Below are positions 1-64,000 of a stretch of 64,000 bases of DNA, piece after piece. The notes under the pieces are model-generated. The model did not search any database. It was not told the origin of the DNA and saw only the letters and a program-made list of their open reading frames with translations. Made by a program: the position numbers and the translations under genes. Source of the DNA: a virus. Where the stretch lies: IMG/VR virus record IMGVR_UViG_3300045391_006990, positions 32,001 to 96,000 of that record. The stretch is one strand, 5' to 3'. Position 1 is the stretch's first letter; each line of letters begins with the position of its first letter.

Positions 1-2886
1 GATCCCGCCGTTGGAGAGACGAATATTACCCGCTGAGGCGGGGTTGGTACCAATGCTGAGCGCGGTTGGAAGGGTCACCAGATTGGTGGCGACCGTCAAT
101 TGCGCAACAGAGGCGATCGAAACAGTGACCGGACCAGTTGTGGCGCCTACGGCAATGGTGTCGCCGTTGAGTACGGTAGCTACTCCAGTAGCTGTGCTCC
201 CTAGCACCAGCGTGTTGGCGGTGTTGCCCCACTGAATGATCGAACGGTTCAGAGTACCGCCCGAATCGAACCCGTTCATCGTGAAGCCGTGGGGCACACG
301 AAAGTTACCGGAGCTGGCTGGCGTAGTACCAAGCAGCAGACTGCCGGTTGTAATGATGTTCTGCGCAACGAAGTTCGGCACCACAAAGGAGCCAGCTAGC
401 TGATTCGAAACGGCGTCGGTGTCTGACAGATCGATGGCACCCCAACCCACTACGCCGGCGAGTCGGCGAAGGATCTGCCCATCCGCCGTAGAAGAGATGT
501 CGGCGTAAGGGCCGCCCGTGGCTGCCGAACGACCGATCACTGAAGCAGCGGTACCGTTTGCGAGCTTGGCAAGCGTCACGCTGCTGTTGCTCAAGCCACC
601 GGTGGCAATGGTGCTGAAGACCAGAGCGGTACCTGCGCTGTTCACTACCAATACTTGATCGGCCGCGCCGGTGATGGCAGCCATCGCACCAGCCGTCGAG
701 GCGCTGCGCCCGAGCACCGAAAGACCTGCTAGATTCGCCAGATTGGCAAATGGGAGCAAACCCGTTACCGCATCCGCATCCGCAAGGTCTACGGCACCCC
801 ACGCAGGCACGTTGCCCGTCGTATTGATGAGCACCTGACCAACAGCAGTGCCTCCTGCGATAGAACCAGCGGCTACCGTCGCCCACGTGAGGGCACCTGC
901 AACCCGCTGCAAAATCTGCCCATCCGCTGTAGCTGCGATGGAAGCTTGCACACCAACGGTGCCCGCAGCTCTTCCGAACACGGAAGTAGCACTGCCGTCT
1001 GCAATGTTGCTGAACGGAAGAAGGCCTGATACCGCATCCGTGTCGGCTAGATCTATGGCGCCGAACGCGATGACACCAGCGGCCCCGCGTCGCAAAACCT
1101 GACCATCGGCAGTGGATGCGATGTCGGCGTAGGCACCAATAGTTGCAGCTGAGCGCCCTAGAACGGAGGACGCTGTCGCGTTGGCAAGTTTGGCGAGAGT
1201 AACCGCACTGTTGGCAAGGCCAGCTGTCTGCACTTGCCCGAAAGCGAGCGAAGTACCTGCCGTGTTTACAGCTAGTACTTGGTCAGCGGTGCCGGTGATC
1301 GCGGCCATTACACCGAGCGTTGCGGCAGCACGTCCCAGCACCGAGAGGCCGGTGAGGCTAGCCAAATTGGCTAGTGGCAGGAGGCCGGTAACTGCGTCAG
1401 TGTCAGCTAGGTCGACAGCTCCGAAAGCAAGAGCCCCTCCTGCACGCCGCAAAACCTGACCGTCAGCAGAACTAGCAATTGACGCCATAACGCCGATGCT
1501 GTTTGCACTACGACCAAACAACGAAGCAGCCGAACCGTTCGCGATGTTCGCAAACGGCAGCAGACCTGTGACCTTAGTCGTGGACAGATCGACGGCGCCG
1601 ACTGCGAGCTCATTCCCAGTGATACCGCCAGTCGAAACCTTCAGTCCAGAAACAGAGGACGACAGCGTTGCGCCGTCGTGCATGATGCTGAGGACGTTGC
1701 CGACCTTCTGAAGACCATTGCCTGCCGAGATAGTGCTCGAACCGAAGTCCTGCACCGTTAGGTTGTTGGTACCAACGACGGCTGAACCCGTGTCGCTGGT
1801 AACGAGGAATTCACGATCGGCGAACGTACCCTCTTCGACGATGAAGTAGGCACCCGACACATCCATGCCGGTGTTGAAGTCGCTAGGTCGCGTCCAAGCA
1901 CCGGCATGAGCTACCCAGATGCCATTTTCTTTGGGGTCGGTCTGCCCGCCCAAGCCAGTGCGGTCTCCGTCGTTGAGGCTACCGAGACCACCAAACGCGC
2001 CGAGACCGCTGAGTGTGACGTTGGTGTTCGAATAAGCACGAACGTTACCCTTCGGGTCGAGCCCATTGATGAGCGATTGGACCTGCCCCAGGTTCACCGC
2101 ATCGCTAGCAGCCACGCCGTTGGCGAGCGAGGTGATCTTGAAACCACCCATGCTCTGACTGCCGGTAAAGGCAACCGTGCCATCCTTCTTGATGAAGGCG
2201 CCGAGGGAGAGGCCGCTGTCCTTGATCGAGGTACCAGACGTGCCGTTCCATGTCACGATGTTGTCAGCGACAACAGCCGCTCCGGGACCACTTACGTCAC
2301 CTGCACCGCCACCGCTCGGCGGCGCGCCTGCCCAACGACCGCTAACCACGGTGAGCACGTCACCAGGATTGGAGGGAGCTGGCGGCATGTGCTTCGCCAG
2401 CAATTCGCTCAATAAGCCGTCGAGGCCGGTACCGTGCCAACCGAAGTCCTGCCCATCGAAGTTCATCTCGTTGGGCTTGGCAGTCGGGTCGCCCGTGCGC
2501 GGGTCAGGCAGTGGCAGCGGCCAGACCATGGAGGGTGGTACGAGTGCGCCGTTGAGCTCACGAACCGAGAAATTGCGGATGTCGATGCTGGTCGGATCGC
2601 CAGCCCGATTGGGGACATCCCACACCTTCAAGACGATGCGAAAACTACGGCGTACGTCGGGCGTGAAGCTAGCCGCCGGCGTGGAGCTGGCGTTGTTGAA
2701 AGCGAGCGTGGCGATGGCGACCGCGCTCGTGGGGTCCGCGTACGCAACGTCGATTTGCCACGACTGGACGCCGCTGTTGTTGACGTTCGAGATGTTGACG
2801 GCGGTGCTCAAAACACCGACGAGCGCGCGTCCATCCCCACCAACAGTGACGCCCTGTGTGAACTTCAAAAGCGCGCTTGCGGGCAT
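1..2886 (-). CDS. Long tail fibre / virion fibre protein, partial (3' end beyond the window, at least 962 aa)
   Basis: Read manually. ATG at 2886 has a GGAG SD and TGaTATACT upstream, and the frame is open to base 1. It is missing from the ORF track because there is no stop in the window. Contains the neck-like ITSLANGVAASDAVNLGQ, the fibre motif GQTDPKENGIW..GAWTRPSD, and Ala/Gly/Thr-rich internal repeats. Confidence 0.85.
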   Translation of the reverse strand, partial: MPASALLKFTQGVTVGGDGRALVGVLSTAVNISNVNNSGVQSWQIDVAYADPTSAVAIATLAFNNASSTPAASFTPDVRRSFRIVLKVWDVPNRAGDPTSIDIRNFSVRELNGALVPPSMVWPLPLPDPRTGDPTAKPNEMNFDGQDFGWHGTGLDGLLSELLAKHMPPAPSNPGDVLTVVSGRWAGAPPSGGGAGDVSGPGAAVVADNIVTWNGTSGTSIKDSGLSLGAFIKKDGTVAFTGSQSMGGFKITSLANGVAASDAVNLGQVQSLINGLDPKGNVRAYSNTNVTLSGLGAFGGLGSLNDGDRTGLGGQTDPKENGIWVAHAGAWTRPSDFNTGMDVSGAYFIVEEGTFADREFLVTSDTGSAVVGTNNLTVQDFGSSTISAGNGLQKVGNVLSIMHDGATLSSSVSGLKVSTGGITGNELAVGAVDLSTTKVTGLLPFANIANGSAASLFGRSANSIGVMASIASSADGQVLRRAGGALAFGAVDLADTDAVTGLLPLANLASLTGLSVLGRAAATLGVMAAITGTADQVLAVNTAGTSLAFGQVQTAGLANSAVTLAKLANATASSVLGRSAATIGAYADIASTADGQVLRRGAAGVIAFGAIDLADTDAVSGLLPFSNIADGSATSVFGRAAGTVGVQASIAATADGQILQRVAGALTWATVAAGSIAGGTAVGQVLINTTGNVPAWGAVDLADADAVTGLLPFANLANLAGLSVLGRSASTAGAMAAITGAADQVLVVNSAGTALVFSTIATGGLSNSSVTLAKLANGTAASVIGRSAATGGPYADISSTADGQILRRLAGVVGWGAIDLSDTDAVSNQLAGSFVVPNFVAQNIITTGSLLLGTTPASSGNFRVPHGFTMNGFDSGGTLNRSIIQWGNTANTLVLGSTATGVATVLNGDTIAVGATTGPVTVSIASVAQLTVATNLVTLPTALSIGTNPASAGNIRLSNGGI
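400..1620 (-). repeat. Intragenic tail-fibre repeats (~60-aa modules, arranged partly as ~120-aa units)
   Basis: The anchor (F/W)GA(I/V)DLxDxDAV recurs near 410, 767, 1031, 1391 and 1571. SV(L/F/I)GRSA and ADGQ(V/I)LRR also recur. Confidence 0.85.
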
Positions 2887-2941
2887 TTTTCTCCAGTGCC
2901 GAGTATATCAACCTGCTCCCAGCATCCCCAAAGCTGGACCG

Positions 2942-2970
2942 TTGCGTCAGAGGCCGGCCGCACGTACGCT
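2942..2970 (+). promoter_or_regulatory. Sigma70-like promoter for a leaderless transcript
   Basis: TTGCGT-17 bp-TACGCT, ending 7 nt before GTG 2978. No SD. Confidence 0.55.
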
Positions 2971-2977
2971 TGACACC

Positions 2978-3322
2978 GTGAGCAAAGGCATTCCGGTGCA
3001 CTTCCAGCTGTTAGATCCCGAAGTCGCTCGCAAAGCAGTGGAGGGGCACGAGGACATCCTCGCCGGCGAGACCAAGAAAGCCGAGGCGCTCTATCGCCAG
3101 CACAAGCGTTGCCCCAACGGCTGCGGCGACACGATGGAGAAAAGCCACGGCGGTATTGAGTTTGCCTTCTCCGACAAGAGCTGGCTCATCCCCCGCTGCT
3201 TGATGAAGTGCCACGCATGTGGTTGCTGTCTCAACCCGTTCGACGGGATGCTTGTCGAACCTGGCAACAAGGACGTGGCCAAGATCGGTCACATCCCTAT
3301 CCTCAACCCGAACGACGGTTGA
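2978..3322 (+). CDS. Hypothetical Cys-rich (zinc-ribbon) protein, 114 aa
   Basis: C-terminal part of track ORF 2177..3322. Contains CPNGC...CHACGC and fills the gap between two minus-strand genes. Confidence 0.7.
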   Translation: MSKGIPVHFQLLDPEVARKAVEGHEDILAGETKKAEALYRQHKRCPNGCGDTMEKSHGGIEFAFSDKSWLIPRCLMKCHACGCCLNPFDGMLVEPGNKDVAKIGHIPILNPNDG

Positions 3323-6300
3323 TGTTCAGCACATCGGCCACGAAGGCAGCTAGGCGGCCTGTGTTGAGCGCATTTTGCGAGCGCTGCGCCTGTACTGTGC
3401 GGTCGTAGTTGTGCACGATGGCAATGAGGTCGACCGGGTTCACGACACTGGTGGCTCCACGCTGGTACGCGATGCCGTTCAAGTCACTCACTTCGAGGAA
3501 GTCGGAGGGGAAGAGGCTACGGATGTAGTTCTCCATGTCCGTTGTCACGAGCGCAGCACTTGAGCCACCCACGTACTCGAAATCGAAGCGCACGAAGTGC
3601 GGGATGAGGTGGCGCGCCAATGGGTTCGAGCAGACCACGCGCTCGGTTTCGCCGAGCATGAAGCTCTGCACATCCGAAACGATGGTCGCGCGCTCGTACG
3701 TCACCTCGATGTTCTGCCCGGTGATCTGCGTTGCATTGGCCGGACTGTCGGCAGTCCCGACTTCCAGAATGGAGCGCGAGATGTGCAACGTCGGCTTCTC
3801 GGTCATCGAGAAGGTGAGGTTCGGGTTGTCGTTCGACAGGTAGTAGCCGTCGCTGCGATAGCCCTCGGCAGTTAGCTGCTGATCGCTCGAGATGTTGAAG
3901 TGGTCACCCGTACCCTCACTCACTAGCTCGACGTCGAAGTAGTAGAGCCCGGCCTCGGCCGTGTTGGCACTCATCTGCGTAGAGCTGATGCGCTGCGTGG
4001 AAGGACGGCGGATCTCGAATCCCTCTTGCTGTTCGAGCGCAGGCATAGAAGCAGGAAAGGGTTTGTCAGAACTAATCGTGAGCGTGGTCGTCGACACGAA
4101 AATGATGGAGTAGGTGCCAGCATGTGCCGCTGTGTTGTTGGTGTCGGTCGCCGTGTTCAGTCCGAGCAGCGTGTTGGCCGAACCTGTAGAGCGCACGATG
4201 ATGGACACATCGCTCTCGAATTCGATCTGGTTCGAGCCATTGATGCGCGCGATGGTCTTGCCGACAGCGCTGTTGATTTGAGCGGCCACGCCCGCCCGAC
4301 TCACGTCGGTGGGGAAGCCCATGAGGTCGCTGGCCAAGATCACCGTCTGGTCGGCACCACCGTCGAGGCTGAGCACCACCGACTTGAGCGCCAAGTTCAC
4401 AACGGGGTCGGCCAGAGCGACGGTGCCTGCAATCGGCACGTACTTGATGACCAGCTCGTCGCCAGGGACGATGCCGCTTAGGATGAAGTCCTGCGAGATG
4501 GAGCTGAACGTGGTGCCGCCGCCCGTGCTTTGCCCGTCCTTAGGCAAGACCGTCGACGGCGCCGCCGGGATCTTCAAAGAGTCCAGCGTGGGGTCTGGGA
4601 AGTAACGGACGAGCGAGCCGTCGGCCAACGTCGCCGAGAAGAACGAGGTGCGGTTGAATTCGATGCTGGTGGGCTCGAGGAAGTAGCAGCGCGCGCTGCC
4701 AATAGAACGGGCGCCGACCTGCAGGTGCCGACGCACTTCCGGAGCGAACGAGGCCAGCTCATCGCGGATGGGCACAGCGCCAGACAGCAGTGCGGTGTTG
4801 GCCGAGTCGCCGAAGAACGTCGAGCCAAAGTGTAGGTTGCCGTAGAAGCCGATTTGGTTGCCGTCGAGAGCTTGCGCGACGTCCAGGTCGTCCTGATTGA
4901 TGGCCGGCGACACGCTGCTCCAGCCGCCCAGGCCGTCGACCGCCGCCGATCGGATGTCCGAGCTCGTACGGGCTTGGGTGTCGCCGAAGAGCCCAGTCAT
5001 CGCCGTACCGCTGAGCACGCGCGTGAGCGGGTCGAGAGGTACGATACCCACACGGTCGCCGGCGGCGTCCGGCACCACCACCGCCAGTACGGTGTTCGGT
5101 CCTAGGAAACCTGACGCGGCCGCGTTGATTTCGGCCACCGCTTGAGCAGCTGTCTTGTTGCCGGCCGTAAACGCAAACGACACCGTCGGGTAACCAGTGA
5201 TGTGGCTGTCAAACGTGATGTTGAGCGTGAGTCCGCCGATGATGAAGTTCCCGAGCGGCGTAGGCTGAGAGACGATTCCCAAAACAGCATCTGTCACATC
5301 GACCTTCACTCCACGCCCAGGGTTCTCGAAGGCGCGGCTCTGAATGTCGACAGGTCGCGCGTACGGAATGGTCGAGCCCACCGGCTGGCCCGAGGTGTCG
5401 AGCAGCTCGATCTTCGTGATGCGCACGAGCGGCAGCTGGATGCCGCCGGTCGTGTTGGGCTTGAAGATGCTGTAGTTGAGCCCACTCGCCGAAGCAGTCA
5501 GGTCGCGGTCGACCTGCACCGAATTGAAAGCAGGCAGCGCCTTCACCGTGAAATCGCCAGCATCGAGGCCGTCGAAGATGCGCACGGTGTCGCCAACGCT
5601 CACGCCGAGCGCAGAGAAGTCCACGCTGCCTGCCGTCGAAAGCACATCGGTGTGCTGCACCGACTGCAGGTCGGCGCCAGAAACGCGCGTGTCTTTGGGG
5701 TCGGTCAAGTCGACGTCGATGATGTCGACCAAGCGCCAGCGGAAGCTGCCAGCGACCACGGGCGTCGCCGTATCGAGCGTGAGGATGGGCGACGATGCCG
5801 TCACCTGCAACACGTTCAAGACGCGGTAGTTGCCAGCGTTGGGGCCGTCGAGGATCTGCAGTGTGAAGCCGAACTGTTTGGCCTCGGAGAGCGCAATGTA
5901 GGTCTCGTCGTCGATGGCGTACGTGGTGCCGAGCACCAAGTCGTTGAGCGTGACCAGCCCCGCACCCGTGTGCTCGAGGTCGACGCCGCTCGCCGCCGGC
6001 GCTGCGTCGGTGAGGTTTTCGATGACCAGAGAGGCTTCATCGAAATCCGAGCCGCGCACGCTGGCGTCGTAGAGCCCGCCGACGTGGACCTCGTTGTCCG
6101 GGATCGTGACCGTCCCCTCGGCCGAGTCGGGGAAGAGAATTCCACCTGGGATGGAACTGAGGGTGAGCTCCTCCTTCCGCAGCGACCACGGCCGGCCGGT
6201 GTAGAAAGGCGCCAAGACCTGGTCCTCGACCTCCACCGTGTCGGGCGCGAGCACGCGGCTAACGCGTAGATCGCGCACCAGCGGCGGGCCGGCGAAGGCG

Positions 6301-7313
6301 TGGAAGACGGTCAGGACGAAGCTGCCGGGGCTCAGGGGGTCGACCAGCGCGGTGAAATCGACACCGGCGTCCAGGACCGTGAAGCGACGCGTCGTAGGCC
6401 GGCCGGTGCCATCGACGGCCGTGCTGCCCTGCATGCCTCCGGCGAGCACGGCGCCGAGCCCGCCGCCGCGAAGCACGTCGCGCTGCATCTCCGGGTCGCC
6501 GAAGCCCACCACGGCCAGGCGCGTGACCTCGGGGAAGGCCTTGGGGATGCGCGCACCGATGCCGCGCAGCGTAACCATGGAACGCTCTGTGAGCTCCTGC
6601 TCCGTACGGTCGACGAAATCGACGGCCGTCTCCTCGTCCTGACCGGTGCGGAAGCGGCGCAGGTTGGTGACCTTGGCCGTGCCCTCCAGATTTGCGACGT
6701 TGAGGATTTCGTTCGGGCCGATGTTGTATGAGACGCCGGCGGCCTCGGCGATGCAGTTGACGTCGAAGTAGTAGAGGCTGCCCTCCACGTTGAGCAGCAT
6801 CTCGTCGACGGTGATGTCCTGCTTGCCGTCAGGGAAGTAGTGCAGGCCGGTCTTCGACGTGAAGAAGTTGCTCGGCGTGATGGTCACCGTGCGCGGTTGC
6901 GCAAAGTACACGCGAGTGATGCCACGTGCGAAGTCACCACGTTCTCGGTTGCTGAATAGGTTGGCGCCGAGTGCTTCCGCTTCTTCCGTCGTCAGCGTCG
7001 TAGGGTCCTTGAACGACAAGCTGCCGCGAATACGGAAGACCTCTCGTACGAAGGGGTCCCAAAGCAGCGTCGCCGGCTTGATGAGCAAGTCGGTGATGGC
7101 GTCACCCTCGTCACTGGCGAGCTCGGGGAAGGCTTGCTTGATGCGGTCGTTGAGGAACACGGCCAGGTCGACCGAGAAGGGGTCGGTGCCCAGGCGGCGC
7201 AGGATCGGCTGAATTACCTGCGTATCCGCCGGCGAGCCCGGCGTGATGTCCATGTTCTCGTCGAAGGCACGAAAGCGTTCTTGGATGAAGATCTGAAGGT
7301 CACGTACGGCCAT
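3303..7313 (-). CDS. Baseplate J/gp6-like wedge protein with large beta-rich insertions, 1336 aa
   Basis: N-terminal DITPGSP and GQDEETAVDFVDR match baseplate-J style motifs. Adjacent to a gp25-like gene and the tail fibre. Confidence 0.75.
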   Translation of the reverse strand: MAVRDLQIFIQERFRAFDENMDITPGSPADTQVIQPILRRLGTDPFSVDLAVFLNDRIKQAFPELASDEGDAITDLLIKPATLLWDPFVREVFRIRGSLSFKDPTTLTTEEAEALGANLFSNRERGDFARGITRVYFAQPRTVTITPSNFFTSKTGLHYFPDGKQDITVDEMLLNVEGSLYYFDVNCIAEAAGVSYNIGPNEILNVANLEGTAKVTNLRRFRTGQDEETAVDFVDRTEQELTERSMVTLRGIGARIPKAFPEVTRLAVVGFGDPEMQRDVLRGGGLGAVLAGGMQGSTAVDGTGRPTTRRFTVLDAGVDFTALVDPLSPGSFVLTVFHAFAGPPLVRDLRVSRVLAPDTVEVEDQVLAPFYTGRPWSLRKEELTLSSIPGGILFPDSAEGTVTIPDNEVHVGGLYDASVRGSDFDEASLVIENLTDAAPAASGVDLEHTGAGLVTLNDLVLGTTYAIDDETYIALSEAKQFGFTLQILDGPNAGNYRVLNVLQVTASSPILTLDTATPVVAGSFRWRLVDIIDVDLTDPKDTRVSGADLQSVQHTDVLSTAGSVDFSALGVSVGDTVRIFDGLDAGDFTVKALPAFNSVQVDRDLTASASGLNYSIFKPNTTGGIQLPLVRITKIELLDTSGQPVGSTIPYARPVDIQSRAFENPGRGVKVDVTDAVLGIVSQPTPLGNFIIGGLTLNITFDSHITGYPTVSFAFTAGNKTAAQAVAEINAAASGFLGPNTVLAVVVPDAAGDRVGIVPLDPLTRVLSGTAMTGLFGDTQARTSSDIRSAAVDGLGGWSSVSPAINQDDLDVAQALDGNQIGFYGNLHFGSTFFGDSANTALLSGAVPIRDELASFAPEVRRHLQVGARSIGSARCYFLEPTSIEFNRTSFFSATLADGSLVRYFPDPTLDSLKIPAAPSTVLPKDGQSTGGGTTFSSISQDFILSGIVPGDELVIKYVPIAGTVALADPVVNLALKSVVLSLDGGADQTVILASDLMGFPTDVSRAGVAAQINSAVGKTIARINGSNQIEFESDVSIIVRSTGSANTLLGLNTATDTNNTAAHAGTYSIIFVSTTTLTISSDKPFPASMPALEQQEGFEIRRPSTQRISSTQMSANTAEAGLYYFDVELVSEGTGDHFNISSDQQLTAEGYRSDGYYLSNDNPNLTFSMTEKPTLHISRSILEVGTADSPANATQITGQNIEVTYERATIVSDVQSFMLGETERVVCSNPLARHLIPHFVRFDFEYVGGSSAALVTTDMENYIRSLFPSDFLEVSDLNGIAYQRGATSVVNPVDLIAIVHNYDRTVQAQRSQNALNTGRLAAFVADVLNINRRSG

Positions 7314-7316
7314 TTG

Positions 7317-7973
7317 CTAAACCTCGAGCCTCGCCACCGCAGAGCGCCCCGCCTGCGACACCACTTCGATGGAAGCGATGAGCGCGGTCTCGTTCTTGTT
7401 GAAGCCGGCCGAGACCACGCGCGCCGTCAGCATGCGCTCGTCGGGCGGGATGCTCTGGTTGCGGCTCTGAATCTGGATGACCTGGCGTACGGTGTTGTCG
7501 ACGCTCACGATGAAGTCGCCGACGATGTCCGTGCCGTCTTCGACGCTCACGCTCTGGCCAAGGTGGACGAGCGCTCCACCGCCGAGCTTCGGTGCGAAGA
7601 TGTCGGTGCCGGGCGTTTGGAAGAGGATGCGCAGGAAGAGCTGCAGCAGACGTAGGATGCCGCGTACCTTGCTGGGCGTACGTCCGATACGGAAGCGGAT
7701 GACGCTGCGAGGCGTGACGGTGAGCTTCTTGCTCAACACCGAAATCGACGAGATCGTCGAATCCTTTAGCGCCTGCGGCACCTCGGCAATGAGCCGGTTC
7801 TTCGTGACGATGATGAACGAAGGTGAGGGCACTTCGTTCATCAGAACTTCATCGACTGAACGGAAGTCGTCGCCGATGACTTCCAGTGTACGCACCGGCA
7901 ACCCAGGGACAGGGCGAGCCAGGCTCACCTTCACCGTCTCCTGCGGGAACGCGATCTGAAAGTCGACAGCCAC
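7317..7973 (-). CDS. Baseplate wedge gp25-like protein
   Basis: LFLRILFQTPGTDIFAPKLGGG resembles the gp25/GPW IL.T..G.....P.FG motif. Lies directly upstream of the J-like gene. Confidence 0.65.
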   Translation of the reverse strand: MAVDFQIAFPQETVKVSLARPVPGLPVRTLEVIGDDFRSVDEVLMNEVPSPSFIIVTKNRLIAEVPQALKDSTISSISVLSKKLTVTPRSVIRFRIGRTPSKVRGILRLLQLFLRILFQTPGTDIFAPKLGGGALVHLGQSVSVEDGTDIVGDFIVSVDNTVRQVIQIQSRNQSIPPDERMLTARVVSAGFNKNETALIASIEVVSQAGRSAVARLEV

Positions 7974-7995
7974 AGCTCATCGTACCATTCCGTTG

Positions 7996-8037
7996 AGGGG
8001 CTAAAAAAGAAGAAGCCCCGGTGTGAACGGGGCTTCT
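7996..8037 (-). terminator. Rho-independent terminator
   Basis: GAAGCCCCG-ttcacac-CGGGGCTTC followed by TTCTTTTTTAGCCCC. Confidence 0.85.
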
Positions 8038-8105
8038 CCAGCGTCGCGTGGCGTCAGGGGAACGTGTCTCGTGCACGTTCATCCTTGCCTACGTCGATCC
8101 ATCCG

Positions 8106-9218
8106 TCAAGCAGGCATCGAAAGGCCCTTGGAAGCCAGGGCGGCCTGCAGTGCGGGCCAGGTGAACTGGTCCACCTGCCCATCCTGCGCGGACAGCGGCA
8201 CGATGCCGCTGGTTTGCTCGAGCGTGAGTACCGCCTCGGTCGTCTTCTTGCCGTATTTGCCGTCGTCCTTCGCCGGTCCGAGGTCGTAACCCAACGCCAG
8301 CAGCGCGCGCTGCAGCCGCGCCGTGGTGATGCCCGCGGGAATTCCCGTGCGCTCGGTCCACGCCTGCAGGTCGGCCGACATGTCCGGCAGGTTCATGCCG
8401 TACAGGTTCTCGAGCACCGGGCGGATGGCCTCGTAGCGGTGCGGGTAGATCGCCACGCCTGGCCCGAACGTCATCTCGCGCAGGATGGCGACAGCCCAGT
8501 CCGAGCTCCATGCCGAGATGTGCGGGTTCTGCGTGACAGCCGTCTGCAGCGACTTGTTGGCCCAGGTCGGGTTGTTCGCCGCGAACGACAGGTACGCAGC
8601 CATGAGCCCGAGCGCCAGGTCGGTACTGGGCATCGCTCCGAACACGCTCTTCGCAAACGGCAGCATGAAGCCGCCGAGGCGCTTCGCTGTGTACTCGTTC
8701 TGAATGCGGCGCGCTTCTGCGTTCTCCCACACCGTCGAGATGGCGGCTGCCCAACGCTTTCCGTAGAGTGACGTCTCCGGCGTCCACGAACCCTGCGTGC
8801 CGTCGCCGTGGATGTAGAAGAGCTGGTTCTGCTCTACGAGCGAGTCGACTTCACCGCGCCCGTCTTTGAACTTGAAGCGGTAGCGCGCCTTCTCATTCTT
8901 CTCGAACTTGAGTCCGAATTCCGCACCCAGGTCATCGACGCCTTTGATGATGTCCTCGTCGTACTCGCACACAGCGCCGAGCATGTCGCTCACCGAGTAC
9001 TGATTGCGCTCGCACCACTGGATGAGCCCACTGGTCCAACCGCAGATGTCGTAGCCATTCCAGGCGTCGTAGTGCCCGCCCTCTGTCGCGGTGATGACGG
9101 CCAGCTGCCGATCCGCTTCATTCGGACTGCTCGGCAGCACGTAGCCAAATTTGCCTTTGTAGTAGGGCCCTTCGAACTGACGATATTTCCCCCAACCGAT
9201 TTCACTTACTGCGACCAT
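8106..9218 (-). CDS. Endolysin: lysozyme-like catalytic domain plus C-terminal peptidoglycan-binding domain
   Basis: ATEGGHYDAWNGYD...SGLIQW catalytic-like region. C-terminal LQRALLALGYDLG...DGKYGKKT...DGQV is PG_binding_1-like. Confidence 0.8.
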   Translation of the reverse strand: MVAVSEIGWGKYRQFEGPYYKGKFGYVLPSSPNEADRQLAVITATEGGHYDAWNGYDICGWTSGLIQWCERNQYSVSDMLGAVCEYDEDIIKGVDDLGAEFGLKFEKNEKARYRFKFKDGRGEVDSLVEQNQLFYIHGDGTQGSWTPETSLYGKRWAAAISTVWENAEARRIQNEYTAKRLGGFMLPFAKSVFGAMPSTDLALGLMAAYLSFAANNPTWANKSLQTAVTQNPHISAWSSDWAVAILREMTFGPGVAIYPHRYEAIRPVLENLYGMNLPDMSADLQAWTERTGIPAGITTARLQRALLALGYDLGPAKDDGKYGKKTTEAVLTLEQTSGIVPLSAQDGQVDQFTWPALQAALASKGLSMPA

Positions 9219-9988
9219 GACGCCTCCACAGTAGTCGAATTCTTAGTAGCCTTCTTGGATGGATACACGCACCTGAATCCTTGCGGTAGCGCGTAAACGC
9301 TGGCGTCGAAACCGTCAGCCATCTTCTGAATGAGGTCGCAGCGCGTCTTCGCTTCGTCGTCGATGAAGTACTTCCCGGTCTTGGCCAGGAAGGGGCAGCG
9401 CCCTTGACGGTAGGCGGTGAACCACACACCGACGGGCGCGTCGGTACCGTCCTTCTGCCTGCACTCGTTCTTCCAATGAGCAAGCACGCCGTACGAGAGC
9501 CGGATGTTCGTCGCCGGATCGCGCAGCTGCTTCTCAGTCAGCTTGTCCTTCTTACGGCCCTCGGCGGTAGCCCAGTCGCGCCCGGGGAAGAGCTCCTGGA
9601 TTTCCTTCCACGGTGGCAGGTGCTTGGTGTTGCCTTTGTTCAGCTGCTGCGGGCCAACAGCGCGGCACTCCATGTGCCAAACCGGTGTGTAGCCAGCCGG
9701 CCACTGCAGGCGCGGCACATGCAAGTACGCATGTTCGTTGTGGCAGTCACCATCGGCGGGCGGTAGCCGAAAGCGTGACTCACGGTAGGTCACCGCGGAC
9801 AGAATGAGGACATCCGTCTGGCTGTCGTAGAGCAGACCGGGGGCGGCGTTGCCGTAGTGCAGCTCGACGGTCGAAGCGATGTCGTCGTTGAATTTTTTCT
9901 TCAGCTCTTCGTGACGCGCAACGTTCGGCGCCTCGCGCAAGATGAAGCCCAAGATGGTAGCGGTCAGTACTTGTAGAAAAGTCATCAC
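9206..9988 (-). CDS. Lytic transglycosylase (SLT-like) with N-terminal hydrophobic anchor
   Basis: AVTYRESRF (catalytic Glu), AVGPQQL (GLMQ-like), LRDPATNI and AY motifs. Confidence 0.65.
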   Translation of the reverse strand: MMTFLQVLTATILGFILREAPNVARHEELKKKFNDDIASTVELHYGNAAPGLLYDSQTDVLILSAVTYRESRFRLPPADGDCHNEHAYLHVPRLQWPAGYTPVWHMECRAVGPQQLNKGNTKHLPPWKEIQELFPGRDWATAEGRKKDKLTEKQLRDPATNIRLSYGVLAHWKNECRQKDGTDAPVGVWFTAYRQGRCPFLAKTGKYFIDDEAKTRCDLIQKMADGFDASVYALPQGFRCVYPSKKATKNSTTVEASWSQ

Positions 9989-10614
9989 TCCTCCATGTCC
10001 AAACAGCAGCGAAACCCTGTCTCATAGTAGTGCCAATCCGGTACGTGCTTCGTAATCACGTAGGAACACGAAGAGCGCGCATCGGCCCAGTAACCACCAA
10101 CGAGGCACCAACCTTCAACCCCCGCGTCGCAGCGCACCCACTCCTCTGCGTTGCCCACCATGTCGTACGCACCTGCTGAGCTCACGCACTCAGCGGAAGA
10201 ACCGGACGGTGCGCTCTGGTCCAGGCGCGCGAGCTCTTTCGCGTTACGCTGCGCCACCTTGGCTGCATTCACATCGCGCCACTGCTTGTCCGTGTTGCAC
10301 TTACCGGACTGCGGTTTCTTCCCACCGTAGGGTAGGTTTGAGCCTTCAGGGCCACGGCAGGCCGCCATCCATTCCTTGCGGGTGCATGTACGCTTGCCTT
10401 GCACCCCACAGAGCGTTGCAGCATCGTAGACAGGTCCGAGCTCCTCGGACATGCCGCTCATGGCCAAGTGTGGTTTCTGCCCCTGCACGTTAGGATATTC
10501 ATAGCGATCGATGCAAACACCGGGGCGCGCGACGACCATGTCGTCGGGACACTGCGCCTTCTGTGTCGACGCCAGTGATAGGCCGGCACAGATAAGTAAC
10601 AGTACTTTTCGCAA
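9985..10614 (-). CDS. Secreted FGE-sulfatase/SUMF1 (C-type lectin fold) protein
   Basis: Signal peptide, CPDDMV, CIDRYEYP, YDMVGNAEEW and GFRCC. Confidence 0.85.
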   Translation of the reverse strand: MRKVLLLICAGLSLASTQKAQCPDDMVVARPGVCIDRYEYPNVQGQKPHLAMSGMSEELGPVYDAATLCGVQGKRTCTRKEWMAACRGPEGSNLPYGGKKPQSGKCNTDKQWRDVNAAKVAQRNAKELARLDQSAPSGSSAECVSSAGAYDMVGNAEEWVRCDAGVEGWCLVGGYWADARSSCSYVITKHVPDWHYYETGFRCCLDMEE

Positions 10615-10671
10615 ATCTCCTCCGCACTTCGCCGTAGCGAAGTCTTCAGGGGAGCTTCATCACTTGCGACG

Positions 10672-11031
10672 CTACTGCGTCGGAGATGAACTCCCGTTGA
10701 GCCTATGCCGTTCGAGCTCTTCCGTGCGCTCTTCGATGTCGGTGAAACCGTCATCGAGCTTGGCAACCTGATCCCGCAGGTCACGGAAGCCTTCGTTCAC
10801 CTGGCGCTTCATCTCCGCGAAACCCTTATCCATGGTCTGCATCATCGCGGTCATGCGCTCGCTCAGCTCGAATTGACGTGTCGAGATATGTGACAAGATG
10901 CGGACCTTCGCATCCGGGTGATCGGCGAGCTCCGTGATGAGCCGTTTGTGCTCTGCGTCCAAATCCCGCTCGACAGGAGCGGAAGGGGGAGGGGTCACGG
11001 TTTCTCTGTCGACCATCGGGCCATTATGCAT
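10672..11031 (-). CDS. Coiled-coil hypothetical protein
   Basis: GGAGG SD and a heptad-rich C-terminal half. Confidence 0.65.
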   Translation of the reverse strand: MHNGPMVDRETVTPPPSAPVERDLDAEHKRLITELADHPDAKVRILSHISTRQFELSERMTAMMQTMDKGFAEMKRQVNEGFRDLRDQVAKLDDGFTDIEERTEELERHRLNGSSSPTQ

Positions 11032-11087
11032 GAAGAGCCTCCTCGCACAAAAGCCAGATGGGGTTCCAGCGTGATCGTACGCCTCTC

Positions 11088-11429
11088 TTATTCCGGAGAA
11101 ACTGGCGTATTCACATCCCGGCTTGGGTCGGCGAGCAAGAAGTTCTCTGGCGGGATGTCCCGGATTTGGGCCAGCGCGTTCAAGAGGTCGCTCTCGATTT
11201 TGTTCACACGCTCGAGCTCGTTGGGACGGGTCACGGTACCCTGGCCCTCAATGCGCTCGATCTGCTGGTCGGCCAACTCTTCGTAAGTGAGGGCGTAAAA
11301 ACTTTCCGTGGTTTGCCGCCCGAGCACCGCCCCAACAGAGTTGTTCAAGACGCGGCGCAGCTCGAAGTTGAGGTCGAGCGACGGCGCTTCTTGATTGGCT
11401 TGTTGGGACGGTGAGTCTACGGAAGGCAT
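11088..11429 (-). CDS. Hypothetical protein, probably leaderless
   Basis: TGgTAGACT ends 6 nt before the ATG. Confidence 0.65.
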   Translation of the reverse strand: MPSVDSPSQQANQEAPSLDLNFELRRVLNNSVGAVLGRQTTESFYALTYEELADQQIERIEGQGTVTRPNELERVNKIESDLLNALAQIRDIPPENFLLADPSRDVNTPVSPE

Positions 11430-11614
11430 GCTACGAGTCTACCAACACCTGCATCCCGTAAATCGGAACGTTCTGCACCTTGACGTGCGTTTCGATGGTG
11501 ACCCCTTCGGCTGCCCAGCTATCGGCGTGCTGCTCCACCGCAGAGAGCTCGACCGAGCACTTGCGCCCGCCTGGGTACACCGCGAAGTATTCCACCGTGC
11601 GGGACAGGATGAAG

Positions 11615-12328
11615 TCACTTGCTTGCATTTGACTGCTCTTCGAACTGTTTCCACGCCATGGATGGAACCGGGCCCTCCGCCGCCGCGCCAACGTAGTGAC
11701 CTTTGCGCTCGTACGTGGTGTGACCAGGCGAACGGCCTACTAGCGTGTGAAAGCGAATCTGGCAGAAACGCATGCCAGGGTAGACGACGAGCTGGTGCGT
11801 CACGACCACCTCGAGCGTGTACTGACCGTTGAAGCCAGGATCGCCGTAGCCGGCGGTGACGTGCGCCGTCATGAAGAGCCGCCCGAGCGAGCTCTTACCG
11901 TCGAGCACGGGCACGAACTTCTTCGTGTGGATGCGCTCGGCCGTGTGCATGAGGTATCCAATCCCGGGGCGCAAAAGCCAGCCTTGCTGCGGCATGTCGA
12001 ACGTGATTACTTCGTTCTTCTCTTTGCAGCTGAGGATGCCAGGCGGGTGCGGCCACATCATGTCGCTGAGACACGCACGGCTGTAGTCCAGCGCATCGCC
12101 GTTCGCGTTGCGGTGGATGCCTTGCTCGTCTGGCATCCACGCCTGCCCGCCGACCGAGAAGTACACCGCCTTCCGGTACACGGCGACCTTCGGACCCAAC
12201 GTCAAATCGAGCGACGCTGGGTTGAGGTGCTCCTCCGGGGGCTCGGGCACCACCTCGATGGCGCCACTTTGCAGCTCCTGCCAGATCTCGTACCCCGACA
12301 GGATGCCCTGCTCGCAGTTTTCGATCAC
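11615..12328 (-). CDS. dcd: dCTP deaminase
   Basis: NPASLDLTLG, GKSSLGRL, AGYGDPGFNGQYTLE and YPGMRFCQI. The GTG start overlaps the upstream stop (GTGA). Confidence 0.92.
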   Translation of the reverse strand: MIENCEQGILSGYEIWQELQSGAIEVVPEPPEEHLNPASLDLTLGPKVAVYRKAVYFSVGGQAWMPDEQGIHRNANGDALDYSRACLSDMMWPHPPGILSCKEKNEVITFDMPQQGWLLRPGIGYLMHTAERIHTKKFVPVLDGKSSLGRLFMTAHVTAGYGDPGFNGQYTLEVVVTHQLVVYPGMRFCQIRFHTLVGRSPGHTTYERKGHYVGAAAEGPVPSMAWKQFEEQSNASK

Positions 12329-12945
12329 GAGCCAGCCTCGGCCACAGCGTGCGCGTTGGTCGGATTCTTCGTCCAATCGCGTTGGCGCACCTTAGACCAG
12401 ACGCCGTCGATGATGTCCAAGAAGTTCTTCTGGTGGTAACGGCAAATCATTTCGAGGTGCGCGAGGATGGCGCGGCAGGTATCGTCGATCTTCCGCAGAT
12501 GCTCAGCCGGCGTACCACGGATACCTTGCTCCATCTTGAGTTGGTGATGGGCCAGTAAGCGGGCGTGAGGCGTCAAGTCGTGCCAATTCTGACGAGTGCG
12601 ATCATCGAGGAAGCCGCGCTCCCCCCAAAGATCGGCGAGGCTCTTCCCGCGCTTGCCCAGGTAATCGAGCATGTAGATGCCGATGTCGCCAACGGCGTCG
12701 AACACCTCAGCATAAAGCCGAGCGTTGTCGGCTTCGGTGATTTCTTTGTCCAGTGCCTGCGTGGTGAACAGAGGGTCCGCCGGTGTAGTTTTGCGAACGT
12801 TCGATTCTTCTTTGAGCTTCCACGCAGCGTCGAACTCCAGGAGCTCTTCGATCATACCCATAAGCGGGTACCGCTCGTGCTGCTTGCCGAAGTTCTTCTC
12901 CGACCATGCGATTTGTTCTGCCTGAATTGCGACTAGGTCAACCAT
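12325..12945 (-). CDS. MazG-like nucleotide pyrophosphohydrolase
   Basis: WSEKNFG, MIEELLE, EVFDAVGDIGIY and VWSKVRQRDW fit the all-alpha NTP-PPase pattern. Confidence 0.75.
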   Translation of the reverse strand: MVDLVAIQAEQIAWSEKNFGKQHERYPLMGMIEELLEFDAAWKLKEESNVRKTTPADPLFTTQALDKEITEADNARLYAEVFDAVGDIGIYMLDYLGKRGKSLADLWGERGFLDDRTRQNWHDLTPHARLLAHHQLKMEQGIRGTPAEHLRKIDDTCRAILAHLEMICRYHQKNFLDIIDGVWSKVRQRDWTKNPTNAHAVAEAGS

Positions 12946-12946
12946 G

Positions 12947-13228
12947 TTAGTTAGCTTCCTTCTCGGGTACCGGAGTATGCGGAACCGACCCCGGTATGTG
13001 AATGATGGTGCGCTGTTGGATTACGACGAGGGCGTTGTCTGGTGTGCGCGAGAGAAAACTCGATACTATGAAACCCTCCTTAGTGTTTTTGTTCAGAATC
13101 TCTTCGAGCTCGGCGGCGAACTTCTTTGAGTCGTCGCTCACGACCGCGTTCACACGCCATTCGATCTCAGCTTGGTGCATAACCGTTCCCTGCGGGATGT
13201 CTTTTTCCATGTGGCCTTTCATGAGCAT
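12947..13228 (-). CDS. Hypothetical protein
   Basis: Tightly packed ORF in the operon. Confidence 0.6.
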   Translation of the reverse strand: MLMKGHMEKDIPQGTVMHQAEIEWRVNAVVSDDSKKFAAELEEILNKNTKEGFIVSSFLSRTPDNALVVIQQRTIIHIPGSVPHTPVPEKEAN

Positions 13229-13665
13229 CAGGTCTCGTCCTCGATGGGGTCCGGTGTAGCGCTAGTTGCTAACACATCTTCCATTTTGCTGCTCAAAACA
13301 TCCCAATACCAGCGCACAGCCATTCGTACCTGACCTGCACTGAAGCTGATCTCGTAGCGCTTCTTCTCCGCCACGTCTTGCACGTAGGGGTTTAGCCGAA
13401 GTTGGCTTTCGATGACCTCTCCCAGCACTCTGATGAATCTAACGGACTTAGCAACTACAGCCTCCGCCTTCTTGGCACGAGAGTCAGCTTCATCCGCACG
13501 CGTGCGCTCTGCGGCAAGGCCTTCCTCGTAATCCTTCTCACGAGAGGCAGCCGCCCCCGGCGTAGTAATACTACTCACATAGGCGTTGAACTCAGTGTTC
13601 GCCTGCGTGTTGCTGCGAAGCACCTGCAACAAGGCTGGGTAGTTGCTCAGCTGAGGCTTCGCCAT
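13228..13665 (-). CDS. Hypothetical protein
   Basis: Tightly packed ORF with a coiled-coil segment. Confidence 0.6.
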   Translation of the reverse strand: MAKPQLSNYPALLQVLRSNTQANTEFNAYVSSITTPGAAASREKDYEEGLAAERTRADEADSRAKKAEAVVAKSVRFIRVLGEVIESQLRLNPYVQDVAEKKRYEISFSAGQVRMAVRWYWDVLSSKMEDVLATSATPDPIEDET

Positions 13666-13668
13666 GAC

Positions 13669-13821
13669 CTATCGGTTTTCTTCATCGTCGGCCTTATTCC
13701 TCTCGTACTTCTGTTTTGAGTTGAGGTAGCCAGCGATGATCACGAGCACAATCATCCCACCGATGACAGCTAAGAACAGCAGTGCGAAGGCACGCTGCAA
13801 CCACAACAGGAATTCCCACAT
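13669..13821 (-). CDS. Small single-TM membrane protein, 50 aa (below the track cutoff)
   Basis: MWEFLLWLQRAFALLFLAVIGGMIVLVIIAGYLNSK..., with a GGAG SD. Confidence 0.55.
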   Translation of the reverse strand: MWEFLLWLQRAFALLFLAVIGGMIVLVIIAGYLNSKQKYERNKADDEENR

Positions 13822-13832
13822 TACAACTCCGA

Positions 13833-13867
13833 GGGGCTAAGCAAGATGCCCGTAACGGGCGTCTTGC
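13833..13867 (-). terminator. Hairpin terminator with TTAGCCCC tail
   Basis: GCAAGACGCCC-gttac-GGGCATCTTGC directly after the nucleotidase stop. Confidence 0.6.
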
Positions 13868-13870
13868 AAT

Positions 13871-14482
13871 TCACCTGGCTGCTTTCATCAGCTTTGCCAA
13901 GCCTTCCACAACAGCGTAGACCATGCCCCAGCTGGCGAGGCCGAAGACATCGCGTGGGGCCATGCGCATGTTCTGCGGTGTAATCCACAAAATCGCACGA
14001 CCACGCGGATGCTCGGCCTGCCACTGCACGACGTGATCTGGTTTGTCGTCGCACAAGAAGTCACCATCTATCGCATGCTTCTCGGCAGTGCTGACTACCT
14101 TCTTTCCCAACTCTTCACCGAAGTACTTCTGCAGCCAGTGCATGCGATCGTAGCCCCAGGTAGGACTCGTCTTGAGAGGCGAGGTCACGAAGAGCACGTC
14201 GGCAATCTCCATGATCTTCCTCACACCATCGACGGCACCTGGCAACGGCGCCAGATTCTGTGCGAAGCCGGGTTGGTTGATAAGCATGTAGACCTCGTCG
14301 TCTTCCTCCTCGGTGAGTCCGAGTGACTTCGATAGGTCCCAGTCCGTGAAGACATGGTCGGGCTTCAACTGGCGAACGCCGCTAGCATTGACGGCAGCGA
14401 TGAAGCCTTGCTTGTAGTTGGCCAAAACATCGTCGACATCACACAAGAACCTCGGCCGGTTTCTAAAAGGTGATGTCGCCAT
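13871..14482 (-). CDS. 5'(3')-deoxyribonucleotidase (NT5C-type HAD)
   Basis: CDVDDVLA (motif I), VTSP (motif II), K and LCDDKP (motif IV). GGAG SD before MATSPF. Confidence 0.85.
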   Translation of the reverse strand: MATSPFRNRPRFLCDVDDVLANYKQGFIAAVNASGVRQLKPDHVFTDWDLSKSLGLTEEEDDEVYMLINQPGFAQNLAPLPGAVDGVRKIMEIADVLFVTSPLKTSPTWGYDRMHWLQKYFGEELGKKVVSTAEKHAIDGDFLCDDKPDHVVQWQAEHPRGRAILWITPQNMRMAPRDVFGLASWGMVYAVVEGLAKLMKAAR

Positions 14483-14738
14483 CGTCTCCGCCTTCACCAT
14501 CTTCTCCTTCTTTCCGTTTAACCACCGGAAGCTTACTGCCTGGCGGTGGGTAGTCATCCGAGTACGGATTCAATGTGATGAACACTTCATCGTTCCAGTG
14601 AAGAACGATGCCGGGGTTCAGTTTGATGTTGAGCTGACCGAACTCGTTCTCGAACGCCACGCCCGCTTGAGCTCGATCCTTGGTGTTCTTCTTGTCAGTG
14701 ATCTTCAGCCAGTACTTGGGTCGGTTGCCTTTGGCCAT
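14463..14738 (-). CDS. Small protein with an SSB-like acidic C-terminal tail (putative ssDNA-binding)
   Basis: Core AGVAFENEFGQLNIKLN; C-terminus GGDDGDITF resembles the SSB-Ct DDDIPF. Confidence 0.5.
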   Translation of the reverse strand: MAKGNRPKYWLKITDKKNTKDRAQAGVAFENEFGQLNIKLNPGIVLHWNDEVFITLNPYSDDYPPPGSKLPVVKRKEGEDGEGGDDGDITF

Positions 14739-16513
14739 CAGCCATCCTCAGCAAAGAAGATGGGACTGATTTTCCACCCGTCGATGAGCTCGAGCGAACG
14801 CAGCTTACCTAGGCCGTTGGCTACGCTGCTGCTCGTAGGGCTGTACCCAGCGTGCTCGGCGACGTACTCCTTGGAGATGGAGTCGTACTTGCCGTGCGCG
14901 TCGTAGAAGACCTGCAGCATCTCACGTGAAGCCTTGTCGAGCTTGCTCTTCCACCACTCGAGAAGACCTGGCCCGGTTGGGAGCGTCTCGGTGGCAGGGT
15001 ACAGCGAAGCACCTTTGCTCGTGATGGCGATGGCGTCACCAGGGCCTTCTGCAAGGCCTTGTGACCGCAGCTGCCCCAGCGCGTTGGCCATACTGCTGCT
15101 CTTCACCGAATAGCCCGTCATGATGGCCAAGTACGTCATCGACACGGCCTTCGGGGCCACGATGGAGAGTACATTCATGATGGCGCGTGCTGGCTTGCTG
15201 AGCTTGGCTCCGTCCACCGAGGCGTTGTGCATGGTCGACGGCCCTCGCTTCCTTGCAGCTTCGTCAGCCAAGTCCTTGATCGACTTACCGGCTTGGAAGG
15301 GTGACTTCTTAGGCACTGGCGGCAGTAGTGCGTCTACGCCCTTGCCCTTTTCCGGAACTGGCTTTTGTGTGGCGGCAGCGACTGTACGCTCGTTTGACAA
15401 GACGATTTCGTGAAGCAGCATGACTTGCTTCTCGACCGTGGCCGTCACCTTACGCAGGCTCTCGATGTCCTTAGCCACGCGATCCATATTCGGCAGCTTG
15501 AGCTTCACGTCCTTGGCAGGAACAACCTTCGTTGGTTTGCGCTCGAGCTGTTTCTCAGCCAGGTGGAGGTCGGATTTGAGTTGAGCAATCTGCTTACGCA
15601 GTAGAACCGGGTTCTCCTGCGCCGCTTTGTCGATGGTCTCTTGAATGCGGCCCTTGAGCTTACCGACGTCCACGTCACGCAGCGTAGCCACCGGCCGGCC
15701 TCGCTTGCCCTTCGGCGTAGCGCCGCTATCGAAGGTCTGGCTCAGGTTGAACTTGAACCGCTTGAACTCCTTCAGCAGGTGCGGCGACCAGATCCAGGCC
15801 TCGCCGTCTTCGAGCGAGGCCAGGGACTCAAGCATGCTGTCGTCGACCGCGTGGTACTTCACCCACTCCGAGACAGCCTTGATGTCCTGAGGCCCGGTCG
15901 TGCGCAGCACGAACAAGTTCTCGACCTGCGTGAGCACGTCCTTGTTCACCACCGCCGAGCGCTGGGTGATGATGGTCATGCCCAGGCCACGAGAGCGCCC
16001 ACGCCGCACGATGTTCTCCCAAGCGCGCTTCAGGTGGAGCTCGTCCCGCATCGGCTTCTGCGGGATGTAGTCGTCCGCCTCTTCGAGGAAGAGGTGCAGC
16101 GGCTCGGTGTTGCGCTTGAACAGGCGCATCGCGAACTTGAGCAGGAAGTACTTCTTGTCGGCCTCCGTGTTGAACTCGGTGAGGTCGAGGACGCAAGCCA
16201 GGCGCTGGTCGACGATGACATCCGCCACGAGCTCGCCAGACTCCCGGGTGAGCGGCACATCGCCGTGCTTGCCGCCGAAGATGAAGACGTCGAGACCGCC
16301 GCGTTTGGAACCGTCACGGCCAGCACGCAAGCCGTACCAGGACCCGACCGGGTCGACGGCGACGAACGGGTAGCCGGCGTGGAACATCTGCTCGGCCATG
16401 AGGCGCGAAGCGTTCGTCTTGCCGGCGCCGCGGACGGCAAGAACGCCACCCGTGCTGGTGACGTAGCTAGTCGGTAGCGACAGGCTTCGCGACAGATGTA
16501 GTTGGTTGGTCAT
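14738..16513 (-). CDS. HerA/FtsK-superfamily ATPase with tandem C-terminal winged-helix-like repeats
   Basis: Walker A AVRGAGKT, Walker B LFLEEAD, RGRSRGLG and ITQR. Duplicated GYSxxSSSxANxLGxLRSxxL at the C-terminus. Confidence 0.85.
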   Translation of the reverse strand: MTNQLHLSRSLSLPTSYVTSTGGVLAVRGAGKTNASRLMAEQMFHAGYPFVAVDPVGSWYGLRAGRDGSKRGGLDVFIFGGKHGDVPLTRESGELVADVIVDQRLACVLDLTEFNTEADKKYFLLKFAMRLFKRNTEPLHLFLEEADDYIPQKPMRDELHLKRAWENIVRRGRSRGLGMTIITQRSAVVNKDVLTQVENLFVLRTTGPQDIKAVSEWVKYHAVDDSMLESLASLEDGEAWIWSPHLLKEFKRFKFNLSQTFDSGATPKGKRGRPVATLRDVDVGKLKGRIQETIDKAAQENPVLLRKQIAQLKSDLHLAEKQLERKPTKVVPAKDVKLKLPNMDRVAKDIESLRKVTATVEKQVMLLHEIVLSNERTVAAATQKPVPEKGKGVDALLPPVPKKSPFQAGKSIKDLADEAARKRGPSTMHNASVDGAKLSKPARAIMNVLSIVAPKAVSMTYLAIMTGYSVKSSSMANALGQLRSQGLAEGPGDAIAITSKGASLYPATETLPTGPGLLEWWKSKLDKASREMLQVFYDAHGKYDSISKEYVAEHAGYSPTSSSVANGLGKLRSLELIDGWKISPIFFAEDG

Positions 16514-16691
16514 TTCTATTCCATTCTGTGGGCGGGTACCCACCCAGCTTGAGCCAGCCGTCGAGGTCGTCGAACTTGTCCATCAAATCAAGAACTGCTT
16601 GCTCTTGCGCGGTCACCATCTTCTTATCGCGCAGAGGCTGAAGCTTCGTCAGCAGCTCACGTATTTCAGCCAAGGCGGTGTCCGGGTCCAT
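16467..16691 (-). CDS. Hypothetical phage protein (MDPDTAL...LDGWLKLGGYPP)
   Basis: Start overlaps the upstream stop; typical small phage ORF. Confidence 0.6.
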   Translation of the reverse strand: MDPDTALAEIRELLTKLQPLRDKKMVTAQEQAVLDLMDKFDDLDGWLKLGGYPPTEWNRNDQPTTSVAKPVATD

Positions 16692-17083
16692 TAGGCTTCG
16701 GCCATGGCAAGGGTTTGCTGCAGCGGCGCGACGAGCTTGAAGCCTTTGCACGTCTTGCCGCAGAAGCGCTTGAGTGCAATGGACGAACGGCTGCCTGTGG
16801 TCAAGCTTTCGACCAGCACCTTCTCAGCTCCGACGGCCACCACGCGCACTTGGCGCGCTTGCCCGTCATAGACGTCACGGGGGTCGAGCGACTCCCAAAT
16901 CTGGTTGACGGCGACGCCGTACATGTTCGACGTCTCGTTCGCCGGCTTGAAGCTGCGAGGTAGACCGTTAGCGCTTCTTCTTGGTGTGAACTCGGCGCGT
17001 AGCGCGCTCACCAGATTTTTCGTCGCCTCCTTGGACAAGCGAAAGCCTTCGCCCAGGCGGCGTAGTTTGATCACGTTTCCCAT
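16691..17083 (-). CDS. Hypothetical protein
   Basis: GAGG SD before MGNVIKL. Confidence 0.6.
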   Translation of the reverse strand: MGNVIKLRRLGEGFRLSKEATKNLVSALRAEFTPRRSANGLPRSFKPANETSNMYGVAVNQIWESLDPRDVYDGQARQVRVVAVGAEKVLVESLTTGSRSSIALKRFCGKTCKGFKLVAPLQQTLAMAEA

Positions 17084-17189
17084 TTGAGTCCTCGATGTAA
17101 TCGCGAGCGAGCAGCGACTTGGCGCTGAGCTCGCTGGCAGTAACGATGCGTATGTGTGGCATGGCCTTCCTTCGTGGCTTGTACCGGTC

Positions 17190-17489
17190 TCAGACTCCGG
17201 TTTGCCGAAGGTACTCGGCCAGGCATTCAATGCAAGTGTGCTGGTTGTGAGAAGGCTGCAGGGAGGGCTGCAGGTCCCATCCTTGCTTCACCAGGCCGCA
17301 GAGCGATCTAGTGGTGATACCACCGCCAAGCTTCTGGCCTTGCTCGTCCAACCTTCGGATGTGCCAGGGCGAGGTGCTGGTGGCGTGGACGGACTCGCAG
17401 TAGCTGTACCCGAAGCTGTTGGTAGGAGCGGGGGTGGGCTTGGAGCTCGTCAGGTACTTTGCTCTTTCGTTCTTGCGAGAGGGCTTCAT
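17190..17489 (-). CDS. H-CG-CxxC zinc-finger protein
   Basis: WHI...SLCG...TCIEC. Confidence 0.55.
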   Translation of the reverse strand: MKPSRKNERAKYLTSSKPTPAPTNSFGYSYCESVHATSTSPWHIRRLDEQGQKLGGGITTRSLCGLVKQGWDLQPSLQPSHNQHTCIECLAEYLRQTGV

Positions 17490-17625
17490 CTTTTTTGGTT
17501 GGGGGTTTGATCTATGCGCGCGTGCGCGAGGGGGGAGTGAAGAGAAAAAAAAGAAGAGGAGAGAGATAGACGAGAGAAAGAGAAACAAACCAGCCTAAAA
17601 CCCTCTCCAACCCCATACTGAACAC

Positions 17626-18096
17626 TCATACCACCATGGATTCTGGTTTTGTGACAAAGAACCCTGGCTCCAAAGAATCAGGGTGCCTGGCCCCTTTCCT
17701 GCAATTGCAAGTGATGCACGCACTCATCAAATTGGAAAGGTCGTCGGTACCTCCAAGCACCCGCGGTACGAAGTGGTCGATGGTCATCGTCTTCGGCGTA
17801 AGCGGGTCGGCGCAGTAAGCGCAGATACCACCGTCACGTTCCAGCAGTTGTGCTCGAAGCCTCTCCCGCTGCTTCCTGACCGCCGCTGCATTGCAACTCC
17901 TGCAAAACCGCCCCTTGTGGATCGGGACTGTGCACCACTCACAAACCTCCCGCCTGGGAAGCACCGGCACTGGCGGATGCGCGCAGCGCCGGCAAAGCTT
18001 GGCCGATACCCCCCGCCCAAGAATCCGCTCACCGCATTTCTTGCAGAAGCGGTTGACGAGCAGCTCGGGCAGCGCCTGGTAGCTGCGAATCTTCAT
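17626..18096 (-). CDS. HNH endonuclease with N-terminal CxxC zinc fingers
   Basis: RDGGICAYC...TIDHFVP..LGG.DDLSNL..AC..CN..KG. Confidence 0.9.
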   Translation of the reverse strand: MKIRSYQALPELLVNRFCKKCGERILGRGVSAKLCRRCAHPPVPVLPRREVCEWCTVPIHKGRFCRSCNAAAVRKQRERLRAQLLERDGGICAYCADPLTPKTMTIDHFVPRVLGGTDDLSNLMSACITCNCRKGARHPDSLEPGFFVTKPESMVV

Positions 18097-18105
18097 GACC
18101 CCTAC

Positions 18106-18816
18106 TCACCACGGAGGGCTGAAGATTCCAAGACGATCTGCATCGCCTGGCTTCATCACGGTGACGAGATCACCGACACGCGGGTAAGGCCTCCGCCTGG
18201 CCATTTCGTTGGTCCACTGACCCCAGGGCGTAAAGCTTTCGATCTCCGGCTCGTAGAAGTCCCAGTCGGTACCGTCCTTAGCGGCGACGCGCCCCATCGA
18301 CACGAACAGCGTCCAGCACTTCTGCCCTGGCAAGAGCTCGACCCGGTGGTACGAGTTGCGCTTCAGGTAGTTCACGTTCCCTGGCAGGAAGAGCCTAGAC
18401 GTAGCCAGGTCGTGCGTGAAGCTCCAGCGGTGCTCGAGGTAGCCGCCAACGAGGATGAGGCTGAAGGCGCGCTGCCAGGGATGGTTGTGGTACGCCCGGT
18501 CGTCGTCACCCCGAAAGAAGTAGTGCAGGTACGGCCGTGGCGTAAACCTGGTTAGGGCGGCGTACGCTGGCGGCACGCCGAGGCCGCGCAGCTGCCCCTC
18601 GATGTCCTCGCGCGCCGGCGTCAGGTACACCCGCATCAGGTAGGGATCGGCCAGCACCTTCTCGTTGGTCGTGATGATGCGGGTCTGCTCGAAGGGGCTG
18701 GCTTCTGCCAGGTCCCACAAATTCTCTTCCATGGCGCCGAAGGGACGCAGGCGCCGTTCCTCGGCGCGGCAGTCGATCACGAAACGACGAACATCTTCAC
18801 GGCTATGATTTTCCAT
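18106..18816 (-). CDS. Cupin-fold phage protein
   Basis: LHYF...DDDRAYHNHPW..SLIL.GGY.E, YHRVEL and WTLF. Confidence 0.65.
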   Translation of the reverse strand: MENHSREDVRRFVIDCRAEERRLRPFGAMEENLWDLAEASPFEQTRIITTNEKVLADPYLMRVYLTPAREDIEGQLRGLGVPPAYAALTRFTPRPYLHYFFRGDDDRAYHNHPWQRAFSLILVGGYLEHRWSFTHDLATSRLFLPGNVNYLKRNSYHRVELLPGQKCWTLFVSMGRVAAKDGTDWDFYEPEIESFTPWGQWTNEMARRRPYPRVGDLVTVMKPGDADRLGIFSPPW

Positions 18817-19081
18817 TCAGCTCCTCTGCAAACCCAACCAGCTCCTGGCCGACTTCACGCAGGCGGGACTGCGCGCGTTTGAGCTTGGCCTCGAGCTCGG
18901 GCGCAGCCTGTTTCAATAGTGCAGCTTTCCAGCGCACCAGCACACCCTCGATGACACGTTGCTGTTCTGCTTCATCGTCAGGGGTCTGGCGCATGTATCC
19001 ATGGACCACGACCGACAAATCGAACGCACCGGCGTTCTCGATGTCGTACTCCTCCAACTTCCTTCGCGCTTTGCTGCTCAT
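18803..19081 (-). CDS. Hypothetical protein
   Basis: GGAGG SD and ATGA overlap. Confidence 0.6.
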   Translation of the reverse strand: MSSKARRKLEEYDIENAGAFDLSVVVHGYMRQTPDDEAEQQRVIEGVLVRWKAALLKQAAPELEAKLKRAQSRLREVGQELVGFAEELNGKS

Positions 19082-19281
19082 GAGTTCCTCCTCGCGGTAT
19101 AGGCGGCTGCCCGCTCCAGGTTTTCGTCTAGCGTGGCGCGCAAATCTGCGGCAGCCTTTTGGACGCCTGGGTCCTTGTGCGGCTTCAAGTTGCCGATCAG
19201 GTCGTTCAGGGCCGCTGCTTCATCGAGCGAAAGGGTCACGGAGATGAACACCTGGGAGTAGGGAACGATACGACCGATCAT
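19078..19281 (-). CDS. Hypothetical protein
   Basis: ATGA-coupled to neighbouring ORFs. Confidence 0.55.
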   Translation of the reverse strand: MIGRIVPYSQVFISVTLSLDEAAALNDLIGNLKPHKDPGVQKAAADLRATLDENLERAAAYTARRNS

Positions 19282-19330
19282 GGTTGCTTCAAGTAGTACC
19301 AGTTCTTCATAGTGAAGTCCTCTGCGTTGC

Positions 19331-19390
19331 TCTTATGCCCGATGAACTTGCCCGCTTGCGCGAAAGTTCAGCATGGATTCGGGGATAAGA
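19331..19390. promoter_or_regulatory. Divergent pair of GGG(G/C)ATAAGA motifs flanking a TGAACTT-N14-AAGTTCA inverted repeat
   Basis: Minus-strand GGGCATAAGA at 19331-19340, plus-strand GGGGATAAGA at 19381-19390, inverted repeat at 19343-19370. Confidence 0.6.
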
Positions 19391-19433
19391 AAGCTAGAAG
19401 GAAAAGGGCTACACCAGGCCCAAGGAGAGAATC

Positions 19434-19658
19434 ATGGAAAAAGCTGAACTGATCGAGAGCATCAAGACCAATACGCGTGCCCTCACCGACATGCTGAACC
19501 GTTCTACCGAACTGGCGGTAAGCAAAGTCGCTGATGACTCGGCAACCATCGAGAACCTGGACATGATGAACATGGCCCTCGAGCAGTTGAGAATCGCTGC
19601 TGAGCAACTCGAAATTGGAGCCAGCCGCCTCCATGAGATCGAGGAGAAGGTAGCGTGA
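19434..19658 (+). CDS. Hypothetical coiled-coil protein
   Basis: AAGGAG SD. Confidence 0.65.
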   Translation: MEKAELIESIKTNTRALTDMLNRSTELAVSKVADDSATIENLDMMNMALEQLRIAAEQLEIGASRLHEIEEKVA

Positions 19659-20104
19659 GCGACCCGTTCAATGTGGCACGGGAGCGCCTGTGTCAGCTCG
19701 TCGGTAATCGGTTGGCCGAAAAGCTCATCGAAGATAACAAGAAGGCCGCCGCGGTGTACGCCAAGAACATCTCGGATGTCACTGTGAAGGCCTTTCAGGA
19801 CCGTTACTCGCTGACAGCGGATGAGCTCACCGAACCCCGCTTCAACTTAGTGCGTGATGAAGCGGTCGAATTGCTGAAGAGCTGCATCAGCGTCTTCATC
19901 TCTTGTGAGGTACTGAACCTCAGCTGCGTGTTGCACAACGCGCTGGAAGTCTCCATGGCTGCGTTCGTCAGTCATGCTGTCGGGCACTACGAGGTCGAGC
20001 AGAAGAAACGCCGAATCGAGAGCATCGTGGAAGCTCTCATCGACAACGAGCCAGACGAGAACGACATCCACCACGCCGCCAAGGCGCACAGCTCAGGCAA
20101 CTGA
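19655..20104 (+). CDS. Hypothetical protein
   Basis: GTGA overlap with the upstream gene; followed by a terminator. Confidence 0.65.
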   Translation: MSDPFNVARERLCQLVGNRLAEKLIEDNKKAAAVYAKNISDVTVKAFQDRYSLTADELTEPRFNLVRDEAVELLKSCISVFISCEVLNLSCVLHNALEVSMAAFVSHAVGHYEVEQKKRRIESIVEALIDNEPDENDIHHAAKAHSSGN

Positions 20105-20105
20105 G

Positions 20106-20396
20106 CTACCTCGAAGAGCCGCCCTCGGGCTCTTTTCTAGCCCTCAGATCGCCCAGGTCCTCGACCATCACGTAGCGTGTCGATTCTCGACGGTCCGGGG
20201 CCAGGACGGAAGGTGGTGGCTCGCTCTGCTTCTGGAGCACTTCGAGACGCACGCGGTGCATCCGGAAATCTTGCGCGGCCGCGCGCATGCTTTCACAGAG
20301 CTCCTCGGCTTTCTTCAACGTGTCGATGAGCTCAGCCAGGTCGCGGCGCGAGATGTGCACCGCCAGTATCTCTTTGTCGTTCGTCGAACCGCTCAC
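20106..20396 (-). CDS. Hypothetical protein, probably leaderless
   Basis: TATCAT ends 6 nt before the GTG. Confidence 0.55.
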   Translation of the reverse strand: MSGSTNDKEILAVHISRRDLAELIDTLKKAEELCESMRAAAQDFRMHRVRLEVLQKQSEPPPSVLAPDRRESTRYVMVEDLGDLRARKEPEGGSSR

Positions 20397-20419
20397 GGCT
20401 ACATGATAGCCTCGAGAGC

Positions 20420-21028
20420 ATGAAGAAACCGAGCTGGCTCCAACCCCTGGATCTGATTCCGTTGCTCATCCCTGTCATCGCGGCAGCGTATGCCTTCATC
20501 CATGGCTACGAAGCTGTGCACCACACGCAAGCCGGCGTCATGTTGGTAGCAGTCCCTGTTTTGATGTGGCTGCTCTGGGGTCGCGTGATGTACTACCGGA
20601 AGAAATTCCTCGACAGCTGCACCTGGTTTCCGCAGTACAAATTCATGGTAGCTCCCGATCCCAACCTACCGACCAACGAGCAGTACCTACTACCTTCCGA
20701 GCAAGAATTCGACGCTGCCGTGGCTAGTACGGTACGGGATTGGGTTCCATTTCATCCTGCAGCTGACCGCCTCATGAAAAGCGGTGTGAAGTGGCTCACG
20801 TTCCGTAGGAATTTGAATGAGGTGCCGCTCACACCAAAAGTCGGTTTGGTGAAGGGTCTCACCACAGGCTGGGGTACTGAAATCTTCGTCGACTTTGACA
20901 GCCGTCTGGAAACGCTCGAGAGGACTGCGTTCGAGCATGAGCTCGGCCACGTCATCCACGGCCTCGCCACCGGCGGTTGGGACCAGGAAGAGCACCACGC
21001 CTTTGCCAAGAAGAATCACCTCCGATGA
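20420..21028 (+). CDS. Membrane-anchored HExxH metallopeptidase-like protein
   Basis: Two N-terminal TM segments and FEHELGHVIH. Confidence 0.6.
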   Translation: MKKPSWLQPLDLIPLLIPVIAAAYAFIHGYEAVHHTQAGVMLVAVPVLMWLLWGRVMYYRKKFLDSCTWFPQYKFMVAPDPNLPTNEQYLLPSEQEFDAAVASTVRDWVPFHPAADRLMKSGVKWLTFRRNLNEVPLTPKVGLVKGLTTGWGTEIFVDFDSRLETLERTAFEHELGHVIHGLATGGWDQEEHHAFAKKNHLR

Positions 21029-21153
21029 ACGTCGAGCTCCTCCTGGAAGTGTTGCTCAACCTGCTCGTCGCCGGCGGGGCCGCGTACTTGTACTTCGACA
21101 ACGCTCGCCAGAAATTGCGCTACCTGCGCAGCTGGTTGACGACGCGCGCCTGA
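21025..21153 (+). CDS. Small single-TM protein, 42 aa
   Basis: MNVELLLEVLLNLLVAGGAAYLYF...; ATGA overlap. Confidence 0.45.
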   Translation: MNVELLLEVLLNLLVAGGAAYLYFDNARQKLRYLRSWLTTRA

Positions 21154-21276
21154 CGCGCTTCCATCGTCCTTGCCCCTGCCTCAGCGTTGACTCGGGTGAA
21201 GGGCCTTTGACCATGTTCGATTACATATCCGTGGTGCCAAAGCCGACCACGCCGGTGACGCCGGCAAGGAGAGCTC

Positions 21277-21441
21277 ATGCACCACAAACGAAAGCGACCT
21301 AAGAATCGGCGAGCGGGCTGCCTGTACTGCAAGGCCCACAAAGGCAACGGCATCAAAGGCGCGTTCCGCTCGCAGACCTACCAAGAGCAGCGTGCGCTGG
21401 TGGCCGACAAAGAGTTCGGCTTAAGCAGCCGCCCGCGCTGA
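21277..21441 (+). CDS. Small basic CxxC-H protein, 54 aa
   Basis: AAGGAG SD; MHHKRKRPKNRRAGCLYCKAHKGNG. Confidence 0.55.
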   Translation: MHHKRKRPKNRRAGCLYCKAHKGNGIKGAFRSQTYQEQRALVADKEFGLSSRPR

Positions 21442-21756
21442 CTGAAAGGCAAGAGGGAGCTCGCGCAGCAATGCGTTGGCTCCCGTGCCTACGATAGCCA
21501 CTGCTGTCACCGCGTTAGCCAGGTCCGGCTCCTGGAAGCGCTCGACGACGCAGCGCCTATCCTCCGCCTTGTCCGCCAACGCCAGTAGCGCCGCCTCGTC
21601 CGGCACGTGCTTCACCACGACGTTGTTCGATTTCCTGTGCCAAATCGAAGATAGGTCGGGGCCTTCGATCACCCATTGCACGGCGGCGTGGACGGCTTGC
21701 GCCATTTGCAAGCCAGGGTCGAGATCTGCGCGCACGACGATGAACAGCTTCAGCAT
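21421..21756 (-). CDS. Peptidyl-tRNA hydrolase, PTH2-like
   Basis: KLFIVVRADL..G...AQAVHA, EPDL...TAVA and LPL. Confidence 0.8.
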   Translation of the reverse strand: MLKLFIVVRADLDPGLQMAQAVHAAVQWVIEGPDLSSIWHRKSNNVVVKHVPDEAALLALADKAEDRRCVVERFQEPDLANAVTAVAIVGTGANALLRELPLAFQSARAAA

Positions 21757-21801
21757 TTTCAGAGTCCTTTCGGGGATAAGAGAGTGGAGAAGGAGAAGTG
21801 C

Positions 21802-22158
21802 ATGACCATCAAATCGATATCCGTTGAGCAAGCCAAGCCTTTGTCCAAATCGCAGCTAGAGTGCGTAGGGCGCTTCAACCTGAGATTGCTGGCTGATGAA
21901 CTCGGAATGCTTGCCAACAAGGAGGCCTCAAGATCGTTCCTCTGCTGTTCGAACGCTGAGCAGGTGGATTTGGTGTACGCAAAGATGCACGACTTGGACC
22001 TAACGTCTCCCTTCGACAGGAGCACGACTATCGACATCCGCATCAAATCCGCCAAAGACGCCCTTGCGTCTTCGCTCATCGCGCTACGACATGCCCACGT
22101 CCGTGAGCTAACTGAAGAGGTGCGGAGGCGGGTGGAGGAAGAACTATGCGGCGCCTGA
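21802..22158 (+). CDS. Rho-N/HeH-like helical domain protein (paralog 1)
   Basis: QLECVGRFNLRLLADELGM...NAEQ; GGGGATAAGA motif and AAGGAG SD upstream. Confidence 0.6.
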   Translation: MTIKSISVEQAKPLSKSQLECVGRFNLRLLADELGMLANKEASRSFLCCSNAEQVDLVYAKMHDLDLTSPFDRSTTIDIRIKSAKDALASSLIALRHAHVRELTEEVRRRVEEELCGA

Positions 22159-22526
22159 AAGTAGACATCGACCTCGACAGCGGCTTCGTCGTTATGAAGA
22201 TGCCGGTACGTGACTTCGAACAGATCGCCACCGCGGCTTGTTGCCATTGCTACGACAGAAGACGTGTGGCCGAAGCAGACGAGAGAGCTGGGGCCTCGAG
22301 AGAAGAAACAAAGAATTACTACAACGGGCTCCTGCACTTCGTGAAGGGAGTAGAGAAGCTCATCGAAATGCAAGAACGCCCATGGAAGTACGAAGATCCC
22401 ATCCCGCTCATCACGCGAGACGCGAAGACGAGGCGCGCCGAAGTTGAGCAGGATCGATACGAGCGGCAGCTGCTCGATCGAATCGTTGAAGAGGCGCGCC
22501 TTGCACCAAGAAAGAAGGAGGATTGA
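22146..22526 (+). CDS. Hypothetical protein
   Basis: GGAGG SD; operon packing. Confidence 0.6.
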   Translation: MRRLKVDIDLDSGFVVMKMPVRDFEQIATAACCHCYDRRRVAEADERAGASREETKNYYNGLLHFVKGVEKLIEMQERPWKYEDPIPLITRDAKTRRAEVEQDRYERQLLDRIVEEARLAPRKKED

Positions 22527-23102
22527 ATGGGAGATCGACAAGTTGAAATGGCCAAGCTGATTAGTGAGGCTAGCCTGCTGAATCCAGAACAGCTTGCAGG
22601 ACTTGGAAGATACCAACTGCGCATCATTGCCGCCGAATTGAATTTGATGAGCACAGAGGAAGAACGCCTCCACTACATAAAGAAACCCGTGGGCGAGCAA
22701 GCCTTGTACCTGCACCAAATGCTCAGAGAGTTGCCAGGAGCAAAGTGGCCTGAGCTCCCGTTCGATGAGGAGTTCTTGCGCATCGTCCTTCTGGAGGCCC
22801 GCGTCATGGGAAAAGACGTTACCGTCGAGCCGTACAAGACTTGGAACAACGAGCTCGCGTGGAGGCGCACCGACAAATACATGGCCGGCGGTACCGAGGG
22901 GACGATGAACATAGAGCAGGTCTATGAGTTGCAGGCCACCATTGTTCGCATGAACCAAGCCTTCTCGAATCAGAAAGGCCTGATGGCCATGCACGTACGC
23001 AAGCACCTCTGCTCGCACAAGGACGCGGCGAGTAACACCAAAGCTATCGGAACTGGCCAAGGTGCGGACATCTGCCCTGCGTGCGGAGCGCAGCTCGGCT
23101 GA
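22527..23102 (+). CDS. Rho-N/HeH-like domain protein (paralog 2) with C-terminal CPACG
   Basis: QLAGLGRYQLRIIAAELNL...GEQALYLH. Confidence 0.6.
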   Translation: MGDRQVEMAKLISEASLLNPEQLAGLGRYQLRIIAAELNLMSTEEERLHYIKKPVGEQALYLHQMLRELPGAKWPELPFDEEFLRIVLLEARVMGKDVTVEPYKTWNNELAWRRTDKYMAGGTEGTMNIEQVYELQATIVRMNQAFSNQKGLMAMHVRKHLCSHKDAASNTKAIGTGQGADICPACGAQLG

Positions 23103-23114
23103 GAGGAGGCCTGA

Positions 23115-23279
23115 ATGTGGTGGCGCAGAAACCGTTACGTTGTACTCACGCTCGTGCTGCTGATCCCGGTAAACATCATCTGGATGTGGCCAGTCTGGTG
23201 GCGTGGCTTGTTCATCACGGCCATCTCCAGCGCGGTGATGCTCGGAGTCGATGCTTGGGCCTACCGCGACGTTGACTGA
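23115..23279 (+). CDS. Small 2-TM membrane protein, 54 aa
   Basis: GGAGG SD; MWWRRNRYVVLTLVLLIPVNII... Confidence 0.55.
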   Translation: MWWRRNRYVVLTLVLLIPVNIIWMWPVWWRGLFITAISSAVMLGVDAWAYRDVD

Positions 23280-23323
23280 CAACTTACGAAGAAGCGGCCC
23301 TCGCGCTTTTTCGTAGCTCTCTG

Positions 23324-23398
23324 CGCACCCCGCTGGATTCGAACCAGCGACCTCCGAGATCTTCAGTCCCGATGCTCTGCCAACTGAGCTAGGGGTGC
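23324..23398 (-). tRNA. trnF: tRNA-Phe(GAA); CCA not encoded; anticodon stem extended by one U-G pair
   Basis: Acceptor GCACCCC/GGGGTGC, D arm GCTC-AGTTGGCA-GAGC, loop CT-GAA-GA, T arm GCTGG-TTCGAAT-CCAGC. Confidence 0.9.
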
Positions 23399-23442
23399 AT
23401 GTGACGGCGGCGGCAAGGACAAGTCCGAGCACGGCCCGCCGT

Positions 23443-23510
23443 CGGTGGGGTGCGGTGGAATCGAACCACCTCGATCCGGGCTTGCGGCCCGCGCGCTGCC
23501 ATTCACCCCA
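23443..23510 (-). ncRNA. D-armless tRNA-like RNA (possibly a degenerate tRNA-Cys)
   Basis: Acceptor GGGGTG/CACCCC plus A-CCG, T arm GGTGG-TTCGATT-CCACC, hairpin CGGGC-CGCAA-GCCCG, no D stem. Confidence 0.6.
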
Positions 23511-23632
23511 GAAATACAAAAACCCCGCTAGGCAAATTGCCCGCAGGGTTCGAAAGACACTGGCCACGCCCGAAGGCTGTCGGTCAAAGCTTCATTGCCC
23601 AGCCATCATATCCAACCCCGTGGCGCCGTCAA
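23511..23632 (-). promoter_or_regulatory. Sigma70 promoter and structured, attenuator-like leader for the tRNA locus
   Basis: TTGACG-16-TATGAT (23632-23605), a C(UUCG)G hairpin, then an AACCC...GGGGTTTTTG hairpin with a U-tract. Confidence 0.55.
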
Positions 23633-23895
23633 GAGCCTCCCTGCTGGTCCAGCGGGCGGATGACCAGGACGGCCGCCTCCAGCGCCTGGCGCGCGGCTTC
23701 CTTGGCCGCCTCCTCGGTCTCCTTCAGGCCAGCGCCGAGCGGCGCCGTACCGTTCCACGCGCCCCATTGGTAGGCGGGGCCGTCGACGGCCTTCTCGACC
23801 TTGGCCAGGAGCATGGTGCCTTTCACGCGCCCGACCCAGCATGGAGTCTCGGTCCACTCAAGCCTGCGGGGGAATTCGATGAGCTTGCCGGTCAT
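23629..23895 (-). CDS. Hypothetical protein, probably leaderless
   Basis: TAGGCT ends 7 nt before MTGKLIEF. Confidence 0.55.
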   Translation of the reverse strand: MTGKLIEFPRRLEWTETPCWVGRVKGTMLLAKVEKAVDGPAYQWGAWNGTAPLGAGLKETEEAAKEAARQALEAAVLVIRPLDQQGGS

Positions 23896-23972
23896 CCCCA
23901 AGAGCCTACCGCCGGCTTCGCGCGCCCACAAGTTCATCACCGTTTCGGGGATAAGAATGACGGAGGACACCC

Positions 23973-24329
23973 ATGGCCGAAGCATCTGTTGAAGTGGATG
24001 AAGCTGCCCTACGCGCGGCCATTCGCGTATGGATTTACACGCCGATCATCCGTCTGCACACCGTCGCTGGAGAACGACAAGACCTCTATCTGAAGCTCGT
24101 CGCACATGCGGCGCAGCTTCCGTACGAAAAGGTCGTGGAGCTCTGGCATGCGCGCAACCGCGGCATCGTAGACGCTCGCCGCCAATTGAAGCGCATGATC
24201 TTCGCCAAGCTGATGAACGACCCGCCGTCCATCCTTCGGGTTCACGATGAAGTCGTGGTTCATGAAGCCTCGCCTGTAGAATCAGAGGATGTTGCCGAAG
24301 AACAAGGTCATGAAGATCGTCCCCGGTGA
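23973..24329 (+). CDS. Hypothetical protein
   Basis: GGGGATAAGA motif and GGAGG SD upstream. Confidence 0.65.
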   Translation: MAEASVEVDEAALRAAIRVWIYTPIIRLHTVAGERQDLYLKLVAHAAQLPYEKVVELWHARNRGIVDARRQLKRMIFAKLMNDPPSILRVHDEVVVHEASPVESEDVAEEQGHEDRPR

Positions 24330-24546
24330 AGCTTACATGCGTCGCAGGGACAAGAAAGTCGTGGTAGTCGATCGCGTCACCGGTCAGGGGGTGGAATACC
24401 ACCTCAAGTCCGACACTGCTGAAGCCAAGTTCAAGATCTCGCTGGACGGTTTCCGCAAAGGCATCCGCCCACTCACAGCAGAGGAGAAGCAACGTGAAAA
24501 TACTACTGCTGGCTCTGTTGCCGCTGCTGTTCCAAGCGAACAGTGA
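24289..24546 (+). CDS. Hypothetical small beta-rich protein
   Basis: Operon packing. Confidence 0.5.
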   Translation: MLPKNKVMKIVPGEAYMRRRDKKVVVVDRVTGQGVEYHLKSDTAEAKFKISLDGFRKGIRPLTAEEKQRENTTAGSVAAAVPSEQ

Positions 24547-24688
24547 TCGGTGCAGGGCCAAAGAATTTCGATGTGAAATGCGCTGCAACGAAGATACCAA
24601 GGGCGGGACGATGTCCCGTCTCAAATGTTATGAGAGGTGCCGTGAAGACGAGACAGCCTGCCGTAAGTACGGCGACGACGAGCCCTAA
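24494..24688 (+). CDS. Secreted Cys-rich helical mini-protein
   Basis: Signal peptide plus C-x6-C-x3-C...C-x3-C-x6-C; GAGGAG SD. Confidence 0.6.
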   Translation: MKILLLALLPLLFQANSDRCRAKEFRCEMRCNEDTKGGTMSRLKCYERCREDETACRKYGDDEP

Positions 24689-24695
24689 GAAAAAG

Positions 24696-24926
24696 ATGGT
24701 GCAGCAGGAGCTACCCTTTGAAGAGCCGCTGCAGCCAGGATGGCAGGGCAAGCGTTACTTGCTCTGCTCCGACGGAATCTGGCACCTGGTGCTTTTCATC
24801 CACGACGCGGAAATGGCAGACACCCAGTGCTGCGCCGACGTGCACGTACAGCTTCCGCCGCCGAGCGGATCACGCGAGCCAATGTGCGAAACGTGCGTGC
24901 AGCTCCACTTTGCTCCCAAGAAGTAG
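24696..24926 (+). CDS. H-C-CxxC zinc-finger protein
   Basis: WHL...TQCC...MCETC; N-terminal QQELPF. Confidence 0.5.
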   Translation: MVQQELPFEEPLQPGWQGKRYLLCSDGIWHLVLFIHDAEMADTQCCADVHVQLPPPSGSREPMCETCVQLHFAPKK

Positions 24927-25280
24927 TCAACTAGCGTGGCGTATGCGGTGGATGGTGCCAGCTCGGCGCGAGGAGCGGAGCTTGGTGTACACCTCCATGT
25001 CGGTGTGCGCCCCGCGCGCTCTCCTCATGAGCTCGTCGTGTGCCAGGCGCAGACCGGTACCGACGGCGAAAACCTCCTGGTCGATGTGCGGAATTTGCTC
25101 ATACAAAAGCTCCACACTGAGGCGATTGCACGCGAGGAAGCCTTGTACCATGCGCGCAAGCAGTGGTTCGTCATCTATCGTCACTTCGAGCTCGCCGGCG
25201 TCCTTGTCCAGCGCGTCCACTACATCTTTGAGCTGTCCGAGTAGCAGCGCGGTGTGCTCGCATCGTTCTGAAAAATTCAT
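24927..25280 (-). CDS. Hypothetical protein
   Basis: GAAGGA SD; isolated minus-strand ORF. Confidence 0.55.
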   Translation of the reverse strand: MNFSERCEHTALLLGQLKDVVDALDKDAGELEVTIDDEPLLARMVQGFLACNRLSVELLYEQIPHIDQEVFAVGTGLRLAHDELMRRARGAHTDMEVYTKLRSSRRAGTIHRIRHAS

Positions 25281-25333
25281 CTACTGGTGTTCCTTCTGCC
25301 TGAGGCGCGACACGGTAGGCAAGGATTGAACCA

Positions 25334-25615
25334 ATGAAGGAGACGAGCTCCAACAAGTACCAGTTGCTGTCAGATGGACAGCGCGTTTGGGTGAACGGAC
25401 TGCAGGGGGAGTCAGTCGCCCGCCTATCGCGGTTCGGCTCGGTTGTGATGATCGACATACACCAGCCGCTCTGCGCGCAAAAGACAAATGGCGAGTGCCT
25501 CGACTGCAGGCACGACCTGCAGGGGTATGAGGCGTGGTTGTACTTCATCTCGTCACTCAAACGAAACTTCAACATCGATGTCGACGAAGCACATCGACCC
25601 AAATGGGCCAGCTAA
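25334..25615 (+). CDS. Hypothetical phage protein (DG.RVWVN...RF...IDIH...CLDC)
   Basis: AAGGA SD. Confidence 0.6.
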   Translation: MKETSSNKYQLLSDGQRVWVNGLQGESVARLSRFGSVVMIDIHQPLCAQKTNGECLDCRHDLQGYEAWLYFISSLKRNFNIDVDEAHRPKWAS

Positions 25616-25916
25616 CGGAGAAGGAAATGGAAGAGACGTTCGACCTAGGAAAAGCAACGGAGCAGACTCGTGAACTCACTGCGCTACTGTCACTCATGAA
25701 GCGTCAGCGCAAAAAGAGCAAACCCATCGAGACGGTGCTGGAAGCCCTAAACAAACTGGGGTCCCGCCGCCCAACGAAGCAACGTTTCAGCGTTCACTTC
25801 GACCGCGACCGCAGCAAGTTCATCGTGTACACAGCACACGAGGAGACCGTGCTGCCACTCGTACTGCACCACACTGCAGAAGAGATCTACTGCAAGCCCA
25901 CCAAGGAGAAGCTCAA

Positions 25917-26501
25917 GTGAAGTACTTTGCCAGCAAAGAAAGCAGCGTGCTGCTAGTAGCACTTATAGTTGGCTGCAGCGCGGCCGAGCCGCCCACATCC
26001 ACGTCTACGCGCCCGACGCCGACCGAAGCTCACGTAGCAGACGTTGAAGTACAGGAAACACCAGAACCGCCGACGGTAGATCGCCTGCATGTGGAGTGGA
26101 CGGTCGACGAGCAATTCACGTCAGACGAATTAGACGCCATACTGGTTGCCGGTGAGGACTGGGCTACAGTCACTGAAGGACGTGTCGGTCTGACCTTCAA
26201 GGTAGCGGCTGTTGAAGTCGGTACACCATGGACCATTGCCAGGACCGATATACCGAACGCCAATGGCCGGACCAGCATCTTCGATACCGGCACGTTCATC
26301 GAGATCGATGCCAACAACTTCGAGAACACCACGTGCGTAGGACAAGTCTGGTACGTAGCTGCGCATGAGCTCGGACACTCGCTCGGTATCCTGACGCACG
26401 GACCAACCGGTGTAATGAAGACAGGTGCAGGTGCTGCTAATTGTGCCGTGACGTTCACTCATAGCGACATAGACTTGTTCAACGCAGCCAACCCAAACTG
26501 A
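25917..26501 (+). CDS. Matrixin-like (M10) zinc metalloprotease, probable lipoprotein
   Basis: Lipobox-like LIVGC, HELGHSLGILTH and a GVM Met-turn. Confidence 0.75.
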   Translation: MKYFASKESSVLLVALIVGCSAAEPPTSTSTRPTPTEAHVADVEVQETPEPPTVDRLHVEWTVDEQFTSDELDAILVAGEDWATVTEGRVGLTFKVAAVEVGTPWTIARTDIPNANGRTSIFDTGTFIEIDANNFENTTCVGQVWYVAAHELGHSLGILTHGPTGVMKTGAGAANCAVTFTHSDIDLFNAANPN

Positions 26502-26509
26502 AGAGCTAC

Positions 26510-26986
26510 ATGACCATACGCTATGTAAAAGGCGATGTGACCAAGCCCGAGGATACGGGTGGCATTCGTGTCATCGCCCACTCTTGCAATGACGTGGGCG
26601 GTTGGGGTCCAGAAGGGGGCAGCGTTGCCGATGCTATCGGCAAGCGTTGGCCAGAGGCGAGGAGCGAGTACAAGTCGCAATTCCTAGAAGGCACTGGCTT
26701 GAAGCTCGGCGAGGTGCAGCTAGTCGACGTCGGCGACAAGCTGTGGGTCGCCAACTGCATCGCCCAGCGTGGCTACCGCCGCCCCGGCAATCTGCAGCCG
26801 TTCAAGTACGAGGCCTTCGAAACCTGCATGGGGTTTCTGGTGAAGAGCTTCGTCGGCCGCAACGCCAGCATTCACATGCCGCGCGTGGGCACCAAACTTG
26901 GCGGCGCTGATTGGCACGCCATCGAATACATCATTGAAAGAACGCTCGGCGAAGCCGAGCTTAACGTCACGGTGTACGACCTATGA
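26510..26986 (+). CDS. Macrodomain ADP-ribosylhydrolase (TARG1/DarG-like class)
   Basis: IRYVKGDVT, IAHSCND.GGWG, VANCIAQ and SIHMPRVG..LGG.DW..IE. Confidence 0.85.
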   Translation: MTIRYVKGDVTKPEDTGGIRVIAHSCNDVGGWGPEGGSVADAIGKRWPEARSEYKSQFLEGTGLKLGEVQLVDVGDKLWVANCIAQRGYRRPGNLQPFKYEAFETCMGFLVKSFVGRNASIHMPRVGTKLGGADWHAIEYIIERTLGEAELNVTVYDL

Positions 26987-27366
26987 ACGACTGGAAGAAG
27001 TGCGTGGTCTGCGGAGAAGAGATCATCCCTCCCAGCCACTTGGAAGTACAAGATGTGCCTCGGCACTACCACATTCACTGCGCCGAGCAAGCGAAGCAGC
27101 TGGCGGTGGTGTGGCGCGGCTTGGTGCTGCAAGGCACTGACGAAGACCTTTGCTGGGCACACGACAAGAGCGAAGAGACCGGGCTCTACCTGGGCGTTGC
27201 GTTCGAAGACGAGCGCGGGTTCTTCTCGGCTACCATCGCGGTCCATGGCGTCGAGAGCGAAGGCGAAGGTGCCACCGCGATCGAGGCGCTGGACAGCGCG
27301 TACATAGACCTGCAGCAAGAGACGCTGCGCATCACAGCCGAAGTCTGGCAGCTAGGACAGCGTTGA
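26983..27366 (+). CDS. Hypothetical protein
   Basis: ATGA overlap; N-terminal CVVC..HxxC. Confidence 0.55.
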   Translation: MNDWKKCVVCGEEIIPPSHLEVQDVPRHYHIHCAEQAKQLAVVWRGLVLQGTDEDLCWAHDKSEETGLYLGVAFEDERGFFSATIAVHGVESEGEGATAIEALDSAYIDLQQETLRITAEVWQLGQR

Positions 27367-27779
27367 TGCTCACCCTGTCACCCAAGCACGGAGTGAATCC
27401 GTCTGTCGGCCTTTGCTTTTTCTGCCAGAAGGCGAAAGAGGTGTTGCTGTTCGGCAGGATGAAAGGAGACGAGCAGGCACCACGTGAGGTGGTTGCCAAC
27501 ATGGAGCCTTGCGACGAGTGCGCGGGCTTGATGAAGCAAGGCATCATCCTCATCAGCGTCGACCCCGCGCAGTCCGAAGACAAGACTAATCCGTGGCGCA
27601 GTGGTGGCTGGTGCGTGGTGCGTGCCGAAGCACTCGAACGTTGGAAAGAAGCGGGCATGGACGCCGCGGTGGTGGACTCCATGCTGGATCACCGCTTCGG
27701 CTTCATCGAGGATCAGGTCTGGGATCTCATCGGTCTGCCGCGTGCTGAAGCACCGTCGACGGAAGAGGCCCCAGCCTGA
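27366..27779 (+). CDS. Phage zinc-binding protein (SPKHGVNPS..CFFC...PCDEC)
   Basis: TGATG overlap with the upstream gene; followed by a terminator. Confidence 0.6.
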   Translation: MLTLSPKHGVNPSVGLCFFCQKAKEVLLFGRMKGDEQAPREVVANMEPCDECAGLMKQGIILISVDPAQSEDKTNPWRSGGWCVVRAEALERWKEAGMDAAVVDSMLDHRFGFIEDQVWDLIGLPRAEAPSTEEAPA

Positions 27780-27785
27780 GCTCGA

Positions 27786-27817
27786 GGGAAAGGGGCCTGC
27801 GCCCTTTCTTTAGCCCC
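27786..27817 (+). terminator. Hairpin terminator with TAGCCCC tail
   Basis: GGGAAAGGG-gcctgcg-CCCTTTCTT-TAGCCCC, between convergent genes. Confidence 0.65.
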
Positions 27818-28415
27818 GCGACGTTGCCGCCAGCTTCAATCGCCGGAACTCGGCCGCGCGCTCCACGATGAGCCGCGCCTGGCTCAAGTTGAAGGGCTTG
27901 GGCAAGAAGGCGAAAGCGCCCATTTGGCGTGCCCGGTCGGCCTCCGTGTCAAAACCGGAGGTCATGACGACCTCGATGATCGGGAAGTGCTTCCGAACGT
28001 GCTCGAGCAACGTGTAGCCGTTCTTTGGCATCGAGATGTCCGCCACGACGACCTCGATCGTAGGGTCCCCTTCCAGCAGTGCAGCTGCGCCCAGACCGGA
28101 CAGCGCATGGCTTACAGCCATCCCTGCACTTTCGAAGATCCGTACGAACGCCCGGCACAGCTCCGGGTTGTCGTCCACCACCAGCACGCGTATCGGCGCC
28201 CCCTCTTTCTGGTCCATGCTTGCCCCCTTCAAATCCTCCAAAAGCCGTTTGGACGTCAGATCGTCCCGTAGCTGCCCTAGGTCCTTGCGCCAAAGCTGGC
28301 GTAGCGTCAGATCCCGCGCGTCGAGTTCCTCCCGCAAGCCCTCCCGTAGGCGCTGGGCGGTCTTTCCGGCCACAGCCTCGGCGAGCTCGAGCTCGGCCGA
28401 TCCTTCAGTTTCCAT
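27810..28415 (-). CDS. Response regulator receiver-domain protein (no output domain)
   Basis: VLVVDD, VADISMP (phospho-Asp), MTSG and LPKPF are all intact. TAAACT ends 7 nt before the ATG. Confidence 0.88.
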   Translation of the reverse strand: METEGSAELELAEAVAGKTAQRLREGLREELDARDLTLRQLWRKDLGQLRDDLTSKRLLEDLKGASMDQKEGAPIRVLVVDDNPELCRAFVRIFESAGMAVSHALSGLGAAALLEGDPTIEVVVADISMPKNGYTLLEHVRKHFPIIEVVMTSGFDTEADRARQMGAFAFLPKPFNLSQARLIVERAAEFRRLKLAATSRG

Positions 28416-28472
28416 AGTAAAAAGTTTACAAGACACCGCCGCGAAACCCCAAACCCACAGGGTTGCGGTGGG

Positions 28473-29684
28473 TTACGAGAGCGTGATGGCGCTCGACGGA
28501 TCGCCGAGAAGAATCCAGCGGGGGGTGCCGTTGGCCTTAACGTCCATCGCCTTCCATCGGTAGGTCCGCGCCGTACCTGGCGGCGTACTGGTTGCCAGCA
28601 CGCCATCGCCTCCCGTGATGCCAATGCCGGTCCAGGTATCGCCGACGTGTGTGTTGGCCACGGTCAGGACGAACTCCTGCCCAATGAACAGGATGTTCGG
28701 CAACGTGATGCTTGGGGCACCGCTGTTGACGTAGAAGCTCTGCGCTCGGTAACCCGTTGCGCAAGTGAGAACCGACGTAGAGACACTGGAAGCAATTGGG
28801 TTGGAGAGGGTGAGCTCCGACCCCAACGCCAAATACCCGACACCGACCATGGTGTACGGATTGACGACGTCGAACTGGCTGCCCCTCTCCGTAATCAGCA
28901 CGCCGCTTGTTGCAGCAATACAGGCACCACTACTGAAAGCACCTCTGAAAAGGTTGTCATTCAGCTGGTGACCGCCCGTGGAGTTGAGATTGATGATGTT
29001 GGCGCTGCCGCCGTGTGCCGTTACATCGAAGAAGTTGTTGTTGGCGTACAGAGCCCCCTGATCGATGTCGACGAGGTTGTGCGTGAACACGGACGGCATG
29101 GTCAAGGTGCTGTGGGACAGACGCAGCGCAGACGACGCAGCTAAGCTGAGGAGCAGGTCAGCATCGCCTTTGGCGCGTAGGTAGCAACGTTCGAACACGA
29201 AGTCGGACCCCGTGCCCGTGTTGTTCAAGATCCTGCCATTCAGATTGTCGTCGTAGGAAGGCGCATTCCAAGAACAATTGCGGTAGTGCACACGAACGCC
29301 AGCGCTGCAGTCGATTGCGTAGCCCGTATTACCAACCAACCCACCGAAGATGATGTTCTCGACCAGCGTGTAATCGATGCGCGAGCTGCCAGAGACCCAA
29401 TCGTGATGGTTGCGCGTCGCGTGGTTGTTACGCCAAAAAGTTGCGTCTGGCACCCCATGCCAACTCACGTTGGGCTGCATGTGGATGATCTGGTCCGTGC
29501 GGTATTGCGTAGGGCCGAGAAACACCTTACCGCCGCTCACGTTGGCCATAGCGTCGTGCGCCGCCTGGAAGGCAACTGAGTCATCCACCGACGGACTGCC
29601 CTTGGCTCCGAAGTACTCGGGGGTTATCCATCCATCGCCACGAAGGCCTTTCCTGAAGCGAACGTTCCTGTTGAACTCGGTCAT
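28473..29684 (-). CDS. Pectate-lyase-like beta-helix protein (tailspike/depolymerase-like)
   Basis: ITPEYFGAKG...DDSVAFQAA N-terminus followed by Asn/Gly-rich beta-helix rungs. Confidence 0.75.
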   Translation of the reverse strand: MTEFNRNVRFRKGLRGDGWITPEYFGAKGSPSVDDSVAFQAAHDAMANVSGGKVFLGPTQYRTDQIIHMQPNVSWHGVPDATFWRNNHATRNHHDWVSGSSRIDYTLVENIIFGGLVGNTGYAIDCSAGVRVHYRNCSWNAPSYDDNLNGRILNNTGTGSDFVFERCYLRAKGDADLLLSLAASSALRLSHSTLTMPSVFTHNLVDIDQGALYANNNFFDVTAHGGSANIINLNSTGGHQLNDNLFRGAFSSGACIAATSGVLITERGSQFDVVNPYTMVGVGYLALGSELTLSNPIASSVSTSVLTCATGYRAQSFYVNSGAPSITLPNILFIGQEFVLTVANTHVGDTWTGIGITGGDGVLATSTPPGTARTYRWKAMDVKANGTPRWILLGDPSSAITLS

Positions 29685-29741
29685 AGGGCTAAGAAAAAGT
29701 CTACCACGGGCTGCCTCGTATGAAGCAGCCCGTGCCAGTCC

Positions 29742-30137
29742 CTACTTGGAGCTCCGACGCTTCAGCTCCCGCAGGCGCTCCCGCTCCGAATTGAATGATC
29801 TCGCCGACGTGCCAAAGCAGAGCACCGTCTCGTCGAACGTAGGCTCTCCGCCATTGGCCGGTGGGTTGTCTCCCGGCTGTACGCCCAGGAGCGCAGCATC
29901 GATCGCCGAGAAGTTGGGCTTGGCGCCGTTCGAGCTCACCCAGTGCACACCTTCCTTGGGCGTGTTCTTCGGACTGCGGGTGATTTCATCCAGCAGGTCA
30001 TTGAGCCGCCGTTGCTGGTCCTGCGTGATGTACGATGGGATGGCAAAGCTCACCTCGATGGCCAGCACTTCCACATCATTGTCGGCAGGATCTTCACACC
30101 TGTCGTTGAGGTCGATTTCCTTGATTTCGTAGTCCAT
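29742..30137 (-). CDS. Hypothetical protein
   Basis: GAGG SD before MDYEIK. Confidence 0.6.
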   Translation of the reverse strand: MDYEIKEIDLNDRCEDPADNDVEVLAIEVSFAIPSYITQDQQRRLNDLLDEITRSPKNTPKEGVHWVSSNGAKPNFSAIDAALLGVQPGDNPPANGGEPTFDETVLCFGTSARSFNSERERLRELKRRSSK

Positions 30138-30729
30138 GTATTTCCTCGCCTCGGCGGTGGGCCAACATTTGCAGCAGCACCGCTTGGTGAATTCTATTGG
30201 GATCGATGGTCTTGGAGATGAGGTCGTGCAGGTAGTCCTTCCCTTTACGGCCAGCACCGATGATGCCGTGGTGTTCGAGTAGCCGCACCGCACTGTCCTT
30301 CCAAAGCAGGCTCGCAACCGCCCGGGAGGTCGTGGTGGTGTTCAACTGCGGTACACGTACTTCCCGAACGGCGTGGTCTTCGTACACGTAGATGCCCCAG
30401 AACCCAGGTACGCGGCGCTTCACGCTGACCAGGTGCTTTGGCGTCACGATGACCGATAGCTGGTCCATGAGCTGCCCGTAGAGCTTCACCTGGATCTTCG
30501 ACAGGCGCTCCAGCCCATTGGTGTCGCCGTCGCTCTTGATCTCAAAGCAGCGCAGCAGGCTGTTGACCACCACGACGTCGCAACGTCCTTCCTTGGTGCC
30601 CACACGAAAGCAGAGCTCGTCGATGCGCACACTGTCTGGTTCTTGCATCACCGTGCTTTCGAGAAAGCTATGGATCGACGAGCGCATGTGCTTGTCGAGG
30701 AGATTCTTCGTCGGGCTCATGTAGGCCAT
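30094..30729 (-). CDS. sce7726-family PD-(D/E)XK nuclease-like protein
   Basis: DEL...RCDVVVVN..L..FEIKSD.D...RL..Q...Y......VIV..KH...VP.FWGI. Confidence 0.75.
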   Translation of the reverse strand: MAYMSPTKNLLDKHMRSSIHSFLESTVMQEPDSVRIDELCFRVGTKEGRCDVVVVNSLLRCFEIKSDGDTNGLERLSKIQVKLYGQLMDQLSVIVTPKHLVSVKRRVPGFWGIYVYEDHAVREVRVPQLNTTTTSRAVASLLWKDSAVRLLEHHGIIGAGRKGKDYLHDLISKTIDPNRIHQAVLLQMLAHRRGEEIHGLRNQGNRPQRQV

Positions 30730-30777
30730 GCGGCAATACTACCCGTAGATCGGGGATAAGATAGGTAGAGGTGGAAC

Positions 30778-31215
30778 ATGAAATTCCAAGAGTTTGTCGG
30801 TGCTGCGGAGGTTCATCTACGAATGGCCGGGTGGTTGATGCACGGGCACAATGGGGTGTGGCGCAAGTACAAGAAAGCAGGTGTTTCAGACGTACAACCG
30901 CTACCTGCCGCGCTCATCAAGGAACTCGAGACCGACGGCGCTTTTGAGCCGACGGTCGAGGCTTACTTGACGAACAACGGCTGGCGACGGAGCAGTAGTG
31001 GAGTATCAGGCGGGTGGCCTATGTTCAGCAAGAATGGGAAGTTCCGAAACTTGCCCATCGCAATGCTTCAACAGCTACGCGATGACCGCATAGACCGGGC
31101 TGCGGTCGTCCCTCCTACAACGCCCAGCGAGATGAAGAACCTTCTCGATGTGCGTGCTGTGCGAAATAGCCCGCCTCCAAGTGGGACCGCTGACACCGCG
31201 ATCTCGCGGAGGTAG
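30778..31215 (+). CDS. Hypothetical protein with an internal tandem duplication
   Basis: Two copies of ExxLxxxGW...W...K...LPxA[LM]xxxLxxD; GGGGATAAGA upstream. Confidence 0.65.
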   Translation: MKFQEFVGAAEVHLRMAGWLMHGHNGVWRKYKKAGVSDVQPLPAALIKELETDGAFEPTVEAYLTNNGWRRSSSGVSGGWPMFSKNGKFRNLPIAMLQQLRDDRIDRAAVVPPTTPSEMKNLLDVRAVRNSPPPSGTADTAISRR

Positions 31216-31218
31216 CGG

Positions 31219-31256
31219 TAGAGAAAAGGCCCGTCAGGACCTTTTCTCTAGCCCCC
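31219..31256 (+). terminator. Hairpin terminator with TAGCCCCC tail
   Basis: TAGAGAAAAGG...CCTTTTCTCTA-GCCCCC. Confidence 0.7.
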
Positions 31257-31271
31257 AGAGCAAGAGCTTTC

Positions 31272-34200
31272 TCACCAAGAGTGCCGTGCACAGCGTACAC
31301 AATACGAACTTGGCGATGGTGAAAGCTGCCAACGTGATCTCTTCCATGTCGAGCTGCCAGCGTAGCCCATCACTAGCAACTCGCTAGCCGACAGCTTCAA
31401 CACCTTCCTGAATTCGAACATCCAGACGGTCCACCGATTCTGCAGCTGATCGTTGAACGGCGAGGCATCCATGTGCCTCCAGATGAAGTACCAGCGTCGA
31501 ACCCACCAATGTGCACCACAGAGGCAAGAGCGCACAGCGATACCCTGCCACCAATCACTGAAGGCGACTGCTATGACGCTGCTGAGCAACAGAGTCAACG
31601 CAACTACAAGCAGCATCAGTACCTCCCTAGTTCATCCATCTGCGTTTGAAAGCGCTGGGCACGCCCGCCGTAGTACATAAGAAAAACTCGGAAGAGACGG
31701 CGCTCCCTCGCAAAGTTGAACCGAGGGATGATGGCAGGCAGGCTGATGATGATCACGGCGTTGTATCCTCCAACAACTCGACGGGAATCCAATCGGTGCC
31801 ATTGTCCTTCAACTGCACTTTGCTCTCGTTGGAGGCAGCGACAGCCGCTACTACGAAGTCCTTCTCTGTATTGTAACCGAGCTCGCGTGCCTCTTCCCTG
31901 AAGCGCACCTTCTGCCCCGTGTACAACAAAGACATGCCGGGCAGCAACGTAGGTAGGCCAACAACTGGTTTGCTACCTTCCGTAGGAGTTAGGGTCAGCT
32001 CTTCGTTCTTGTAACCTTTGAAGAACTGCACGCCGATGGATTCAACCGGCCCCGATGCCTGAAAGGTGAGGCCGCAGCCCTGACAGGCGTGATCCCTGTG
32101 CGGTTTGGTAGCAAGCCTGCCCTCGTCGACGTGCTGCAAGTGGCAACGCGGGCAAATGATGAGCAGCTCAAGTGGAGGCGTCGGCTTCTCGAGCTCGGCC
32201 TCGATGCGCTGGATGTGCGCGGTGACGTCATTCTTCATCTCCTGATCGGAGATGGTGTTACGCCAGCGCTTTGCGGCGTTGATGAGCCACACAACCTCTT
32301 CGTCACTCAGCATCGCTAGGCTTCCTTTGAGGCACCGGCGGCTGCTTCACGTGCCCGCGCGTGCGCCGCACGTCACGGATGGTGTAACCCTGATCGTGCG
32401 CCGCACGGATGCAATCATCCATGTCCTCGTACTCGGCCGACACGATGCGCGGGTTCGCAACCTCGTGGAAGTACCAACCCTGGCGCTCCCAGAAGATGTC
32501 GACTTTGACACCGGTTTTGGTCGACTCCGTTCGGAGTCGTTCCAGAAGCCCCAGCGCGTCGTCCAATACCTGCATCGCCTGCAGAACCGTCACGGGCGAA
32601 AGGTCCGGGTTGATCAGCTTGGCACGGATGCCAAAGCGAGTGATAGCGTCGCTGAGCTTCTGCGCGGCCGTCGCTTGATCGTACGTGATGTCTGTCATTC
32701 TCTTGGGCTCCAATCCTTGCAGTCGTAAACGACCACGCGCAGGTCATAGCCGTGGTCTCTCTTGAAATCGCGTACGAGCCAGACGTCACCCATCGTGGAG
32801 GCGCCGGTCACGCGGAAACGTTTGCCCTCGTAGGTACAGAAGAGCTTCCGTTCCTTGATGAAAGGTTCGAAGGATGCCTTCTGCCATGCGGGTAGCCGGA
32901 AGTGCATGAACATCCAGCGGGCGTAGGCGTCCTGTGTCGGGTCGTCGATGAAACTGTCGACGTGAACTCGCTCTACCTCGTTTAAGAGGCTCGAGATGTG
33001 CGTTTCACCCTTCATCACCGGCCGCACATATACCAGCCTTCTTCTCCACTTCGCGAGCCGCGTCCATGAGCCTGCGGTAACCAGGCCCGTTGAAAACGGA
33101 GCTCGACGCTAGTCGGCGCAAGTGGTGCGCCACCGTATGTGCGATGAGAGGCTGCACCGACGAGGTGACGTCGATCTTCTTGCCCACCACCTTCCGCACT
33201 TCGGGCCCGGCGCCGCCGAGCTTCTGAGAGACCGGTACGAAGTAGAACTTACCCGTTGTTTGGCTGAACAGGACTTGGTTCCGCTCCATCCCGAGCCACG
33301 CGCCCATTCCGCTTACGGCTTGGTCGGGGTGCGGCTGCTTCTGCTTTTGGCTTCTCCGCATTCTCTTCTTCAGGCTCAAGTCGGGCCCCGCAGAAGGGGC
33401 ACCATTTGCAGAGGCCGTAGACCGTGTTCTTGAATTCGCTCTTGAAGCCATACTTGCTCTCGTCGCCTTTCTTGGCCTTGGGGAAGTAAATGACCACCGC
33501 CGTACGCACCTGCAACCGGCCACCCTTCGGCATGAACAACTGACCGGTTTGAATGCCGATGCGCTGGTTGTCGCTAGCACGACCGCAGGCGAGCTCCATC
33601 GCCGGGCAGCAGAACTTGAACTTCTTAGACATAGAGCGGTTCCTTGTGCACTATGGCCGCGGCCAAGGCCTCATCGAAGGCCTCGAACAAGATGGTGATG
33701 ATCTCGATGCCCATGTTGGTCTCCGAGGCATTGCCGAGACCGCGGCGGTCGAGCTCATCGAAGATCTGGCGCTGCGTCATGCCGCATTTGTCGAGCGCCT
33801 CGTACATGTCGTCCTCGGTCGCATGCGGAGGCAACCGCTCACGTACCGCGTCTTCGTAAAGTTGGATGATGTCGCTGTCCTCAGGATTGTGGTTTTTCAT
33901 CAGGTGTTCCCCTCAGGCTTCTTATCCCCCAGCAGCTCGAGCAGTTTCTCCGGGGAGCTAGGAGGAAGGCCCCCAAGGGAGGCCAGTTCCCGTTGCCCCT
34001 TCTCCCAGGCGCGCGCGGCTGCGGCGCCCGGGTCAGGAGCTTCTACGAAAGCGATGACGCCTGGTGTGGAATCGAGCGCGATGAGCTCGAAGCACCATTC
34101 CATGGGCTCGACTTTGAACGTGTACTTCGCACCGTCTTTGTCGATGCGCACCGCGAACATCGCGGGCCTTGTCGGTGCACGTGGCTCGAAGCCAGGGCAG

Positions 34201-34283
34201 TCGGTGCAACCTTCAGCAAGACACGGCCTGTTACGCAGCGTGAAATGCGACCCCTCCTCATGGACGCAGTGCTTACATAGCAA
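31272..34283 (-). other. Run of small overlapping hypothetical genes (about 31272-31616, 31753-32313, 32303-32698, 32695-33027, 33005-33361, 33249-33632, 33625-33900, 33900-34283), several with CxxC motifs
   Basis: Head-to-tail ORFs with start/stop overlaps. GGGGATAAGA at 33920-33929 (minus strand). Confidence 0.6.
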
Positions 34284-34986
34284 TGTCGGCTCCCCACTCG
34301 AAGTACTCGTTGGCGCGATGAATGGCCGCGTATTCCTCCGGCAGCAACCGCCGCTGGATGGGGTAGGTATGGCCGTACACGATCAGGCTGTTCCACTTGG
34401 CGGGAACGAGAGCGAGCACCTCACGCTGGCTCAAGTACTGAAACATCTCGACGCTGCCGCAAGCAGTACCGTCGAAGTTCGAACCCAAGTAGATGATGGT
34501 ACGCGCCCCACGGAGCAGGTCGACAATGCGGCGCTGCCCGTGAACCTCCGGCCAGGACACGAAGGCCACATCGATGAAGTGGCCGTGGCGTGCGTACTCC
34601 TCGAAGTACTCACCCACGAGTGTGATGCTCGGGTGCGGAGTAAAGACCATGTGGTGGCTGTACATCTTGTCGATGGCAGTCACCGTATGCGCGCCCAGCT
34701 CCTGCAGCTTCTTGGCCAGCGCCAGCTGCCCTGCCCCGATGTCGTGGACGTTGTAGCCCATCACGAACCTGCGGAGCACCGCTTCTTGTTCGTCGTTGAG
34801 CTTCCCGTGGGAGATGAAGTTCATGAGAGTACCGTCTGGGTTGTACATAGGCATGAAGCCGTAGCACCAGCAAGGGTTGTCGGGATCGTGCGCGTAGGCA
34901 CAGGCATCGTTGCGAAGGAGAGTCTTGGCGGTATGGTCGACGCGCAGGTCGCCACACACGCAGCGATCAATTTGCGACTGTGACAA
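34273..34986 (-). CDS. Class I SAM-dependent methyltransferase-like protein
   Basis: VHDIGAG (motif I), TAID and FVSWP. Start uncertain. Confidence 0.55.
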   Translation of the reverse strand: MSQSQIDRCVCGDLRVDHTAKTLLRNDACAYAHDPDNPCWCYGFMPMYNPDGTLMNFISHGKLNDEQEAVLRRFVMGYNVHDIGAGQLALAKKLQELGAHTVTAIDKMYSHHMVFTPHPSITLVGEYFEEYARHGHFIDVAFVSWPEVHGQRRIVDLLRGARTIIYLGSNFDGTACGSVEMFQYLSQREVLALVPAKWNSLIVYGHTYPIQRRLLPEEYAAIHRANEYFEWGADIAM

Positions 34987-35006
34987 TGTACGGTAGCCTT
35001 TTCTTC

Positions 35007-35144
35007 ATGAAGGAATATCTCTCCAAGGCCTGGCCCGTTCTTCTCTTCGGGCTCGTCATCATCGTCGGGTTGGAGATGGCGGTAACAGCCCACCAGTGCG
35101 CGTACACCGGTGGGCATTGGTATGTGTTCTGGTGCTCGCCGTAG
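35007..35144 (+). CDS. Small single-TM protein, 45 aa, leaderless
   Basis: MKEYLSKAWPVLLFGLVIIVGLEM...C...GG.W...C; TAGCCT ends 7 nt before the ATG. Confidence 0.5.
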   Translation: MKEYLSKAWPVLLFGLVIIVGLEMAVTAHQCAYTGGHWYVFWCSP

Positions 35145-35146
35145 CT

Positions 35147-36955
35147 TCAGCCTTCCGGAACCTTGGCATCCACGCCCTCTTTCACTTTGTAGTTTCGTAA
35201 CAGCACGCGCCCTTCTTCGGGCCCCTTCCAGAAGCCTTCGATACGAATCTGCTTGCGGAGCGAGCGACCAGCACCGTGCGCTTGGTTGCGCCAATGCCCG
35301 CGCACGAAGTGCTGTACGGTCAGCGGCCCACCACCCGTACGCCTCTTGCCTTTGATGTAGTCGAGCAGGTGCTGCCGCAGGTCGATTTGCACCGGCGCGC
35401 TGAGCATGAAGCGGCTCACCGAGAAGTCGGGTACATCTGACTCGCGCTTCGGTTTCTTCGTGTTGGCTGCTTTGTCCTTGAACGACTGCCGCTTGTACTC
35501 ATCGGGATTCGACAAGGCCAAGCAGGCGCCCTTCACGAGCAACCTCATCGCGTGGATGATGGCCACGGCCGCAGGCTCGGCCTGGACCTTCTTGTCACCC
35601 AGCAGCGCTGCGAACAGCTCCTCACTGAGCGGGCCTTGAATCTCGCCGTCGCCGCCCACCAAGAACTCGATGTCCGTACCACGCACCCACATGCGCGTGT
35701 ACGTCACCGCACCCTCAGGCTCACCGAACAAACCCGGCGGGATCACGAGGCTCCAGGCTTTCCATGGCGCCAGCACTTCGATGTCGTCTGGTACGTCGGT
35801 GAGAGCCAACGTGGCGGCGAGCTTGTGCCCAACCTCCAGCTTGGGAAAGCCAGCAGCGAGCCAGTCGTGGCCAAAGTCCTGCAGCTGGCCGGAGAACGGC
35901 TTCCCGCGCAGTACGCCGTTCATCTTCTCGAGCAGCTTTCGCACCTCTGGCGTCTTGTGCGAGTAGTAGCCGATGAGCGAACTGATGAGCTCGTTCACGC
36001 GCGTCGGCTCGAGGTCTGTGGCGAAGGAGTAGACCGGGTCGAACACGTAGGCTGCCGCCATCAGCAGCACCTCGACGTTCGTTGCGCTGGCACCGCCTGG
36101 AGGCACCGGCGCCTTGCGCGCTCGCTGCCGAACCTCTTCCCACTTCGTGTTGAAGCCCGGCAATAGCTTGGTGAGCTCGGCGTCCAGCCTGTCTCGCTCC
36201 TCCTCGTCACGAGCGAGCGTGTCGCGTAGTTCGATGAGGTCTTCGTTCTCGCGATGTATCTGCTCGAGTATCTCTTTGGCCTGAGCCGGTGGGTAGCCGT
36301 CTAATGCCTTGAGCAGCTGCTTCGATACATCGGAAATCCGCTCTCTGTCGTCGCCAAGCTTCGCACGCTCAGCACGTATCTGCGCCAGCCGATCGACGAT
36401 GGAGGACTCCTCCTTCTTGAGGTCCGCCATGCCCTGCTCCGGTGTCCTGTCGCCCAGCCACTTCTTCAGATTGTACGTGCCGTTCAGAAGAGGCCTGTCC
36501 GCCAGCAAGTGGCCTCCGATGGATTCAAGCAGCGGGCTGCGTCCGTGAAGGCGAAGACGGCTGCCTGTGCCCGCGTCTTGTGCGTCGAGATGGATCTGCA
36601 ACGTACCGTTGTGGCCCCTAGCCATGAACAGCACCCGCACGGCTCCGCTGGGCGTCGGCGCCAAGCAGCGGGCGATAAGGCTCTCACGCGGTACCTCAGG
36701 CAGCGCCGGTTCGCCAGCTACATTGCTTGCACCGATGTCGGCCAAGAACTTCCGTAGCTCGCTCTTTGCGACAACGGAGTAGTGCATCGACTGCGGTGGT
36801 AGCCCGAGCACCACCACCGAGTCCTGCATGCTTTCGTGCGTCTCACCTTTCGCCCGCAGCTGAATCGCGATCTCCCGCGACGCAGCGGTCAGTCTATCCA
36901 TCAACTCTGGCGGAAGGTCGATCTCCGAGTCGTTGCGGAACAACGTCTCACTCAC
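35147..36955 (-). CDS. Large hypothetical protein with a coiled coil and a C-terminal HxVRGHWR motif
   Basis: QHFVRGHWRNQAHG...IEGFWKGP; GTGA overlap start. Confidence 0.7.
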   Translation of the reverse strand: MSETLFRNDSEIDLPPELMDRLTAASREIAIQLRAKGETHESMQDSVVVLGLPPQSMHYSVVAKSELRKFLADIGASNVAGEPALPEVPRESLIARCLAPTPSGAVRVLFMARGHNGTLQIHLDAQDAGTGSRLRLHGRSPLLESIGGHLLADRPLLNGTYNLKKWLGDRTPEQGMADLKKEESSIVDRLAQIRAERAKLGDDRERISDVSKQLLKALDGYPPAQAKEILEQIHRENEDLIELRDTLARDEEERDRLDAELTKLLPGFNTKWEEVRQRARKAPVPPGGASATNVEVLLMAAAYVFDPVYSFATDLEPTRVNELISSLIGYYSHKTPEVRKLLEKMNGVLRGKPFSGQLQDFGHDWLAAGFPKLEVGHKLAATLALTDVPDDIEVLAPWKAWSLVIPPGLFGEPEGAVTYTRMWVRGTDIEFLVGGDGEIQGPLSEELFAALLGDKKVQAEPAAVAIIHAMRLLVKGACLALSNPDEYKRQSFKDKAANTKKPKRESDVPDFSVSRFMLSAPVQIDLRQHLLDYIKGKRRTGGGPLTVQHFVRGHWRNQAHGAGRSLRKQIRIEGFWKGPEEGRVLLRNYKVKEGVDAKVPEG

Positions 36956-38034
36956 GAGCAATCTTCTTCCCAACTAGGAGAAGACCAAGCGCCGCGATCG
37001 TCGATACCAGGACGAGGGTCGAAGCGCGTCGGCTTTAGCACCGGAGGCAGGTACACCTTGCGCTTGGTGAAAACCAGGCTTCCCTGCACCGTGCGCTCAG
37101 TGCCCTGCTCAGCTTCGGCCTTGAGCTCGCATTCGCCGCACACCAGACCTTCGTCCCTGCCGAACGACAGGTTGGTCTTCAAGCTGCAACCGCAGCCAGA
37201 GCAGACCGGATTCAGTGGAGGGATGACGATGTCGTCCGCAGGCTTTTGCATAGCCTCGGAGACTCGTTGCTGCTGCTCTTTGTCCGCAGCAACCTGCCTT
37301 GCGATCTCCGCCTGCAGAGCCTCTTGCTTCTTCAGCATCACATCTTCCTCACCAGCATGGGCGAAGACCTCGGCGCGCGTGAAGATGTGGCTGCACTCCA
37401 ACGCGTCCTTGGAGTCCTCACCGTCGTAGCGCAGCCAGCGGCTGCGTTCTCCACGGCCTTTCATACGGTACGCCATACGGCTTGCGTTAGGGTCAGCCAT
37501 CCAGGTGCAGCCGCTGACCGCATCCGTATTCTTGCGCACGAACATGAACGTACGCGGGGACGCCACAATGTTGGCGCGTTTGCCGATGTGCGTGATGCTC
37601 AAGAACTGGCTCATGACGCTGAGCATCATGCCGCCATGCGCTTCGAGGACCTGCTCGCGACTCTCCGCGTCGACGTTGTTGCTATTGGTGATGTACCGCA
37701 CCATGTAGGCGTGCGGTGAATCATCCAGCCACGTTGAAGGAAGCCCGGTGTTGGGCTCGCCGTTGTTCATGCGCAGGTAGATCTCCAGCGCTTCCCTAAC
37801 CGAGTCAGCCAGGTTGTTGTAGTTCCAGTTCTGATACTGGAACCAGCGGTGACGTACGGTACCGTCCTGCAGCTTGATAGTGAGGCAGTAGTCGTAGTGA
37901 AAGCCGCCGCTGGACTGTTCCTTGCGTTCGCACAGCGACAGGACCTCTGCGAAGTGCTGCAACAGGTCCTTCACCCATTGCTGCTTCGACCAGTGCTCGG
38001 GCCTGCCCTTATTGGTGTTGGTTGCGTAGGTCAT
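36952..38034 (-). CDS. Hypothetical protein, 360 aa
   Basis: AAGGAG SD and AGGGATAAGA upstream. Confidence 0.7.
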   Translation of the reverse strand: MTYATNTNKGRPEHWSKQQWVKDLLQHFAEVLSLCERKEQSSGGFHYDYCLTIKLQDGTVRHRWFQYQNWNYNNLADSVREALEIYLRMNNGEPNTGLPSTWLDDSPHAYMVRYITNSNNVDAESREQVLEAHGGMMLSVMSQFLSITHIGKRANIVASPRTFMFVRKNTDAVSGCTWMADPNASRMAYRMKGRGERSRWLRYDGEDSKDALECSHIFTRAEVFAHAGEEDVMLKKQEALQAEIARQVAADKEQQQRVSEAMQKPADDIVIPPLNPVCSGCGCSLKTNLSFGRDEGLVCGECELKAEAEQGTERTVQGSLVFTKRKVYLPPVLKPTRFDPRPGIDDRGAWSSPSWEEDCS

Positions 38035-38074
38035 GAAACTCCTTCTGGCTTCGTACGAAGCCTCTCAGTGTCTC

Positions 38075-38584
38075 TTATCCCTGGCAGCTGAACCAATCTG
38101 CGAGCTTGTAGCCAAGGGTTTCGAGTACGACGTTGTCGTCGGTGCGCAACTGGGCAAAACGCTGGAACCGCTTAGTGAGCTCGGACGACACCGTCTTTCT
38201 GGACAGTGCTGTCGCCTGCTCTCCGGCCCGGGTGATCACACTGCGATCGCGCAAAGACCATAGGTCAAGAGTAGCCCCCGCGATGTGCTCAACTACAAGC
38301 GCGTCGAACTCGAGCGACTCACGTGTAACCCCGCTGAAGATTCTGATCGCGTCACTCACTTCATCAGACAAGTGTAGCGGCAGGTCCGCTGGGGCTCGTC
38401 GCGTATCCAAGGTGAGCCAGTGCGCGGCTTCATGGAGGAAGTACTCCGTGCGTGCGAACTCGAGTCTGTTAACAATGAGCTCGTCGAAGTCGAGTGAATA
38501 CTTGTTGTAGAGGCCGACCGCGATCTTCTCGCACGTGTCCCAAGCCTTCAGCCGCATCATTCTGGAAGTCTGTTTAGCTGCCAT
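38075..38584 (-). CDS. HExxH-containing hypothetical protein
   Basis: LHEAAH...E. Start uncertain. Confidence 0.5.
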   Translation of the reverse strand: MAAKQTSRMMRLKAWDTCEKIAVGLYNKYSLDFDELIVNRLEFARTEYFLHEAAHWLTLDTRRAPADLPLHLSDEVSDAIRIFSGVTRESLEFDALVVEHIAGATLDLWSLRDRSVITRAGEQATALSRKTVSSELTKRFQRFAQLRTDDNVVLETLGYKLADWFSCQG

Positions 38585-38677
38585 CCTGTCTCTTATTCCC
38601 TGAGGAAGTACAAGCATGTCACGTCGAGGGACAATCTGCGACTTGTACGCAAGATGAACCACCCCTAGGCTAAAAAG

Positions 38678-38839
38678 ATGGTCATCGCCTGGTTCCCCAT
38701 CCTCGTCGCCGTCATCGGTATCCTGCTCTGGTTCATCTCCGCGAACGGCAAGGTCCAGGAAGCAGGCCGCATCATGTTCTTCTGCGGCCTGCTCGCTCTG
38801 TGCTTCGCGCTGTCGCGCGATACCGTCCGCCTACTCTGA
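38678..38839 (+). CDS. Small 2-TM membrane protein, 53 aa, with its own sigma70 leaderless promoter
   Basis: TTGTAC-17-TAGGCT-6 nt-ATG; MVIAWFPILVAVIGILLWFISANGKVQEAGRIMFFCGLLALCFALS... Confidence 0.65.
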   Translation: MVIAWFPILVAVIGILLWFISANGKVQEAGRIMFFCGLLALCFALSRDTVRLL

Positions 38840-41800
38840 GCTCGGTTCGACCCGGCTCATCACCAAGGCGACAGCCTTGTCGATGTCCCACTCGTAGCGA
38901 GCGCGCGTCTGCTTATTGAGCCGCACACGCCAGAGGTGGCCGATGTTGTGGTGGTCCAGCTTGTTCCTGATGTCACTGGGCATGTCCTGCGCCTTCACAT
39001 CGCGAGGCGACGTCTTGGGCGAGAACTTGATGATCTCGATGCCTGTGGGCAGAGCCTGCACGCGCTCCCACATCGAGTTGTAGTCGATGCCCTCAACGAT
39101 AGCCGTCGGGTCCACGAATATGGGCGATGTGGGAGACACCTCTTCCACGAGGTTCATACTCCACTCGTAAGCAGAATCGGAGTGCTTGGCGTACTGTCCG
39201 TCAAGTGGATACAGGAAGCTCTTCGTATCGTGGATACGCAGACAGGCCATCAGTAGATTGGCGCTGTTTTCGGCGAAGCATACGTACTTGTGGCCAGCTC
39301 GGTCCCTATAGAAGCTTCCAAGCTGTAGATGTAGCTGGGGGAGGATAGTAGCTCTCGACACCGTAAATCTCCTTGTTCATACGAAGGCCTTCAACCACAC
39401 GCAGCTCGAAGACCAACTCTTCGCAGAGCCGCTCGCACTCGTCGAGCTCCAGCGTCACGGTGTGGCAGGCACAGCACGCACCAGGGTCCTTGCGTTCGAT
39501 GTAGCGGGCAAGGACCTTGACGTACTTGGGGCTCAAGAAGCCCGAACAGCTCCGACACACGTAGATGATCGGAGCGTTATCGTAACCGGCTACCTCGGCA
39601 TATCCCGCAGGTAGCCTTTCCACCATGCCCATAGCAAGAGCAGGGCGGCCAGGGTGTACAGCACGCCAACCTTCGTCACCAACCACTCCTGGTCGTTCAT
39701 CCATGCGGGCCTCAGCAACTTCATCATCGACGGTTATTATCGCGTGCCCTGATGGCTACATCCAAGCAGGCGCTGAGCGCGAGGATCTCGGAGCGATTCA
39801 TGTCCCCGATGGAGTCGAAGGGGCGCGCCATGTTGTTGAGCTTTGGCAGTATCTCGGTATGGTAGAGCTCCATGTTCAACCGCTGTTGCTCGTGCTTGTC
39901 CACTTCTGTCGGAGCCGGATCTGCCCCTTTGGTACCGCCAGGCATGAGCCGCTCCATGTCTTGATTGAACTCTTGAAGTGCCTGCCCGACTTCTTTGTGC
40001 TCGCCGTCGACCTTCTCCATGAACAGGAGCACCATGTTGACCAGCGAGCCGAGCGTTTGCATGCCCTGCTCGATTTTGCCGATAGCCACGTGCGATGGCA
40101 TGTCGGCCAACGGCGTGGGGCCTCGCAGACTGGGGTCGATGACGTGCTTCTTGAACTCTTCGAATTCCGTGCGCGCATGACGAAGCCAGTCTTCGCCCTC
40201 CATGTCGGGCGCATCGTCGAGCTCCTGCTTCACCTCTTCGGTGCTGCGCCCTTCCAGTGGTACGGAGAGTGTGGCGATCCAACCACGAATGGCTGAACGC
40301 GAGAACCCGCGATTGCGGTTGACCAGGTCCTGCATGTACCCGAGCGCGTAGCTCAACCGGCGCGTCGTGTCTTTGCTGAGCTCCTGATAGTCCCTGTACT
40401 GCTTGGTATCCACCAATGTCTTGCCGTTGAGCAGCCCTTCGACCGTTTTGATGAACGCGGTTAGGTAACGCGGCGGTACCTCATGCAGGAAGGCGGTGCT
40501 GCTGTCTCGATTCTTTTCCCAAAGGTCGTCGAGCTTGGTCAGCAGCTCTTGGTCACCGCTGTACTTGAGCAGCTCATCGTTGAAAGTTCTAGGCATTACT
40601 TCATCCTTGCGCGGGCTGCGCCCACGCGGGCATTGAGGATCCGGACGGCGTCGCGGAACTCACCGCGCATAGTGACGCCCTCAGTGGACGACAAAGGCCA
40701 GCCGGCGGCTTCGATGAATTCGAGCACCTTCTGCGCCGCGTCGACCAGGTCCTTTTGCTGTTTCTCTTCGTCCTCATCGGGTAGCAGCTGCCCGAAGCCC
40801 ATGGAGGCTACGGTCTTGAGCGTTTCACGCCGTTTGGCGTACAACTCACTATTGCGCAGGTGCGCCGGCACGTCGGCAATTTCCATGAACTCGGTCGCTG
40901 CGTTCATCACCGCCTGCAGCCGATCTCCCATAGCTTCACGATTCATCCACGTTCTCCTTCGCCAGTCATCCACGTAAGCCCGCAGTCAGGGCACGTGTAC
41001 ATGAGGCAGATGTTGGACCAAGGCGGGCCTCTCCTTTTGCATTCGGAGCACGGCCCGCTCTTCATCCTACGGTGCGTACAGGTAAGGCCGCGCAGCACGA
41101 GCAGCGCAGCATGTAGTTTCACGCTCACGACAGGTTCTCGGTGAACACGCACCTCGTGAAGGCCAGCACTTGGCCGTGTACGAGCTGCCAATCCATGAGG
41201 AACCCGCGCTCCTTCCAGAAGTCGGTGACGAGCTCGATGACGTCGGGGCGCAAGTCACCGTTGGGCAGGCGCGCACAGTCCTGCACGAAGCGCACGAACT
41301 CTGTCCGATGCCTGCCCATGCGGCGAGCGTGCAGTGGCGCCTCGAGCGGCACGTGCGGCTCGCCCATCAGCCTCAGTGCGTCTCCCCAGAGGATTCGGTA
41401 TCCGGGTTGTCCCGATCGATGCGCATGTACTCCCGAACACCGTCCATCCACCACACGTACCACGTGCTTCCTTCGACTCGAGCCTTTTCCACGATGCTTT
41501 CCCATGACTCACCATCCCAGAGCTGGCTGATCGCAGCCATGCTCGTCTTGTCCTGGCTCTCGATAGTTGCGTTGATCCAGGTGCTGAGCGAGAAGCTGTA
41601 GTACTCCTCGTCCTGACTTTCCAGCTGGATGATACTACCGTTTGGGAACTGTTCGTTTAGCGGCATCGACATGCGGCTTCTCCTTGGACGCACCTTTCAC
41701 CGAGCTGCGCACCAGCACGAACTCACGCATCCCCGGTGTGGTTGGAGGCACCTCTTCAAAGCGCAGGCCCTTCTTTCTACTTGCCATCGAACCTCCTCGG

Positions 41801-43659
41801 CAGGCGCTGGCGGTACTTTAGCTGCAGCACCAACACCACCCAGTAAAAGTTGCCGCCTACGAGCAGCAACCCTGCTCCAAACGAGAACCACTGCCCGAGA
41901 CTCGGGTAGTAGAAGATGTTCCAAAGACCCCACGCTGTGAAGAAGGCGGTGGTGGGCCAATAGACTCCCTTGACTTCGCGCTCTTCCAGCAATTGGAAGT
42001 AGTTGCGCCAAGTGAAGTAGGCACCAACCAACTCGAAGAGCGCGTTCACGATGTCATTCCAACTCATCGGTTCTCCAGTTACTTGTGGGCGATGTAGCCG
42101 CTGAAGGCGTCACTCGGCCCCGTCTACTTCTGGTTTTCCGTCGTATCTGACCCATGCGATAGCCTCCGGTTTGACGCACACGACCTTGTCGATAAAGAGC
42201 AGCGGGTAGTTGCCGTCTGTACGACAGCGAGCAAAGAGCCGGTTACGCCGCTCCTGCACCAGCTGCCTGTAACCTTCTTCGGCAAGTGCTACGGCCTTCC
42301 CGCGCTCAGCCTCCTGTGCGGACTTGTCTTTCTCGGCGGTACGCTCGATCTTCGCTAGGGCCCAGTATCGGCGGAACACGACGGTAGCTCCGATCACCAC
42401 ACTGAAGACGACGAACAACCAAACCCAAAGAGGGATGCCTGGTTCCTTGATGTAGCGCCGTTGCATGCGGTTGAGCTCTTGTTGGTTCATGTAGCAAAGT
42501 TCTCCTTGGGGCATGAAGGACGCTCGAATTCGCTGGGCGTGCAGTAGAAGCAGCCAGCGTCGAAGGCGCCGTCGCAGGCACAACCGTGCTCGGCGATCTT
42601 GCAGTTGTTGCACTTCCCACAGACGCCCTTGAGCGCGCGGCTCGTGCAGGTGCAGACAGCATAGTCCTCACGCTCTTCTTCGGTCATCTTGAAGGCGACC
42701 GTGCGCGGCATGTTTTCTGGCAGCGTGTAGTACAGCTTACCGCCACAAAGGGCGCAGTGTTTGGTCAGGTCCATCATGGTTTCCTCATCGTTCGAAGCAA
42801 CTTGGCGAAGTCTCCGCAGGTGTAACGATACTTCTCGACGATGGCTGCTTCATTCATCTCTGCGATCAGCAGCTCATCTGGGCTTGGAACAAGGTCGCGT
42901 AGTTTCGGGTGTAGGTAGATGGCTTGCTCAGCATTTGCCATGCTGCCGTACTTCTCGAACTCTTTGGATTCGTGCTTGATGCCAACCATGTAAGCCAACA
43001 TCCGCAAGTTGAATCTCCCGAGATTCGCAAGCTTATCAACCGAGAGCTTCTTGAGCTCTACAACCGGCACCTTCCTAACATCGGCTATACTTAGCGGCTT
43101 CTTACCGAAGGCCATTCAAGCATGCACTTCCTGCAGCTGCCTGCGCAGCACACGGCGGTCGACCTCGGTGAGCTCGCCGAGCTTCAACGTACGCTTCGGG
43201 CCGCCACCACGCTTCGCCAGGTTGATGAGGAAGCGGATGATGTAGAAGAACATGTAGCCGCACATCAAGATGGTGCTCAGCGCCATGGTCTTCGCACTGT
43301 GCTCATCCCCCTTGTGGTCCAGGAAGCTGTACCAGCTGTAGGCATAGGCGCCCCAGAGTACGGAGAAGACGCGCCGGCTCGCACCCGTCAACGAGCAGAT
43401 GCGGAGCCCACGCCAGTACGACCACATGAGGAAGAGTGCCAAGCCCAGCGCGATCAGCACCCTACCCAACAACATGGCGCTCCAGCCAGTTGGTCACGAG
43501 CGGTAGAAGCTCGTCGACCTCGGCGCCCTCACATACCGGCGAGTAGGTGCCGAGGTCTATGCAGATTTGCTCTGGCGTCTGGTTCATCAGATCGACAGGG
43601 CCGTCGTTTTCGACACTGTTATCGAGCTCTGCGTCGATCAGTTCTTGTGTGATTCCCAT
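38831..43659 (-). other. Run of hypothetical genes (38831-39361, 39306-39704, 39724-40596, 40596-40946, 41125-41505, 41373-41693, 41777-42067 membrane, 42110-~42490, 42487-42777, 42774-43115, 43116-43475 membrane, 43462-43659)
   Basis: Tightly packed co-directional ORFs downstream of GGGCATAAGA (43681-43690). Confidence 0.6.
42774..43115 (-). CDS. Rho-N/HeH-like helical domain protein (paralog 3)
   Basis: KLANLGRFNLRMLAYMVGI...NAEQAIYLH. Confidence 0.6.
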   Translation of the reverse strand: MAFGKKPLSIADVRKVPVVELKKLSVDKLANLGRFNLRMLAYMVGIKHESKEFEKYGSMANAEQAIYLHPKLRDLVPSPDELLIAEMNEAAIVEKYRYTCGDFAKLLRTMRKP

Positions 43660-43690
43660 GCGGGACTGCTCCTTCGAGCCTCTTATGCCC

Positions 43691-43733
43691 TAAAAAAGAA
43701 GGCCCTAGCACTGTTAGGTGCCAAGGCCTTTCT
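43691..43733 (-). terminator. Rho-independent terminator
   Basis: AAGGCCTTGGCAC-ctaaca-GTGCTAGGGCCTT-CTTTTTT. Confidence 0.85.
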
Positions 43734-43752
43734 AGCTGAGGCGGTGCCTGCT

Positions 43753-45378
43753 CTACGCTTCTTCGACCAACACGTCGCAGAAGCCGTTGCCAAGTGCTGT
43801 CTTGTAGACCATGCGGGCGAAGCCCTCTTCCGAAGGGCGTAGCACGCCTTCGTACTCGCCGGTGGACTTGATGCCGTACGGAGCTAGATGATGGACCAGC
43901 TCGTTGCGGGGCATAGTCAGCAGCCCGCTGTCGAGGACAATGATCGCCGTAGGACGTTTGGTGTCCTGCAGCAAGTCGTTGGCGGTATCGAGATTCTTCG
44001 TGAGAAGTTCTTCGAGTTGCGCGGACAAACCACCGTGGCTGTCGTTTTTGAACAAAGCAGCGAGTTTCATTCGGATACTTCTTTCTTGGTGATGAGCTTC
44101 TCGACGGTCTCACGATTGCGGTGAGCATCGCAGAGGTAAAAATGTCGGTGGTTGCCCAGGAACGCAACGCCGGCCGTGAACTCCTTGCAACCATCGGCCT
44201 TGCAGCGATGAAGTTGGTCGGGTTCGGCCGGCGCCTCATGGAGCCGCAGCTGGTGATCGAGCTCGTACTGCCGGTAGCAGGCCTCGGCCTCCGCCGCAGT
44301 GGCGTGCCCATCCGAATGGAACTTGTCCTTGAACGGGCGCTTCTCTTCGATGTCGCGCTCGAGCGACTCCTTCAGGTTCTTGTCCCACGCGGCAGTGCCG
44401 TAGTCGGACATCTCCTTCCAGCCAGCACAGTAGCCAATGGGGTGCGGCTGCGTACTGCCGGTGGAGGAGGTGTAGTCGTAGCGTTGGTCAGACTTGCGCT
44501 GCAGAGCTTGGTAGTACGTGGTCATGGGGTCTGATTGTAACCTCCACCACGCACAGAGCTCCAGCCGCGCTAACCATCGCTCTCCATCCTACCTTCTACC
44601 GGCAGAAGAACACCCACGCCACAAGAAGGGCACTCGCCCTTGCGCTTGATGGCATGGCGCTGCGTCTGTCCCTGCCAACCGCAACCGTCGACGCGCTCGC
44701 CGTTGGGCTTGACCGTCTTGCAGCGCACCAGGATTTGGCCTTCAGCCAGGGCTGCCTGGCCCAAAGCTTGTGCGCTGAGCGAGTACGCAGTCCAGCTCTG
44801 CTTGTCCTTGGAGTAGATGGTGATCTGGATGCCGTTGCCGCTGAGGTAGGGCTCGACGGTGACTCTGCGCCCGTCGGGCAAGTCCGCTGTTGCACCAACC
44901 TGGCGCATGGAGAGCGTGTTTTCAGTCACCAGCGCTTCAACGTGAAGCGTCGTCGTCCGTTCCGGTCTCTTGCTGCTTTCGTTCATTGATCCTCACCGGC
45001 ATGGGGTCGTATCGGCATCTTGCACATTGATGATGGCAGAGGGGACGTGACGCATGCCGACGGCTGTGCCGCCAGCGATGTAGTGAAGAACGATCTTGGT
45101 GCCGTCCTTGAGCCAGGCACAGGTGAAGCTGTCGTCACGGACTTGACCCACTACTCTTGCGACACAGCCGGATTCGTGGCGATCCCGCTTGACCTTCTCG
45201 AGAGCCCAGGCTTCTTCGAAGGAGTTCCAAGCCTCTAGTAGGTCGCTGGCATTCTCGCGACTTTCACCAGCCTCCTCTTCGTCGAGCAGGTGCTCGGCCT
45301 CGCCCACCTCAGCCGCGGACAGAAGATCGGCAACCGCGCTCTTTACGCAGATGCCGAGCCGCTTGATGACCTCTTCCA
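43753..45378 (-). other. Hypothetical genes (43753-44070, 44067-44525, 44570-44986, 44993-~45379)
   Basis: Co-directional ORFs, some with CxxC motifs. Confidence 0.55.
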
Positions 45379-45789
45379 TCACGCATCCTTCTGAGGCTTG
45401 GGCTCGTTGGCGCACAAGTGCGGGTGGCTCTTGCAGCTCTCGCAGAAGGCGATGCGCACGATGTGCCCTGTGGGCGTGCCCAAGAAATGGTCGCGCTTGC
45501 GGTACCAACCCTCGTACGCTGCTTCATTGGGGCAACCAGGGAACTCGCACGGGATGACCGGCGGAGCAACGACGGGAGCGCGCGTGTTCCACTTGCGAAT
45601 CGCCTCACGCTTGAGCTGCTGAAGCTGCTCGTCGCTTTGACCACCTAGAAAGGGCGGACCGCCTGCACCTCCATCTGGCCCCATCATGCCGCAGCCATCG
45701 CCATTGCAAATGACGAAGCCTCCGTCATCGTCGTACTCGATTTCGTTGCTGCCGCAGAATGGGCAGGGAAGTAGCGAGGGTACGCTCAT
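45379..45789 (-). CDS. Lar-family restriction-alleviation-like protein
   Basis: LLPCPFCGS...C...CG..GP...EAIRKWNTRA. Confidence 0.7.
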   Translation of the reverse strand: MSVPSLLPCPFCGSNEIEYDDDGGFVICNGDGCGMMGPDGGAGGPPFLGGQSDEQLQQLKREAIRKWNTRAPVVAPPVIPCEFPGCPNEAAYEGWYRKRDHFLGTPTGHIVRIAFCESCKSHPHLCANEPKPQKDA

Positions 45790-46671
45790 CGAGGTTTGAT
45801 TCCTGACCGGTCAAGGTCGATGGCCAAGTTGCGTAGGTGCCCACGCAAGTTGCGCAGCGCAGCCTTGAAGCTGGACGAGGTGAGGCCGGGATTCACGTTG
45901 CAGCTGCTGAACAGCGCAACAGCCAGCCACTTGTGCGGGCCCTGCATGCCCAAGTTGATGGTGAAGCGGCCGTTGCTCCCGCTGTAGAACGGGGCTTCAT
46001 ACTCCTCGCGGCGCCTGAGGATCATCCCGAACGTGCGGATATTCTCCGGCAGCTCGAGCTTCTTGATGAGCTCTGCGTCGGTGGGCTCTTTGCTCATGAA
46101 GCTGCTGCTTTCTCACGCCAGAAGGGTGCGTAGGCGAAGGGGACGTCGAGCCACTGCTCATGGTCGATGTCGTCCTTGAATGGCGTGTACGTGTGCTTGT
46201 GCTTTTCGATGAGCTCGCGAGCCAGCGGGCTGTCTTTGACGTACAGGTCCGACTCGTGATGGTCGAGCGTGAAGCCCTCTTTGACGAGCTCGTCGTAGAG
46301 CTCGTCGGATTCCGGGCGCTTGCCGTTGTTGATCACGAAGCTACTTCTCCTTCCACGAGGTCGAGCATGTAGTCGCAGACGTTGGCTGGGCGCAGTTGAC
46401 CAGGTGGAGGGGCCGTGGAGCAGCGGTACTGCGCCCAACCACCAGGCATGCCGCCTTTGTCACCTTGCTGGCGAGTGTGGTCGACGTAGCGAGCAATGGG
46501 TGCGCCGCACTGCGGGCACACGCCGTTGTAGAGCAGCTTGTACTCCTCGATGAAGCCGTCGATTTGCCTGTCGATCTCGGCCGTTGGGATGCCCATCTGC
46601 TTGTAGCGCTCGATGGCGTCCGCGTAGAACTCGCGCTTCGTACGCGATTCGAGAGCTTTATTCATCTTCGC

Positions 46672-47040
46672 TCACCTCATGAAGAACAGGTCGACCCTGC
46701 GGTTTTGGTACATCCACACCTCGACATGCTTGGCGTCTCTCGACCCCGAGTACTCCCACGCCCTAGCAACTTGCGCCCTGGTTTTGACGGGGCGCAGGCC
46801 AGCTTTGTGCAGCTGCTGCCAGACCTCCAGCACGTCGATCTTGGCTGTGCTGTTAGGGAAGAGCACCAAATCGAGGTCGTTGCTCGACTGGCCCTTGATA
46901 AGTACGCTGCCGATGAGCCCTACGTGAAAACCAACAGGTGCCAGTGCTTCCTCGAGCACACGCGCGAGTATCAAGGCGCCCGTCAACGTCCATGCCGTGG
47001 TTGACTCACTCACTGTACTTACCCTCGTCGCCGTCGTCAT
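46672..47040 (-). CDS. Minimal nucleotidyltransferase-like protein
   Basis: GLIGSVL......DLDLV ... VDL matches the pol-beta GS/DxD/D pattern. Confidence 0.55.
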   Translation of the reverse strand: MTTATRVSTVSESTTAWTLTGALILARVLEEALAPVGFHVGLIGSVLIKGQSSNDLDLVLFPNSTAKIDVLEVWQQLHKAGLRPVKTRAQVARAWEYSGSRDAKHVEVWMYQNRRVDLFFMR

Positions 47041-47787
47041 CGCCTATGGGGTTTTCGAAGCCGTACTTGACGGCCACGGCCTTGAACAGCGGCAGGCCGT
47101 ACTGCGCGTAGTCCTCGAAGCTCTGCAGCTCATCATCGAGGACCCACATCCACATCTTCACGCAGCTGTACATGAGCGACGACGAGATGCCGCGCTGGTT
47201 GAGCGCCTTCTCGAAGCCAAACTCTACATCCTGAGCGAGCTGCTTCTTCACCTCTTCTTCGGTGAAGTCGCGCACCTCCCACTCGGCGCCCTCTTTGAGC
47301 TCCATACCGAACTTGCCCAAGTCGGACTCGGGGAAGAACTGAGCGAGCCGTGAGAAGTCGCGACCATCAATCGCGTTCGACTTCAGCTTCTCTTCTGCAA
47401 TTGCTTCCAAGACCTGTTCACGTGTCTTCATTGTCATCTTCCTGCTCGAGCACCCATGGCTCAAACATCACGTAGTAGATGCAGCGCAGCGCCTGCACCA
47501 GTTGATACACGCACCATGTGCCAAGGCCCGACCAGAACAGCTTGTCCAGCTGGGTCACACGTCGACTTCGCCTTCGTCGACCGATGCAAAGGTTGTCGTT
47601 GCTAGCCACACCCTGACTTGAATGGCCAAGTTCTCTAGCGCATCGGCCTTGGTGCGTCCCGGGTAGCCGAAGATGCGCATGCCACTCGGGGAGAGCCAAC
47701 TGGCGGTGTACGGCTTCTCCGGGTGATAATCGACACCCTTAGCTTCTGCTTTGTCAGCATCGACCTTCGTGACCGTTGCCGTGACCT

Positions 47788-48312
47788 TCACGGTAACTCC
47801 TGCCAACGCTTGCGCATGTGGTCGATGACGTCGGGAGGCACGCTGTGGATAGATTCGAACGGCCCCTTCGCTTCCACGATGTGAAACGGGAAGCCCAGCT
47901 CCATGTAGGGCCTGAGCTCTTCAAGGAGCACGAACGTGTTGGTGACCACCACGCGCTTGCCGTTGTTGAGCATGACGCGTGTTGTATTCGCGCACCAAGA
48001 ATGGGCTGCGAGAGCGCTCGTGGTCCGGTACACGTACCTGCCGCGCTCCATGTGGAACATGTCCGCTTCGAGGTGCATGTCGAAGTACCCGCGCTCCAGC
48101 AGGGACTTGGCCATGGTCGACTTGCCAGCACCGGGTAAGCCCCTGATGAGCAACAGCTGGGCTTGGCGCACGTCTTCCGACGGTGCCTCGAGGCACCACA
48201 TCGAGCACCACCAACGCCTCGTACCTGCGTGATTGTCGTTGTGGCCTATTGGGCTGCGGTCGGTCTTCTCCACACCGCAGACCTCACAGAACTCTCGATC
48301 AAGTAGTGCCAT
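47788..48312 (-). CDS. P-loop kinase/ATPase (AAA_33, polynucleotide-kinase-like)
   Basis: IRGLPGAGKST, EADMF, VVVTNTF and SIHSVP...M..RWQ. Confidence 0.8.
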   Translation of the reverse strand: MALLDREFCEVCGVEKTDRSPIGHNDNHAGTRRWWCSMWCLEAPSEDVRQAQLLLIRGLPGAGKSTMAKSLLERGYFDMHLEADMFHMERGRYVYRTTSALAAHSWCANTTRVMLNNGKRVVVTNTFVLLEELRPYMELGFPFHIVEAKGPFESIHSVPPDVIDHMRKRWQELP

Positions 48313-48512
48313 CGCCCACCTCGTGCTGACGGCACAGCTTCCCCATGCAGGAGCTGCAGAGCCCCATGTCGACTGCGTAAGAGCCAGTCACATCGAGGGC
48401 TGCCGAGCAAGAAGAGCAGGGGCTGGGCCGCGCCAGCCGGCGGTAGATCAACACCAGGAGTGCCGTTAGTAACGCTGCGATGATGTATTTCATGGTCGTT
48501 GGTCCTCGTAGT

Positions 48513-51500
48513 TCAAAGGTTTTCGCCTGGGCTCGCCACATCGGGAGCCATGGGAATGTCAGGTTGCATGGGTGAATCAGCGTCGTCGCTCGAGAACTCG
48601 AAGTCCTTGTCGTCAGGCTGCGCGCCGATGAGCTTCTGCCCGGCGGTGTCGCGCCTGTTGAACTTCCTGATGGGCAGGTCTTCGCGTGCAAGGTCACGCA
48701 TGCCGCTCATCAGCGTGCCCGAGTAACTCACGCCGTCTACGTTGAGATTGAAGAAAGTGCTGAACTGACCTTCGAGCAAAAGGTCGATGGCCCTGTCAGC
48801 TCCCTTTTGCCTGAAAGTCGACAGCATTACGTCCACAGGCTCGACCGCGGGCGCTTCATACAGGTCGAACACGGCGCCGAGCTCGGTGAGCGAAGCGGCC
48901 ATATCCTCGAGCAGGTTCGTTGCATCGTTGATCATGGAAGGCGTGGGGTTGGCGTTGGTCACGATGGGGTTGAGCGCGCGCGCCAGGTTTCTGAAGAAGA
49001 GCTCTTGCTGCGGCGACTGACCGAGCCAGGTGGTTGAACCGTCCTTGAGCTCGGTGTAGTTGGCCACCTGCGCGATGCGGATGCGCCCGAAGGGATTGGG
49101 CACGCCGAAGTCGAAGGTGAGGCTGAACGTCGAGGCGACAGCTGCGCTCAGCTCGAGCACCTGCAACGTGCTGTCGATGGAGACGACCTCTTGCTCGACG
49201 TCCACCACGTTGTAGCTGCCCACATAGAACTGCACGAGGTCGCCCACCGTCACGCCCGCTGGGAACGTGTCGAAGCGGATGAACTTCGTGAAGCCCTTGA
49301 TGGGCACACCCACGTCGATAGGGTCCAGGAAGTAATCGGCGCCATGGCTCGTGCCTGCGTTGTCGACCGTGATCGCAGAAACCAGCGTGGTGTCACGCGA
49401 GACGAAGCTCACGTCTTCGGAGCCGAACTCCACGTTGAACCCAATGCTCTTATTCCCGTCTTTGAAGACGGGTAGCGAGCTCTCGATGACGAGCTCGAAC
49501 GAGGCCGTGGTCTTCACCAACTGGTCCTCACCAATGTAGTAGTGTCCTTGGTTGGGCCCGTCGCTGATGATCAGCACGTCGCCAAAGCCGAAAGTCACGT
49601 CTGGTCCCACCTCGATGGAGATGGCGCCGTCGGTGACAGGCACGGGGAATGTAACGCCCAACACACCAGACGCGATGGTGTTGATGCTGCCTTCTACTCC
49701 GATGTCAGTTGGAGTAAGGCTTGAGCGAATCACCACGCGATCTCCCAGCTGCACAGAATCAGGAACGGCGACCGCTAGTGCGATGTTGGTTCCGCCCGTA
49801 CCTAGAAGGCCGTCGCAGACCAGCTTACTCAGCACCACGCGCGTCGGGTCCGTAGGCTCGGAGCGCGCGCTACCGACGTACTCGAAGGGGTGAAACACCA
49901 CCTTGGCGCTCAAGGCAGCAGTCGAGCCCGTGATGTTGTCGACCACGGCCTGGGCTGATACTGGGCGGCTCCGCACCTCGATGCCAGGGAAGAAGCCCAG
50001 GATGGCGTGGGTCAGGTCCTGCACCCCGTCGGTGCGTGGCAGCCGAATAGCCCTCCGCTGGACCACGCTGCCGAGTTCGTCCGTGTCCACGAGCTGCAGG
50101 GCGCGCGCGGCAGGCCCCGTTTCGATGGAGTCGTCGCTCGCAGGCACAACAGGCGCCACGCCGGCGGTATCCACGTACTGGCCCAGAGGGTCGACCGCCG
50201 TGATGCCCCACGTCGTACCAGCGTTGGTCCCTGCCACCACATCGAGGTCGTCGCCCACTACAACGCCCAGCGCGTTCAGATCGCCGGCCAAGATGGTGAA
50301 GCGTGCGTTGTTGCCACCCAGGCTCGTCGTGGTGACGGGCCCGCTGTAGCGCAAGGGCACGAAGCGCTTCTGCATACGTAGCGATGAAGCACCCAGGCCT
50401 GCGTTCACCTCGGTCACGATCTGCTGGGCAGAACGTGTACCGATGGTGAGGGGAATGTCGAAAGTTGCGCCGCCCGTGTCGAGCTGCCCGAACACGATGC
50501 GCATGGCGTTGCTGTCTGCCGTGATGGCGAAGGGCTCCTGCAGCGTGCCCAAGAGCTCAGCCACGTACGACAGGGGCAACGGGAAGTCGAAGGGCGTCCC
50601 GCCGTCCAAGGTGAAGCGGATGAGCTGATTGGCAGCCAGGATGGGGTAGGGGCCCGAGCTCGAGCTCTCACGCACCGCTGGCACGGCCAGGTGCTGGGTG
50701 TCGGCGTAGGCCGTGGCCAAGCCCGAGGTGGTGATGAACTCGCTCGGAGCCGTGGCCGCCCCGTACTTCGTGACCAGCGGGCGCTGGGTGAGCAGGTCCA
50801 GCGTGACCGCGCGCAGGTTGTCGAGGCGGCTGTTCTCGTCCAGCGCCGCCAGGTCGTTGTAGTGGCTGTCGAGCACGTCGCGCGCGCGGCTGATGACACC
50901 CTGGGCAGCGATGCGGGGCAGGTTCAAGCTCGCAAAGTCGTCGATGGCGCCCGCCAGCAGCTTCACCCGCCTGATGAGCTCGTTCTGCTGGTCCACCAGC
51001 TGGCGCACGAGCCCTGGGATCTTCCCCCGGGCCCCACTCGGCGTGTCCACGATGGTAGCCGAGCCGTCGGCACCCGTCTTCCTGATATTCGAGCCCGTGG
51101 CACCGAGGAAGCCGTCGAGGTTCTGGACGTAGCGTCGGTACGCTGGGACCTTGCTGATGTCGCTGAAGCCTTGGTCACGGGATGAAACAGCGGCTTCGAG
51201 CTCCTCCAGGGCGCTGCGTGCGTTGGCAAGCAGGCTGATGTCAGTGATAGGGGTCGTGAGCCTATCGGTAGCCTCCACTGCGTCGATGAGGCTTGCGATG
51301 GTTTGAGCCTGTGAATCAAGGGCATCCTGCAGCCTCTTCACCCCGAGCTTGAGCACATAGAAGGGGGCGTTGAAGTACAGGATGAAGCACCCTGCGGCGG
51401 CCTCTTGGATGTCGCTGAAGGATACGTCAATCTTCCTTTCCCCGAGAATACCCGTTGGATGTCGAACACTTGACCGTACAATCTTCTCGACGGCGTCCTG

Positions 51501-51527
51501 CACTTCTTGGTCGGTGTAGTTGCTCAT
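48513..51527 (-). CDS. Putative virion structural protein, 1004 aa
   Basis: Helical termini around a beta-rich core. Shares GVxVGD..I..GxNxG repeats with the baseplate protein. Confidence 0.6.
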   Translation of the reverse strand: MSNYTDQEVQDAVEKIVRSSVRHPTGILGERKIDVSFSDIQEAAAGCFILYFNAPFYVLKLGVKRLQDALDSQAQTIASLIDAVEATDRLTTPITDISLLANARSALEELEAAVSSRDQGFSDISKVPAYRRYVQNLDGFLGATGSNIRKTGADGSATIVDTPSGARGKIPGLVRQLVDQQNELIRRVKLLAGAIDDFASLNLPRIAAQGVISRARDVLDSHYNDLAALDENSRLDNLRAVTLDLLTQRPLVTKYGAATAPSEFITTSGLATAYADTQHLAVPAVRESSSSGPYPILAANQLIRFTLDGGTPFDFPLPLSYVAELLGTLQEPFAITADSNAMRIVFGQLDTGGATFDIPLTIGTRSAQQIVTEVNAGLGASSLRMQKRFVPLRYSGPVTTTSLGGNNARFTILAGDLNALGVVVGDDLDVVAGTNAGTTWGITAVDPLGQYVDTAGVAPVVPASDDSIETGPAARALQLVDTDELGSVVQRRAIRLPRTDGVQDLTHAILGFFPGIEVRSRPVSAQAVVDNITGSTAALSAKVVFHPFEYVGSARSEPTDPTRVVLSKLVCDGLLGTGGTNIALAVAVPDSVQLGDRVVIRSSLTPTDIGVEGSINTIASGVLGVTFPVPVTDGAISIEVGPDVTFGFGDVLIISDGPNQGHYYIGEDQLVKTTASFELVIESSLPVFKDGNKSIGFNVEFGSEDVSFVSRDTTLVSAITVDNAGTSHGADYFLDPIDVGVPIKGFTKFIRFDTFPAGVTVGDLVQFYVGSYNVVDVEQEVVSIDSTLQVLELSAAVASTFSLTFDFGVPNPFGRIRIAQVANYTELKDGSTTWLGQSPQQELFFRNLARALNPIVTNANPTPSMINDATNLLEDMAASLTELGAVFDLYEAPAVEPVDVMLSTFRQKGADRAIDLLLEGQFSTFFNLNVDGVSYSGTLMSGMRDLAREDLPIRKFNRRDTAGQKLIGAQPDDKDFEFSSDDADSPMQPDIPMAPDVASPGENL

Positions 51528-51799
51528 TTGCTGGGGTCTTTCTCGAGGCTGAAGCGTGCGGTAGGCACCTTGTACTTACCAAAAACGTCTGGGTGAAATT
51601 GGTTGGGCTGCAACCCACTTTGCAGGGCATTCTCCATGTCCTGCGCCATCTCGTCCTCGTAGGCTTTGGTCTTGATGCAGCGGACGCAGCTGACCAGGGT
51701 GTGGTCGGTGGTGCTTCGCATGAACCCGCGGTCTCGAGTCGCACCACAGACCGCGGCATTGTCCCCGTGTTTGAACCTCCAATGCATCACGTGGCTCAT
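51524..51799 (-). CDS. Zn-finger + AxxMExAL motif protein
   Basis: H..CG..VSCVRC followed by DEMAQDMENAL. Confidence 0.7.
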   Translation of the reverse strand: MSHVMHWRFKHGDNAAVCGATRDRGFMRSTTDHTLVSCVRCIKTKAYEDEMAQDMENALQSGLQPNQFHPDVFGKYKVPTARFSLEKDPSK

Positions 51800-52390
51800 G
51801 TAGTGGGGTCTTTCTCAGGCATATCGATGCCGCTGAAGTATCTACGGATGGCCACGTCCAGGTCGAGGAAGGGGCCGTGATTTTCGCCCTGTTCGCCCAG
51901 CTCTTCCCACCAGACGATGATGGCGTACTCGGTGGTCTTCAGGAGGTGGCCACGCCACTCGAGGCGCCAGCCATGGGCGCGGGTGAGGTGAAGCTGCTGG
52001 TTGCGGGCGCCGATGCACCATGTAGCGGCTGCCTCGACATCGGGGAAGAGCAGGACGGTGTGCTCGACGCGTACGGCGCGCCAGGCTTTGGGCTCACCGG
52101 TCTCGGTCAGGGTGAAGACAGTTGTGCCGGGCACCAGGTCGATGATCTCCCAGTAATTGCCACGTGTGGGTTGGATGATGGCGCTCATGTACTTGCCTTT
52201 GCTGCTGCGCGTAGGAGCTCCACTTCACGGGGCGTGAAGGGGCCGTTGCCCGAGTGTTTGATGCAGGTTTCTACGGCCGTGACCAGGCTTTCCTCTTCGC
52301 CATGGACCAGGAGCTGCTTGGCCACATTGAGCTCGTGCTGTAGGAGGGAGGGGAGGGGTTGGGCAGGTGCTGTTCGCGGGCGCCGAAAAG

Positions 52391-52717
52391 TCATGTAGGG
52401 GGTGCTTTCCCTGAGCCTCGGCACCTAGCGCAGACGCCGTTGAACTGGGAGGGTATCGGACTTCTTGAGCCTGAGCCATGGCAGCTTTCGCACAGCTTGG
52501 GCTGGGTCAGGATGCGCATGACTTCTTGGTAGGTTTTGTCCTGCACAGCGAGGACGGGGTGCTCATGCTGGTCGAGGATGTAGACGATGTCGAACAGCTG
52601 CTTGGTGGTGAAGGGGGCCTTGGCTTGGAGCACGGTGGCCAGGGTGGTGAGGAAGTCGGGATGAACGCTGTTGGCTGGCGCCGAAGGTTCATTTTCTGGG
52701 TGGAGCGGGGTGCTCAT
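52391..52717 (-). CDS. Hypothetical protein with DnaJ-type CxxCxGxG repeats
   Basis: CESCHGSG...CARCRGSG. Confidence 0.55.
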   Translation of the reverse strand: MSTPLHPENEPSAPANSVHPDFLTTLATVLQAKAPFTTKQLFDIVYILDQHEHPVLAVQDKTYQEVMRILTQPKLCESCHGSGSRSPIPSQFNGVCARCRGSGKAPPT

Positions 52718-52913
52718 GTATTGGTGACTTTCGTTGGGGTCTGAGGCAGAGAGAACACGAGGGAGCCAGGCTGGATGTGCTTACCGTCGACGGCGAGCTT
52801 AGCCGAAGAAGTGAGCTCGGTGCGCAGCCTGTGTTGGAGGATGAGCCAGCTGTGGCGCTCGGTGGCGTGATTGGGGAATTTGTCGAGGGTGAAGGCAGGT
52901 AGGCGGTGCGGGA

Positions 52914-53186
52914 TCATGTTGGTCGAGCCTTCCTTGGCAGGTTCACCACTTTTTTGAGCGCGAGGGCTAGGCTGTTGTTTCGGAAAGTAGATGGCATCCT
53001 AAAATCTGTCAGCTTGGGCGCATCAGGGGTCAGAGCATCTTCCATCTTCTGAGCGATTCGGTCCTCGTGCGTGATGTTGGGTGTGAAGGGTTTCCCGTCG
53101 TAGGTGCGGCACACACCTTCGTGGCTGTGTTCCAAGTAGCAGCGTTTTTTGTAATTTGGCAGCACGAGCCTGTTCATACAACGCAT
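52914..53186 (-). CDS. C-C-H-C finger + AxxMExAL motif protein
   Basis: C...CYLEHSHEGVC followed by DRIAQKMEDAL. Confidence 0.65.
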   Translation of the reverse strand: MRCMNRLVLPNYKKRCYLEHSHEGVCRTYDGKPFTPNITHEDRIAQKMEDALTPDAPKLTDFRMPSTFRNNSLALALKKVVNLPRKARPT

Positions 53187-53190
53187 GGCT

Positions 53191-53427
53191 TCAACCTAGT
53201 TTTGGCAGCAGCGCGATGCACGCAGGGCACGAGACGTTCTCGTCGTCGAAGGTGTAGAGCGGGGTCTTGTCGGAGAGGGGCGTGCCCTTCGACCAGTCAG
53301 CTCGGTACACGCCTTCAGGCAAGCCCTCTGGCTGCGCGTAGACGTAGTACTCCTTGTTCTGACAGAGGATGGTTACGTAGGGCTGCGAGGAGCTGTGGCA
53401 GGCGTGAACGACTTGCTCGGTGTTCAT
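53191..53427 (-). CDS. Zn-finger protein of the same family, lacking the motif
   Basis: VH...ILC...VSCPAC, then ends. Confidence 0.55.
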   Translation of the reverse strand: MNTEQVVHACHSSSQPYVTILCQNKEYYVYAQPEGLPEGVYRADWSKGTPLSDKTPLYTFDDENVSCPACIALLPKLG

Positions 53428-53633
53428 GTGGTTGCTGCTTTCTGTAGTGCATGTTCCATGATTTCAGCGCGCTCGTCTCGGTACCGAGCAGTGCGCATGC
53501 AGCTCTTGCACGTCACCCAGTCGGCAAGCGAGGTCCACTGCACACGGCCTTCAGGGTCTTTGGTATTGCATACCTGCATGCGCTTACCGCAAGCTGTGGT
53601 GCGGTTCATGCCAAGGAAGAGGTGGACAGACAT
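53424..53633 (-). CDS. Zn-finger + AxxMExAL motif protein
   Basis: H..TACG..VTCKSC followed by DERAEIMEHAL. Confidence 0.7.
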   Translation of the reverse strand: MSVHLFLGMNRTTACGKRMQVCNTKDPEGRVQWTSLADWVTCKSCMRTARYRDERAEIMEHALQKAATT

Positions 53634-53908
53634 AGCTTCACGATCTTTTCGGTCAGCTCGTCGGTAAAGGCCCTGAAGCTGGCGACGGTACTGGGCGTGG
53701 TGAGCGACTCTTCCATCCGCTGGGCTTGGCACTCATCTGAGATCAGGCAGGCTTCGCAGTCCACGATGTCCAAGCTGCTAGAGAGGCGCGCGTCGTCGGG
53801 CAATTCACGTACCAGCTTGCCGCAGCCTGTACGAAACGGCATGTGCTGCTTGGGCGTGGGGAGCCAGTAATGAATCACGATGAGCTGGTCGTTTTCGTCG
53901 ACGTTCAT
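53606..53908 (-). CDS. Zn-finger + AxxMExAL motif protein
   Basis: HY..TGCG..VDCEAC followed by ECQAQRMEESL. Confidence 0.7.
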   Translation of the reverse strand: MNVDENDQLIVIHYWLPTPKQHMPFRTGCGKLVRELPDDARLSSSLDIVDCEACLISDECQAQRMEESLTTPSTVASFRAFTDELTEKIVKLCLSTSSLA

Positions 53909-54369
53909 GTGGTGCCTATCAGTAGCTGCCGTTGTGCGGATGGATTCCACTTCATGTGCTGCCCGGGCGGGAGGGTGAACTGCAGGATGATGAAGCCGTC
54001 AGCGCGCTTGACCATGTACTTGCGGTTCGCAAAGGACTCGTTGTACACGGTGAACTCTTCGATGCGCTCGCCAGCCGCCCACACGCGGTACACGCTTCCC
54101 GTCTCATCGACCAGCGTGGCAGCAGGGGCTTGGAGCGCTTCCTCCATCGCCTGTGCCTTACACTCGTCGGACCTGAGGCAGGCGGGGCAGTCCACTTCCT
54201 TGAGCTTGCTGGTGAGCGAAGCGGGCTGCCGTAAGTCGTAGAAGCCAAGGCCGCAGGCTGTGTGCACGGGCCCACGCCTTTCGACGTAGTAGTGGTGCGC
54301 GGTAGGGAGCACACGAGTAGTGAATGAGCGGGCTGCCTCCGCAATCTTTTCTTTTAGCTCAGCGCTCAT
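53905..54369 (-). CDS. Zn-finger + AxxMExAL motif protein with a C-terminal domain
   Basis: HY..TACG..VDCPAC followed by ECKAQAMEEAL. Confidence 0.7.
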   Translation of the reverse strand: MSAELKEKIAEAARSFTTRVLPTAHHYYVERRGPVHTACGLGFYDLRQPASLTSKLKEVDCPACLRSDECKAQAMEEALQAPAATLVDETGSVYRVWAAGERIEEFTVYNESFANRKYMVKRADGFIILQFTLPPGQHMKWNPSAQRQLLIGTT

Positions 54370-54595
54370 ACATGTCCGTACCGAACATCGACACGACGCC
54401 CTCGGTTGCTTGCCGGATGTTCGATTTGATGAGGGCACGCTCCATGCCCGTGGCCAGGTACTCGTCCGAGCACAGGCAGCCAGGGCACGTTACTTCCTTG
54501 AGGCTGTTGGTGCCGCATACGCCGGGTTCAGTGCCCAGGGGTTGGCCGCAGGCTGGGATGTAGTTGGCACCGCGGGTGACATAGCAGACGGGCAT
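54359..54595 (-). CDS. Zn-finger + AxxMExAL motif protein
   Basis: CY..PACG..VTCPGC followed by EYLATGMERAL; GGAGG SD. Confidence 0.7.
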   Translation of the reverse strand: MPVCYVTRGANYIPACGQPLGTEPGVCGTNSLKEVTCPGCLCSDEYLATGMERALIKSNIRQATEGVVSMFGTDMYER

Positions 54596-54612
54596 GCGTA
54601 CCTCCTGCAGCA

Positions 54613-54930
54613 TTACGTAATCTCCAGCTTCTTCAGGTACTCGGCAGAGACCATGAGCTTGCTGAATTCCTTCTCGAGAAGTTCATTTGGATACAGTACA
54701 TTCATGAAATCACCTGCCTCCACACCACGGTTGACGAAGTCAGGCTCGCGCAGCGAATCCTCCATGGATTGAGCCAAGGCATCGAGGTACTGGGCGGACT
54801 CGAGGCAGCTCTCGCAGTTGATGCGCTCGACCCAGCGCGTGGCGTACATATCGTGGGTGATGCGCACGCCACATCCCGTACGCTTGCTGTCACCGTTCTT
54901 GGCGAAGTGGGAGGTGCCCTCGAACTTCAT
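54613..54930 (-). CDS. Zn-finger + AxxMExAL motif protein
   Basis: HF..TGCG..INCESC followed by DALAQSMEDSL. Confidence 0.7.
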   Translation of the reverse strand: MKFEGTSHFAKNGDSKRTGCGVRITHDMYATRWVERINCESCLESAQYLDALAQSMEDSLREPDFVNRGVEAGDFMNVLYPNELLEKEFSKLMVSAEYLKKLEIT

Positions 54931-55283
54931 GGACCACCACCTTCCGCTGTGATCGCCAGCTTGCGTACGACACCATCCGAGCTCATCACGCAGATTTCGT
55001 CTGTAGTCGTGTCCATCCACAGAAAGCAACCGCTGACAGGTGCAGTGGTTGGGGCGCCCGGCAGCCAGGTATTCGAGCTCGCGGGCAGCGGGATGGTAGG
55101 CGCGCTCTTGCCGGAGATGGTGAACACATCCGTGCGCAGCGCATCTTCCATGGACTGCGCGACGCCTTCGAGGCACGTGACACAATCCACCTCGTAGGGT
55201 GCGCTGCTGCAGAAGTCAGCCTTCACCTGACTCAAGCCGCAGAAGGTGCGCGCTCTACCTGGAGGGACGTAGCAAGTAATCAT
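54927..55283 (-). CDS. Zn-finger + AxxMExAL motif protein with a tail-fibre-tip-like C-terminus
   Basis: CY..TFCG..VDCVTC followed by EGVAQSMEDAL. Confidence 0.7.
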   Translation of the reverse strand: MITCYVPPGRARTFCGLSQVKADFCSSAPYEVDCVTCLEGVAQSMEDALRTDVFTISGKSAPTIPLPASSNTWLPGAPTTAPVSGCFLWMDTTTDEICVMSSDGVVRKLAITAEGGGP

Positions 55284-55289
55284 GGGCTC

Positions 55290-55673
55290 CTAGTAGGGTT
55301 GGAAGTCGCGCTTACGCTTGGGTGCACTCTTCAGCGTCTTGAAGTAGGTCTCGAGCGTGAGTCGATACGCATCGAGTTGTTCGAGCCCTTCGAAGTACCA
55401 CCAGTAGGCCTTGTACTCGTAGAGCACCCAGTAGGGCGGGTTCTTGTGCTCGTAGCTGACCATGGTCTGCGTCTTGGTGCGCATGCCATCAGGAAATGGG
55501 GTGAACGAGAGCACGGCAATGGACATGGCCTTGGTACGCCACACGCGGTACTGCTGGTTGGCCAGAACGGCGCCGTGCGTGCCGCGTGTGGTGTAAGGCT
55601 TGCCTTTGCCGAAGGTCAGCGCGTCCTCCATGGCTTGCGCGATTTCATCTTCGGTCAGCTCTTCCATGGTCAA
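55290..55673 (-). CDS. AxxMExAL motif protein
   Basis: N-terminal EDEIAQAMEDAL. Confidence 0.7.
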   Translation of the reverse strand: MTMEELTEDEIAQAMEDALTFGKGKPYTTRGTHGAVLANQQYRVWRTKAMSIAVLSFTPFPDGMRTKTQTMVSYEHKNPPYWVLYEYKAYWWYFEGLEQLDAYRLTLETYFKTLKSAPKRKRDFQPY

Positions 55674-55918
55674 TCCCAGTAGTAGAGTACAAGCTCGCTG
55701 GTGTGGCGTCCTTCGTGACCGAATGGGAGCTCGCAGAAGACGGTCTGCCCTTTGTTCGTGAAGTGCATGTGCTTGCAGCGCAAGTCACGGGCTGGAGTGC
55801 CTCCGAGTGCCTGCTCGAGGCGGTCTAGGGCTAGCTCTTCGTTGATCTTACGAGCCCTGCGCTCCTCGAGCTTCTTGCGCCTCCGCGCCTCGCGCTTGAA
55901 GCTGCGCGCGGTAGCCAT
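55670..55918 (-). CDS. Basic N-terminus + LDRLExAL variant motif + C-C-H-H finger
   Basis: ELALDRLEQAL...C...CELPFGHEGRH. Confidence 0.65.
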   Translation of the reverse strand: MATARSFKREARRRKKLEERRARKINEELALDRLEQALGGTPARDLRCKHMHFTNKGQTVFCELPFGHEGRHTSELVLYYWD

Positions 55919-56263
55919 CTACACCCCGAGCTTGAGCCTGGCTTCTTTGATGGACTCGAGCGAGATCCACGCAGGCTTACGGTACCGTGCAGTGGCAATG
56001 TCATTGCAGAACTTATGCCAAGCCTCGGTCAAGATCTTGTGCTCCGTACGTTGCTCCAAGCTGAGCCACACGGTGCCGCGGCCTTCGGCTTGCAGCGTCT
56101 CGAGGTCGAAGCGCCCTCTTGGTGCGATGAAGCGCGAGTTCTCGTAGTTGTACTCCACCCACTTGCGCCCAATCTTGGTGATCACGTACTCGGTAGGCTT
56201 GCCACGGTCGAAGTCGTGCTCGACGAAGACATGCTGCCCTACCTTCAGGTTGTGCTTGTTCAT
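55919..56263 (-). CDS. Hypothetical beta-barrel-like phage protein
   Basis: LKVGQ...ITKIGRKW; ATGA overlap. Confidence 0.6.
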   Translation of the reverse strand: MNKHNLKVGQHVFVEHDFDRGKPTEYVITKIGRKWVEYNYENSRFIAPRGRFDLETLQAEGRGTVWLSLEQRTEHKILTEAWHKFCNDIATARYRKPAWISLESIKEARLKLGV

Positions 56264-56637
56264 GATGCCCACTCGAAGGCGATGCCTTCACGCTCACACA
56301 TTTCAGAGAACATTCGGCGCACGGCGATACATTGCCGGTCACCAGGTTTGAGTGCCTTGCGGCACACGTCGGGGCGCTTTTCGTAGATGGAGCAACTCAC
56401 TTGGCTACCGATGGAGCCACGCAGCGAGACGCACCTGCAGTCCTCACAGCCTTTGAGCGGGCCCGTCTTGTTGACCGTTGGCCGTGTACGTATCTCGCTG
56501 CGAATGACGTGCAGCTTCACGTAACGTTTGCCCAGAAGCTCTTCATCTTTGGGCGTGAGGTTGACGTAGGTGTCCTCCCAGGTAAGGGAGGTACAACAGA
56601 TGCCGCACTTGCGGCAGTCAGGCTTGCGCATGATCAC
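56260..56637 (-). CDS. YkgJ-family CxxCxxCC cysteine-cluster protein
   Basis: DCRKCGICC...CVSL.G.IG...CSIYEKRPDVCR...C. Confidence 0.8.
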   Translation of the reverse strand: MIMRKPDCRKCGICCTSLTWEDTYVNLTPKDEELLGKRYVKLHVIRSEIRTRPTVNKTGPLKGCEDCRCVSLRGSIGSQVSCSIYEKRPDVCRKALKPGDRQCIAVRRMFSEMCEREGIAFEWAS

Positions 56638-57093
56638 TCCAAGTGGTGAGGCCCCACGTGCTTGTAGCGCCTGAGTTCCTGCGGGGTAGCGCCAGTGAGG
56701 CGGCGCTTGGTCGCACCGGCGCTGCGCTCGCTGCGTGCCTTGTCACGGCGCCATTCTTCAGCCTCGGCTTCGGTAGCCACGTACTGCGTGGAGCCCCACG
56801 AAGGGATGTTGATTGTCCACACGGCCACTTCATGAGGGTCGTGCTGCCTTTCAGGATCGAGGTCTGCGTCTTCCTTGACCAAACCTTCGGCGATTTCGAT
56901 GAGAGCTACCTCGCCGTCGGCAAAGGGCTCCACAGTGACGCTGGTCGAGCTGAACTTGGGCGCGCGCCAGCGCGGACAGTCTGCACCGTCCACACGGCTC
57001 ATGTACGGATGAAAGACAGGGAAGGGCGGCGTGATGCCGTCATGCTTGCGCGCCCAGTTGAGCAGGATGCGCACAGCACGGATGAGCTTCTGT

Positions 57094-57333
57094 TCATGGG
57101 GGTTCATACGAGGGATCACTCCAGGAAATGACGGCCAGCGATGGTGTGACGCACATGTGATCAGTGCCTCGGTGGCCGCGCTTGAGGGTGCAGCGGTGCC
57201 CTTCGGATACCGACTGGCACTGGGCGGTGGCGATGGCCGCTTCGAGTCTGTCGAGCGGCGCTTCGTACTTCAGGTATTGCTGACGAGCGTGGCGCTTCTT
57301 GCGAAGCTCACGCTTCTGTTTTCGGTTTGCCAG
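57094..57333 (-). CDS. Paralog of 55670..55918 with a probable CTG start (not in the ORF track), 79 aa
   Basis: GGAGG 9 nt before the CTG. ANRKQKRELRKKRH...EAPLDRLEAAI...C...CTLKRGHRG..H. No in-frame ATG/GTG/TTG back to the TAG at 57430. Confidence 0.6.
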   Translation of the reverse strand: MANRKQKRELRKKRHARQQYLKYEAPLDRLEAAIATAQCQSVSEGHRCTLKRGHRGTDHMCVTPSLAVISWSDPSYEPP

Positions 57334-57698
57334 TTGAGATGACCTCCAACTCCTGTTCTCCGGCGAACTTGTGCTGAAGCAGCGTTGGGTTGTGGTCAGG
57401 TACGTGCTGAAGATCTTCAGGCAGGTCTTCTATAGCTAGGGTAGGCTTCCACACGAAGATGAGCGTATCGGCCTGTGCGTTGTAGTGGGTCTCTACGAGT
57501 TCGCAAAGGTACAGCTTGTCCCTGTTGTCCCTCACCACCGGAGACTCGATCTTGTACCCAATCTTCTTCGGGTCGGGGTAGGCGTAGTTGCCGTCCTTGC
57601 TGTGCGCACACGACCAGTCGCCGAGTGCCATCTGCACTTCGGCTATTGAGCGGGGCAGCGTCGTAACGATGTAGTTCATTCTCCAAGACATGGGATCC

Positions 57699-57950
57699 TC
57701 ACACGGGTTTGGTTTCGCTCACGATGACGGTGGGTGGGAAAAGGTCGAGCAGGTTGTACTTCTCAGCCAAGGTGTAGCTGTTTGCCTTTCGAAACTTCTG
57801 CTCTTCGCGAGCTCGTTTAGCTCGGATGTCACGCATGGCGTCCTTCAAGCTGAGCGGACCACGCAACGATTCTTCCATGCTCTGCGCCGCACGCGCTTCA
57901 TCAACTACTTGCTGTAGTTCTACTGGGAGCTGTGGTTGCTTAGCAGTCAT
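57699..57950 (-). CDS. AxxMExAL motif protein
   Basis: ARAAQSMEESL. Confidence 0.65.
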   Translation of the reverse strand: MTAKQPQLPVELQQVVDEARAAQSMEESLRGPLSLKDAMRDIRAKRAREEQKFRKANSYTLAEKYNLLDLFPPTVIVSETKPV

Positions 57951-58359
57951 CGATAGGGGCGAACAAGCTGGCGCGAGGCTCTGGTCTGAAGCGGTATTTG
58001 GGCTCTAACCCAATCGACTCCCGCAGCCTATTGAATTCCATGATGAGGTCGTCGAGTGCTTTCTCGGAGTCGAAGTTGGGGTCATCCAAGAAGCGGTAGA
58101 TGGGGAACGGCAGGAACAGCTGCAGCCACGGTCGCGTCTCGTTGAGGCGCAGGTACAGCGCATCGTCGTACATGTTCATGATGCGCGCGATGTCGGCTGC
58201 GTTGAAGAAGAAATAGGTTGGGCGTTGCCAATCACCCAGGTACTGCGCTGTCCACGTACGAGCCTGTGCCTGCCCTTTATCCCACGCATAGAAGGGCACC
58301 AGCACCTTCTCCATGCGGTCTGCCAGCAGATCCTCGAATGGAAAGATGAGCTGGTACAT
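57940..58359 (-). CDS. AxxMExAL motif protein
   Basis: DLLADRMEKVL. Confidence 0.65.
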   Translation of the reverse strand: MYQLIFPFEDLLADRMEKVLVPFYAWDKGQAQARTWTAQYLGDWQRPTYFFFNAADIARIMNMYDDALYLRLNETRPWLQLFLPFPIYRFLDDPNFDSEKALDDLIMEFNRLRESIGLEPKYRFRPEPRASLFAPIDDC

Positions 58360-58688
58360 CAGTACGGCCTCAGCTTTTTGGGAGCAACTTCACGCCGACT
58401 ACGCGCGTCGTCCTCGCGCTCGAGACCAGGGAAGAACCACAAGTCTAGCTCGACTTCCATGTAGTCCCAGCCGTTTGTCTTTTCTCGGCGTACCTCAACC
58501 TCCACCATGGCCGTGTTCGGGTAACGAAAGCGAACCTCTACAGTCGACCCGAACAGACCCTTGTGCTTGCTCTGGACTTTGTACTCGCTCCAGTCTGTCC
58601 AGCCACCGAGCAGCGCCAGCTCCATGCGCTCGGCCATCAAGTCTTCAACGTCTTCGATGATGGCAGCGAGGTTGTCGAGCTTCTTCAA
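58359..58688 (-). CDS. AxxMExAL motif protein
   Basis: DLMAERMELAL. Confidence 0.65.
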   Translation of the reverse strand: MKKLDNLAAIIEDVEDLMAERMELALLGGWTDWSEYKVQSKHKGLFGSTVEVRFRYPNTAMVEVEVRREKTNGWDYMEVELDLWFFPGLEREDDARSRREVAPKKLRPY

Positions 58689-59173
58689 AATGCACTCATC
58701 CTGATCTTGGTTGGTTTGCCATTTGCCAGCCTGCCCTCGTACGCCTCACGCACCAGCTTTTCCTTCTCGATGCCGGGGAAGAACCATTGGTGGCGTCGTG
58801 GGCTGTACAGGCGTGAGTACTCGTCGTTGCCGGTGCCCCAAATGAGCGGGTCCTGTTCAGGCGGTTTCTTCTTGGGCACGTCGACCTTGAAGAAGCGCAC
58901 CTCGATGCAAGGATTACCTGTGGCGTAGGTTCGAAAGCGCACCGCACACTTCTGCCCAACGCGGGCTAGTCTCTCCTCTCCAAAATCCACGTGGTGGTCT
59001 GAGCGCAGCGTGTACACGTGCCAACCGTTGGTGAAGAGCGATTCGGTGTGTGCCTCGGGCTTGATGATGCTGTCACGCACCATCTTGTGTAGGTAAGCCC
59101 TCAGCCTTTGGTTGTCCTTCTTCGTGACCGCCCAGCCTGGCGGGAGTCGCTTTGTCTTACGGCTTTGTGCCAC
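58685..59173 (-). CDS. Hypothetical protein; its C-terminal domain resembles that of 58359..58688
   Basis: Both share VRFR....N..[IV]EV...WFFPG[IL]E[KR]E. Confidence 0.6.
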   Translation of the reverse strand: MAQSRKTKRLPPGWAVTKKDNQRLRAYLHKMVRDSIIKPEAHTESLFTNGWHVYTLRSDHHVDFGEERLARVGQKCAVRFRTYATGNPCIEVRFFKVDVPKKKPPEQDPLIWGTGNDEYSRLYSPRRHQWFFPGIEKEKLVREAYEGRLANGKPTKIRMSAF

Positions 59174-59454
59174 CTCTTCATACCCTCCTTGACGCGTACT
59201 GATCTTTCCTCGAGCGTGGCGATCAGCCTGTCGGCAGTAGCTGCGGACACGCTGTCGAGCATAAGTCGACCTCCCGAAGTGGAAGCAGCCGTAGCTGTGC
59301 CAGTGCGTAGGCTCACGTCATCCCCAATAGAACGTTGCGATGGTGGAGGCTCGGTGACGGTCAGCGCATCCTCCATAGCCTGCGCTATAGCAGCCTTCTT
59401 GTGGTACCAAGGTTGGTACTTGCGCACGTGGAGCTTCTTCTTGCGCTTACTCAA
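59101..59454 (-). CDS. Basic N-terminus + AxxMExAL motif protein
   Basis: AAIAQAMEDAL. Confidence 0.6.
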   Translation of the reverse strand: MSKRKKKLHVRKYQPWYHKKAAIAQAMEDALTVTEPPPSQRSIGDDVSLRTGTATAASTSGGRLMLDSVSAATADRLIATLEERSVRVKEGMKRWHKAVRQSDSRQAGRSRRRTTKG

Positions 59455-59863
59455 TTGAGATCGAAACCTTTTTCAGCTCGATTATTGGGGTAATGCCAGC
59501 GGAGATGTGTAGGTGCTGCTTGAGCTCCGCTTCAAGCAGTACGCTACCGTCTAGGATTAGTTGAACCTTCGACAAGATCGCTGACCCCCCTATACACGCA
59601 GGGAAGCAGATGGGTCTTACGGTACTGAGAAGTCCGTGGGCGACAGCCCATTGATTCGTGTCACGCGCGAGGGAAACCCGCGCATAACCAGCGTAGGTCA
59701 CCTCATTCCCGTCAATATCCAGAAGGCTTGCTGTCATCCCTGTAGTAGGAGTCAGCGCAGCTTCCATGCGTGCGGCAGCTAAATCACACTCACGCTTTTG
59801 CTTAAGTAACGACTCAACCAACTTCCACTGGTGCTTGGCCCACCGAACCGAATTCCTCTTCAT
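59447..59863 (-). CDS. AxxMExAL motif fused to a phage tail-protein-like domain
   Basis: DLAAARMEAAL followed by NEVTYAGYARVSLAR...W...FPACIGGS...ISAGITP. Confidence 0.65.
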   Translation of the reverse strand: MKRNSVRWAKHQWKLVESLLKQKRECDLAAARMEAALTPTTGMTASLLDIDGNEVTYAGYARVSLARDTNQWAVAHGLLSTVRPICFPACIGGSAILSKVQLILDGSVLLEAELKQHLHISAGITPIIELKKVSISIE

Positions 59864-60453
59864 GGTCTGCGCAGCCGTCCTAGCCCGTAAGCCGGGCCTG
59901 TGCCATTGATCTTGCCTCCAATCAATTTAAGGGGAGGTCCGCCGTAGACTGCCGCGAATGATGCGATCTTTGCGGCGGCGCGCGCTACATCCGCGCTTAT
60001 GCCATCGGCAACCACCTTCTCGAACACCTGCTCGATGTCGTCCGGCAGCTCATCGCCGTAGCTGCTGAGCACCAAGGCCGTGTTTGCTTTGGATTCGCCA
60101 AACGCTTGCTCGAGCACGCGCCGCTCGAGCTCAGCGTAGTCCGTACGCGCCAATGGGTCGTCAACGATGACGAGCGTACCTGGACCTCCAAGCCGTTGTG
60201 GCGTCGGCAGGCCACGCGAAGCGTACCTGTGCTCCAAGGCCATATCTTGAAGCTGGGCGTAGAAGTCGTCGAGGCGTGGGATGTACTGCAAGTTCGGCTG
60301 TGATGAACCTCTGCGCCCAGTGATTGGGCCCAGAGTTTCGAGGTCGAACGCCACCGGATCGAAGCTGAGCGCCGCCTCCATTGCGTGTGCCTGCGCATCT
60401 TCGTACGCCTTGTTGCGCCGTTGATTGCGGGTAAGTCGCTTCTGCCTACGCAT
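59860..60453 (-). CDS. AxxMExAL motif fused to a patchwork of DNA polymerase A motif fragments
   Basis: DAQAHAMEAAL, VAFDLET, TGRRGSSQPNLQYIPR, DYAELERRVL and AKIASFAAVYG. Confidence 0.65.
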   Translation of the reverse strand: MRRQKRLTRNQRRNKAYEDAQAHAMEAALSFDPVAFDLETLGPITGRRGSSQPNLQYIPRLDDFYAQLQDMALEHRYASRGLPTPQRLGGPGTLVIVDDPLARTDYAELERRVLEQAFGESKANTALVLSSYGDELPDDIEQVFEKVVADGISADVARAAAKIASFAAVYGGPPLKLIGGKINGTGPAYGLGRLRRP

Positions 60454-60652
60454 TCTTCCTCCTAGCCTTCACCCGCTTGGCGTCTTCGAAGCAGGCACGA
60501 GCCTCGTCCTTGGATTTACCGGTGGCTCGCATCCAAATCTCCATCAGCGTGGACTCTCCGCTGAGTGCTTCTTCCATGTCCCGCGCTTGCTCATCAACCG
60601 AGGCGGCTCTTTGGTCCCTTGTGCTTGGGTCGGACGACAGGGGTTGTGTCAT
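60446..60652 (-). CDS. AxxMExAL motif protein
   Basis: DEQARDMEEAL; GAGG SD. Confidence 0.65.
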   Translation of the reverse strand: MTQPLSSDPSTRDQRAASVDEQARDMEEALSGESTLMEIWMRATGKSKDEARACFEDAKRVKARRKNA

Positions 60653-60955
60653 CGTTCACCTCACGTTCACCAAGAAAGGCCTTAGCACGCAGCACGGTCT
60701 CTTGCTCACCACGCGAGATCTTGGCTCCTAAGATGCTGGTGGATTCTGGCTGCAGCTCGATGATGTGTACCAGCGCCTTGATGAGACTGGGGGCTTCATC
60801 GATACGCCAAGTCTCAGCCTTGTAGGCCTTGACCGCCCGAAGCAGCTCACGCGTGGCTTTGGTGTGGATGCGTGGTGCGCCATCTTCGAGCTCATCCGCC
60901 GCAGCTAGCGCTGCACGGATCACACGCTCCTTCAGCAGATTCACGGATGCAGTAC

Positions 60956-61906
60956 TCATTTTCTTAGCTCCAGGGATTTGACGACTTCAGGGCTCAGGTA
61001 GGGGTTGCGGGCGCAAGCATCTTCGATGAGCCGCTCCATGGCCACCTCGAACTTGCCCTTGTCGTCGCGCCCCTCGGCGCCAACAACGCAGCGGTCGCGC
61101 GGATGAAGCTGCAGCTTGGTCTCAATACGCAGGAGCCTGCCTTCCGGAAAGCTCATGGAGCTCGAGCCCGTCTGATACAGGCCTTGGTAGATGTACAGGT
61201 TACCGAGGTCTTTGTTGACGCGCTCGGCATTGGCCTTCGCTGCGGCTACATCCAAGGCGCGGGCGACGCTCGTCCTGCGACGGTCGTGCTCCCAGCGGCG
61301 CAGCACCTCAGCCGGCTTCAGCTCTTGGATCTCGATGACATACGAGGCGTAGTGCACGTCGTATTCGACCGTCTCCCAGCCAGTCTTACTCACCTCAGGC
61401 TCTGGGTGCGCCACACAGAAGGGTTGGCCAGGGGCGATGCCGTTTTGTAAGGCCCACTGCCGCCATGGCTCATGCCACTCGTGGTCGTACTCGAAGCAGT
61501 CCCCGTCGCCGTAGCTGATGCCCAGCGCCTCCCGCAAATCCAAGTCGCTCAGCCACCAAGGGAACCACTTGGGCTCCTGCGACGCGGGCCTCAGCTGATT
61601 GCCCATGGCGTCCCATTCACCCTCGTCGGTATCCCACGCAGGGCCTTGCCCGATCTTCACCGGATGCAGGTCGTAGAAGTCACCCCAATACAGGCGGTAC
61701 CATTCTCGTACCAATTTGATGCCATAGAGGTTTACGGCATCGCTGTCGTAGCGCACGGGTGGGATGAGTTTGCGCAGCTTCTTGAGCGTGCGACGCGTCT
61801 TGGTTGTAGGCACCAACGCTGCTGGAGGCACGGGCTCGCTAGGCATGCCATCCCACCACAACTCTGCTTCACTCAAGCTTTGGCTTCTCCTTTCTTGCTG
61901 GCACAC
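60956..61906 (-). CDS. Hypothetical Trp-rich protein
   Basis: Long ORF in the operon. Start uncertain. Confidence 0.6.
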   Translation of the reverse strand: MCQQERRSQSLSEAELWWDGMPSEPVPPAALVPTTKTRRTLKKLRKLIPPVRYDSDAVNLYGIKLVREWYRLYWGDFYDLHPVKIGQGPAWDTDEGEWDAMGNQLRPASQEPKWFPWWLSDLDLREALGISYGDGDCFEYDHEWHEPWRQWALQNGIAPGQPFCVAHPEPEVSKTGWETVEYDVHYASYVIEIQELKPAEVLRRWEHDRRRTSVARALDVAAAKANAERVNKDLGNLYIYQGLYQTGSSSMSFPEGRLLRIETKLQLHPRDRCVVGAEGRDDKGKFEVAMERLIEDACARNPYLSPEVVKSLELRK

Positions 61907-62747
61907 GGAAGGTCACGCCCTTGATGAACGTGGGGTCGTTGGCATCGTTGGCGAACTCGATGTCCTCGGTCGAGTCTTTGCCCACGCGCGTTGTGGTCTT
62001 GGTGAAGATGCCACAGCGCCCGCACTCCCAACTCTTCTTGTGAATGAACGGGATGTCGTCGCTGAACAGGGCTTCGAGCTCAGCCTCAGTCATTGGCTGC
62101 GTGAAGTCCTTGATCACCTGCGTCTGCTCTTCACTGTCCTTGCTTTCGCTCCAGCCGTTACAGCGAGGGCAGTACATGCCTTCAGCCTTGAACGTACCAG
62201 CGATCTGCGCCTCGAACTGACTGAGGTCGGTCATGTCGTAGCGCCGTACGATTTCAGCCTTGGGCATCCTGCGTATTTGCTCGGCAGTGGTAACGAAGAT
62301 GAGCTTGGCGCGCAGGGAGGCGTAACGCACCTCGTGCTCGTTGACCAAGAAGTCGACGGTCTCACCAGCCCTTTCCGAGGCCCAGGCGCAGGCGGCATCG
62401 ATAGCGCGCTCGAGGTGCTCGTTGGCCACGGCGGTGGCGTCGAAGTCTTCGAGCTCGTCATCAGTAGGCGCATGCCCTACCGCTTGCTCGACGAGCCAAC
62501 GTGGGGCGTCGGCGAAGCCCATGAACCTAGGGCTGCTCAGAAAGCGCACTGCCCTCACGTACGACTTGCGCAAGAGCTTCGTGTACGAGTCGTCGTCCTC
62601 ACCACCCTTGGGCCTGGTGCCGATGCAGAGCGGAAAGCGCGAGCAGCCAAAGAAGCTGCCTTTGGCGCCGTGCCGCTCCATCATGGGCACGCCGCATTCA
62701 GGGCAGCGCACGTGCGGAAGCAGCACGCGCTGCTTGAACTTACCCAT
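61869..62747 (-). CDS. Protein with a topoisomerase-type C4 zinc ribbon
   Basis: CPECGVPMMERHGAKGSFFGCSRFPLC; GGAGGAG SD. Confidence 0.75.
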   Translation of the reverse strand: MGKFKQRVLLPHVRCPECGVPMMERHGAKGSFFGCSRFPLCIGTRPKGGEDDDSYTKLLRKSYVRAVRFLSSPRFMGFADAPRWLVEQAVGHAPTDDELEDFDATAVANEHLERAIDAACAWASERAGETVDFLVNEHEVRYASLRAKLIFVTTAEQIRRMPKAEIVRRYDMTDLSQFEAQIAGTFKAEGMYCPRCNGWSESKDSEEQTQVIKDFTQPMTEAELEALFSDDIPFIHKKSWECGRCGIFTKTTTRVGKDSTEDIEFANDANDPTFIKGVTFRVPARKEKPKLE

Positions 62748-62756
62748 CTCTCCTCC

Positions 62757-63140
62757 CTAGCAATCTTCGTTGACGAGCACACCGCACTCGTCGCAATGGC
62801 GGTCGAGCGCTTCCTTGGTGTTACTCCAGAGCGTCATCATGTAGCCACTCAAGTAGCTGAGCCGCGGGTAGTTGGTAGCCACTGGCTCGTTCTTGAGCGC
62901 GCTTTCCATCGCCGGGGCGATTGTGTTGATGCGATGACAACGCCAACACAGGACGCAGCCGTGACTGAAGGTGTAGCCGATGATCCACGCTGCAGTAGAA
63001 AGCACTCCGCCCCATCGAATCTCTCCACAGCCAGTGCATTCCCAGCCACTGTGGTATCGAGGGGGCGGATGTACTTCCAGGCAAGGTGCCTGGGTCTTGC
63101 AATTCGGACAGCGCTGAACCGGCTTGACTTGCCGACTCAT
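62757..63140 (-). CDS. Multi-CxxC protein carrying the AxxMExAL motif
   Basis: CPNC..CTGC..CWRC, then NTIAPAMESAL, then CDEC. Confidence 0.65.
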   Translation of the reverse strand: MSRQVKPVQRCPNCKTQAPCLEVHPPPRYHSGWECTGCGEIRWGGVLSTAAWIIGYTFSHGCVLCWRCHRINTIAPAMESALKNEPVATNYPRLSYLSGYMMTLWSNTKEALDRHCDECGVLVNEDC

Positions 63141-63956
63141 GAACTGGTCGGAGGCACGACGCGTTCTTCCTCGATTTCGATAGCGCGTTGTACTTGCTGC
63201 GTGGGCAGACCCTGCGGCAGCTTGAACGCGTCGAATTGCTCGAGAAGCTGCACGCAAGGCAGCAGCTCTTGGTAGAGCTCTACGGCCTTGGTGTGATCGC
63301 CACGCGCTTTCGCCTCGGTTGCCCCGTCCTGGAGCCTTATGGCCACCGCCATCAGGTCGTCGAGAAGAATGTACCCACCCCGGTAAGGGATGAGTCCTCG
63401 CCCAGAAGCTCCAACGTGATCGAGCATGCAATCAGAATTAGCCATGCAACGCCTACCAATACTTTCAGTGCGTCCGTCATTCGAGCCTTTCTTCCGCACC
63501 GTTGAAGCCAGGCTCGCCCGTAATGGGGAACCTCACTCCGACGAGTCGTCTTCTTGTAGCTGCGCGCCTAGCACCACTTTGGGCAGCGCAGGAGCCCGCA
63601 AAGCATCGGGCGGTACCGCCATTTCAGGCGGCGGGTTTGAAGAGATGGGCGATAGAGGCGGGGATGGCCAGGTTGGGTGGTCCTCTGGCGGCTCCGGGGC
63701 TGGCTGCCCAACCAGCGTCTTGTCGTCCTCTTCATTCAGTTGGTTCATCGATCCCGTTGACTTGGTACTGCTCGGCCATCTCCGAAGCTTGCCGCATCAA
63801 TTCCTTGGCAGCCGCGTGGCCCATGATGATGCGGTAGTTGCCCACCACTGCCTTCAGCACGAGGCGAAGCGCAGCAAGCTGTACGAGTGTCGAATCCACT
63901 TCGCCGGCGATGATTTCTGTCAGCTCGGACTTCAGCTTGCTCGCGAGTATCAGCAC
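63137..63956 (-). other. Small hypothetical genes (63137-~63428, 63533-63748 Pro-rich, 63732-63956)
   Basis: Co-directional overlapping ORFs. Confidence 0.45.
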
Positions 63957-64000
63957 CCGATCTTCGGGAACGTCTTCGAGCGCCTGCTTGCGCTGCCACT

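Follow-up and report, generated by a model that had tools for sequence, protein, structure and literature searches.

The MIX element of type VI effectors and the PRANC/F-box element of poxvirus ankyrin proteins are short shared elements with known partners. The capsid-targeting sequence (CTS) of phage T4 is N-terminal and comprises about 10 residues; gp21 cleaves it behind the Glu of an L/I-x-E context. The internal proteins of T4, a small, highly diverse cluster, have one short conserved targeting sequence in common (PMC3012670). In phage SPN3US, all identified cleavages of other proteins take off N-terminal propeptides (PMC10052503).

We analysed a window of 64,000 nucleotides from the 111,271-bp record of an uncultivated soil phage, in which small, neighbouring genes share a tag, A-x-x-M-E-x-x-L. 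Applied to all six reading frames of the complete record, the regular expression A..ME..L matched 17 times. All 17 strict tags lay within minus-strand genes and in their coding frame, with a single tag in each gene, between 51.6 and 62.9 kb of the window, and no match was detected elsewhere in the window or the record. A previous sequence-only reading of the window had listed exactly these 17 positions and no copy in the first 51 kb. Residue shuffling within the 32 array proteins, the kind of control proposed in that reading, gave 0.06 tags on average and never more than 2 over 5000 trials. The scores of a tag HMM were bimodal: the 17 copies scored 18.5–27 bits, the next ORF of the record 8.3 bits, and the top ORF of a tagless 188-kb relative 7.7 bits.

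The tag consensus reads [ED]-[DE]-x-[LIM]-A-[QAE]-x-M-E-x-A-L; behind it come a Thr/Ser/Gln that breaks the helix and a linker rich in Pro/Gly. Two counts of the sequence-only reading were reproduced: D or E is located three residues ahead of the first A in 14 of the 17 tags, and nine tags read [S/A/G]-M-E, with D, K, I, and R also occurring before Met. The mean net charge of the 12-residue tag windows is −2.6. The synonymous codon variation noted earlier was also evident. Four Ala codons are used for the first Ala, Glu is encoded by GAA in eight copies and GAG in nine, the pairwise nucleotide identity averages 66%, and DNA words common to two copies reach 11 nt at most, whereas none of the four amino acids varies. 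The use of both Glu codons and every Ala codon indicates that selection acts on the tag at the protein level. Internal translation starting from the tag ATG was considered and rejected, as Shine-Dalgarno-like words occur solely at approximately 20 nt upstream and the Met is Ile/Val in a relative. The tag may resemble the methylation-site helix of chemoreceptors.

Eight tagged genes, all on the minus strand like every gene described below, are paralogs of one zinc-finger family: g01 (51524..51799, tag 51623-51646), g08 (53424..53633, tag 53445-53468), g09 (53606..53908, tag 53702-53725, followed by a tail), g10 (53905..54369, tag 54133-54156, beta-rich tail), g11 (54359..54613, tag 54431-54454), g12 (54613..54930, tag 54751-54774), g13 (54927..55283, tag 55137-55160, fibre-like tail), and g31 (62757..63140, tag 62895-62918), whose N-terminal module is Cys-rich and which is 65% identical to its ortholog in the relative G001. 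The finger is an uncharacterised His-Cys3 zinc finger with a C-terminal helix ending in the tag, and the eight genes carry the pattern H ... CG ... CxxC, then A-x-x-M-E-x-A-L 4, 7, or 10–11 residues on. This corrects the sequence-only reading in one respect, as some of the tagged genes are related to one another. The stop codon of g01 overlaps the ATG of a gene for a 1004-aa protein of no known family (48513..51527), which lies directly downstream of the array and occupies the same position in four related phages. Upstream of the array, a sigma-like factor, ThyX, and RNase HII are encoded.

A profile search with the finger yielded 129 representatives of clusters at 50% identity, all metagenomic and unannotated; 57 have the strict tag, and 64 lack it, being mostly multi-finger proteins with a different helix. 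The CxxC-to-tag spacing was 4, 7, or 10–11 in 72 of 73 finger and tag cases, counted with M/I/V/L permitted at the Met position. Many family members consist of the finger, the tag, and just 1–8 residues; g08 ends six residues beyond its tag. In Pfam, the finger and tag proteins of the window matched no finger-family model at E ≤ 1 (zf-HC3, zf-HC2, DksA/TraR C4, Zn ribbons), and one distant multi-finger relative matched zf-HC2 at 24.5 bits in a single stretch. The ESM Atlas returned only 'hypothetical protein' clusters, with a zf-HC3 cluster as a weak feature-based neighbour. zf-HC3 (PF16827) and zf-HC2 (PF13490) have one His and three Cys, resembling the inferred His, Cys, and CxxC ligands here; they differ in that the window fingers have no Pfam match at E ≤ 1 and no solved-fold match. 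The finger and tag family appears to be new, in agreement with the searches of Pfam, GenBank phages, and the PDB. Whatever the function of the tag, the finger defines a fairly widespread zinc-finger family, with 129 clusters, none annotated.

The fingerless tagged genes number at least nine. They include g06 (52914..53186, tag 53031-53054), which has no canonical finger; g14 (55290..55667, tag 55617-55640), with an acidic 9-residue stub and a C-terminal segment termed payload X; g20 (57699..57950, tag 57864-57887); g21 (57940..58359, tag 58300-58323), with a short stub; g22 (58359..58688, tag 58611-58634), in which the tag ends an N-terminal helix before payload X; g24 (59101..59454, tag 59362-59385), with a Lys/Arg patch; g25 (59447..59863, tag 59753-59776), with a basic helix and a small beta domain; g26 (59860..60453, tag 60367-60390), with a Lys/Arg patch and a tail containing collinear PolA-like motif snippets; and g27 (60446..60652, tag 60563-60586), in one G001 homolog of which F replaces M. 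Both LDRLE-type variant copies reported previously were found. One is in g15 (55670..55918, motif 55805-55837, variant tag 55805-55828), between a Lys/Arg patch and a Cys/His-rich tail; the other, at 57232-57264 (variant tag 57232-57255), is in a frame (57094..57300) that offers none of the starts ATG, GTG, and TTG ahead of the motif. Among the untagged neighbours, g16 (55919..56263) encodes a domain like the phage ProQ C-terminal domain and is kept in all three arrays, and g17 (56260..56631) encodes a CxxCxxCC (PF03692) protein; its ortholog in G001, 82% identical, ranks in the top decile of conservation genome-wide.

The tag, the finger, and the payload are separable. Tagless fingers are present in both this phage and G001; here, g07 (53191..53427) is a zinc finger without the tag, 68% identical to its G001 ortholog, and the protein ends 7 residues past CxxC. 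On its N-terminal side, the tag is joined to the His-Cys3 finger, to a Lys/Arg patch, or to an acidic stub of short length; what follows on its C-terminal side, if anything does, is one of twelve or more unrelated segments. The fingerless tagged genes have no similarity to the finger genes beyond the tag, and the 14 residues up to and including the tag are alike in both groups. One payload occurs behind two N-terminal modules, a finger and a 12-residue stub, with 53% identity over 104 residues from the tag on, and a DnaJ-type payload is untagged here and placed behind finger and tag elsewhere. In g23 (58685..59173), payload X is retained and the tag (59033-59056) has decayed; the G001 ortholog has an intact tag. 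These observations bear out the earlier claim that the tag marks a boundary, with N-terminal modules that can replace one another on one side and diverse C-terminal segments on the other. On these comparisons, the tag is a separable protein-level module, probably spread by gene duplication and module shuffling, and the array provides a clean natural case of a conserved linear motif around which modules have been shuffled.

Structure prediction by AlphaFold2 placed the tag at the end of a helix. The g10 model has pLDDT > 90 at residues 21–80, with a helix at residues 62–80 that ends at the tag and is unbroken from the zinc knuckle; in g22, a helix at residues 4–26 ends at the tag Leu. In both models, the helix end coincides with this Leu within one residue. 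The tag is modelled as the two final turns of an alpha-helix that is acidic and amphipathic, and the conserved hydrophobic and acidic positions fit the amphipathic helix proposed in the sequence-only reading. Searches with the g10 model gave nothing at E ≤ 0.001 in Foldseek against the PDB, and a top Z of 2.1 in VIA-align (wide), with no similar solved structure.

The tag is present in related phages. In a relative whose TerL is 67% identical, a syntenic array contains 10–12 tags, and a third, metagenomic relative has approximately 8, some with I or V for M. No tag occurs in a relative whose TerL identity is 49%. In nine ortholog pairs with G001, the four invariant residues are kept; the rest is 34–45% identical in eight pairs and 73% in g31. 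Scanning IMG/VR for sequences coding for A-Q-x-M-E-[DE]-A-L gave at least 80 loci; among the matches listed, G001 was the sole known array holder, and each locus, including the short one of G001, held one copy. An apparent five-copy cluster in the relative G004 was rejected, being in a tandem-repeat region of doubtful reading frame. GenBank phages gave no match, at either the DNA or the protein level, to the array, to the 1004-aa protein, or to a three-finger relative, and a literature word search found no description of the tag motif. Among the sequencing runs listed, none was an RNA holder. The view that the motif had no earlier description agrees with every search (Pfam, GenBank phages, PDB fold, ESM Atlas, and literature). 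The ORFs common to G000 and G001 and absent from the tagless G002 number 35, too many for presence and absence to pick a single candidate hub.

We prefer to read the tag as a docking helix by which varied small proteins would reach one common putative partner, a tentative reading from computational evidence on uncultivated phages, whose chance we place a little short of even. The unbroken g10 helix (pLDDT > 90), the clear finger paralogy of 8 of the 17 tagged genes, the similar 14 residues through the tag in finger and fingerless members, and a CxxC-to-tag spacing quantised by about one helical turn would also suit a structural or oligomerisation helix of one fast-evolving His-Cys3 finger family, with N-terminally eroded paralogs as the fingerless members and no external partner. 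However, 64 of the 129 representatives have another helix and no tag; since half of the family does without it, the finger does not need the tag. Nor does this explanation account well for fingerless genes unlike the finger genes outside the tag, for g23, which lost the tag and kept its payload, or for a strongly acidic helix, which argues against self-association. We consider it unlikely; the possibility of one divergent paralog family, raised against itself by the sequence-only reading, holds for 8 of the 17 genes and leaves at least nine without a finger. A DNA-level recombination linker between gene modules is hardly conceivable. Module boundaries do fall at the tag, but this reading is largely refuted by the codon data, in which nucleotides diverge over all synonymous codons around invariant amino acids.

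A capsid-targeting and/or prohead-protease signal, akin to the T4 CTS or the phiKZ/SPN3US motifs, would imply that the array proteins are packaged and ejected, which we regard as improbable. In its favour, the internal proteins of T4 set a precedent, being diverse and having just one targeting sequence in common (PMC3012670). The array invariably lies immediately upstream of a 1004–1035 aa protein that belongs to no known family (here the two overlap by ATGA) and that the sequence-only reading classed as a putative virion part. The Glu is invariant, and S/A/G occurs two residues before it in 9 of the 17 tags. However, 9 of the 17 is short of the S/A/G-x-E pattern of phiKZ/SPN3US; the residue before Met is variable, and Met is changed to Ile/Val in a relative. 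The T4 sequence is N-terminal, whereas the tag begins at residue 10 to 75 and is internal or C-terminal (at the end in g08 and several relatives), many members having 1–8 residues after it. Some tags are 1–5 residues from the C-terminus, and cleavage at the tag would free 4–8 residues alone in several members; the identified SPN3US cleavages of other proteins all remove N-terminal propeptides (PMC10052503). PF03420 (Peptidase_S77) had no match in G000 or the complete G001 genome, and the Peptidase_S78 model none in the complete relative genome, although divergent proteases could be missed, and PHROGs and Pfam revealed no capsid protein or protease. The attached modules are of intracellular types, such as zinc fingers, and the upstream neighbours also argue against packaging. 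Thus, of the earlier interpretation, the module, its boundary, and the helix were upheld, and the processing site was not.

In the docking reading, the tagged proteins would be small and probably intracellular and would engage one common partner via the tag. We infer that the tag binds something and that all copies share the same target. The partner groove would take the two Ala as small residues, Met (in a relative, Ile/Val) as a hydrophobic residue, and the Leu, and would pair with the invariant Glu. The conservative hydrophobic change of Met to I/V in the third relative supports docking, and the mean charge makes self-association less likely than binding to a basic surface. Counting against docking, the tag runs on from the finger's own helix in 8 of the 17 genes; the CxxC-to-tag spacing would equally fit a helix packing back on the finger or forming a composite surface with it. 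Complex prediction of g17 with a 35-residue tag segment gave a score of 0.01, which favours neither binding nor its absence. Because many members have almost nothing past the tag, 'tag plus cargo' is not general, and the earlier word 'cargo' was too strong. Going further, the tag may be the address label of an undescribed system in which one hub, belonging either to the phage (an assembly or compartment) or to the host (a machine), reads the approximately 14-residue acidic helix; we hold this to be possible but doubtful. The phage would plug in new small effectors by fusion to the tag helix, which would account for the fast turnover of N-terminal modules and payloads around an invariant tag. 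If one short helix does direct many unrelated small phage proteins to one partner, a single peptide would suffice as bait to find that partner, an entire block of 'hypothetical' genes would be accounted for at once, and this phage group would have a portable protein-targeting tag.

Compared with known systems, the array resembles the T4 CTS in that small, diverse phage proteins share one short peptide; it differs in the internal or C-terminal position of the tag, its other consensus, and the lack of a match to a gp21-type protease. The motifs of phiKZ gp175 and SPN3US gp245 share with the tag an invariant Glu, and a small residue two before it in about half of the copies. However, the small residue varies here, the invariant Ala, Met, and Leu around the Glu are foreign to those motifs, and cleavage at those motifs takes off N-terminal propeptides of head proteins (PMC10052503). 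MIX and PRANC/F-box have no sequence relation to the tag, whose partner is putative and whose proteins are far smaller; they are similar in that one short element is placed on many varied proteins, which reach one common machine.

A search with the pattern A..ME..L recovered exactly 17 copies of the tag between window positions 51623 and 62918, all on the minus strand, in the coding frame and each in a different small gene. These are precisely the sites listed in the sequence-only reading, and a six-frame translation of the entire record gave no further strict copy. When residues were shuffled within the 32 array proteins, the mean number of copies was 0.06 and the maximum was 2 (5000 trials), compared with the 17 observed. 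A profile HMM of the tag and its flanks scored the 17 copies at 18.5–27 bits, and the next best ORF at 8.3. All four Ala codons were used for the first Ala, GAA and GAG were about equally frequent, and the longest run of identical bases between any two copies did not exceed 11. Thus, conservation of the tag acts on the protein and not on the DNA, as had been proposed, and a DNA-level recombination linker was ruled out by the codon data. The extended consensus was two acidic residues, one free and one hydrophobic residue, A-[Q/A/E]-x-M-E-x-A-L, then Thr, Ser or Gln, often with Pro or Gly; the mean net charge of the 12-residue tag windows was −2.6. The two divergent LDRLE-type copies reported earlier were both present, one of them in a frame without a canonical start codon. 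This g15-like copy (window 57094–57300, minus strand) lies between g18 and g19 and has no in-frame ATG, GTG or TTG before the motif. It could be a pseudogene, start at a non-canonical codon or be produced by frameshifting from g19.

The 111,271-bp IMG/VR virus record, of which the window comprises bases 32001–96000, was estimated to be 58% complete. Its genes include those for a large terminase, for tail-spike-like proteins and for a family A DNA polymerase. No near relative was found among GenBank phages, and the array sequence was present in four soil-metagenome runs. A related phage genome, G001 (195,580 bp with terminal repeats; TerL identity 67%), has a syntenic array with 10 strict and 2 weaker tags at 48.2–60.3 kb. 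A third array, in an 8.2-kb segment (locus L140) of a 61.8-kb metagenome contig, has approximately eight tags, in several of which Ile or Val replaces Met. The more distant genome G002 (187,857 bp, 99% complete; TerL identity 49%) has no tags, its best tag HMM score being 7.7 bits, and no finger (the His-Cys3 zinc finger module of the array) was found in it. For the tag, this genome provides a natural negative control. Another, distantly related genome (G004, 100.1–102.1 kb) has five A..[IM]E.AL matches in a single frame; these lie in a tandem-repeat region with an unclear reading frame and are probably a repeat artefact.

A 1004-aa protein (window 48513–51527, minus strand) without a Pfam or PHROG match is encoded directly downstream of the array, and its homologs occupy the same position relative to the block of small genes in G001 (1035 aa), in L140 (1021 aa, adjoining the array) and in the tagless G002 (1025 aa). 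Upstream of the array, the phage encodes a sigma-70-like factor (Sigma70_r3) alongside ThyX, RNase HII and a protein resembling inorganic pyrophosphatase; the factor lies at record 105466–106227, outside the window, and is 85% identical to its G001 counterpart (L014:10058–10819). Tag-like stretches were also seen near the C-terminus of a 145-aa protein by the terminase (..ME..L; window 13228–13665, minus strand) and in a 213-aa, probably coiled-coil protein (AQ.MED.I; record 9009–9650, plus strand, outside the window). Both are conserved in G001 and scored 4–9 bits, below the gap in the tag HMM scores. In G001, a 251-aa protein adjoining the terminase (L011:5628–6383) bears a tag-like stretch at its C-terminal end (13.9 bits), with TP after it, and the alignment with its ortholog in the present phage covers only 204 residues.

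The array was modelled as 32 tightly packed minus-strand genes, and overlaps of stop and start codons are common. All-against-all BLAST and alignments identified g01, g08–g13 and g31 as paralogs. In each, the tag comes after a shared N-terminal module that conserves a His, a Cys-Gly and a CxxC; this finger is also present in g07, where the tag is missing. In the nine other tagged genes (g06, g14, g20–g22, g24–g27), similarity to the finger genes is confined to the tag. A Lys/Arg-rich stretch precedes the tag in g24–g26; in most of the remaining fingerless tagged genes, the tag follows just a short stub or helix. The C-terminal parts of the array proteins form many unrelated groups, one of which (payload X) is common to g14, g22 and g23, and none of the tagged proteins matched Pfam above the model threshold. 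Among the untagged genes, g16 encodes a phage ProQ C-terminal-like protein, g30 a protein with a topoisomerase-type zinc ribbon and g17 (window 56260–56631) a CxxCxxCC protein (PF03692), and g04 showed a weak, below-threshold match to a DnaJ-type zinc finger. After its tag, the 197-aa g26 (window 59860–60453) resembles motifs of family A polymerases in short collinear stretches (FDLET-like, TGR..SS.PNLQ.I and DY..LE.R.L), and its match to Pfam DNA_pol_A (E = 0.0055) was below the cut-off. The genuine 706-aa PolA of the phage is encoded apart from g26, at record 3436–5553, and no g26 ortholog was found in G001. The payload (the part following the tag) of g25 (window 59447–59863) weakly matched the podophage GP4 fibre protein gp80 family (PF23140, E = 0.022); by eye, a g25-like small beta domain seems to be present in one L140 protein whose tag is of the Ile variant, and BLAST gave no match for it.

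The tag was compared between orthologs. The four invariant residues are kept in the G001 orthologs of g11, g12, g14, g20, g21, g22, g24 and g31, and the aligned remainder outside the tag was 34–45% identical in eight of nine ortholog pairs (73% for g31). The tag of g23 is decayed here and intact in its G001 ortholog, and one G001 homolog of g27 has Phe instead of the tag Met; in these two instances, tag and payload have evolved separately.

We searched the finger and tag profile against 1.84 billion representative proteins (E ≤ 0.001) and obtained 129 matches. The strict tag directly follows the finger in 57 of them, and 64 have no tag even with a looser pattern allowing M/I/V/L, mostly carrying two to eight tandem fingers. 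Ten family clusters that were looked up were all metagenomic, with no informative name. The payload can be as short as 1 residue or exceed 90, and many members consist of finger and tag alone. With the looser pattern, the CxxC-to-tag spacing was 4, 7 or 10–11 residues in 72 of 73 cases, that is, in steps of about one helical turn. We regard this as weak evidence that the tag face may keep a fixed orientation to the finger, because only three or four ancestral forms may lie behind these values.

The modules are separable in both directions. Fingers occur without a tag in g07, in a second such finger of G001 and in half of the wider family, and tags occur without a finger in nine array genes. 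From the tag onward, the protein P0023 (finger, tag and payload) is 53% identical over 104 residues to an L140 protein with a 12-residue stub before its tag, indicating that the same payload stands behind different N-terminal modules. The DnaJ-type payload of the untagged g04 is found behind finger and tag in three other proteins (P0027, P0033 and P0105), and one L140 protein has two tags because it combines a g20-like tagged segment with a finger and tag unit. Together with the decay in g23, these observations argue against the motif being the mere core of one paralog family, the possibility that could have refuted the original claim.

An AlphaFold2 model of g10, built on a 58-sequence alignment, had pLDDT >90 at residues 21–80 and a poorly predicted tail. 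It shows three short strands and a helix running from CxxC to residue 80, one residue beyond the tag Leu. In the model of the fingerless g22 (mean pLDDT 63, shallow alignment), an N-terminal helix (residues 4–26) stops exactly at the tag Leu and is followed by beta structure. Foldseek and a wide VIA-align search found no related solved fold. In its behaviour, the tag is an independent module under selection, namely the end of an acidic amphipathic helix before a flexible linker.

We tentatively favour the reading of the tag as a docking helix for one common, putative partner, because its Ala/Met/Leu/Glu pattern is that expected of a groove-inserting helix. The two invariant Ala, the Met (or Ile/Val) and the Leu would insert into a tight groove of the partner, and the invariant Glu would form one salt bridge with it. 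The docking peptide of the sequence-only reading is retained as far as a separable, selected helix end is concerned, which the models and module swaps support, but "tag and cargo" is too broad a description for members made up of finger and tag only. The main rival explanation, in which the tag is a structural or oligomerisation element intrinsic to the finger family, seems less likely. A prohead cleavage site or capsid-targeting signal, in line with the processing site suggested earlier, draws some support from the conserved position of the array beside the 1004-aa gene. However, the residue before the tag Met is variable, Ile or Val replaces Met in L140, certain tags lie very near the C-terminus and no recognisable S77 or S78 protease was found; the attached zinc fingers are of intracellular type, and the upstream genes include the sigma-like factor, ThyX and RNase HII. 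We consider this explanation improbable.

Candidates for the partner of the docking helix were sought among conserved genes. g17 is present in all three arrays, 82% identical between the present phage and G001 (genome-wide median, 63%) and 80% identical to the L140 copy; eleven metagenomic relatives showed 73–87% identity. It ranks with the best-conserved phage genes, yet lies within the fastest-evolving block. Its putative role as the tag partner is slightly less likely because G002, which also retains the large downstream protein, has a distant g17 homolog without any tag. Thirty-five ORFs are common to the tag-bearing phages and missing from G002, too many to single out one partner, which might equally be encoded by the host.

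No description of the tag motif, its zinc finger or its phage group was found in the resources searched, in agreement with the view that the motif is undescribed. The finding is real, non-random and undescribed, although smaller in scale than a "tag and cargo system" implies, and any function is putative. The closest parallel is the internal-protein locus of T4, whose diverse proteins have only a capsid targeting sequence in common (PMC3012670); in both, one short sequence is common to diverse proteins. Giant-phage protease motifs provide a second analogy (PMC10052503). The array tags are not N-terminal like the T4 sequence, and the small residue before Glu that marks the protease motifs is not conserved in them. 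Other systems are already known in which many modular proteins share one short motif.

Follow-up and report, generated by a model that had tools for sequence, protein, structure and literature searches.

The DNA analysed here (the window, 64,000 nucleotides) covers bases 32001-96000 of a 111,271-bp IMG/VR virus contig with a CheckV completeness of 58% and a G+C content of 59.6%. The gene products of the phage include a family-A DNA polymerase, a thymidylate synthase and a sigma factor; family matches are lacking for most of its proteins, and megablast of 24 kb against GenBank phages returned no match. In the region of interest every plausible gene lies on the minus strand and the genes are packed tightly, with no promoter-like sites, and no terminator-like sites on the coding strand, found between 58238 and 63373. 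The features of three adjoining genes and of the array to which they belong are collected in Table 1.

Table 1. Coordinates (positions in the window) of the features at the locus.
Feature	Position	Strand	Content or basis
Array of small genes with the tag A..ME.[ASV]L, 17 copies	51524..63140	minus	pattern count against shuffles
117-aa gene	59101..59454	minus	N-terminal module, linker and C-terminal stretch; orthologues P0002 and in G001
Linker of the 117-aa gene, residues 32-68	59251-59361	minus	variable; Ser/Thr/Pro/Gly
Basic N-terminus and tag AQAMEDAL of the 117-aa gene, residues 1-31	59362-59454	minus	strongly conserved
Chimeric gene, 138 aa	59447..59863	minus	N-terminal tag module and Gp80/whisker-type beta-sandwich; ORF list, start backed by P0047
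Gp80-family beta-sandwich of the 138-aa gene, residues 48-138	59450..59722	minus	hhalign, family HMM, alignment A1, AF2, Foldseek
N-terminal module of the 138-aa gene, residues 1-37	59753..59863	minus	basic helix predicted at 5-20, followed by AARMEAAL
Tag AARMEAAL of the 138-aa gene, residues 30-37	59753-59776	minus	within the N-terminal module
197-aa gene	59860..60453	minus	basic N-terminus, tag AHAMEAAL and collapsed family-A DNA polymerase relic

The genes of the array share a short motif that we refer to as the tag. The pattern A..ME.[ASV]L occurs 17 times, always on the minus strand and between positions 51623 and 62895, while 0.11 occurrences are expected from 100 shuffles of the whole contig; the narrower pattern ME.AL is found 13 times on the same strand and over the same range. 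The tag is real and far above chance. Third codon positions vary both in the tag and in the acidic residues that precede it, which indicates that the constraint on the tag acts at the level of the protein. A reading of the tag as a DNA element, a promoter or a ribosome-binding site was rejected in view of these varying third positions and of the GA-rich words located about 20 nt upstream, and no DNA-level repeat long enough to serve as a recombination site was found at the tag. The tag lies 12-171 codons from the nearest upstream in-frame stop and is preceded by zinc-ribbon-like segments in the genes at 51-55 kb and by basic N-termini in those at 59-60.5 kb. No other ORF of the contig contains it, those for structural proteins included.

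A search with a DNA pattern for the tag identified a complete relative, G001 (195,580 bp with terminal repeats), which is syntenic with our contig (104 of 155 genes with matches at about 30-85% identity) and keeps the array with 10 tags together with orthologues of the flanking genes. Comparison of the two phages reveals that the tag is not entirely fixed. The 162-aa gene at 58685-59173 of the window carries a decayed tag, EAHTESLF, while its G001 orthologue (L026 6494-6910) has a perfect AARMEAAL at the same place; tags have thus been gained or lost among orthologues, and judging from such sequences the array probably exceeds 17 members. The tag of the 138-aa gene and the tag of this G001 orthologue also match at 25 of 29 nucleotides, a match that we judged too short to interpret. 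The orthologues (L026 7448-7765 and L059 1224-1541) of the 68-aa tagged gene at 60446-60652 have A.GFERIL, where Phe takes the place of Met and Ile that of Ala, and, read at the sequence level, they show tolerated variation of the motif. Another array member, a zinc-ribbon and tag gene at 54927-55283 of the window, has a tail that ends in a LWMDTTTDEICVMSSDG stretch with no Pfam or PHROG match, which we take to resemble fibre-tip motifs.

The 138-aa gene has an ATG at 59863 that overlaps the stop codon of the upstream gene (ATGA). A public gene call (P0001, 106 aa) starts instead at the Met of the tag. This start was rejected, because the 32 residues upstream of it are conserved in P0047, a protein of another phage, which makes the longer ORF the real one; the variation of third codon positions upstream of all tags also disfavours it. 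On these comparisons the public call is probably too short. The initial annotation had recognized, after AARMEAAL, a widespread small phage tail-associated beta domain that lacks its usual N-terminus, and our analysis confirms both the domain and the missing part. Residues ~48-138 form a beta-sandwich of the Gp80/whisker type. In Pfam, PF23140 (Gp80, fibre I of podophage GP4) matches the protein over profile positions 40-115 with 15.5 bits and an E value of 0.022 (14.9 bits in the genome scan), which is below the gathering cut-off of 27 bits for this family. A phmmer search of 1.84 billion representatives returned 65 proteins at E<=1e-3, including 63 of the Gp80 type, mostly 110-160 aa in length and all beginning at query residues 25-56, the other two being the shorter call of the same gene (P0001) and P0047. 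By hhalign against an alignment of 35 canonical family members, the match reaches 99.4% with an E value of 1.8e-21 and places query residues 48-135 on columns 53-144. A HMM built from the 35 members without the query scores the ORF at 92 bits (E 1.4e-30); its alignment begins at Met33 within the tag, and HMM nodes 1-37 have no counterpart in the ORF. All of the near-invariant residues of the family are kept (L47, E54, Y57, Y60, R67, W72, F87, G93 and P126 in alignment A1). BFVD contains 11 phage matches at E<=1e-3, and word-indexed protein searches with the 138-aa protein and with P0047 returned only the queries themselves.

The predicted structure agrees with this assignment. The AF2 model of the 138-aa protein has a mean pLDDT of 82, exceeding 90 over most of residues 43-138; the sandwich is confident from residue 43, whereas the N-terminus is poorly defined, with pLDDT of 52-71 over the N-terminal module and a helix at 5-20. 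The best Foldseek match in the PDB is 8jou_a, fibre I of GP4 (prob 1.0, TM 0.58), followed by the whiskers of Bas63 (9mt4) and Sf14 (9c39), also at prob 1.0; the A1 profile, with the query included, finds 8jou_a at E 2.9e-10. The protein thus resembles GP4 gp80 (8JOU; PF23140) in its sandwich by profile, HMM and fold, in its near-invariant residues and in its length (138 versus 140 aa). It differs in having a basic helix and the tag in place of the canonical N-terminal helix-loop, in its sub-threshold Pfam score, and in the position of its gene, which has no rope, collar or fibre genes as neighbours. Similarly, the whiskers of Bas63 (gp5, 9MT4) and Sf14 (9C39) are small subunits that dimerise by N-terminal helices and wrap the collar 'rope', but their genes belong to structural modules, have the canonical N-terminus and carry no tag. 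The monomers of Bas63 whiskers, GP4 fibre I and A1002 fibres dimerise (PMC12609058, PMC13730344), in Bas63 through an interface of coiled N-terminal helices (PMC12609058), and the dimers sit bead-like on a 'rope' strand, which supplies what their incomplete sandwich lacks (PMC12609058, PMC13730344).

In the 138-aa protein the homology to this family begins at or just after the tag, and we found no evidence for homology that runs through the tag and upstream of it: canonical Gp80 N-termini show no relation to a two-sequence N-terminal profile of the 138-aa protein and P0047 (hhalign P 0.61), and a PSSM of the canonical helix gives no signal on residues 1-47 (p 0.97). These first 47 residues instead find their relative in P0047, which shares MK(R/K)NSVRWAK... 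from residue 1 and 52% identity over residues ~1-50 (E 1e-13 pairwise); the phmmer match is confined to query residues 1-49, and the rest of P0047 cannot be aligned with the 138-aa protein. P0047 thereby speaks for the N-terminus as a separate module, since it shares this part and has a remainder that is not alignable. The identity of this remainder is less clear. It gives an hhalign probability of 0.1 against the Gp80 family, while an ESM-feature search places it near clusters containing PF23140 with a score of 0.93, which we treat as a lead only. A single-sequence AF2 model of P0047 has a pLDDT of 44, too poor for a fold search, with a helix predicted over the tag and an all-beta C-terminus. 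The payload of P0047 may, on these hints, be a very diverged Gp80 domain, in which case the two proteins would be an old conserved gene pair and no shuffling event would be visible here. P0047 comes from a contig of 3,961 bp, and a search of viral contigs for related loci with the 316-aa neighbour, P0047 or P0002 found no match.

These data also bear on another explanation, that the protein is a full-length, fast-diverged Gp80 paralogue whose canonical helix has changed beyond recognition, with the tag arising in the helix-to-strand loop by convergence or by short-patch conversion. Its N-terminal segment is indeed about as long as the canonical one (47 versus ~50 residues), the helix predicted at 5-20 lies in roughly the canonical place, a few pairwise BLAST alignments run colinearly into residues 10-27, and KLVESLL falls on the canonical helix in MAFFT and in a few BLAST alignments. 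However, neither the profile nor the PSSM test gave a signal, and P0047, with its N-terminal module conserved and its payload not alignable, shows the opposite of what such divergence predicts. Furthermore, a tag would appear by chance in a given 138-aa protein with a probability of only ~7e-5. We therefore consider this explanation quite improbable. A domain-swapped member of the Gp80/fibre-I/whisker family, encoded among small accessory genes in a densely packed operon away from the fibre island, is the best explanation of the locus as a whole, and in our view a probable one.

The initial annotation also proposed that the 117-aa protein encoded at 59101..59454 carries, after its tag, a single Gly-rich tail-fibre rung. 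This could not be sustained. The TTG start of the gene is confirmed by orthologues that open with MSRRKKKL, the closest being P0002 with 61% identity and that of G001 having 41% (alignment A4) or 38% (BLAST). Invariant positions across the three phages concentrate in the N-terminal module, and the C-terminal stretch at residues 69-108 is conserved with P0002. Identity to P0002 falls to 19% at residues 32-47 and is 48% in the proposed rung at 44-68, compared with 77% and 70% in the flanks. Both orthologues have indels in the linker region, and the 37-residue linker contains 4 Gly versus 6 Thr and 6 Ser, which makes it Ser/Thr-rich rather than Gly-rich. The segment GDDVSLRTGTATAASTSGGRLMLDS has no match in Pfam, PHROG or the phage's own genome, and the best ESM atlas score is 0.82, with no family. 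For these reasons GDDVSLRTGTATAASTSGGRLMLDS was rejected as a tail-fibre rung, and the 117-aa gene is not derived from the virion. The 117-aa protein appears to be an ordinary conserved member of the array whose functional core would be the N-terminal module, and its Ser/Thr/Gly stretch is probably a flexible linker.

On the other side of the 138-aa gene, the 197-aa protein reveals a different kind of payload. It retains an ExoI-like VAFDLET, a TGRxxSSxPNLQxIP stretch and motif A-like and motif B-like stretches of a family-A DNA polymerase; Pfam DNA_pol_A matches it at E 0.0055, and PDB entry 7r0k_A aligns with it over two colinear stretches. The combination of tag and polymerase-A relic is conserved in three related phages with differing lengths, being shorter in G001 (L026 6859-7464) and in L059 (1444-1911). 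The open frame of the G001 relic gene overlaps the beginning of the following gene, which is read in a different frame. With a polymerase relic among them, recognisable payloads are not specifically structural. Apart from this relic and the 138-aa gene, the tagged payloads have no match in Pfam or PHROG, and in a tblastn search of the phage with all tagged ORFs none of these payloads had a paralogue beyond the array. The earlier suggestion that payloads downstream of the tag are recruited from structural genes thus holds for one gene, at 59447-59863, which has a virion-type domain, and not for the rest, since among the 17 tagged genes this one alone carries a payload derived from the virion, and the gene next to it carries a polymerase relic. 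Domain shuffling is real in this single case, without amounting to a general uptake of virion genes.

The related suggestion that the tag is a fusion point for gene capture agrees with part of the evidence, in that detectable homology starts at or after the tag and the N-terminal module occurs elsewhere on P0047. Taken strictly, this idea implies a recent capture, in situ, of the phage's own gp80 at the tag. A canonical gp80 (G000 16117-16545, 142 aa, 62.5-62.7 bits with PF23140) is in fact present on the same contig, outside the window, and the BLASTP alignment with the 138-aa protein begins right at the end of the tag (q35-137 on s28-141, E 5e-17). However, identity over this alignment is 34%, and the beta domain is no closer to it than to foreign homologues (63.5 bits versus 64.7 and 63.9). 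Base composition differs as well: GC3 of the 138-aa gene is 0.58 (0.55 in the N-terminal module and 0.59 in the domain), compared with 0.74 in the own gp80 and a genome mean of 0.72. The 138-aa gene thereby falls below the 5th percentile of contig genes of >=100 aa, and no gene called in the array region has a lower GC3. The junction holds no long DNA repeat, and the N-terminal module is common to P0047 of another phage. In-situ capture of the own gp80 is therefore scarcely probable, and the tag as a site of capture in this genome is disfavoured. Atypical GC3 in both halves, together with the same N-terminal module in P0047, argues that the gene was probably imported whole rather than assembled here, and, judged by its sequence, it most likely arrived with its two parts already joined.

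The distribution of the Gp80-type genes adds to this picture. The own gp80 lies ~75 kb from the 138-aa gene, in a 5.6-kb island (G000:C1 about 11300-17000; loci L007 11628-15350 and L008 2117-3069) that also contains a 173-aa ORF and the gene, adjoining gp80, for a 1240-aa BNR/sortilin-repeat protein. The island, which resembles an exchangeable module for host recognition, is missing from the syntenic, complete G001. This relative, the one complete genome compared, also lacks a counterpart of the 138-aa gene, with the 117-aa orthologue directly following the short polymerase-relic gene, and it has no Gp80-family gene at all. Both Gp80-type genes, being absent from G001, are lineage-specific.

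This shared presence and absence speaks for another possibility, namely that the 138-aa protein is a second fibre or whisker subunit of the virion, whose tag-bearing N-terminus is a targeting sequence or propeptide removed on assembly, the whole array being processed or packaged via the tag. A partial precedent is the Pseudomonas podophage A1002, whose chain-like fibre is built of two divergent Gp80-fold paralogues, gp40 and gp41, the longer of which has ~30 extra N-terminal residues that lie outside the ordered fibre and are missing from the map, possibly by proteolysis (PMC13730344). In giant phages, moreover, prohead proteases cut behind the Glu of A-X-E, detaching N-terminal propeptides that are 20-254 residues long (PMC10052503). 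In line with such processing, the M-E of the tag is invariant, and the tag shares with these propeptides and with the T4 capsid-targeting sequence the character of a short N-terminal peptide on unrelated cargo with Glu at the would-be cut. The differences, however, are considerable. Both A1002 proteins are proven parts of the virion with consecutive gene numbers, whereas here the second copy lies far from the first, among small accessory genes of a tagged array. The residue three before the putative cut varies among the tags (A, S, R, K, D, I, G), so the tag does not follow the A-X-E rule, and with its position 12-171 residues into the proteins and its absence from every structural protein of the contig it shows none of the hallmarks of a capsid-targeting sequence or propeptide, namely a conserved P3, an N-terminal position and presence on head proteins. 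No protease was identified on the contig, and zinc ribbons and a polymerase relic would be odd cargo or propeptides. We consider a virion role of this kind unlikely.

On the reading as a domain-swapped protein, the incomplete beta-sandwich, which in solved phages clamps the 'rope' strand and forms chain-like fibres, is kept intact, and the canonical pairing helix has been swapped for a 37-residue module of a basic helix and an acidic amphipathic tag, of the same kind as neighbouring genes carry. Loss of the canonical helix would abolish canonical pairing and leave the strand-binding groove, so that the protein would presumably not form the canonical dimer and its beta domain could still bind an extended strand or a surface ligand. 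The tag, in turn, would direct the 138-aa protein and the other proteins of the array to a partner or destination that they have in common. For its function we favour a shared docking or address helix, although only tentatively and at rather less than even confidence. A broader version, which we hold to be doubtful, is that the tag serves as a portable helix for addressing or docking, by which a family of ~190-kb phages sends unrelated domains, such as zinc ribbons, the polymerase-A relic and, in this lineage, a fibre sandwich without its pairing helix, to one partner or compartment, the fibre domain then acting off the virion. If this were true, the tagged fibre domain could be, for example, a strand-clamping decoy, or a regulator of fibre assembly of the phage itself or of a competitor.

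Such N-terminal exchange is frequent in the family. Among 67 domain hits in the retrieved relatives, 39 have the canonical start and 25 are without it; RR-type, signal-like N-termini occur in several of these 25, and one has a CPAC segment. Twin-arginine-like signal peptides (MKRR.F..) replace the canonical helix in P0006, P0011, P0014, P0027, P0028, P0029, P0052 and P0056, which suggests, as far as these N-termini can be read, exported and off-virion uses of the Gp80-type domain.

Recognition of Gp80 and whisker subunits as 'beads on a rope' fibre units is only recent. This study indicates that the sandwich can be separated from the helix used for dimerisation and placed behind a different N-terminal module within a tagged array. 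The array as a harvester of virion genes does not hold, and the whole tagged array may be something new. Because of the tagged chimera described here and the database relatives with signal-peptide-like N-termini, we suggest that the N-terminus of the Gp80 family is an exchangeable address. The presence of the same domain with and without the tag in one genome provides a testable handle on the role of the tag.

Follow-up and report, generated by a model that had tools for sequence, protein, structure and literature searches.

What is a protein of 197 residues that carries signature motifs of family A DNA polymerase (PolA) behind a sequence tag shared with its neighbours, and what could it do for the phage that encodes it? 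This question is raised by one open reading frame in the stretch of 64,000 nucleotides analysed here (the window), which corresponds to bases 32001-96000 of a 111,271-bp IMG/VR virus record with a CheckV completeness estimate of 58% and comes from an uncultured phage of a ~195-kb clade. The original prediction had described the frame as a collage of isolated PolA motifs, with terminase-like and PurA-like snippets, placed behind the tag AHAMEAAL. All the strings quoted in it are there, in the order given, on the minus strand of positions 59860-60453, and the gene (P0001) and its parts are laid out as follows.

60458-60463, minus strand: Shine-Dalgarno sequence AGGAGG, as read from the sequence, 4 nt upstream of the P0001 ATG.
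59860-60453, minus strand: P0001 open reading frame, stop codon included; 197 aa, a tagged mini-protein very probably derived from PolA.
60364-60453, minus strand: N-terminal tag, residues 1-30 (pI 11.4), in which an amphipathic helix comes after an Arg/Lys-rich start; no resemblance to PolA.
60367-60390, minus strand: tag core AHAMEAAL (A-x-x-M-E-x-A-L), residues 22-29, common to 16 other minus-strand genes of the array.
60334-60354, minus strand: VAFDLET, residues 34-40, with D37 and E39; strand preceding the TGR motif or ExoI-like DxE heptad.
60274-60321, minus strand: TGR/PNLQxIP motif (PolA motif 2), residues 45-60; the TGR block ITGRRGSSQPNLQYIPR occupies residues 44-60.
60178-60273, minus strand: family-specific segment, residues 61-92, including ~22 aa with no counterpart in the collinear PolA alignment.
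60109-60177, minus strand: strand preceding motif A, then motif A (DYAELERR) with D105, A107 and E110; GTLVIVDDPL, the supposed terminase string, lies at residues 92-101 and DYAELERRVL at residues 105-114.
59983-60108, minus strand: shortened fingers linker, residues 116-157, placed by the hhalign alignment and helical in the AF2 prediction.
59938-59982, minus strand: motif B or O-helix, RAAAKIASFAAVYGG, residues 158-172, with R158, K162, F166 and Y170 at PolA spacing.
59863-59937, minus strand: variable C-terminal tail, in which GPAY...LGRLRR stands opposite YP.V...LGRRR of PolA (hhalign, low confidence); it holds the supposed PurA string NGTGPAY at residues 183-189.

The ATG of P0001 overlaps the stop codon of the upstream 68-aa tagged gene (ATGCGTAG) and its own stop codon shares nucleotides with the start of the gene that follows (ATGA), which, together with the Shine-Dalgarno sequence, indicates operonic translation within a tightly coupled minus-strand operon. 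A promoter and terminator scan of the region from 57 to 64 kb of the window gave results at chance level. P0001 is a genuine operonic gene of this phage clade.

The relation to PolA emerged at three levels of sensitivity. P0001 alone matched the Pfam family DNA_pol_A (PF00476) with an E value of 0.0055 and 16.1 bits (13.2 bits in the genome-wide Pfam scan), short of the gathering cutoff of 34.3 bits, and the match was contiguous, with residues 41-174 aligned to positions 114-223 of the 381-position profile. When a family profile built from eight sequences (see below) was searched against the PDB, PolA chains made up nearly all of the 60 matches listed, the best at E 6.6e-5. Finally, a profile-profile comparison by hhalign with a PolA reference alignment of 60 sequences, comprising the PolA of this phage, its relatives and distant IMG/VR PolAs, gave 97% probability and E 1.2e-10 over 157 columns, aligning residues 10-196 with residues 357-577 of the resident PolA in the PolA order. 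Block by block, the TGR/PNLQ region (E 3.2e-10) and motif A (E 3e-4) matched PolA significantly, and the motif B region reached E 0.086 at family level in the correct collinear position. The tag (residues 1-30) gave no match to PolA in the same block comparison (E 0.56), leaving a PolA origin for this part without support. The original prediction of a PolA-derived frame behind the common tag of the array therefore stands, and the profile searches of its segments that had been proposed as a check were significant for the TGR and motif A blocks.

By these alignments, the PolA-like core is a condensed collinear copy of ~220 contiguous residues of PolA, which presents in order the strand preceding the TGR motif, the TGR motif itself, motif A, motif B and possibly GRRR. 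Its fingers linkers are shortened, and ~22 residues within the 61-92 segment are unmatched. It had been argued that the PolA motifs are normally spread over more than 500 aa; this is wrong for all of them except the ExoI-like heptad, since the distance from the TGR motif to motif B is ~125 aa in the resident PolA. Compared with the members of PF00476 (Klenow, Bst, Taq and the phage's own PolA), the mini-protein shares the TGR/PNLQxIP motif and motif A with its catalytic Asp and steric-gate Glu, and three of the mini-proteins also share the R-K-F-Y residues of motif B, which in P0001 take the full form R-x3-K-x3-F-x3-YG (R158, K162, F166, Y170-G171); GRRR is possibly common to both. In contrast to the ~400-aa polymerase domain of PF00476, the mini-protein has only 197 aa in total, lacks the thumb, the full palm, motif C (HDE) and the exonuclease domain, has the extra ~22-aa segment and the shortened linkers, carries an unrelated N-terminal tag and evolves far faster than PolA.

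How much of a collage remains? The part of the proposal that calls for rearrangement found marginal support in two non-collinear matches, each at a level of about 1%, although the core as a whole is collinear with one contiguous PolA stretch. On their own, residues 30-44 (V-x-F-D-x-E-T) had their best match in those columns of the PolA profile that represent Exo I (P 0.009; one of 150 column shuffles reached the score), whereas the full alignment placed FDxET as the strand preceding TGR. The segment of residues 60-97 matched best the YF..YPGV helix that follows motif B in PolA (P 0.013; the score was reached by 0 of 150 and by 1 of 40 shuffles). The consensus of the family-specific segment in the other members is F...YPGL..YF, which is degenerate in P0001. 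These matches are suggestive, and some rearrangement internal to PolA is possible. The terminase and PurA parts of the collage are largely refuted: GTLVIVDDPL, which had been read as a terminase Walker B, aligns with the beta-strand before motif A, and scans of Pfam (E<=10) and PHROGs (E<=1) matched P0001 to no terminase family; NGTGPAY, which had been read as a PurA motif, belongs to a tail that only P0001 and P0008 conserve, the GxGPxY string being present only in P0001 and, in altered form, in P0008, and Pfam gave no PurA match at E<=10. That P0001 was assembled by microhomology recombination from PolA, terminase and PurA snippets, as first proposed, is hardly credible given these results, even with the two shuffle-beating matches in its favour. 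Much firmer is the identity that the alignments point to, and we consider it very likely that P0001 is a conserved, non-catalytic, condensed PolA derivative fused behind the array tag.

The claim that the protein is inactive as a polymerase was borne out. P0001 cannot polymerise, because it lacks motif C as well as the thumb and the exonuclease domain: no HDE occurs anywhere in the protein, the alignment with the resident PolA ends at residue 577, 56 residues before its QVHDE (633), and nothing in P0001 corresponds to the parts of PolA that lie N-terminal of residue 357 or C-terminal of residue 577. As for a 3'-5' exonuclease of the DEDD type (PF01612), P0001 has the ExoI-like heptad only, with no Exo II, no Exo III and no PF01612 match. 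We also considered whether P0001 could complement a split polymerase. In the genome, PF00476 matched only P0001 and the resident polymerase, which is intact at 685 aa with all motifs (G000:C1:3496-5553), and the Pfam scan found no separate motif-C piece elsewhere, so split-polymerase complementation was rejected.

The original prediction had asked whether the pieces match the phage's own polA or a foreign one. P0001 is identical to the resident PolA only in the motifs, and at the DNA level no word longer than 13 nt is common to it and resident polA, the 13-nt word itself lacking positional homology; gene conversion between the two was therefore rejected. Moreover, a derived sequence, NLQN(V/I)T(G/T/S), is found in the resident PolA and throughout its close clade, whereas the mini family keeps the canonical (I/L)PR found in more distant PolAs. 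The mini-PolA therefore did not arise recently by copying of the resident polA, and on this evidence the fragment is either old or foreign.

P0001 belongs to a small family. In an exhaustive phmmer search of 1.84 billion cluster representatives, six homologs came up, each of them small (167-235 aa) and with its alignment beginning at residue 1; longer or fused versions were not among them, nor was any PolA at E<0.001. The seventh homolog came from a profile search and one more from the complete 195.6-kb phage G001, so that the family consists of eight proteins among ~15 billion plus the G001 copy (9 members). The homologs were found only in the closest ~200-kb phages, on Logan/ENA contigs of up to 203 kb, and the family is absent from phages whose PolA is 45-64% identical. 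Two close relatives of the resident PolA, P0011 (89% identical) and P0018 (83%), have longest contigs of 203,250 and 201,672 bp, respectively, and so do the mini-proteins P0007 and P0005, which suggests that the same phages may encode both a mini-PolA and a PolA (P0007 with P0011, P0005 with P0018). Other searches returned little: a near-length word-based search with P0001 retrieved only itself, IMG/VR locus scans with P0001, P0007 and P0002 gave no match, megablast of the region against GenBank phages gave none either, and tblastn of P0001 gave only non-significant matches to polymerases of Aeromonas podophages. There is no relative in culture, the closest PolA of a GenBank phage being 29% identical.

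Pairwise identity within the family is 26-52%, and nine residues are invariant in all nine members, namely A16, A22 and E26 in the tag, D37 and E39, G46, and D105, A107 and E110, so that only the tag, FDxET, G46 and DYAxxE are universal. Block by block, the tag was rated the most conserved (0.68); together with it, FDxET, TGR and motif A covered a range of 0.58-0.70, whereas the 61-92 segment and the linker scored 0.39-0.48, and values fell to ~0.3 in motif B and the tail. Motif B is kept only in P0001, P0008 and P0002, being absent or degenerate in the remaining six of the nine members; the TGR motif has decayed in several (G001, P0004, P0005); decay affects the PNLQ part in about half of the family and, in G001, the entire TGR block. 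Over all aligned positions, column conservation in the family did not correlate with that in PolA (Spearman 0.07, permutation p 0.19). The decay of the TGR motif and motif B and the lack of an overall correlation indicate that selection acts on a small core and not on the full PolA cleft. A simple decaying polA pseudogene had been named as the outcome that would overturn the original prediction; with nine members and the same residues invariant at 26-52% identity, the conservation pattern is incompatible with it.

The tempo of this region was assessed against G001. Between the two phages, PolA is 84% identical (a figure that rests on G001, the one relative read whole), the untagged neighbours 46-82% and the tagged genes only 28-45%, and the mini-PolA pair was missed by blastp at 1e-3. 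Within the array, the mini-PolA has a syntenic position.

The array itself consists of minus-strand genes in which the motif A-x-x-M-E-x-[ASV]-L recurs: 17 of them lie between 51.5 and 63.1 kb of the window, the syntenic region of G001 has ~11, and the motif occurs essentially nowhere else in the genome of either phage. Because synonymous sites vary, the tag is a peptide motif, and a DNA repeat was ruled out. It lies 12-130 residues from the N-terminus in the paralogs, and ~40-130 residues from it in those with a Zn ribbon. The gene immediately downstream of P0001 has the same architecture with another payload, and two further features have to be listed here.

59447-59863, minus strand: the tagged gene that follows P0001 (138 aa), in which the tag is fused to residues 31-141 of a Gp80-family fibre protein that the phage itself encodes.
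G000:16117-16545: the Gp80-family parent gene (PF23140, E 5.5e-17).

The downstream tagged gene is 34% identical to its Gp80-family parent (E 1e-18) and is missing from G001. As this neighbour joins the same tag to a Gp80-like fibre fragment, the arrangement of tag plus fragment recurs in the array. PHROG and Pfam scans of ~20 other array genes detected no recognisable payload beyond Gp80. Interleaved with the tagged genes are untagged ones encoding a Topo-type Zn ribbon, a phage ProQ-C-like domain, a CxxCxxCC protein, a DnaJ-type Zn finger and an AAA_33 protein, and the region looks like an accessory, nucleic-acid-related one and not a head module.

In structure prediction, AF2 gave P0001 a pLDDT of 57, with only the tag helix confident (residues 9-29, pLDDT 80-93), and P0007, modelled with the family alignment, a pLDDT of 60 with again only the tag helix confident, so that in neither of the two members did the PolA-like part receive a confident fold. 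A Foldseek search of the PDB with the P0007 model had its best match at E 0.46, and the ESM Atlas gave no usable match. The pI of the tag (11.4) contrasts with that of the remainder of P0001 (5.0).

Given a conserved protein that cannot polymerise, we propose that P0001 is a binder or mimic. The tag helix would dock it to a partner that all array members share, and the part derived from PolA would serve as a binding or mimicry module, competing for the contacts of polymerase cleft elements, such as primer-terminus DNA, dNTP-Mg or a PolA-recognising host factor. We hold this mechanism tentatively, at somewhat less than an even chance, and the explanation as a whole, identity and role together, at about an even one. 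A general parallel is with microProteins and dominant-negative fragments, small proteins that retain from a larger enzyme a piece for interaction or ligand binding but not the catalysis, and the mini-PolA is likewise a small, non-catalytic piece of a larger enzyme. However, microProteins typically keep the dimerisation domain of an oligomeric regulator and PolA is monomeric, so the mini-PolA would have to compete for DNA, dNTP or a third-party binder. No comparable case came up in a literature search for phage proteins that look like truncated family A polymerases.

By analogy, the nearest described system is that of Bodo saltans virus, in which multi-copy ankyrin open reading frames carry 5' pieces from the catalytic domains of DNA polymerase and MutS, and for which a decoy role was proposed (PMC5871332). 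Both systems place fragments of a DNA polymerase catalytic domain on a module of many tandem, fast-evolving paralogs. They differ in that Bodo saltans virus is a eukaryotic giant virus with a C-terminal multi-repeat ankyrin module and an N-terminal fragment, whereas the phage array has a ~30-aa N-terminal helix tag with the fragment after it; both roles are putative.

Several other accounts of the locus have to be weighed against the binder or mimic reading, and one of them is a special form of mimicry. P0001 could be an immune decoy or inhibitor that binds a PolA-sensing receptor, such as a STAND NTPase of the Avs19 type, without activating it, or titrates it, the array being a library of baits taken from core phage proteins. 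A receptor of the required kind exists: Avs19 detects family A DNA polymerases by way of their core polymerase domain, with no need for the catalytic aspartate (PMC13581612). No genes of the region evolve faster than the tagged ones, as an arms race predicts, a second tagged gene bears a fragment of a virion protein, and the authors of the Bodo saltans virus study proposed decoys for fragments on a multi-copy module (PMC5871332). Nonetheless, Avs receptors read whole core folds over extended interfaces, and P0001 comprises less than half of the polymerase domain, whose fold its structure prediction does not reproduce; the family residues that are best kept are metal-binding carboxylates, which Avs19 does not need, and most other array payloads match nothing. 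We therefore regard the decoy as unlikely. Its broader version, in which the array would be a phage-encoded bait library combining a common docking helix with condensed fragments of core proteins (own or foreign; PolA, Gp80-type fibre) that intercept host receptors (e.g. Avs19) or factors of competing phages targeting those core proteins, with the mini-PolA as its anti-PolA-sensor member, is more doubtful still. To a comparable degree we doubt that the PolA-like part is functionless debris, a fragment left unselected after illegitimate recombination in a hyperplastic accessory region. The very rapid divergence that hides the G001 counterpart from blastp, the decay of the TGR motif and motif B in several members, the lack of a confident AF2 fold and the absence of an overall correlation with PolA conservation would all fit debris; they have to be set against intact frames of 167-235 aa in nine genomes despite 26-52% identity, the same six invariant residues in the PolA-like part (D37, E39, G46, D105, A107, E110), a syntenic position in the array and intact signals of translational coupling.

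The tag raises a different possibility, that P0001 is packaged in the virion as an internal or ejected protein, with the tag as a capsid-targeting sequence (CTS) like that of T4 and the PolA fragment delivered with the DNA. The T4 internal proteins IPI-III are likewise diverse, fast-evolving small proteins united only by a short N-terminal sequence (PMC3012670), and here too one short sequence is shared by otherwise unrelated small proteins (17 genes in this phage and ~11 in G001), the N-terminus is very basic and a Glu occupies a fixed position in the tag. The T4 CTS, however, is a signal of ~10 residues at the extreme N-terminus that is removed by the prohead protease (PMC3012670), whereas the array tag is predicted to be helical, with an i/i+3/i+4/i+7 spacing typical of a docking face, and in many paralogs lies far from the N-terminus, notably in the Zn-ribbon ones. 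It does not end in a consistent prohead-protease site, as D, K, I, R, A, G or S may stand two positions before the Glu, and the motif is confined to an array whose neighbours are nucleic-acid-related accessory genes and not head genes. Packaging is thus a quite improbable account. Finally, D37/E39 and D105/E110, with R-K-F-Y of the O-helix in three members, might form a minimal metal or nucleotide site that binds or processes dNTPs or a 3' end. The universal residues include exactly the metal ligands of the PolA exonuclease and polymerase sites, and R158, K162, F166 and Y170 stand at exact PolA spacing in P0001, P0008 and P0002, but there is no motif C, motif B is missing in six of the nine members and no compact fold is predicted. 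To our knowledge residual chemistry in such a fragment has no precedent, and we judge it very unlikely.

What does the mini-PolA mean for these phages? Were the PolA-like part debris after all, it would still document the capture and condensation of essential-gene fragments in hyperplastic phage regions. If the protein is functional, then a few polymerase active-site residues are kept by selection in a protein unable to polymerise, on a tag common to a whole array of rapidly evolving genes, and this would point to a route by which phages turn parts of core proteins into small binders or mimics. Moreover, the sensing of family A polymerases by Avs19 (PMC13581612) makes a decoy or inhibitor role of the mini-PolA directly testable.

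The tagged gene adjoining that of the mini-PolA, the non-catalytic 197-aa PolA-derived protein, combines the tag with most of the phage's own Gp80-family fibre protein, to which it aligns at 34% identity (E 1e-18). Since the related phage G001 lacks a counterpart of this tagged Gp80-type fusion, it looks like a lineage-specific capture. The genes concerned here and below are as follows (window positions unless a genome is named).

59447-59863, minus: tagged 138-aa Gp80-type fusion
G000:C1:16117-16545 (L084:4121-4546), minus: parent Gp80-family fibre gene of the phage carrying the window
G001:C1:55664-56263 (L073:11665-12264), minus: G001 mini-PolA, extended frame
G000:C1:3496-5553, plus: resident PolA, outside the window (clade proteins P0010-P0067)
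53191-55283, minus: Zn-ribbon (CxxC) plus tag paralogs, tandem expansion
55919-56272, 56260-56637 and 61869-62747, minus: untagged interleaved genes (ProQ C-terminal-like, CxxCxxCC, Topo-type C4 zinc ribbon)
48513-51527, minus: 1004-aa protein, directly downstream of the array

In G001 and in the homolog P0005 the mini-PolA frame is about 70-100 codons longer and overlaps the beginning of the following tagged gene, which is read in a different frame. The two extensions are alike, for example RLRRAKWF..IPLGDLAQEHLRAAG versus LRRARWYGTIPLSRLAQEQLRAAR, and overprinting is a possible reading of these sequences. In the resident PolA clade, TGR is followed by NLQN(V/I)T(G/T/S), where the canonical sequence is NLQNIP(x)R; several close relatives (P0013, P0042, P0058, P0059) have lengths of 980-1068 aa and contain intein or homing-endonuclease Pfam domains.

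Several of the Zn-ribbon paralogs were linked to one another by phmmer (best E 5.7e-13), as were two G001 genes to them, and their C-terminal tails are unlike. Of the untagged genes lying among the tagged ones, one has a phage ProQ C-terminal-like domain (E 1.2e-13), another a CxxCxxCC domain and a third a Topo-type C4 zinc ribbon (E 2e-9). The 1004-aa protein matched nothing in Pfam or PHROG; its G001 equivalent (1035 aa, 63% identity) occupies the same position, and the protein might be a partner or hub of the tagged array.
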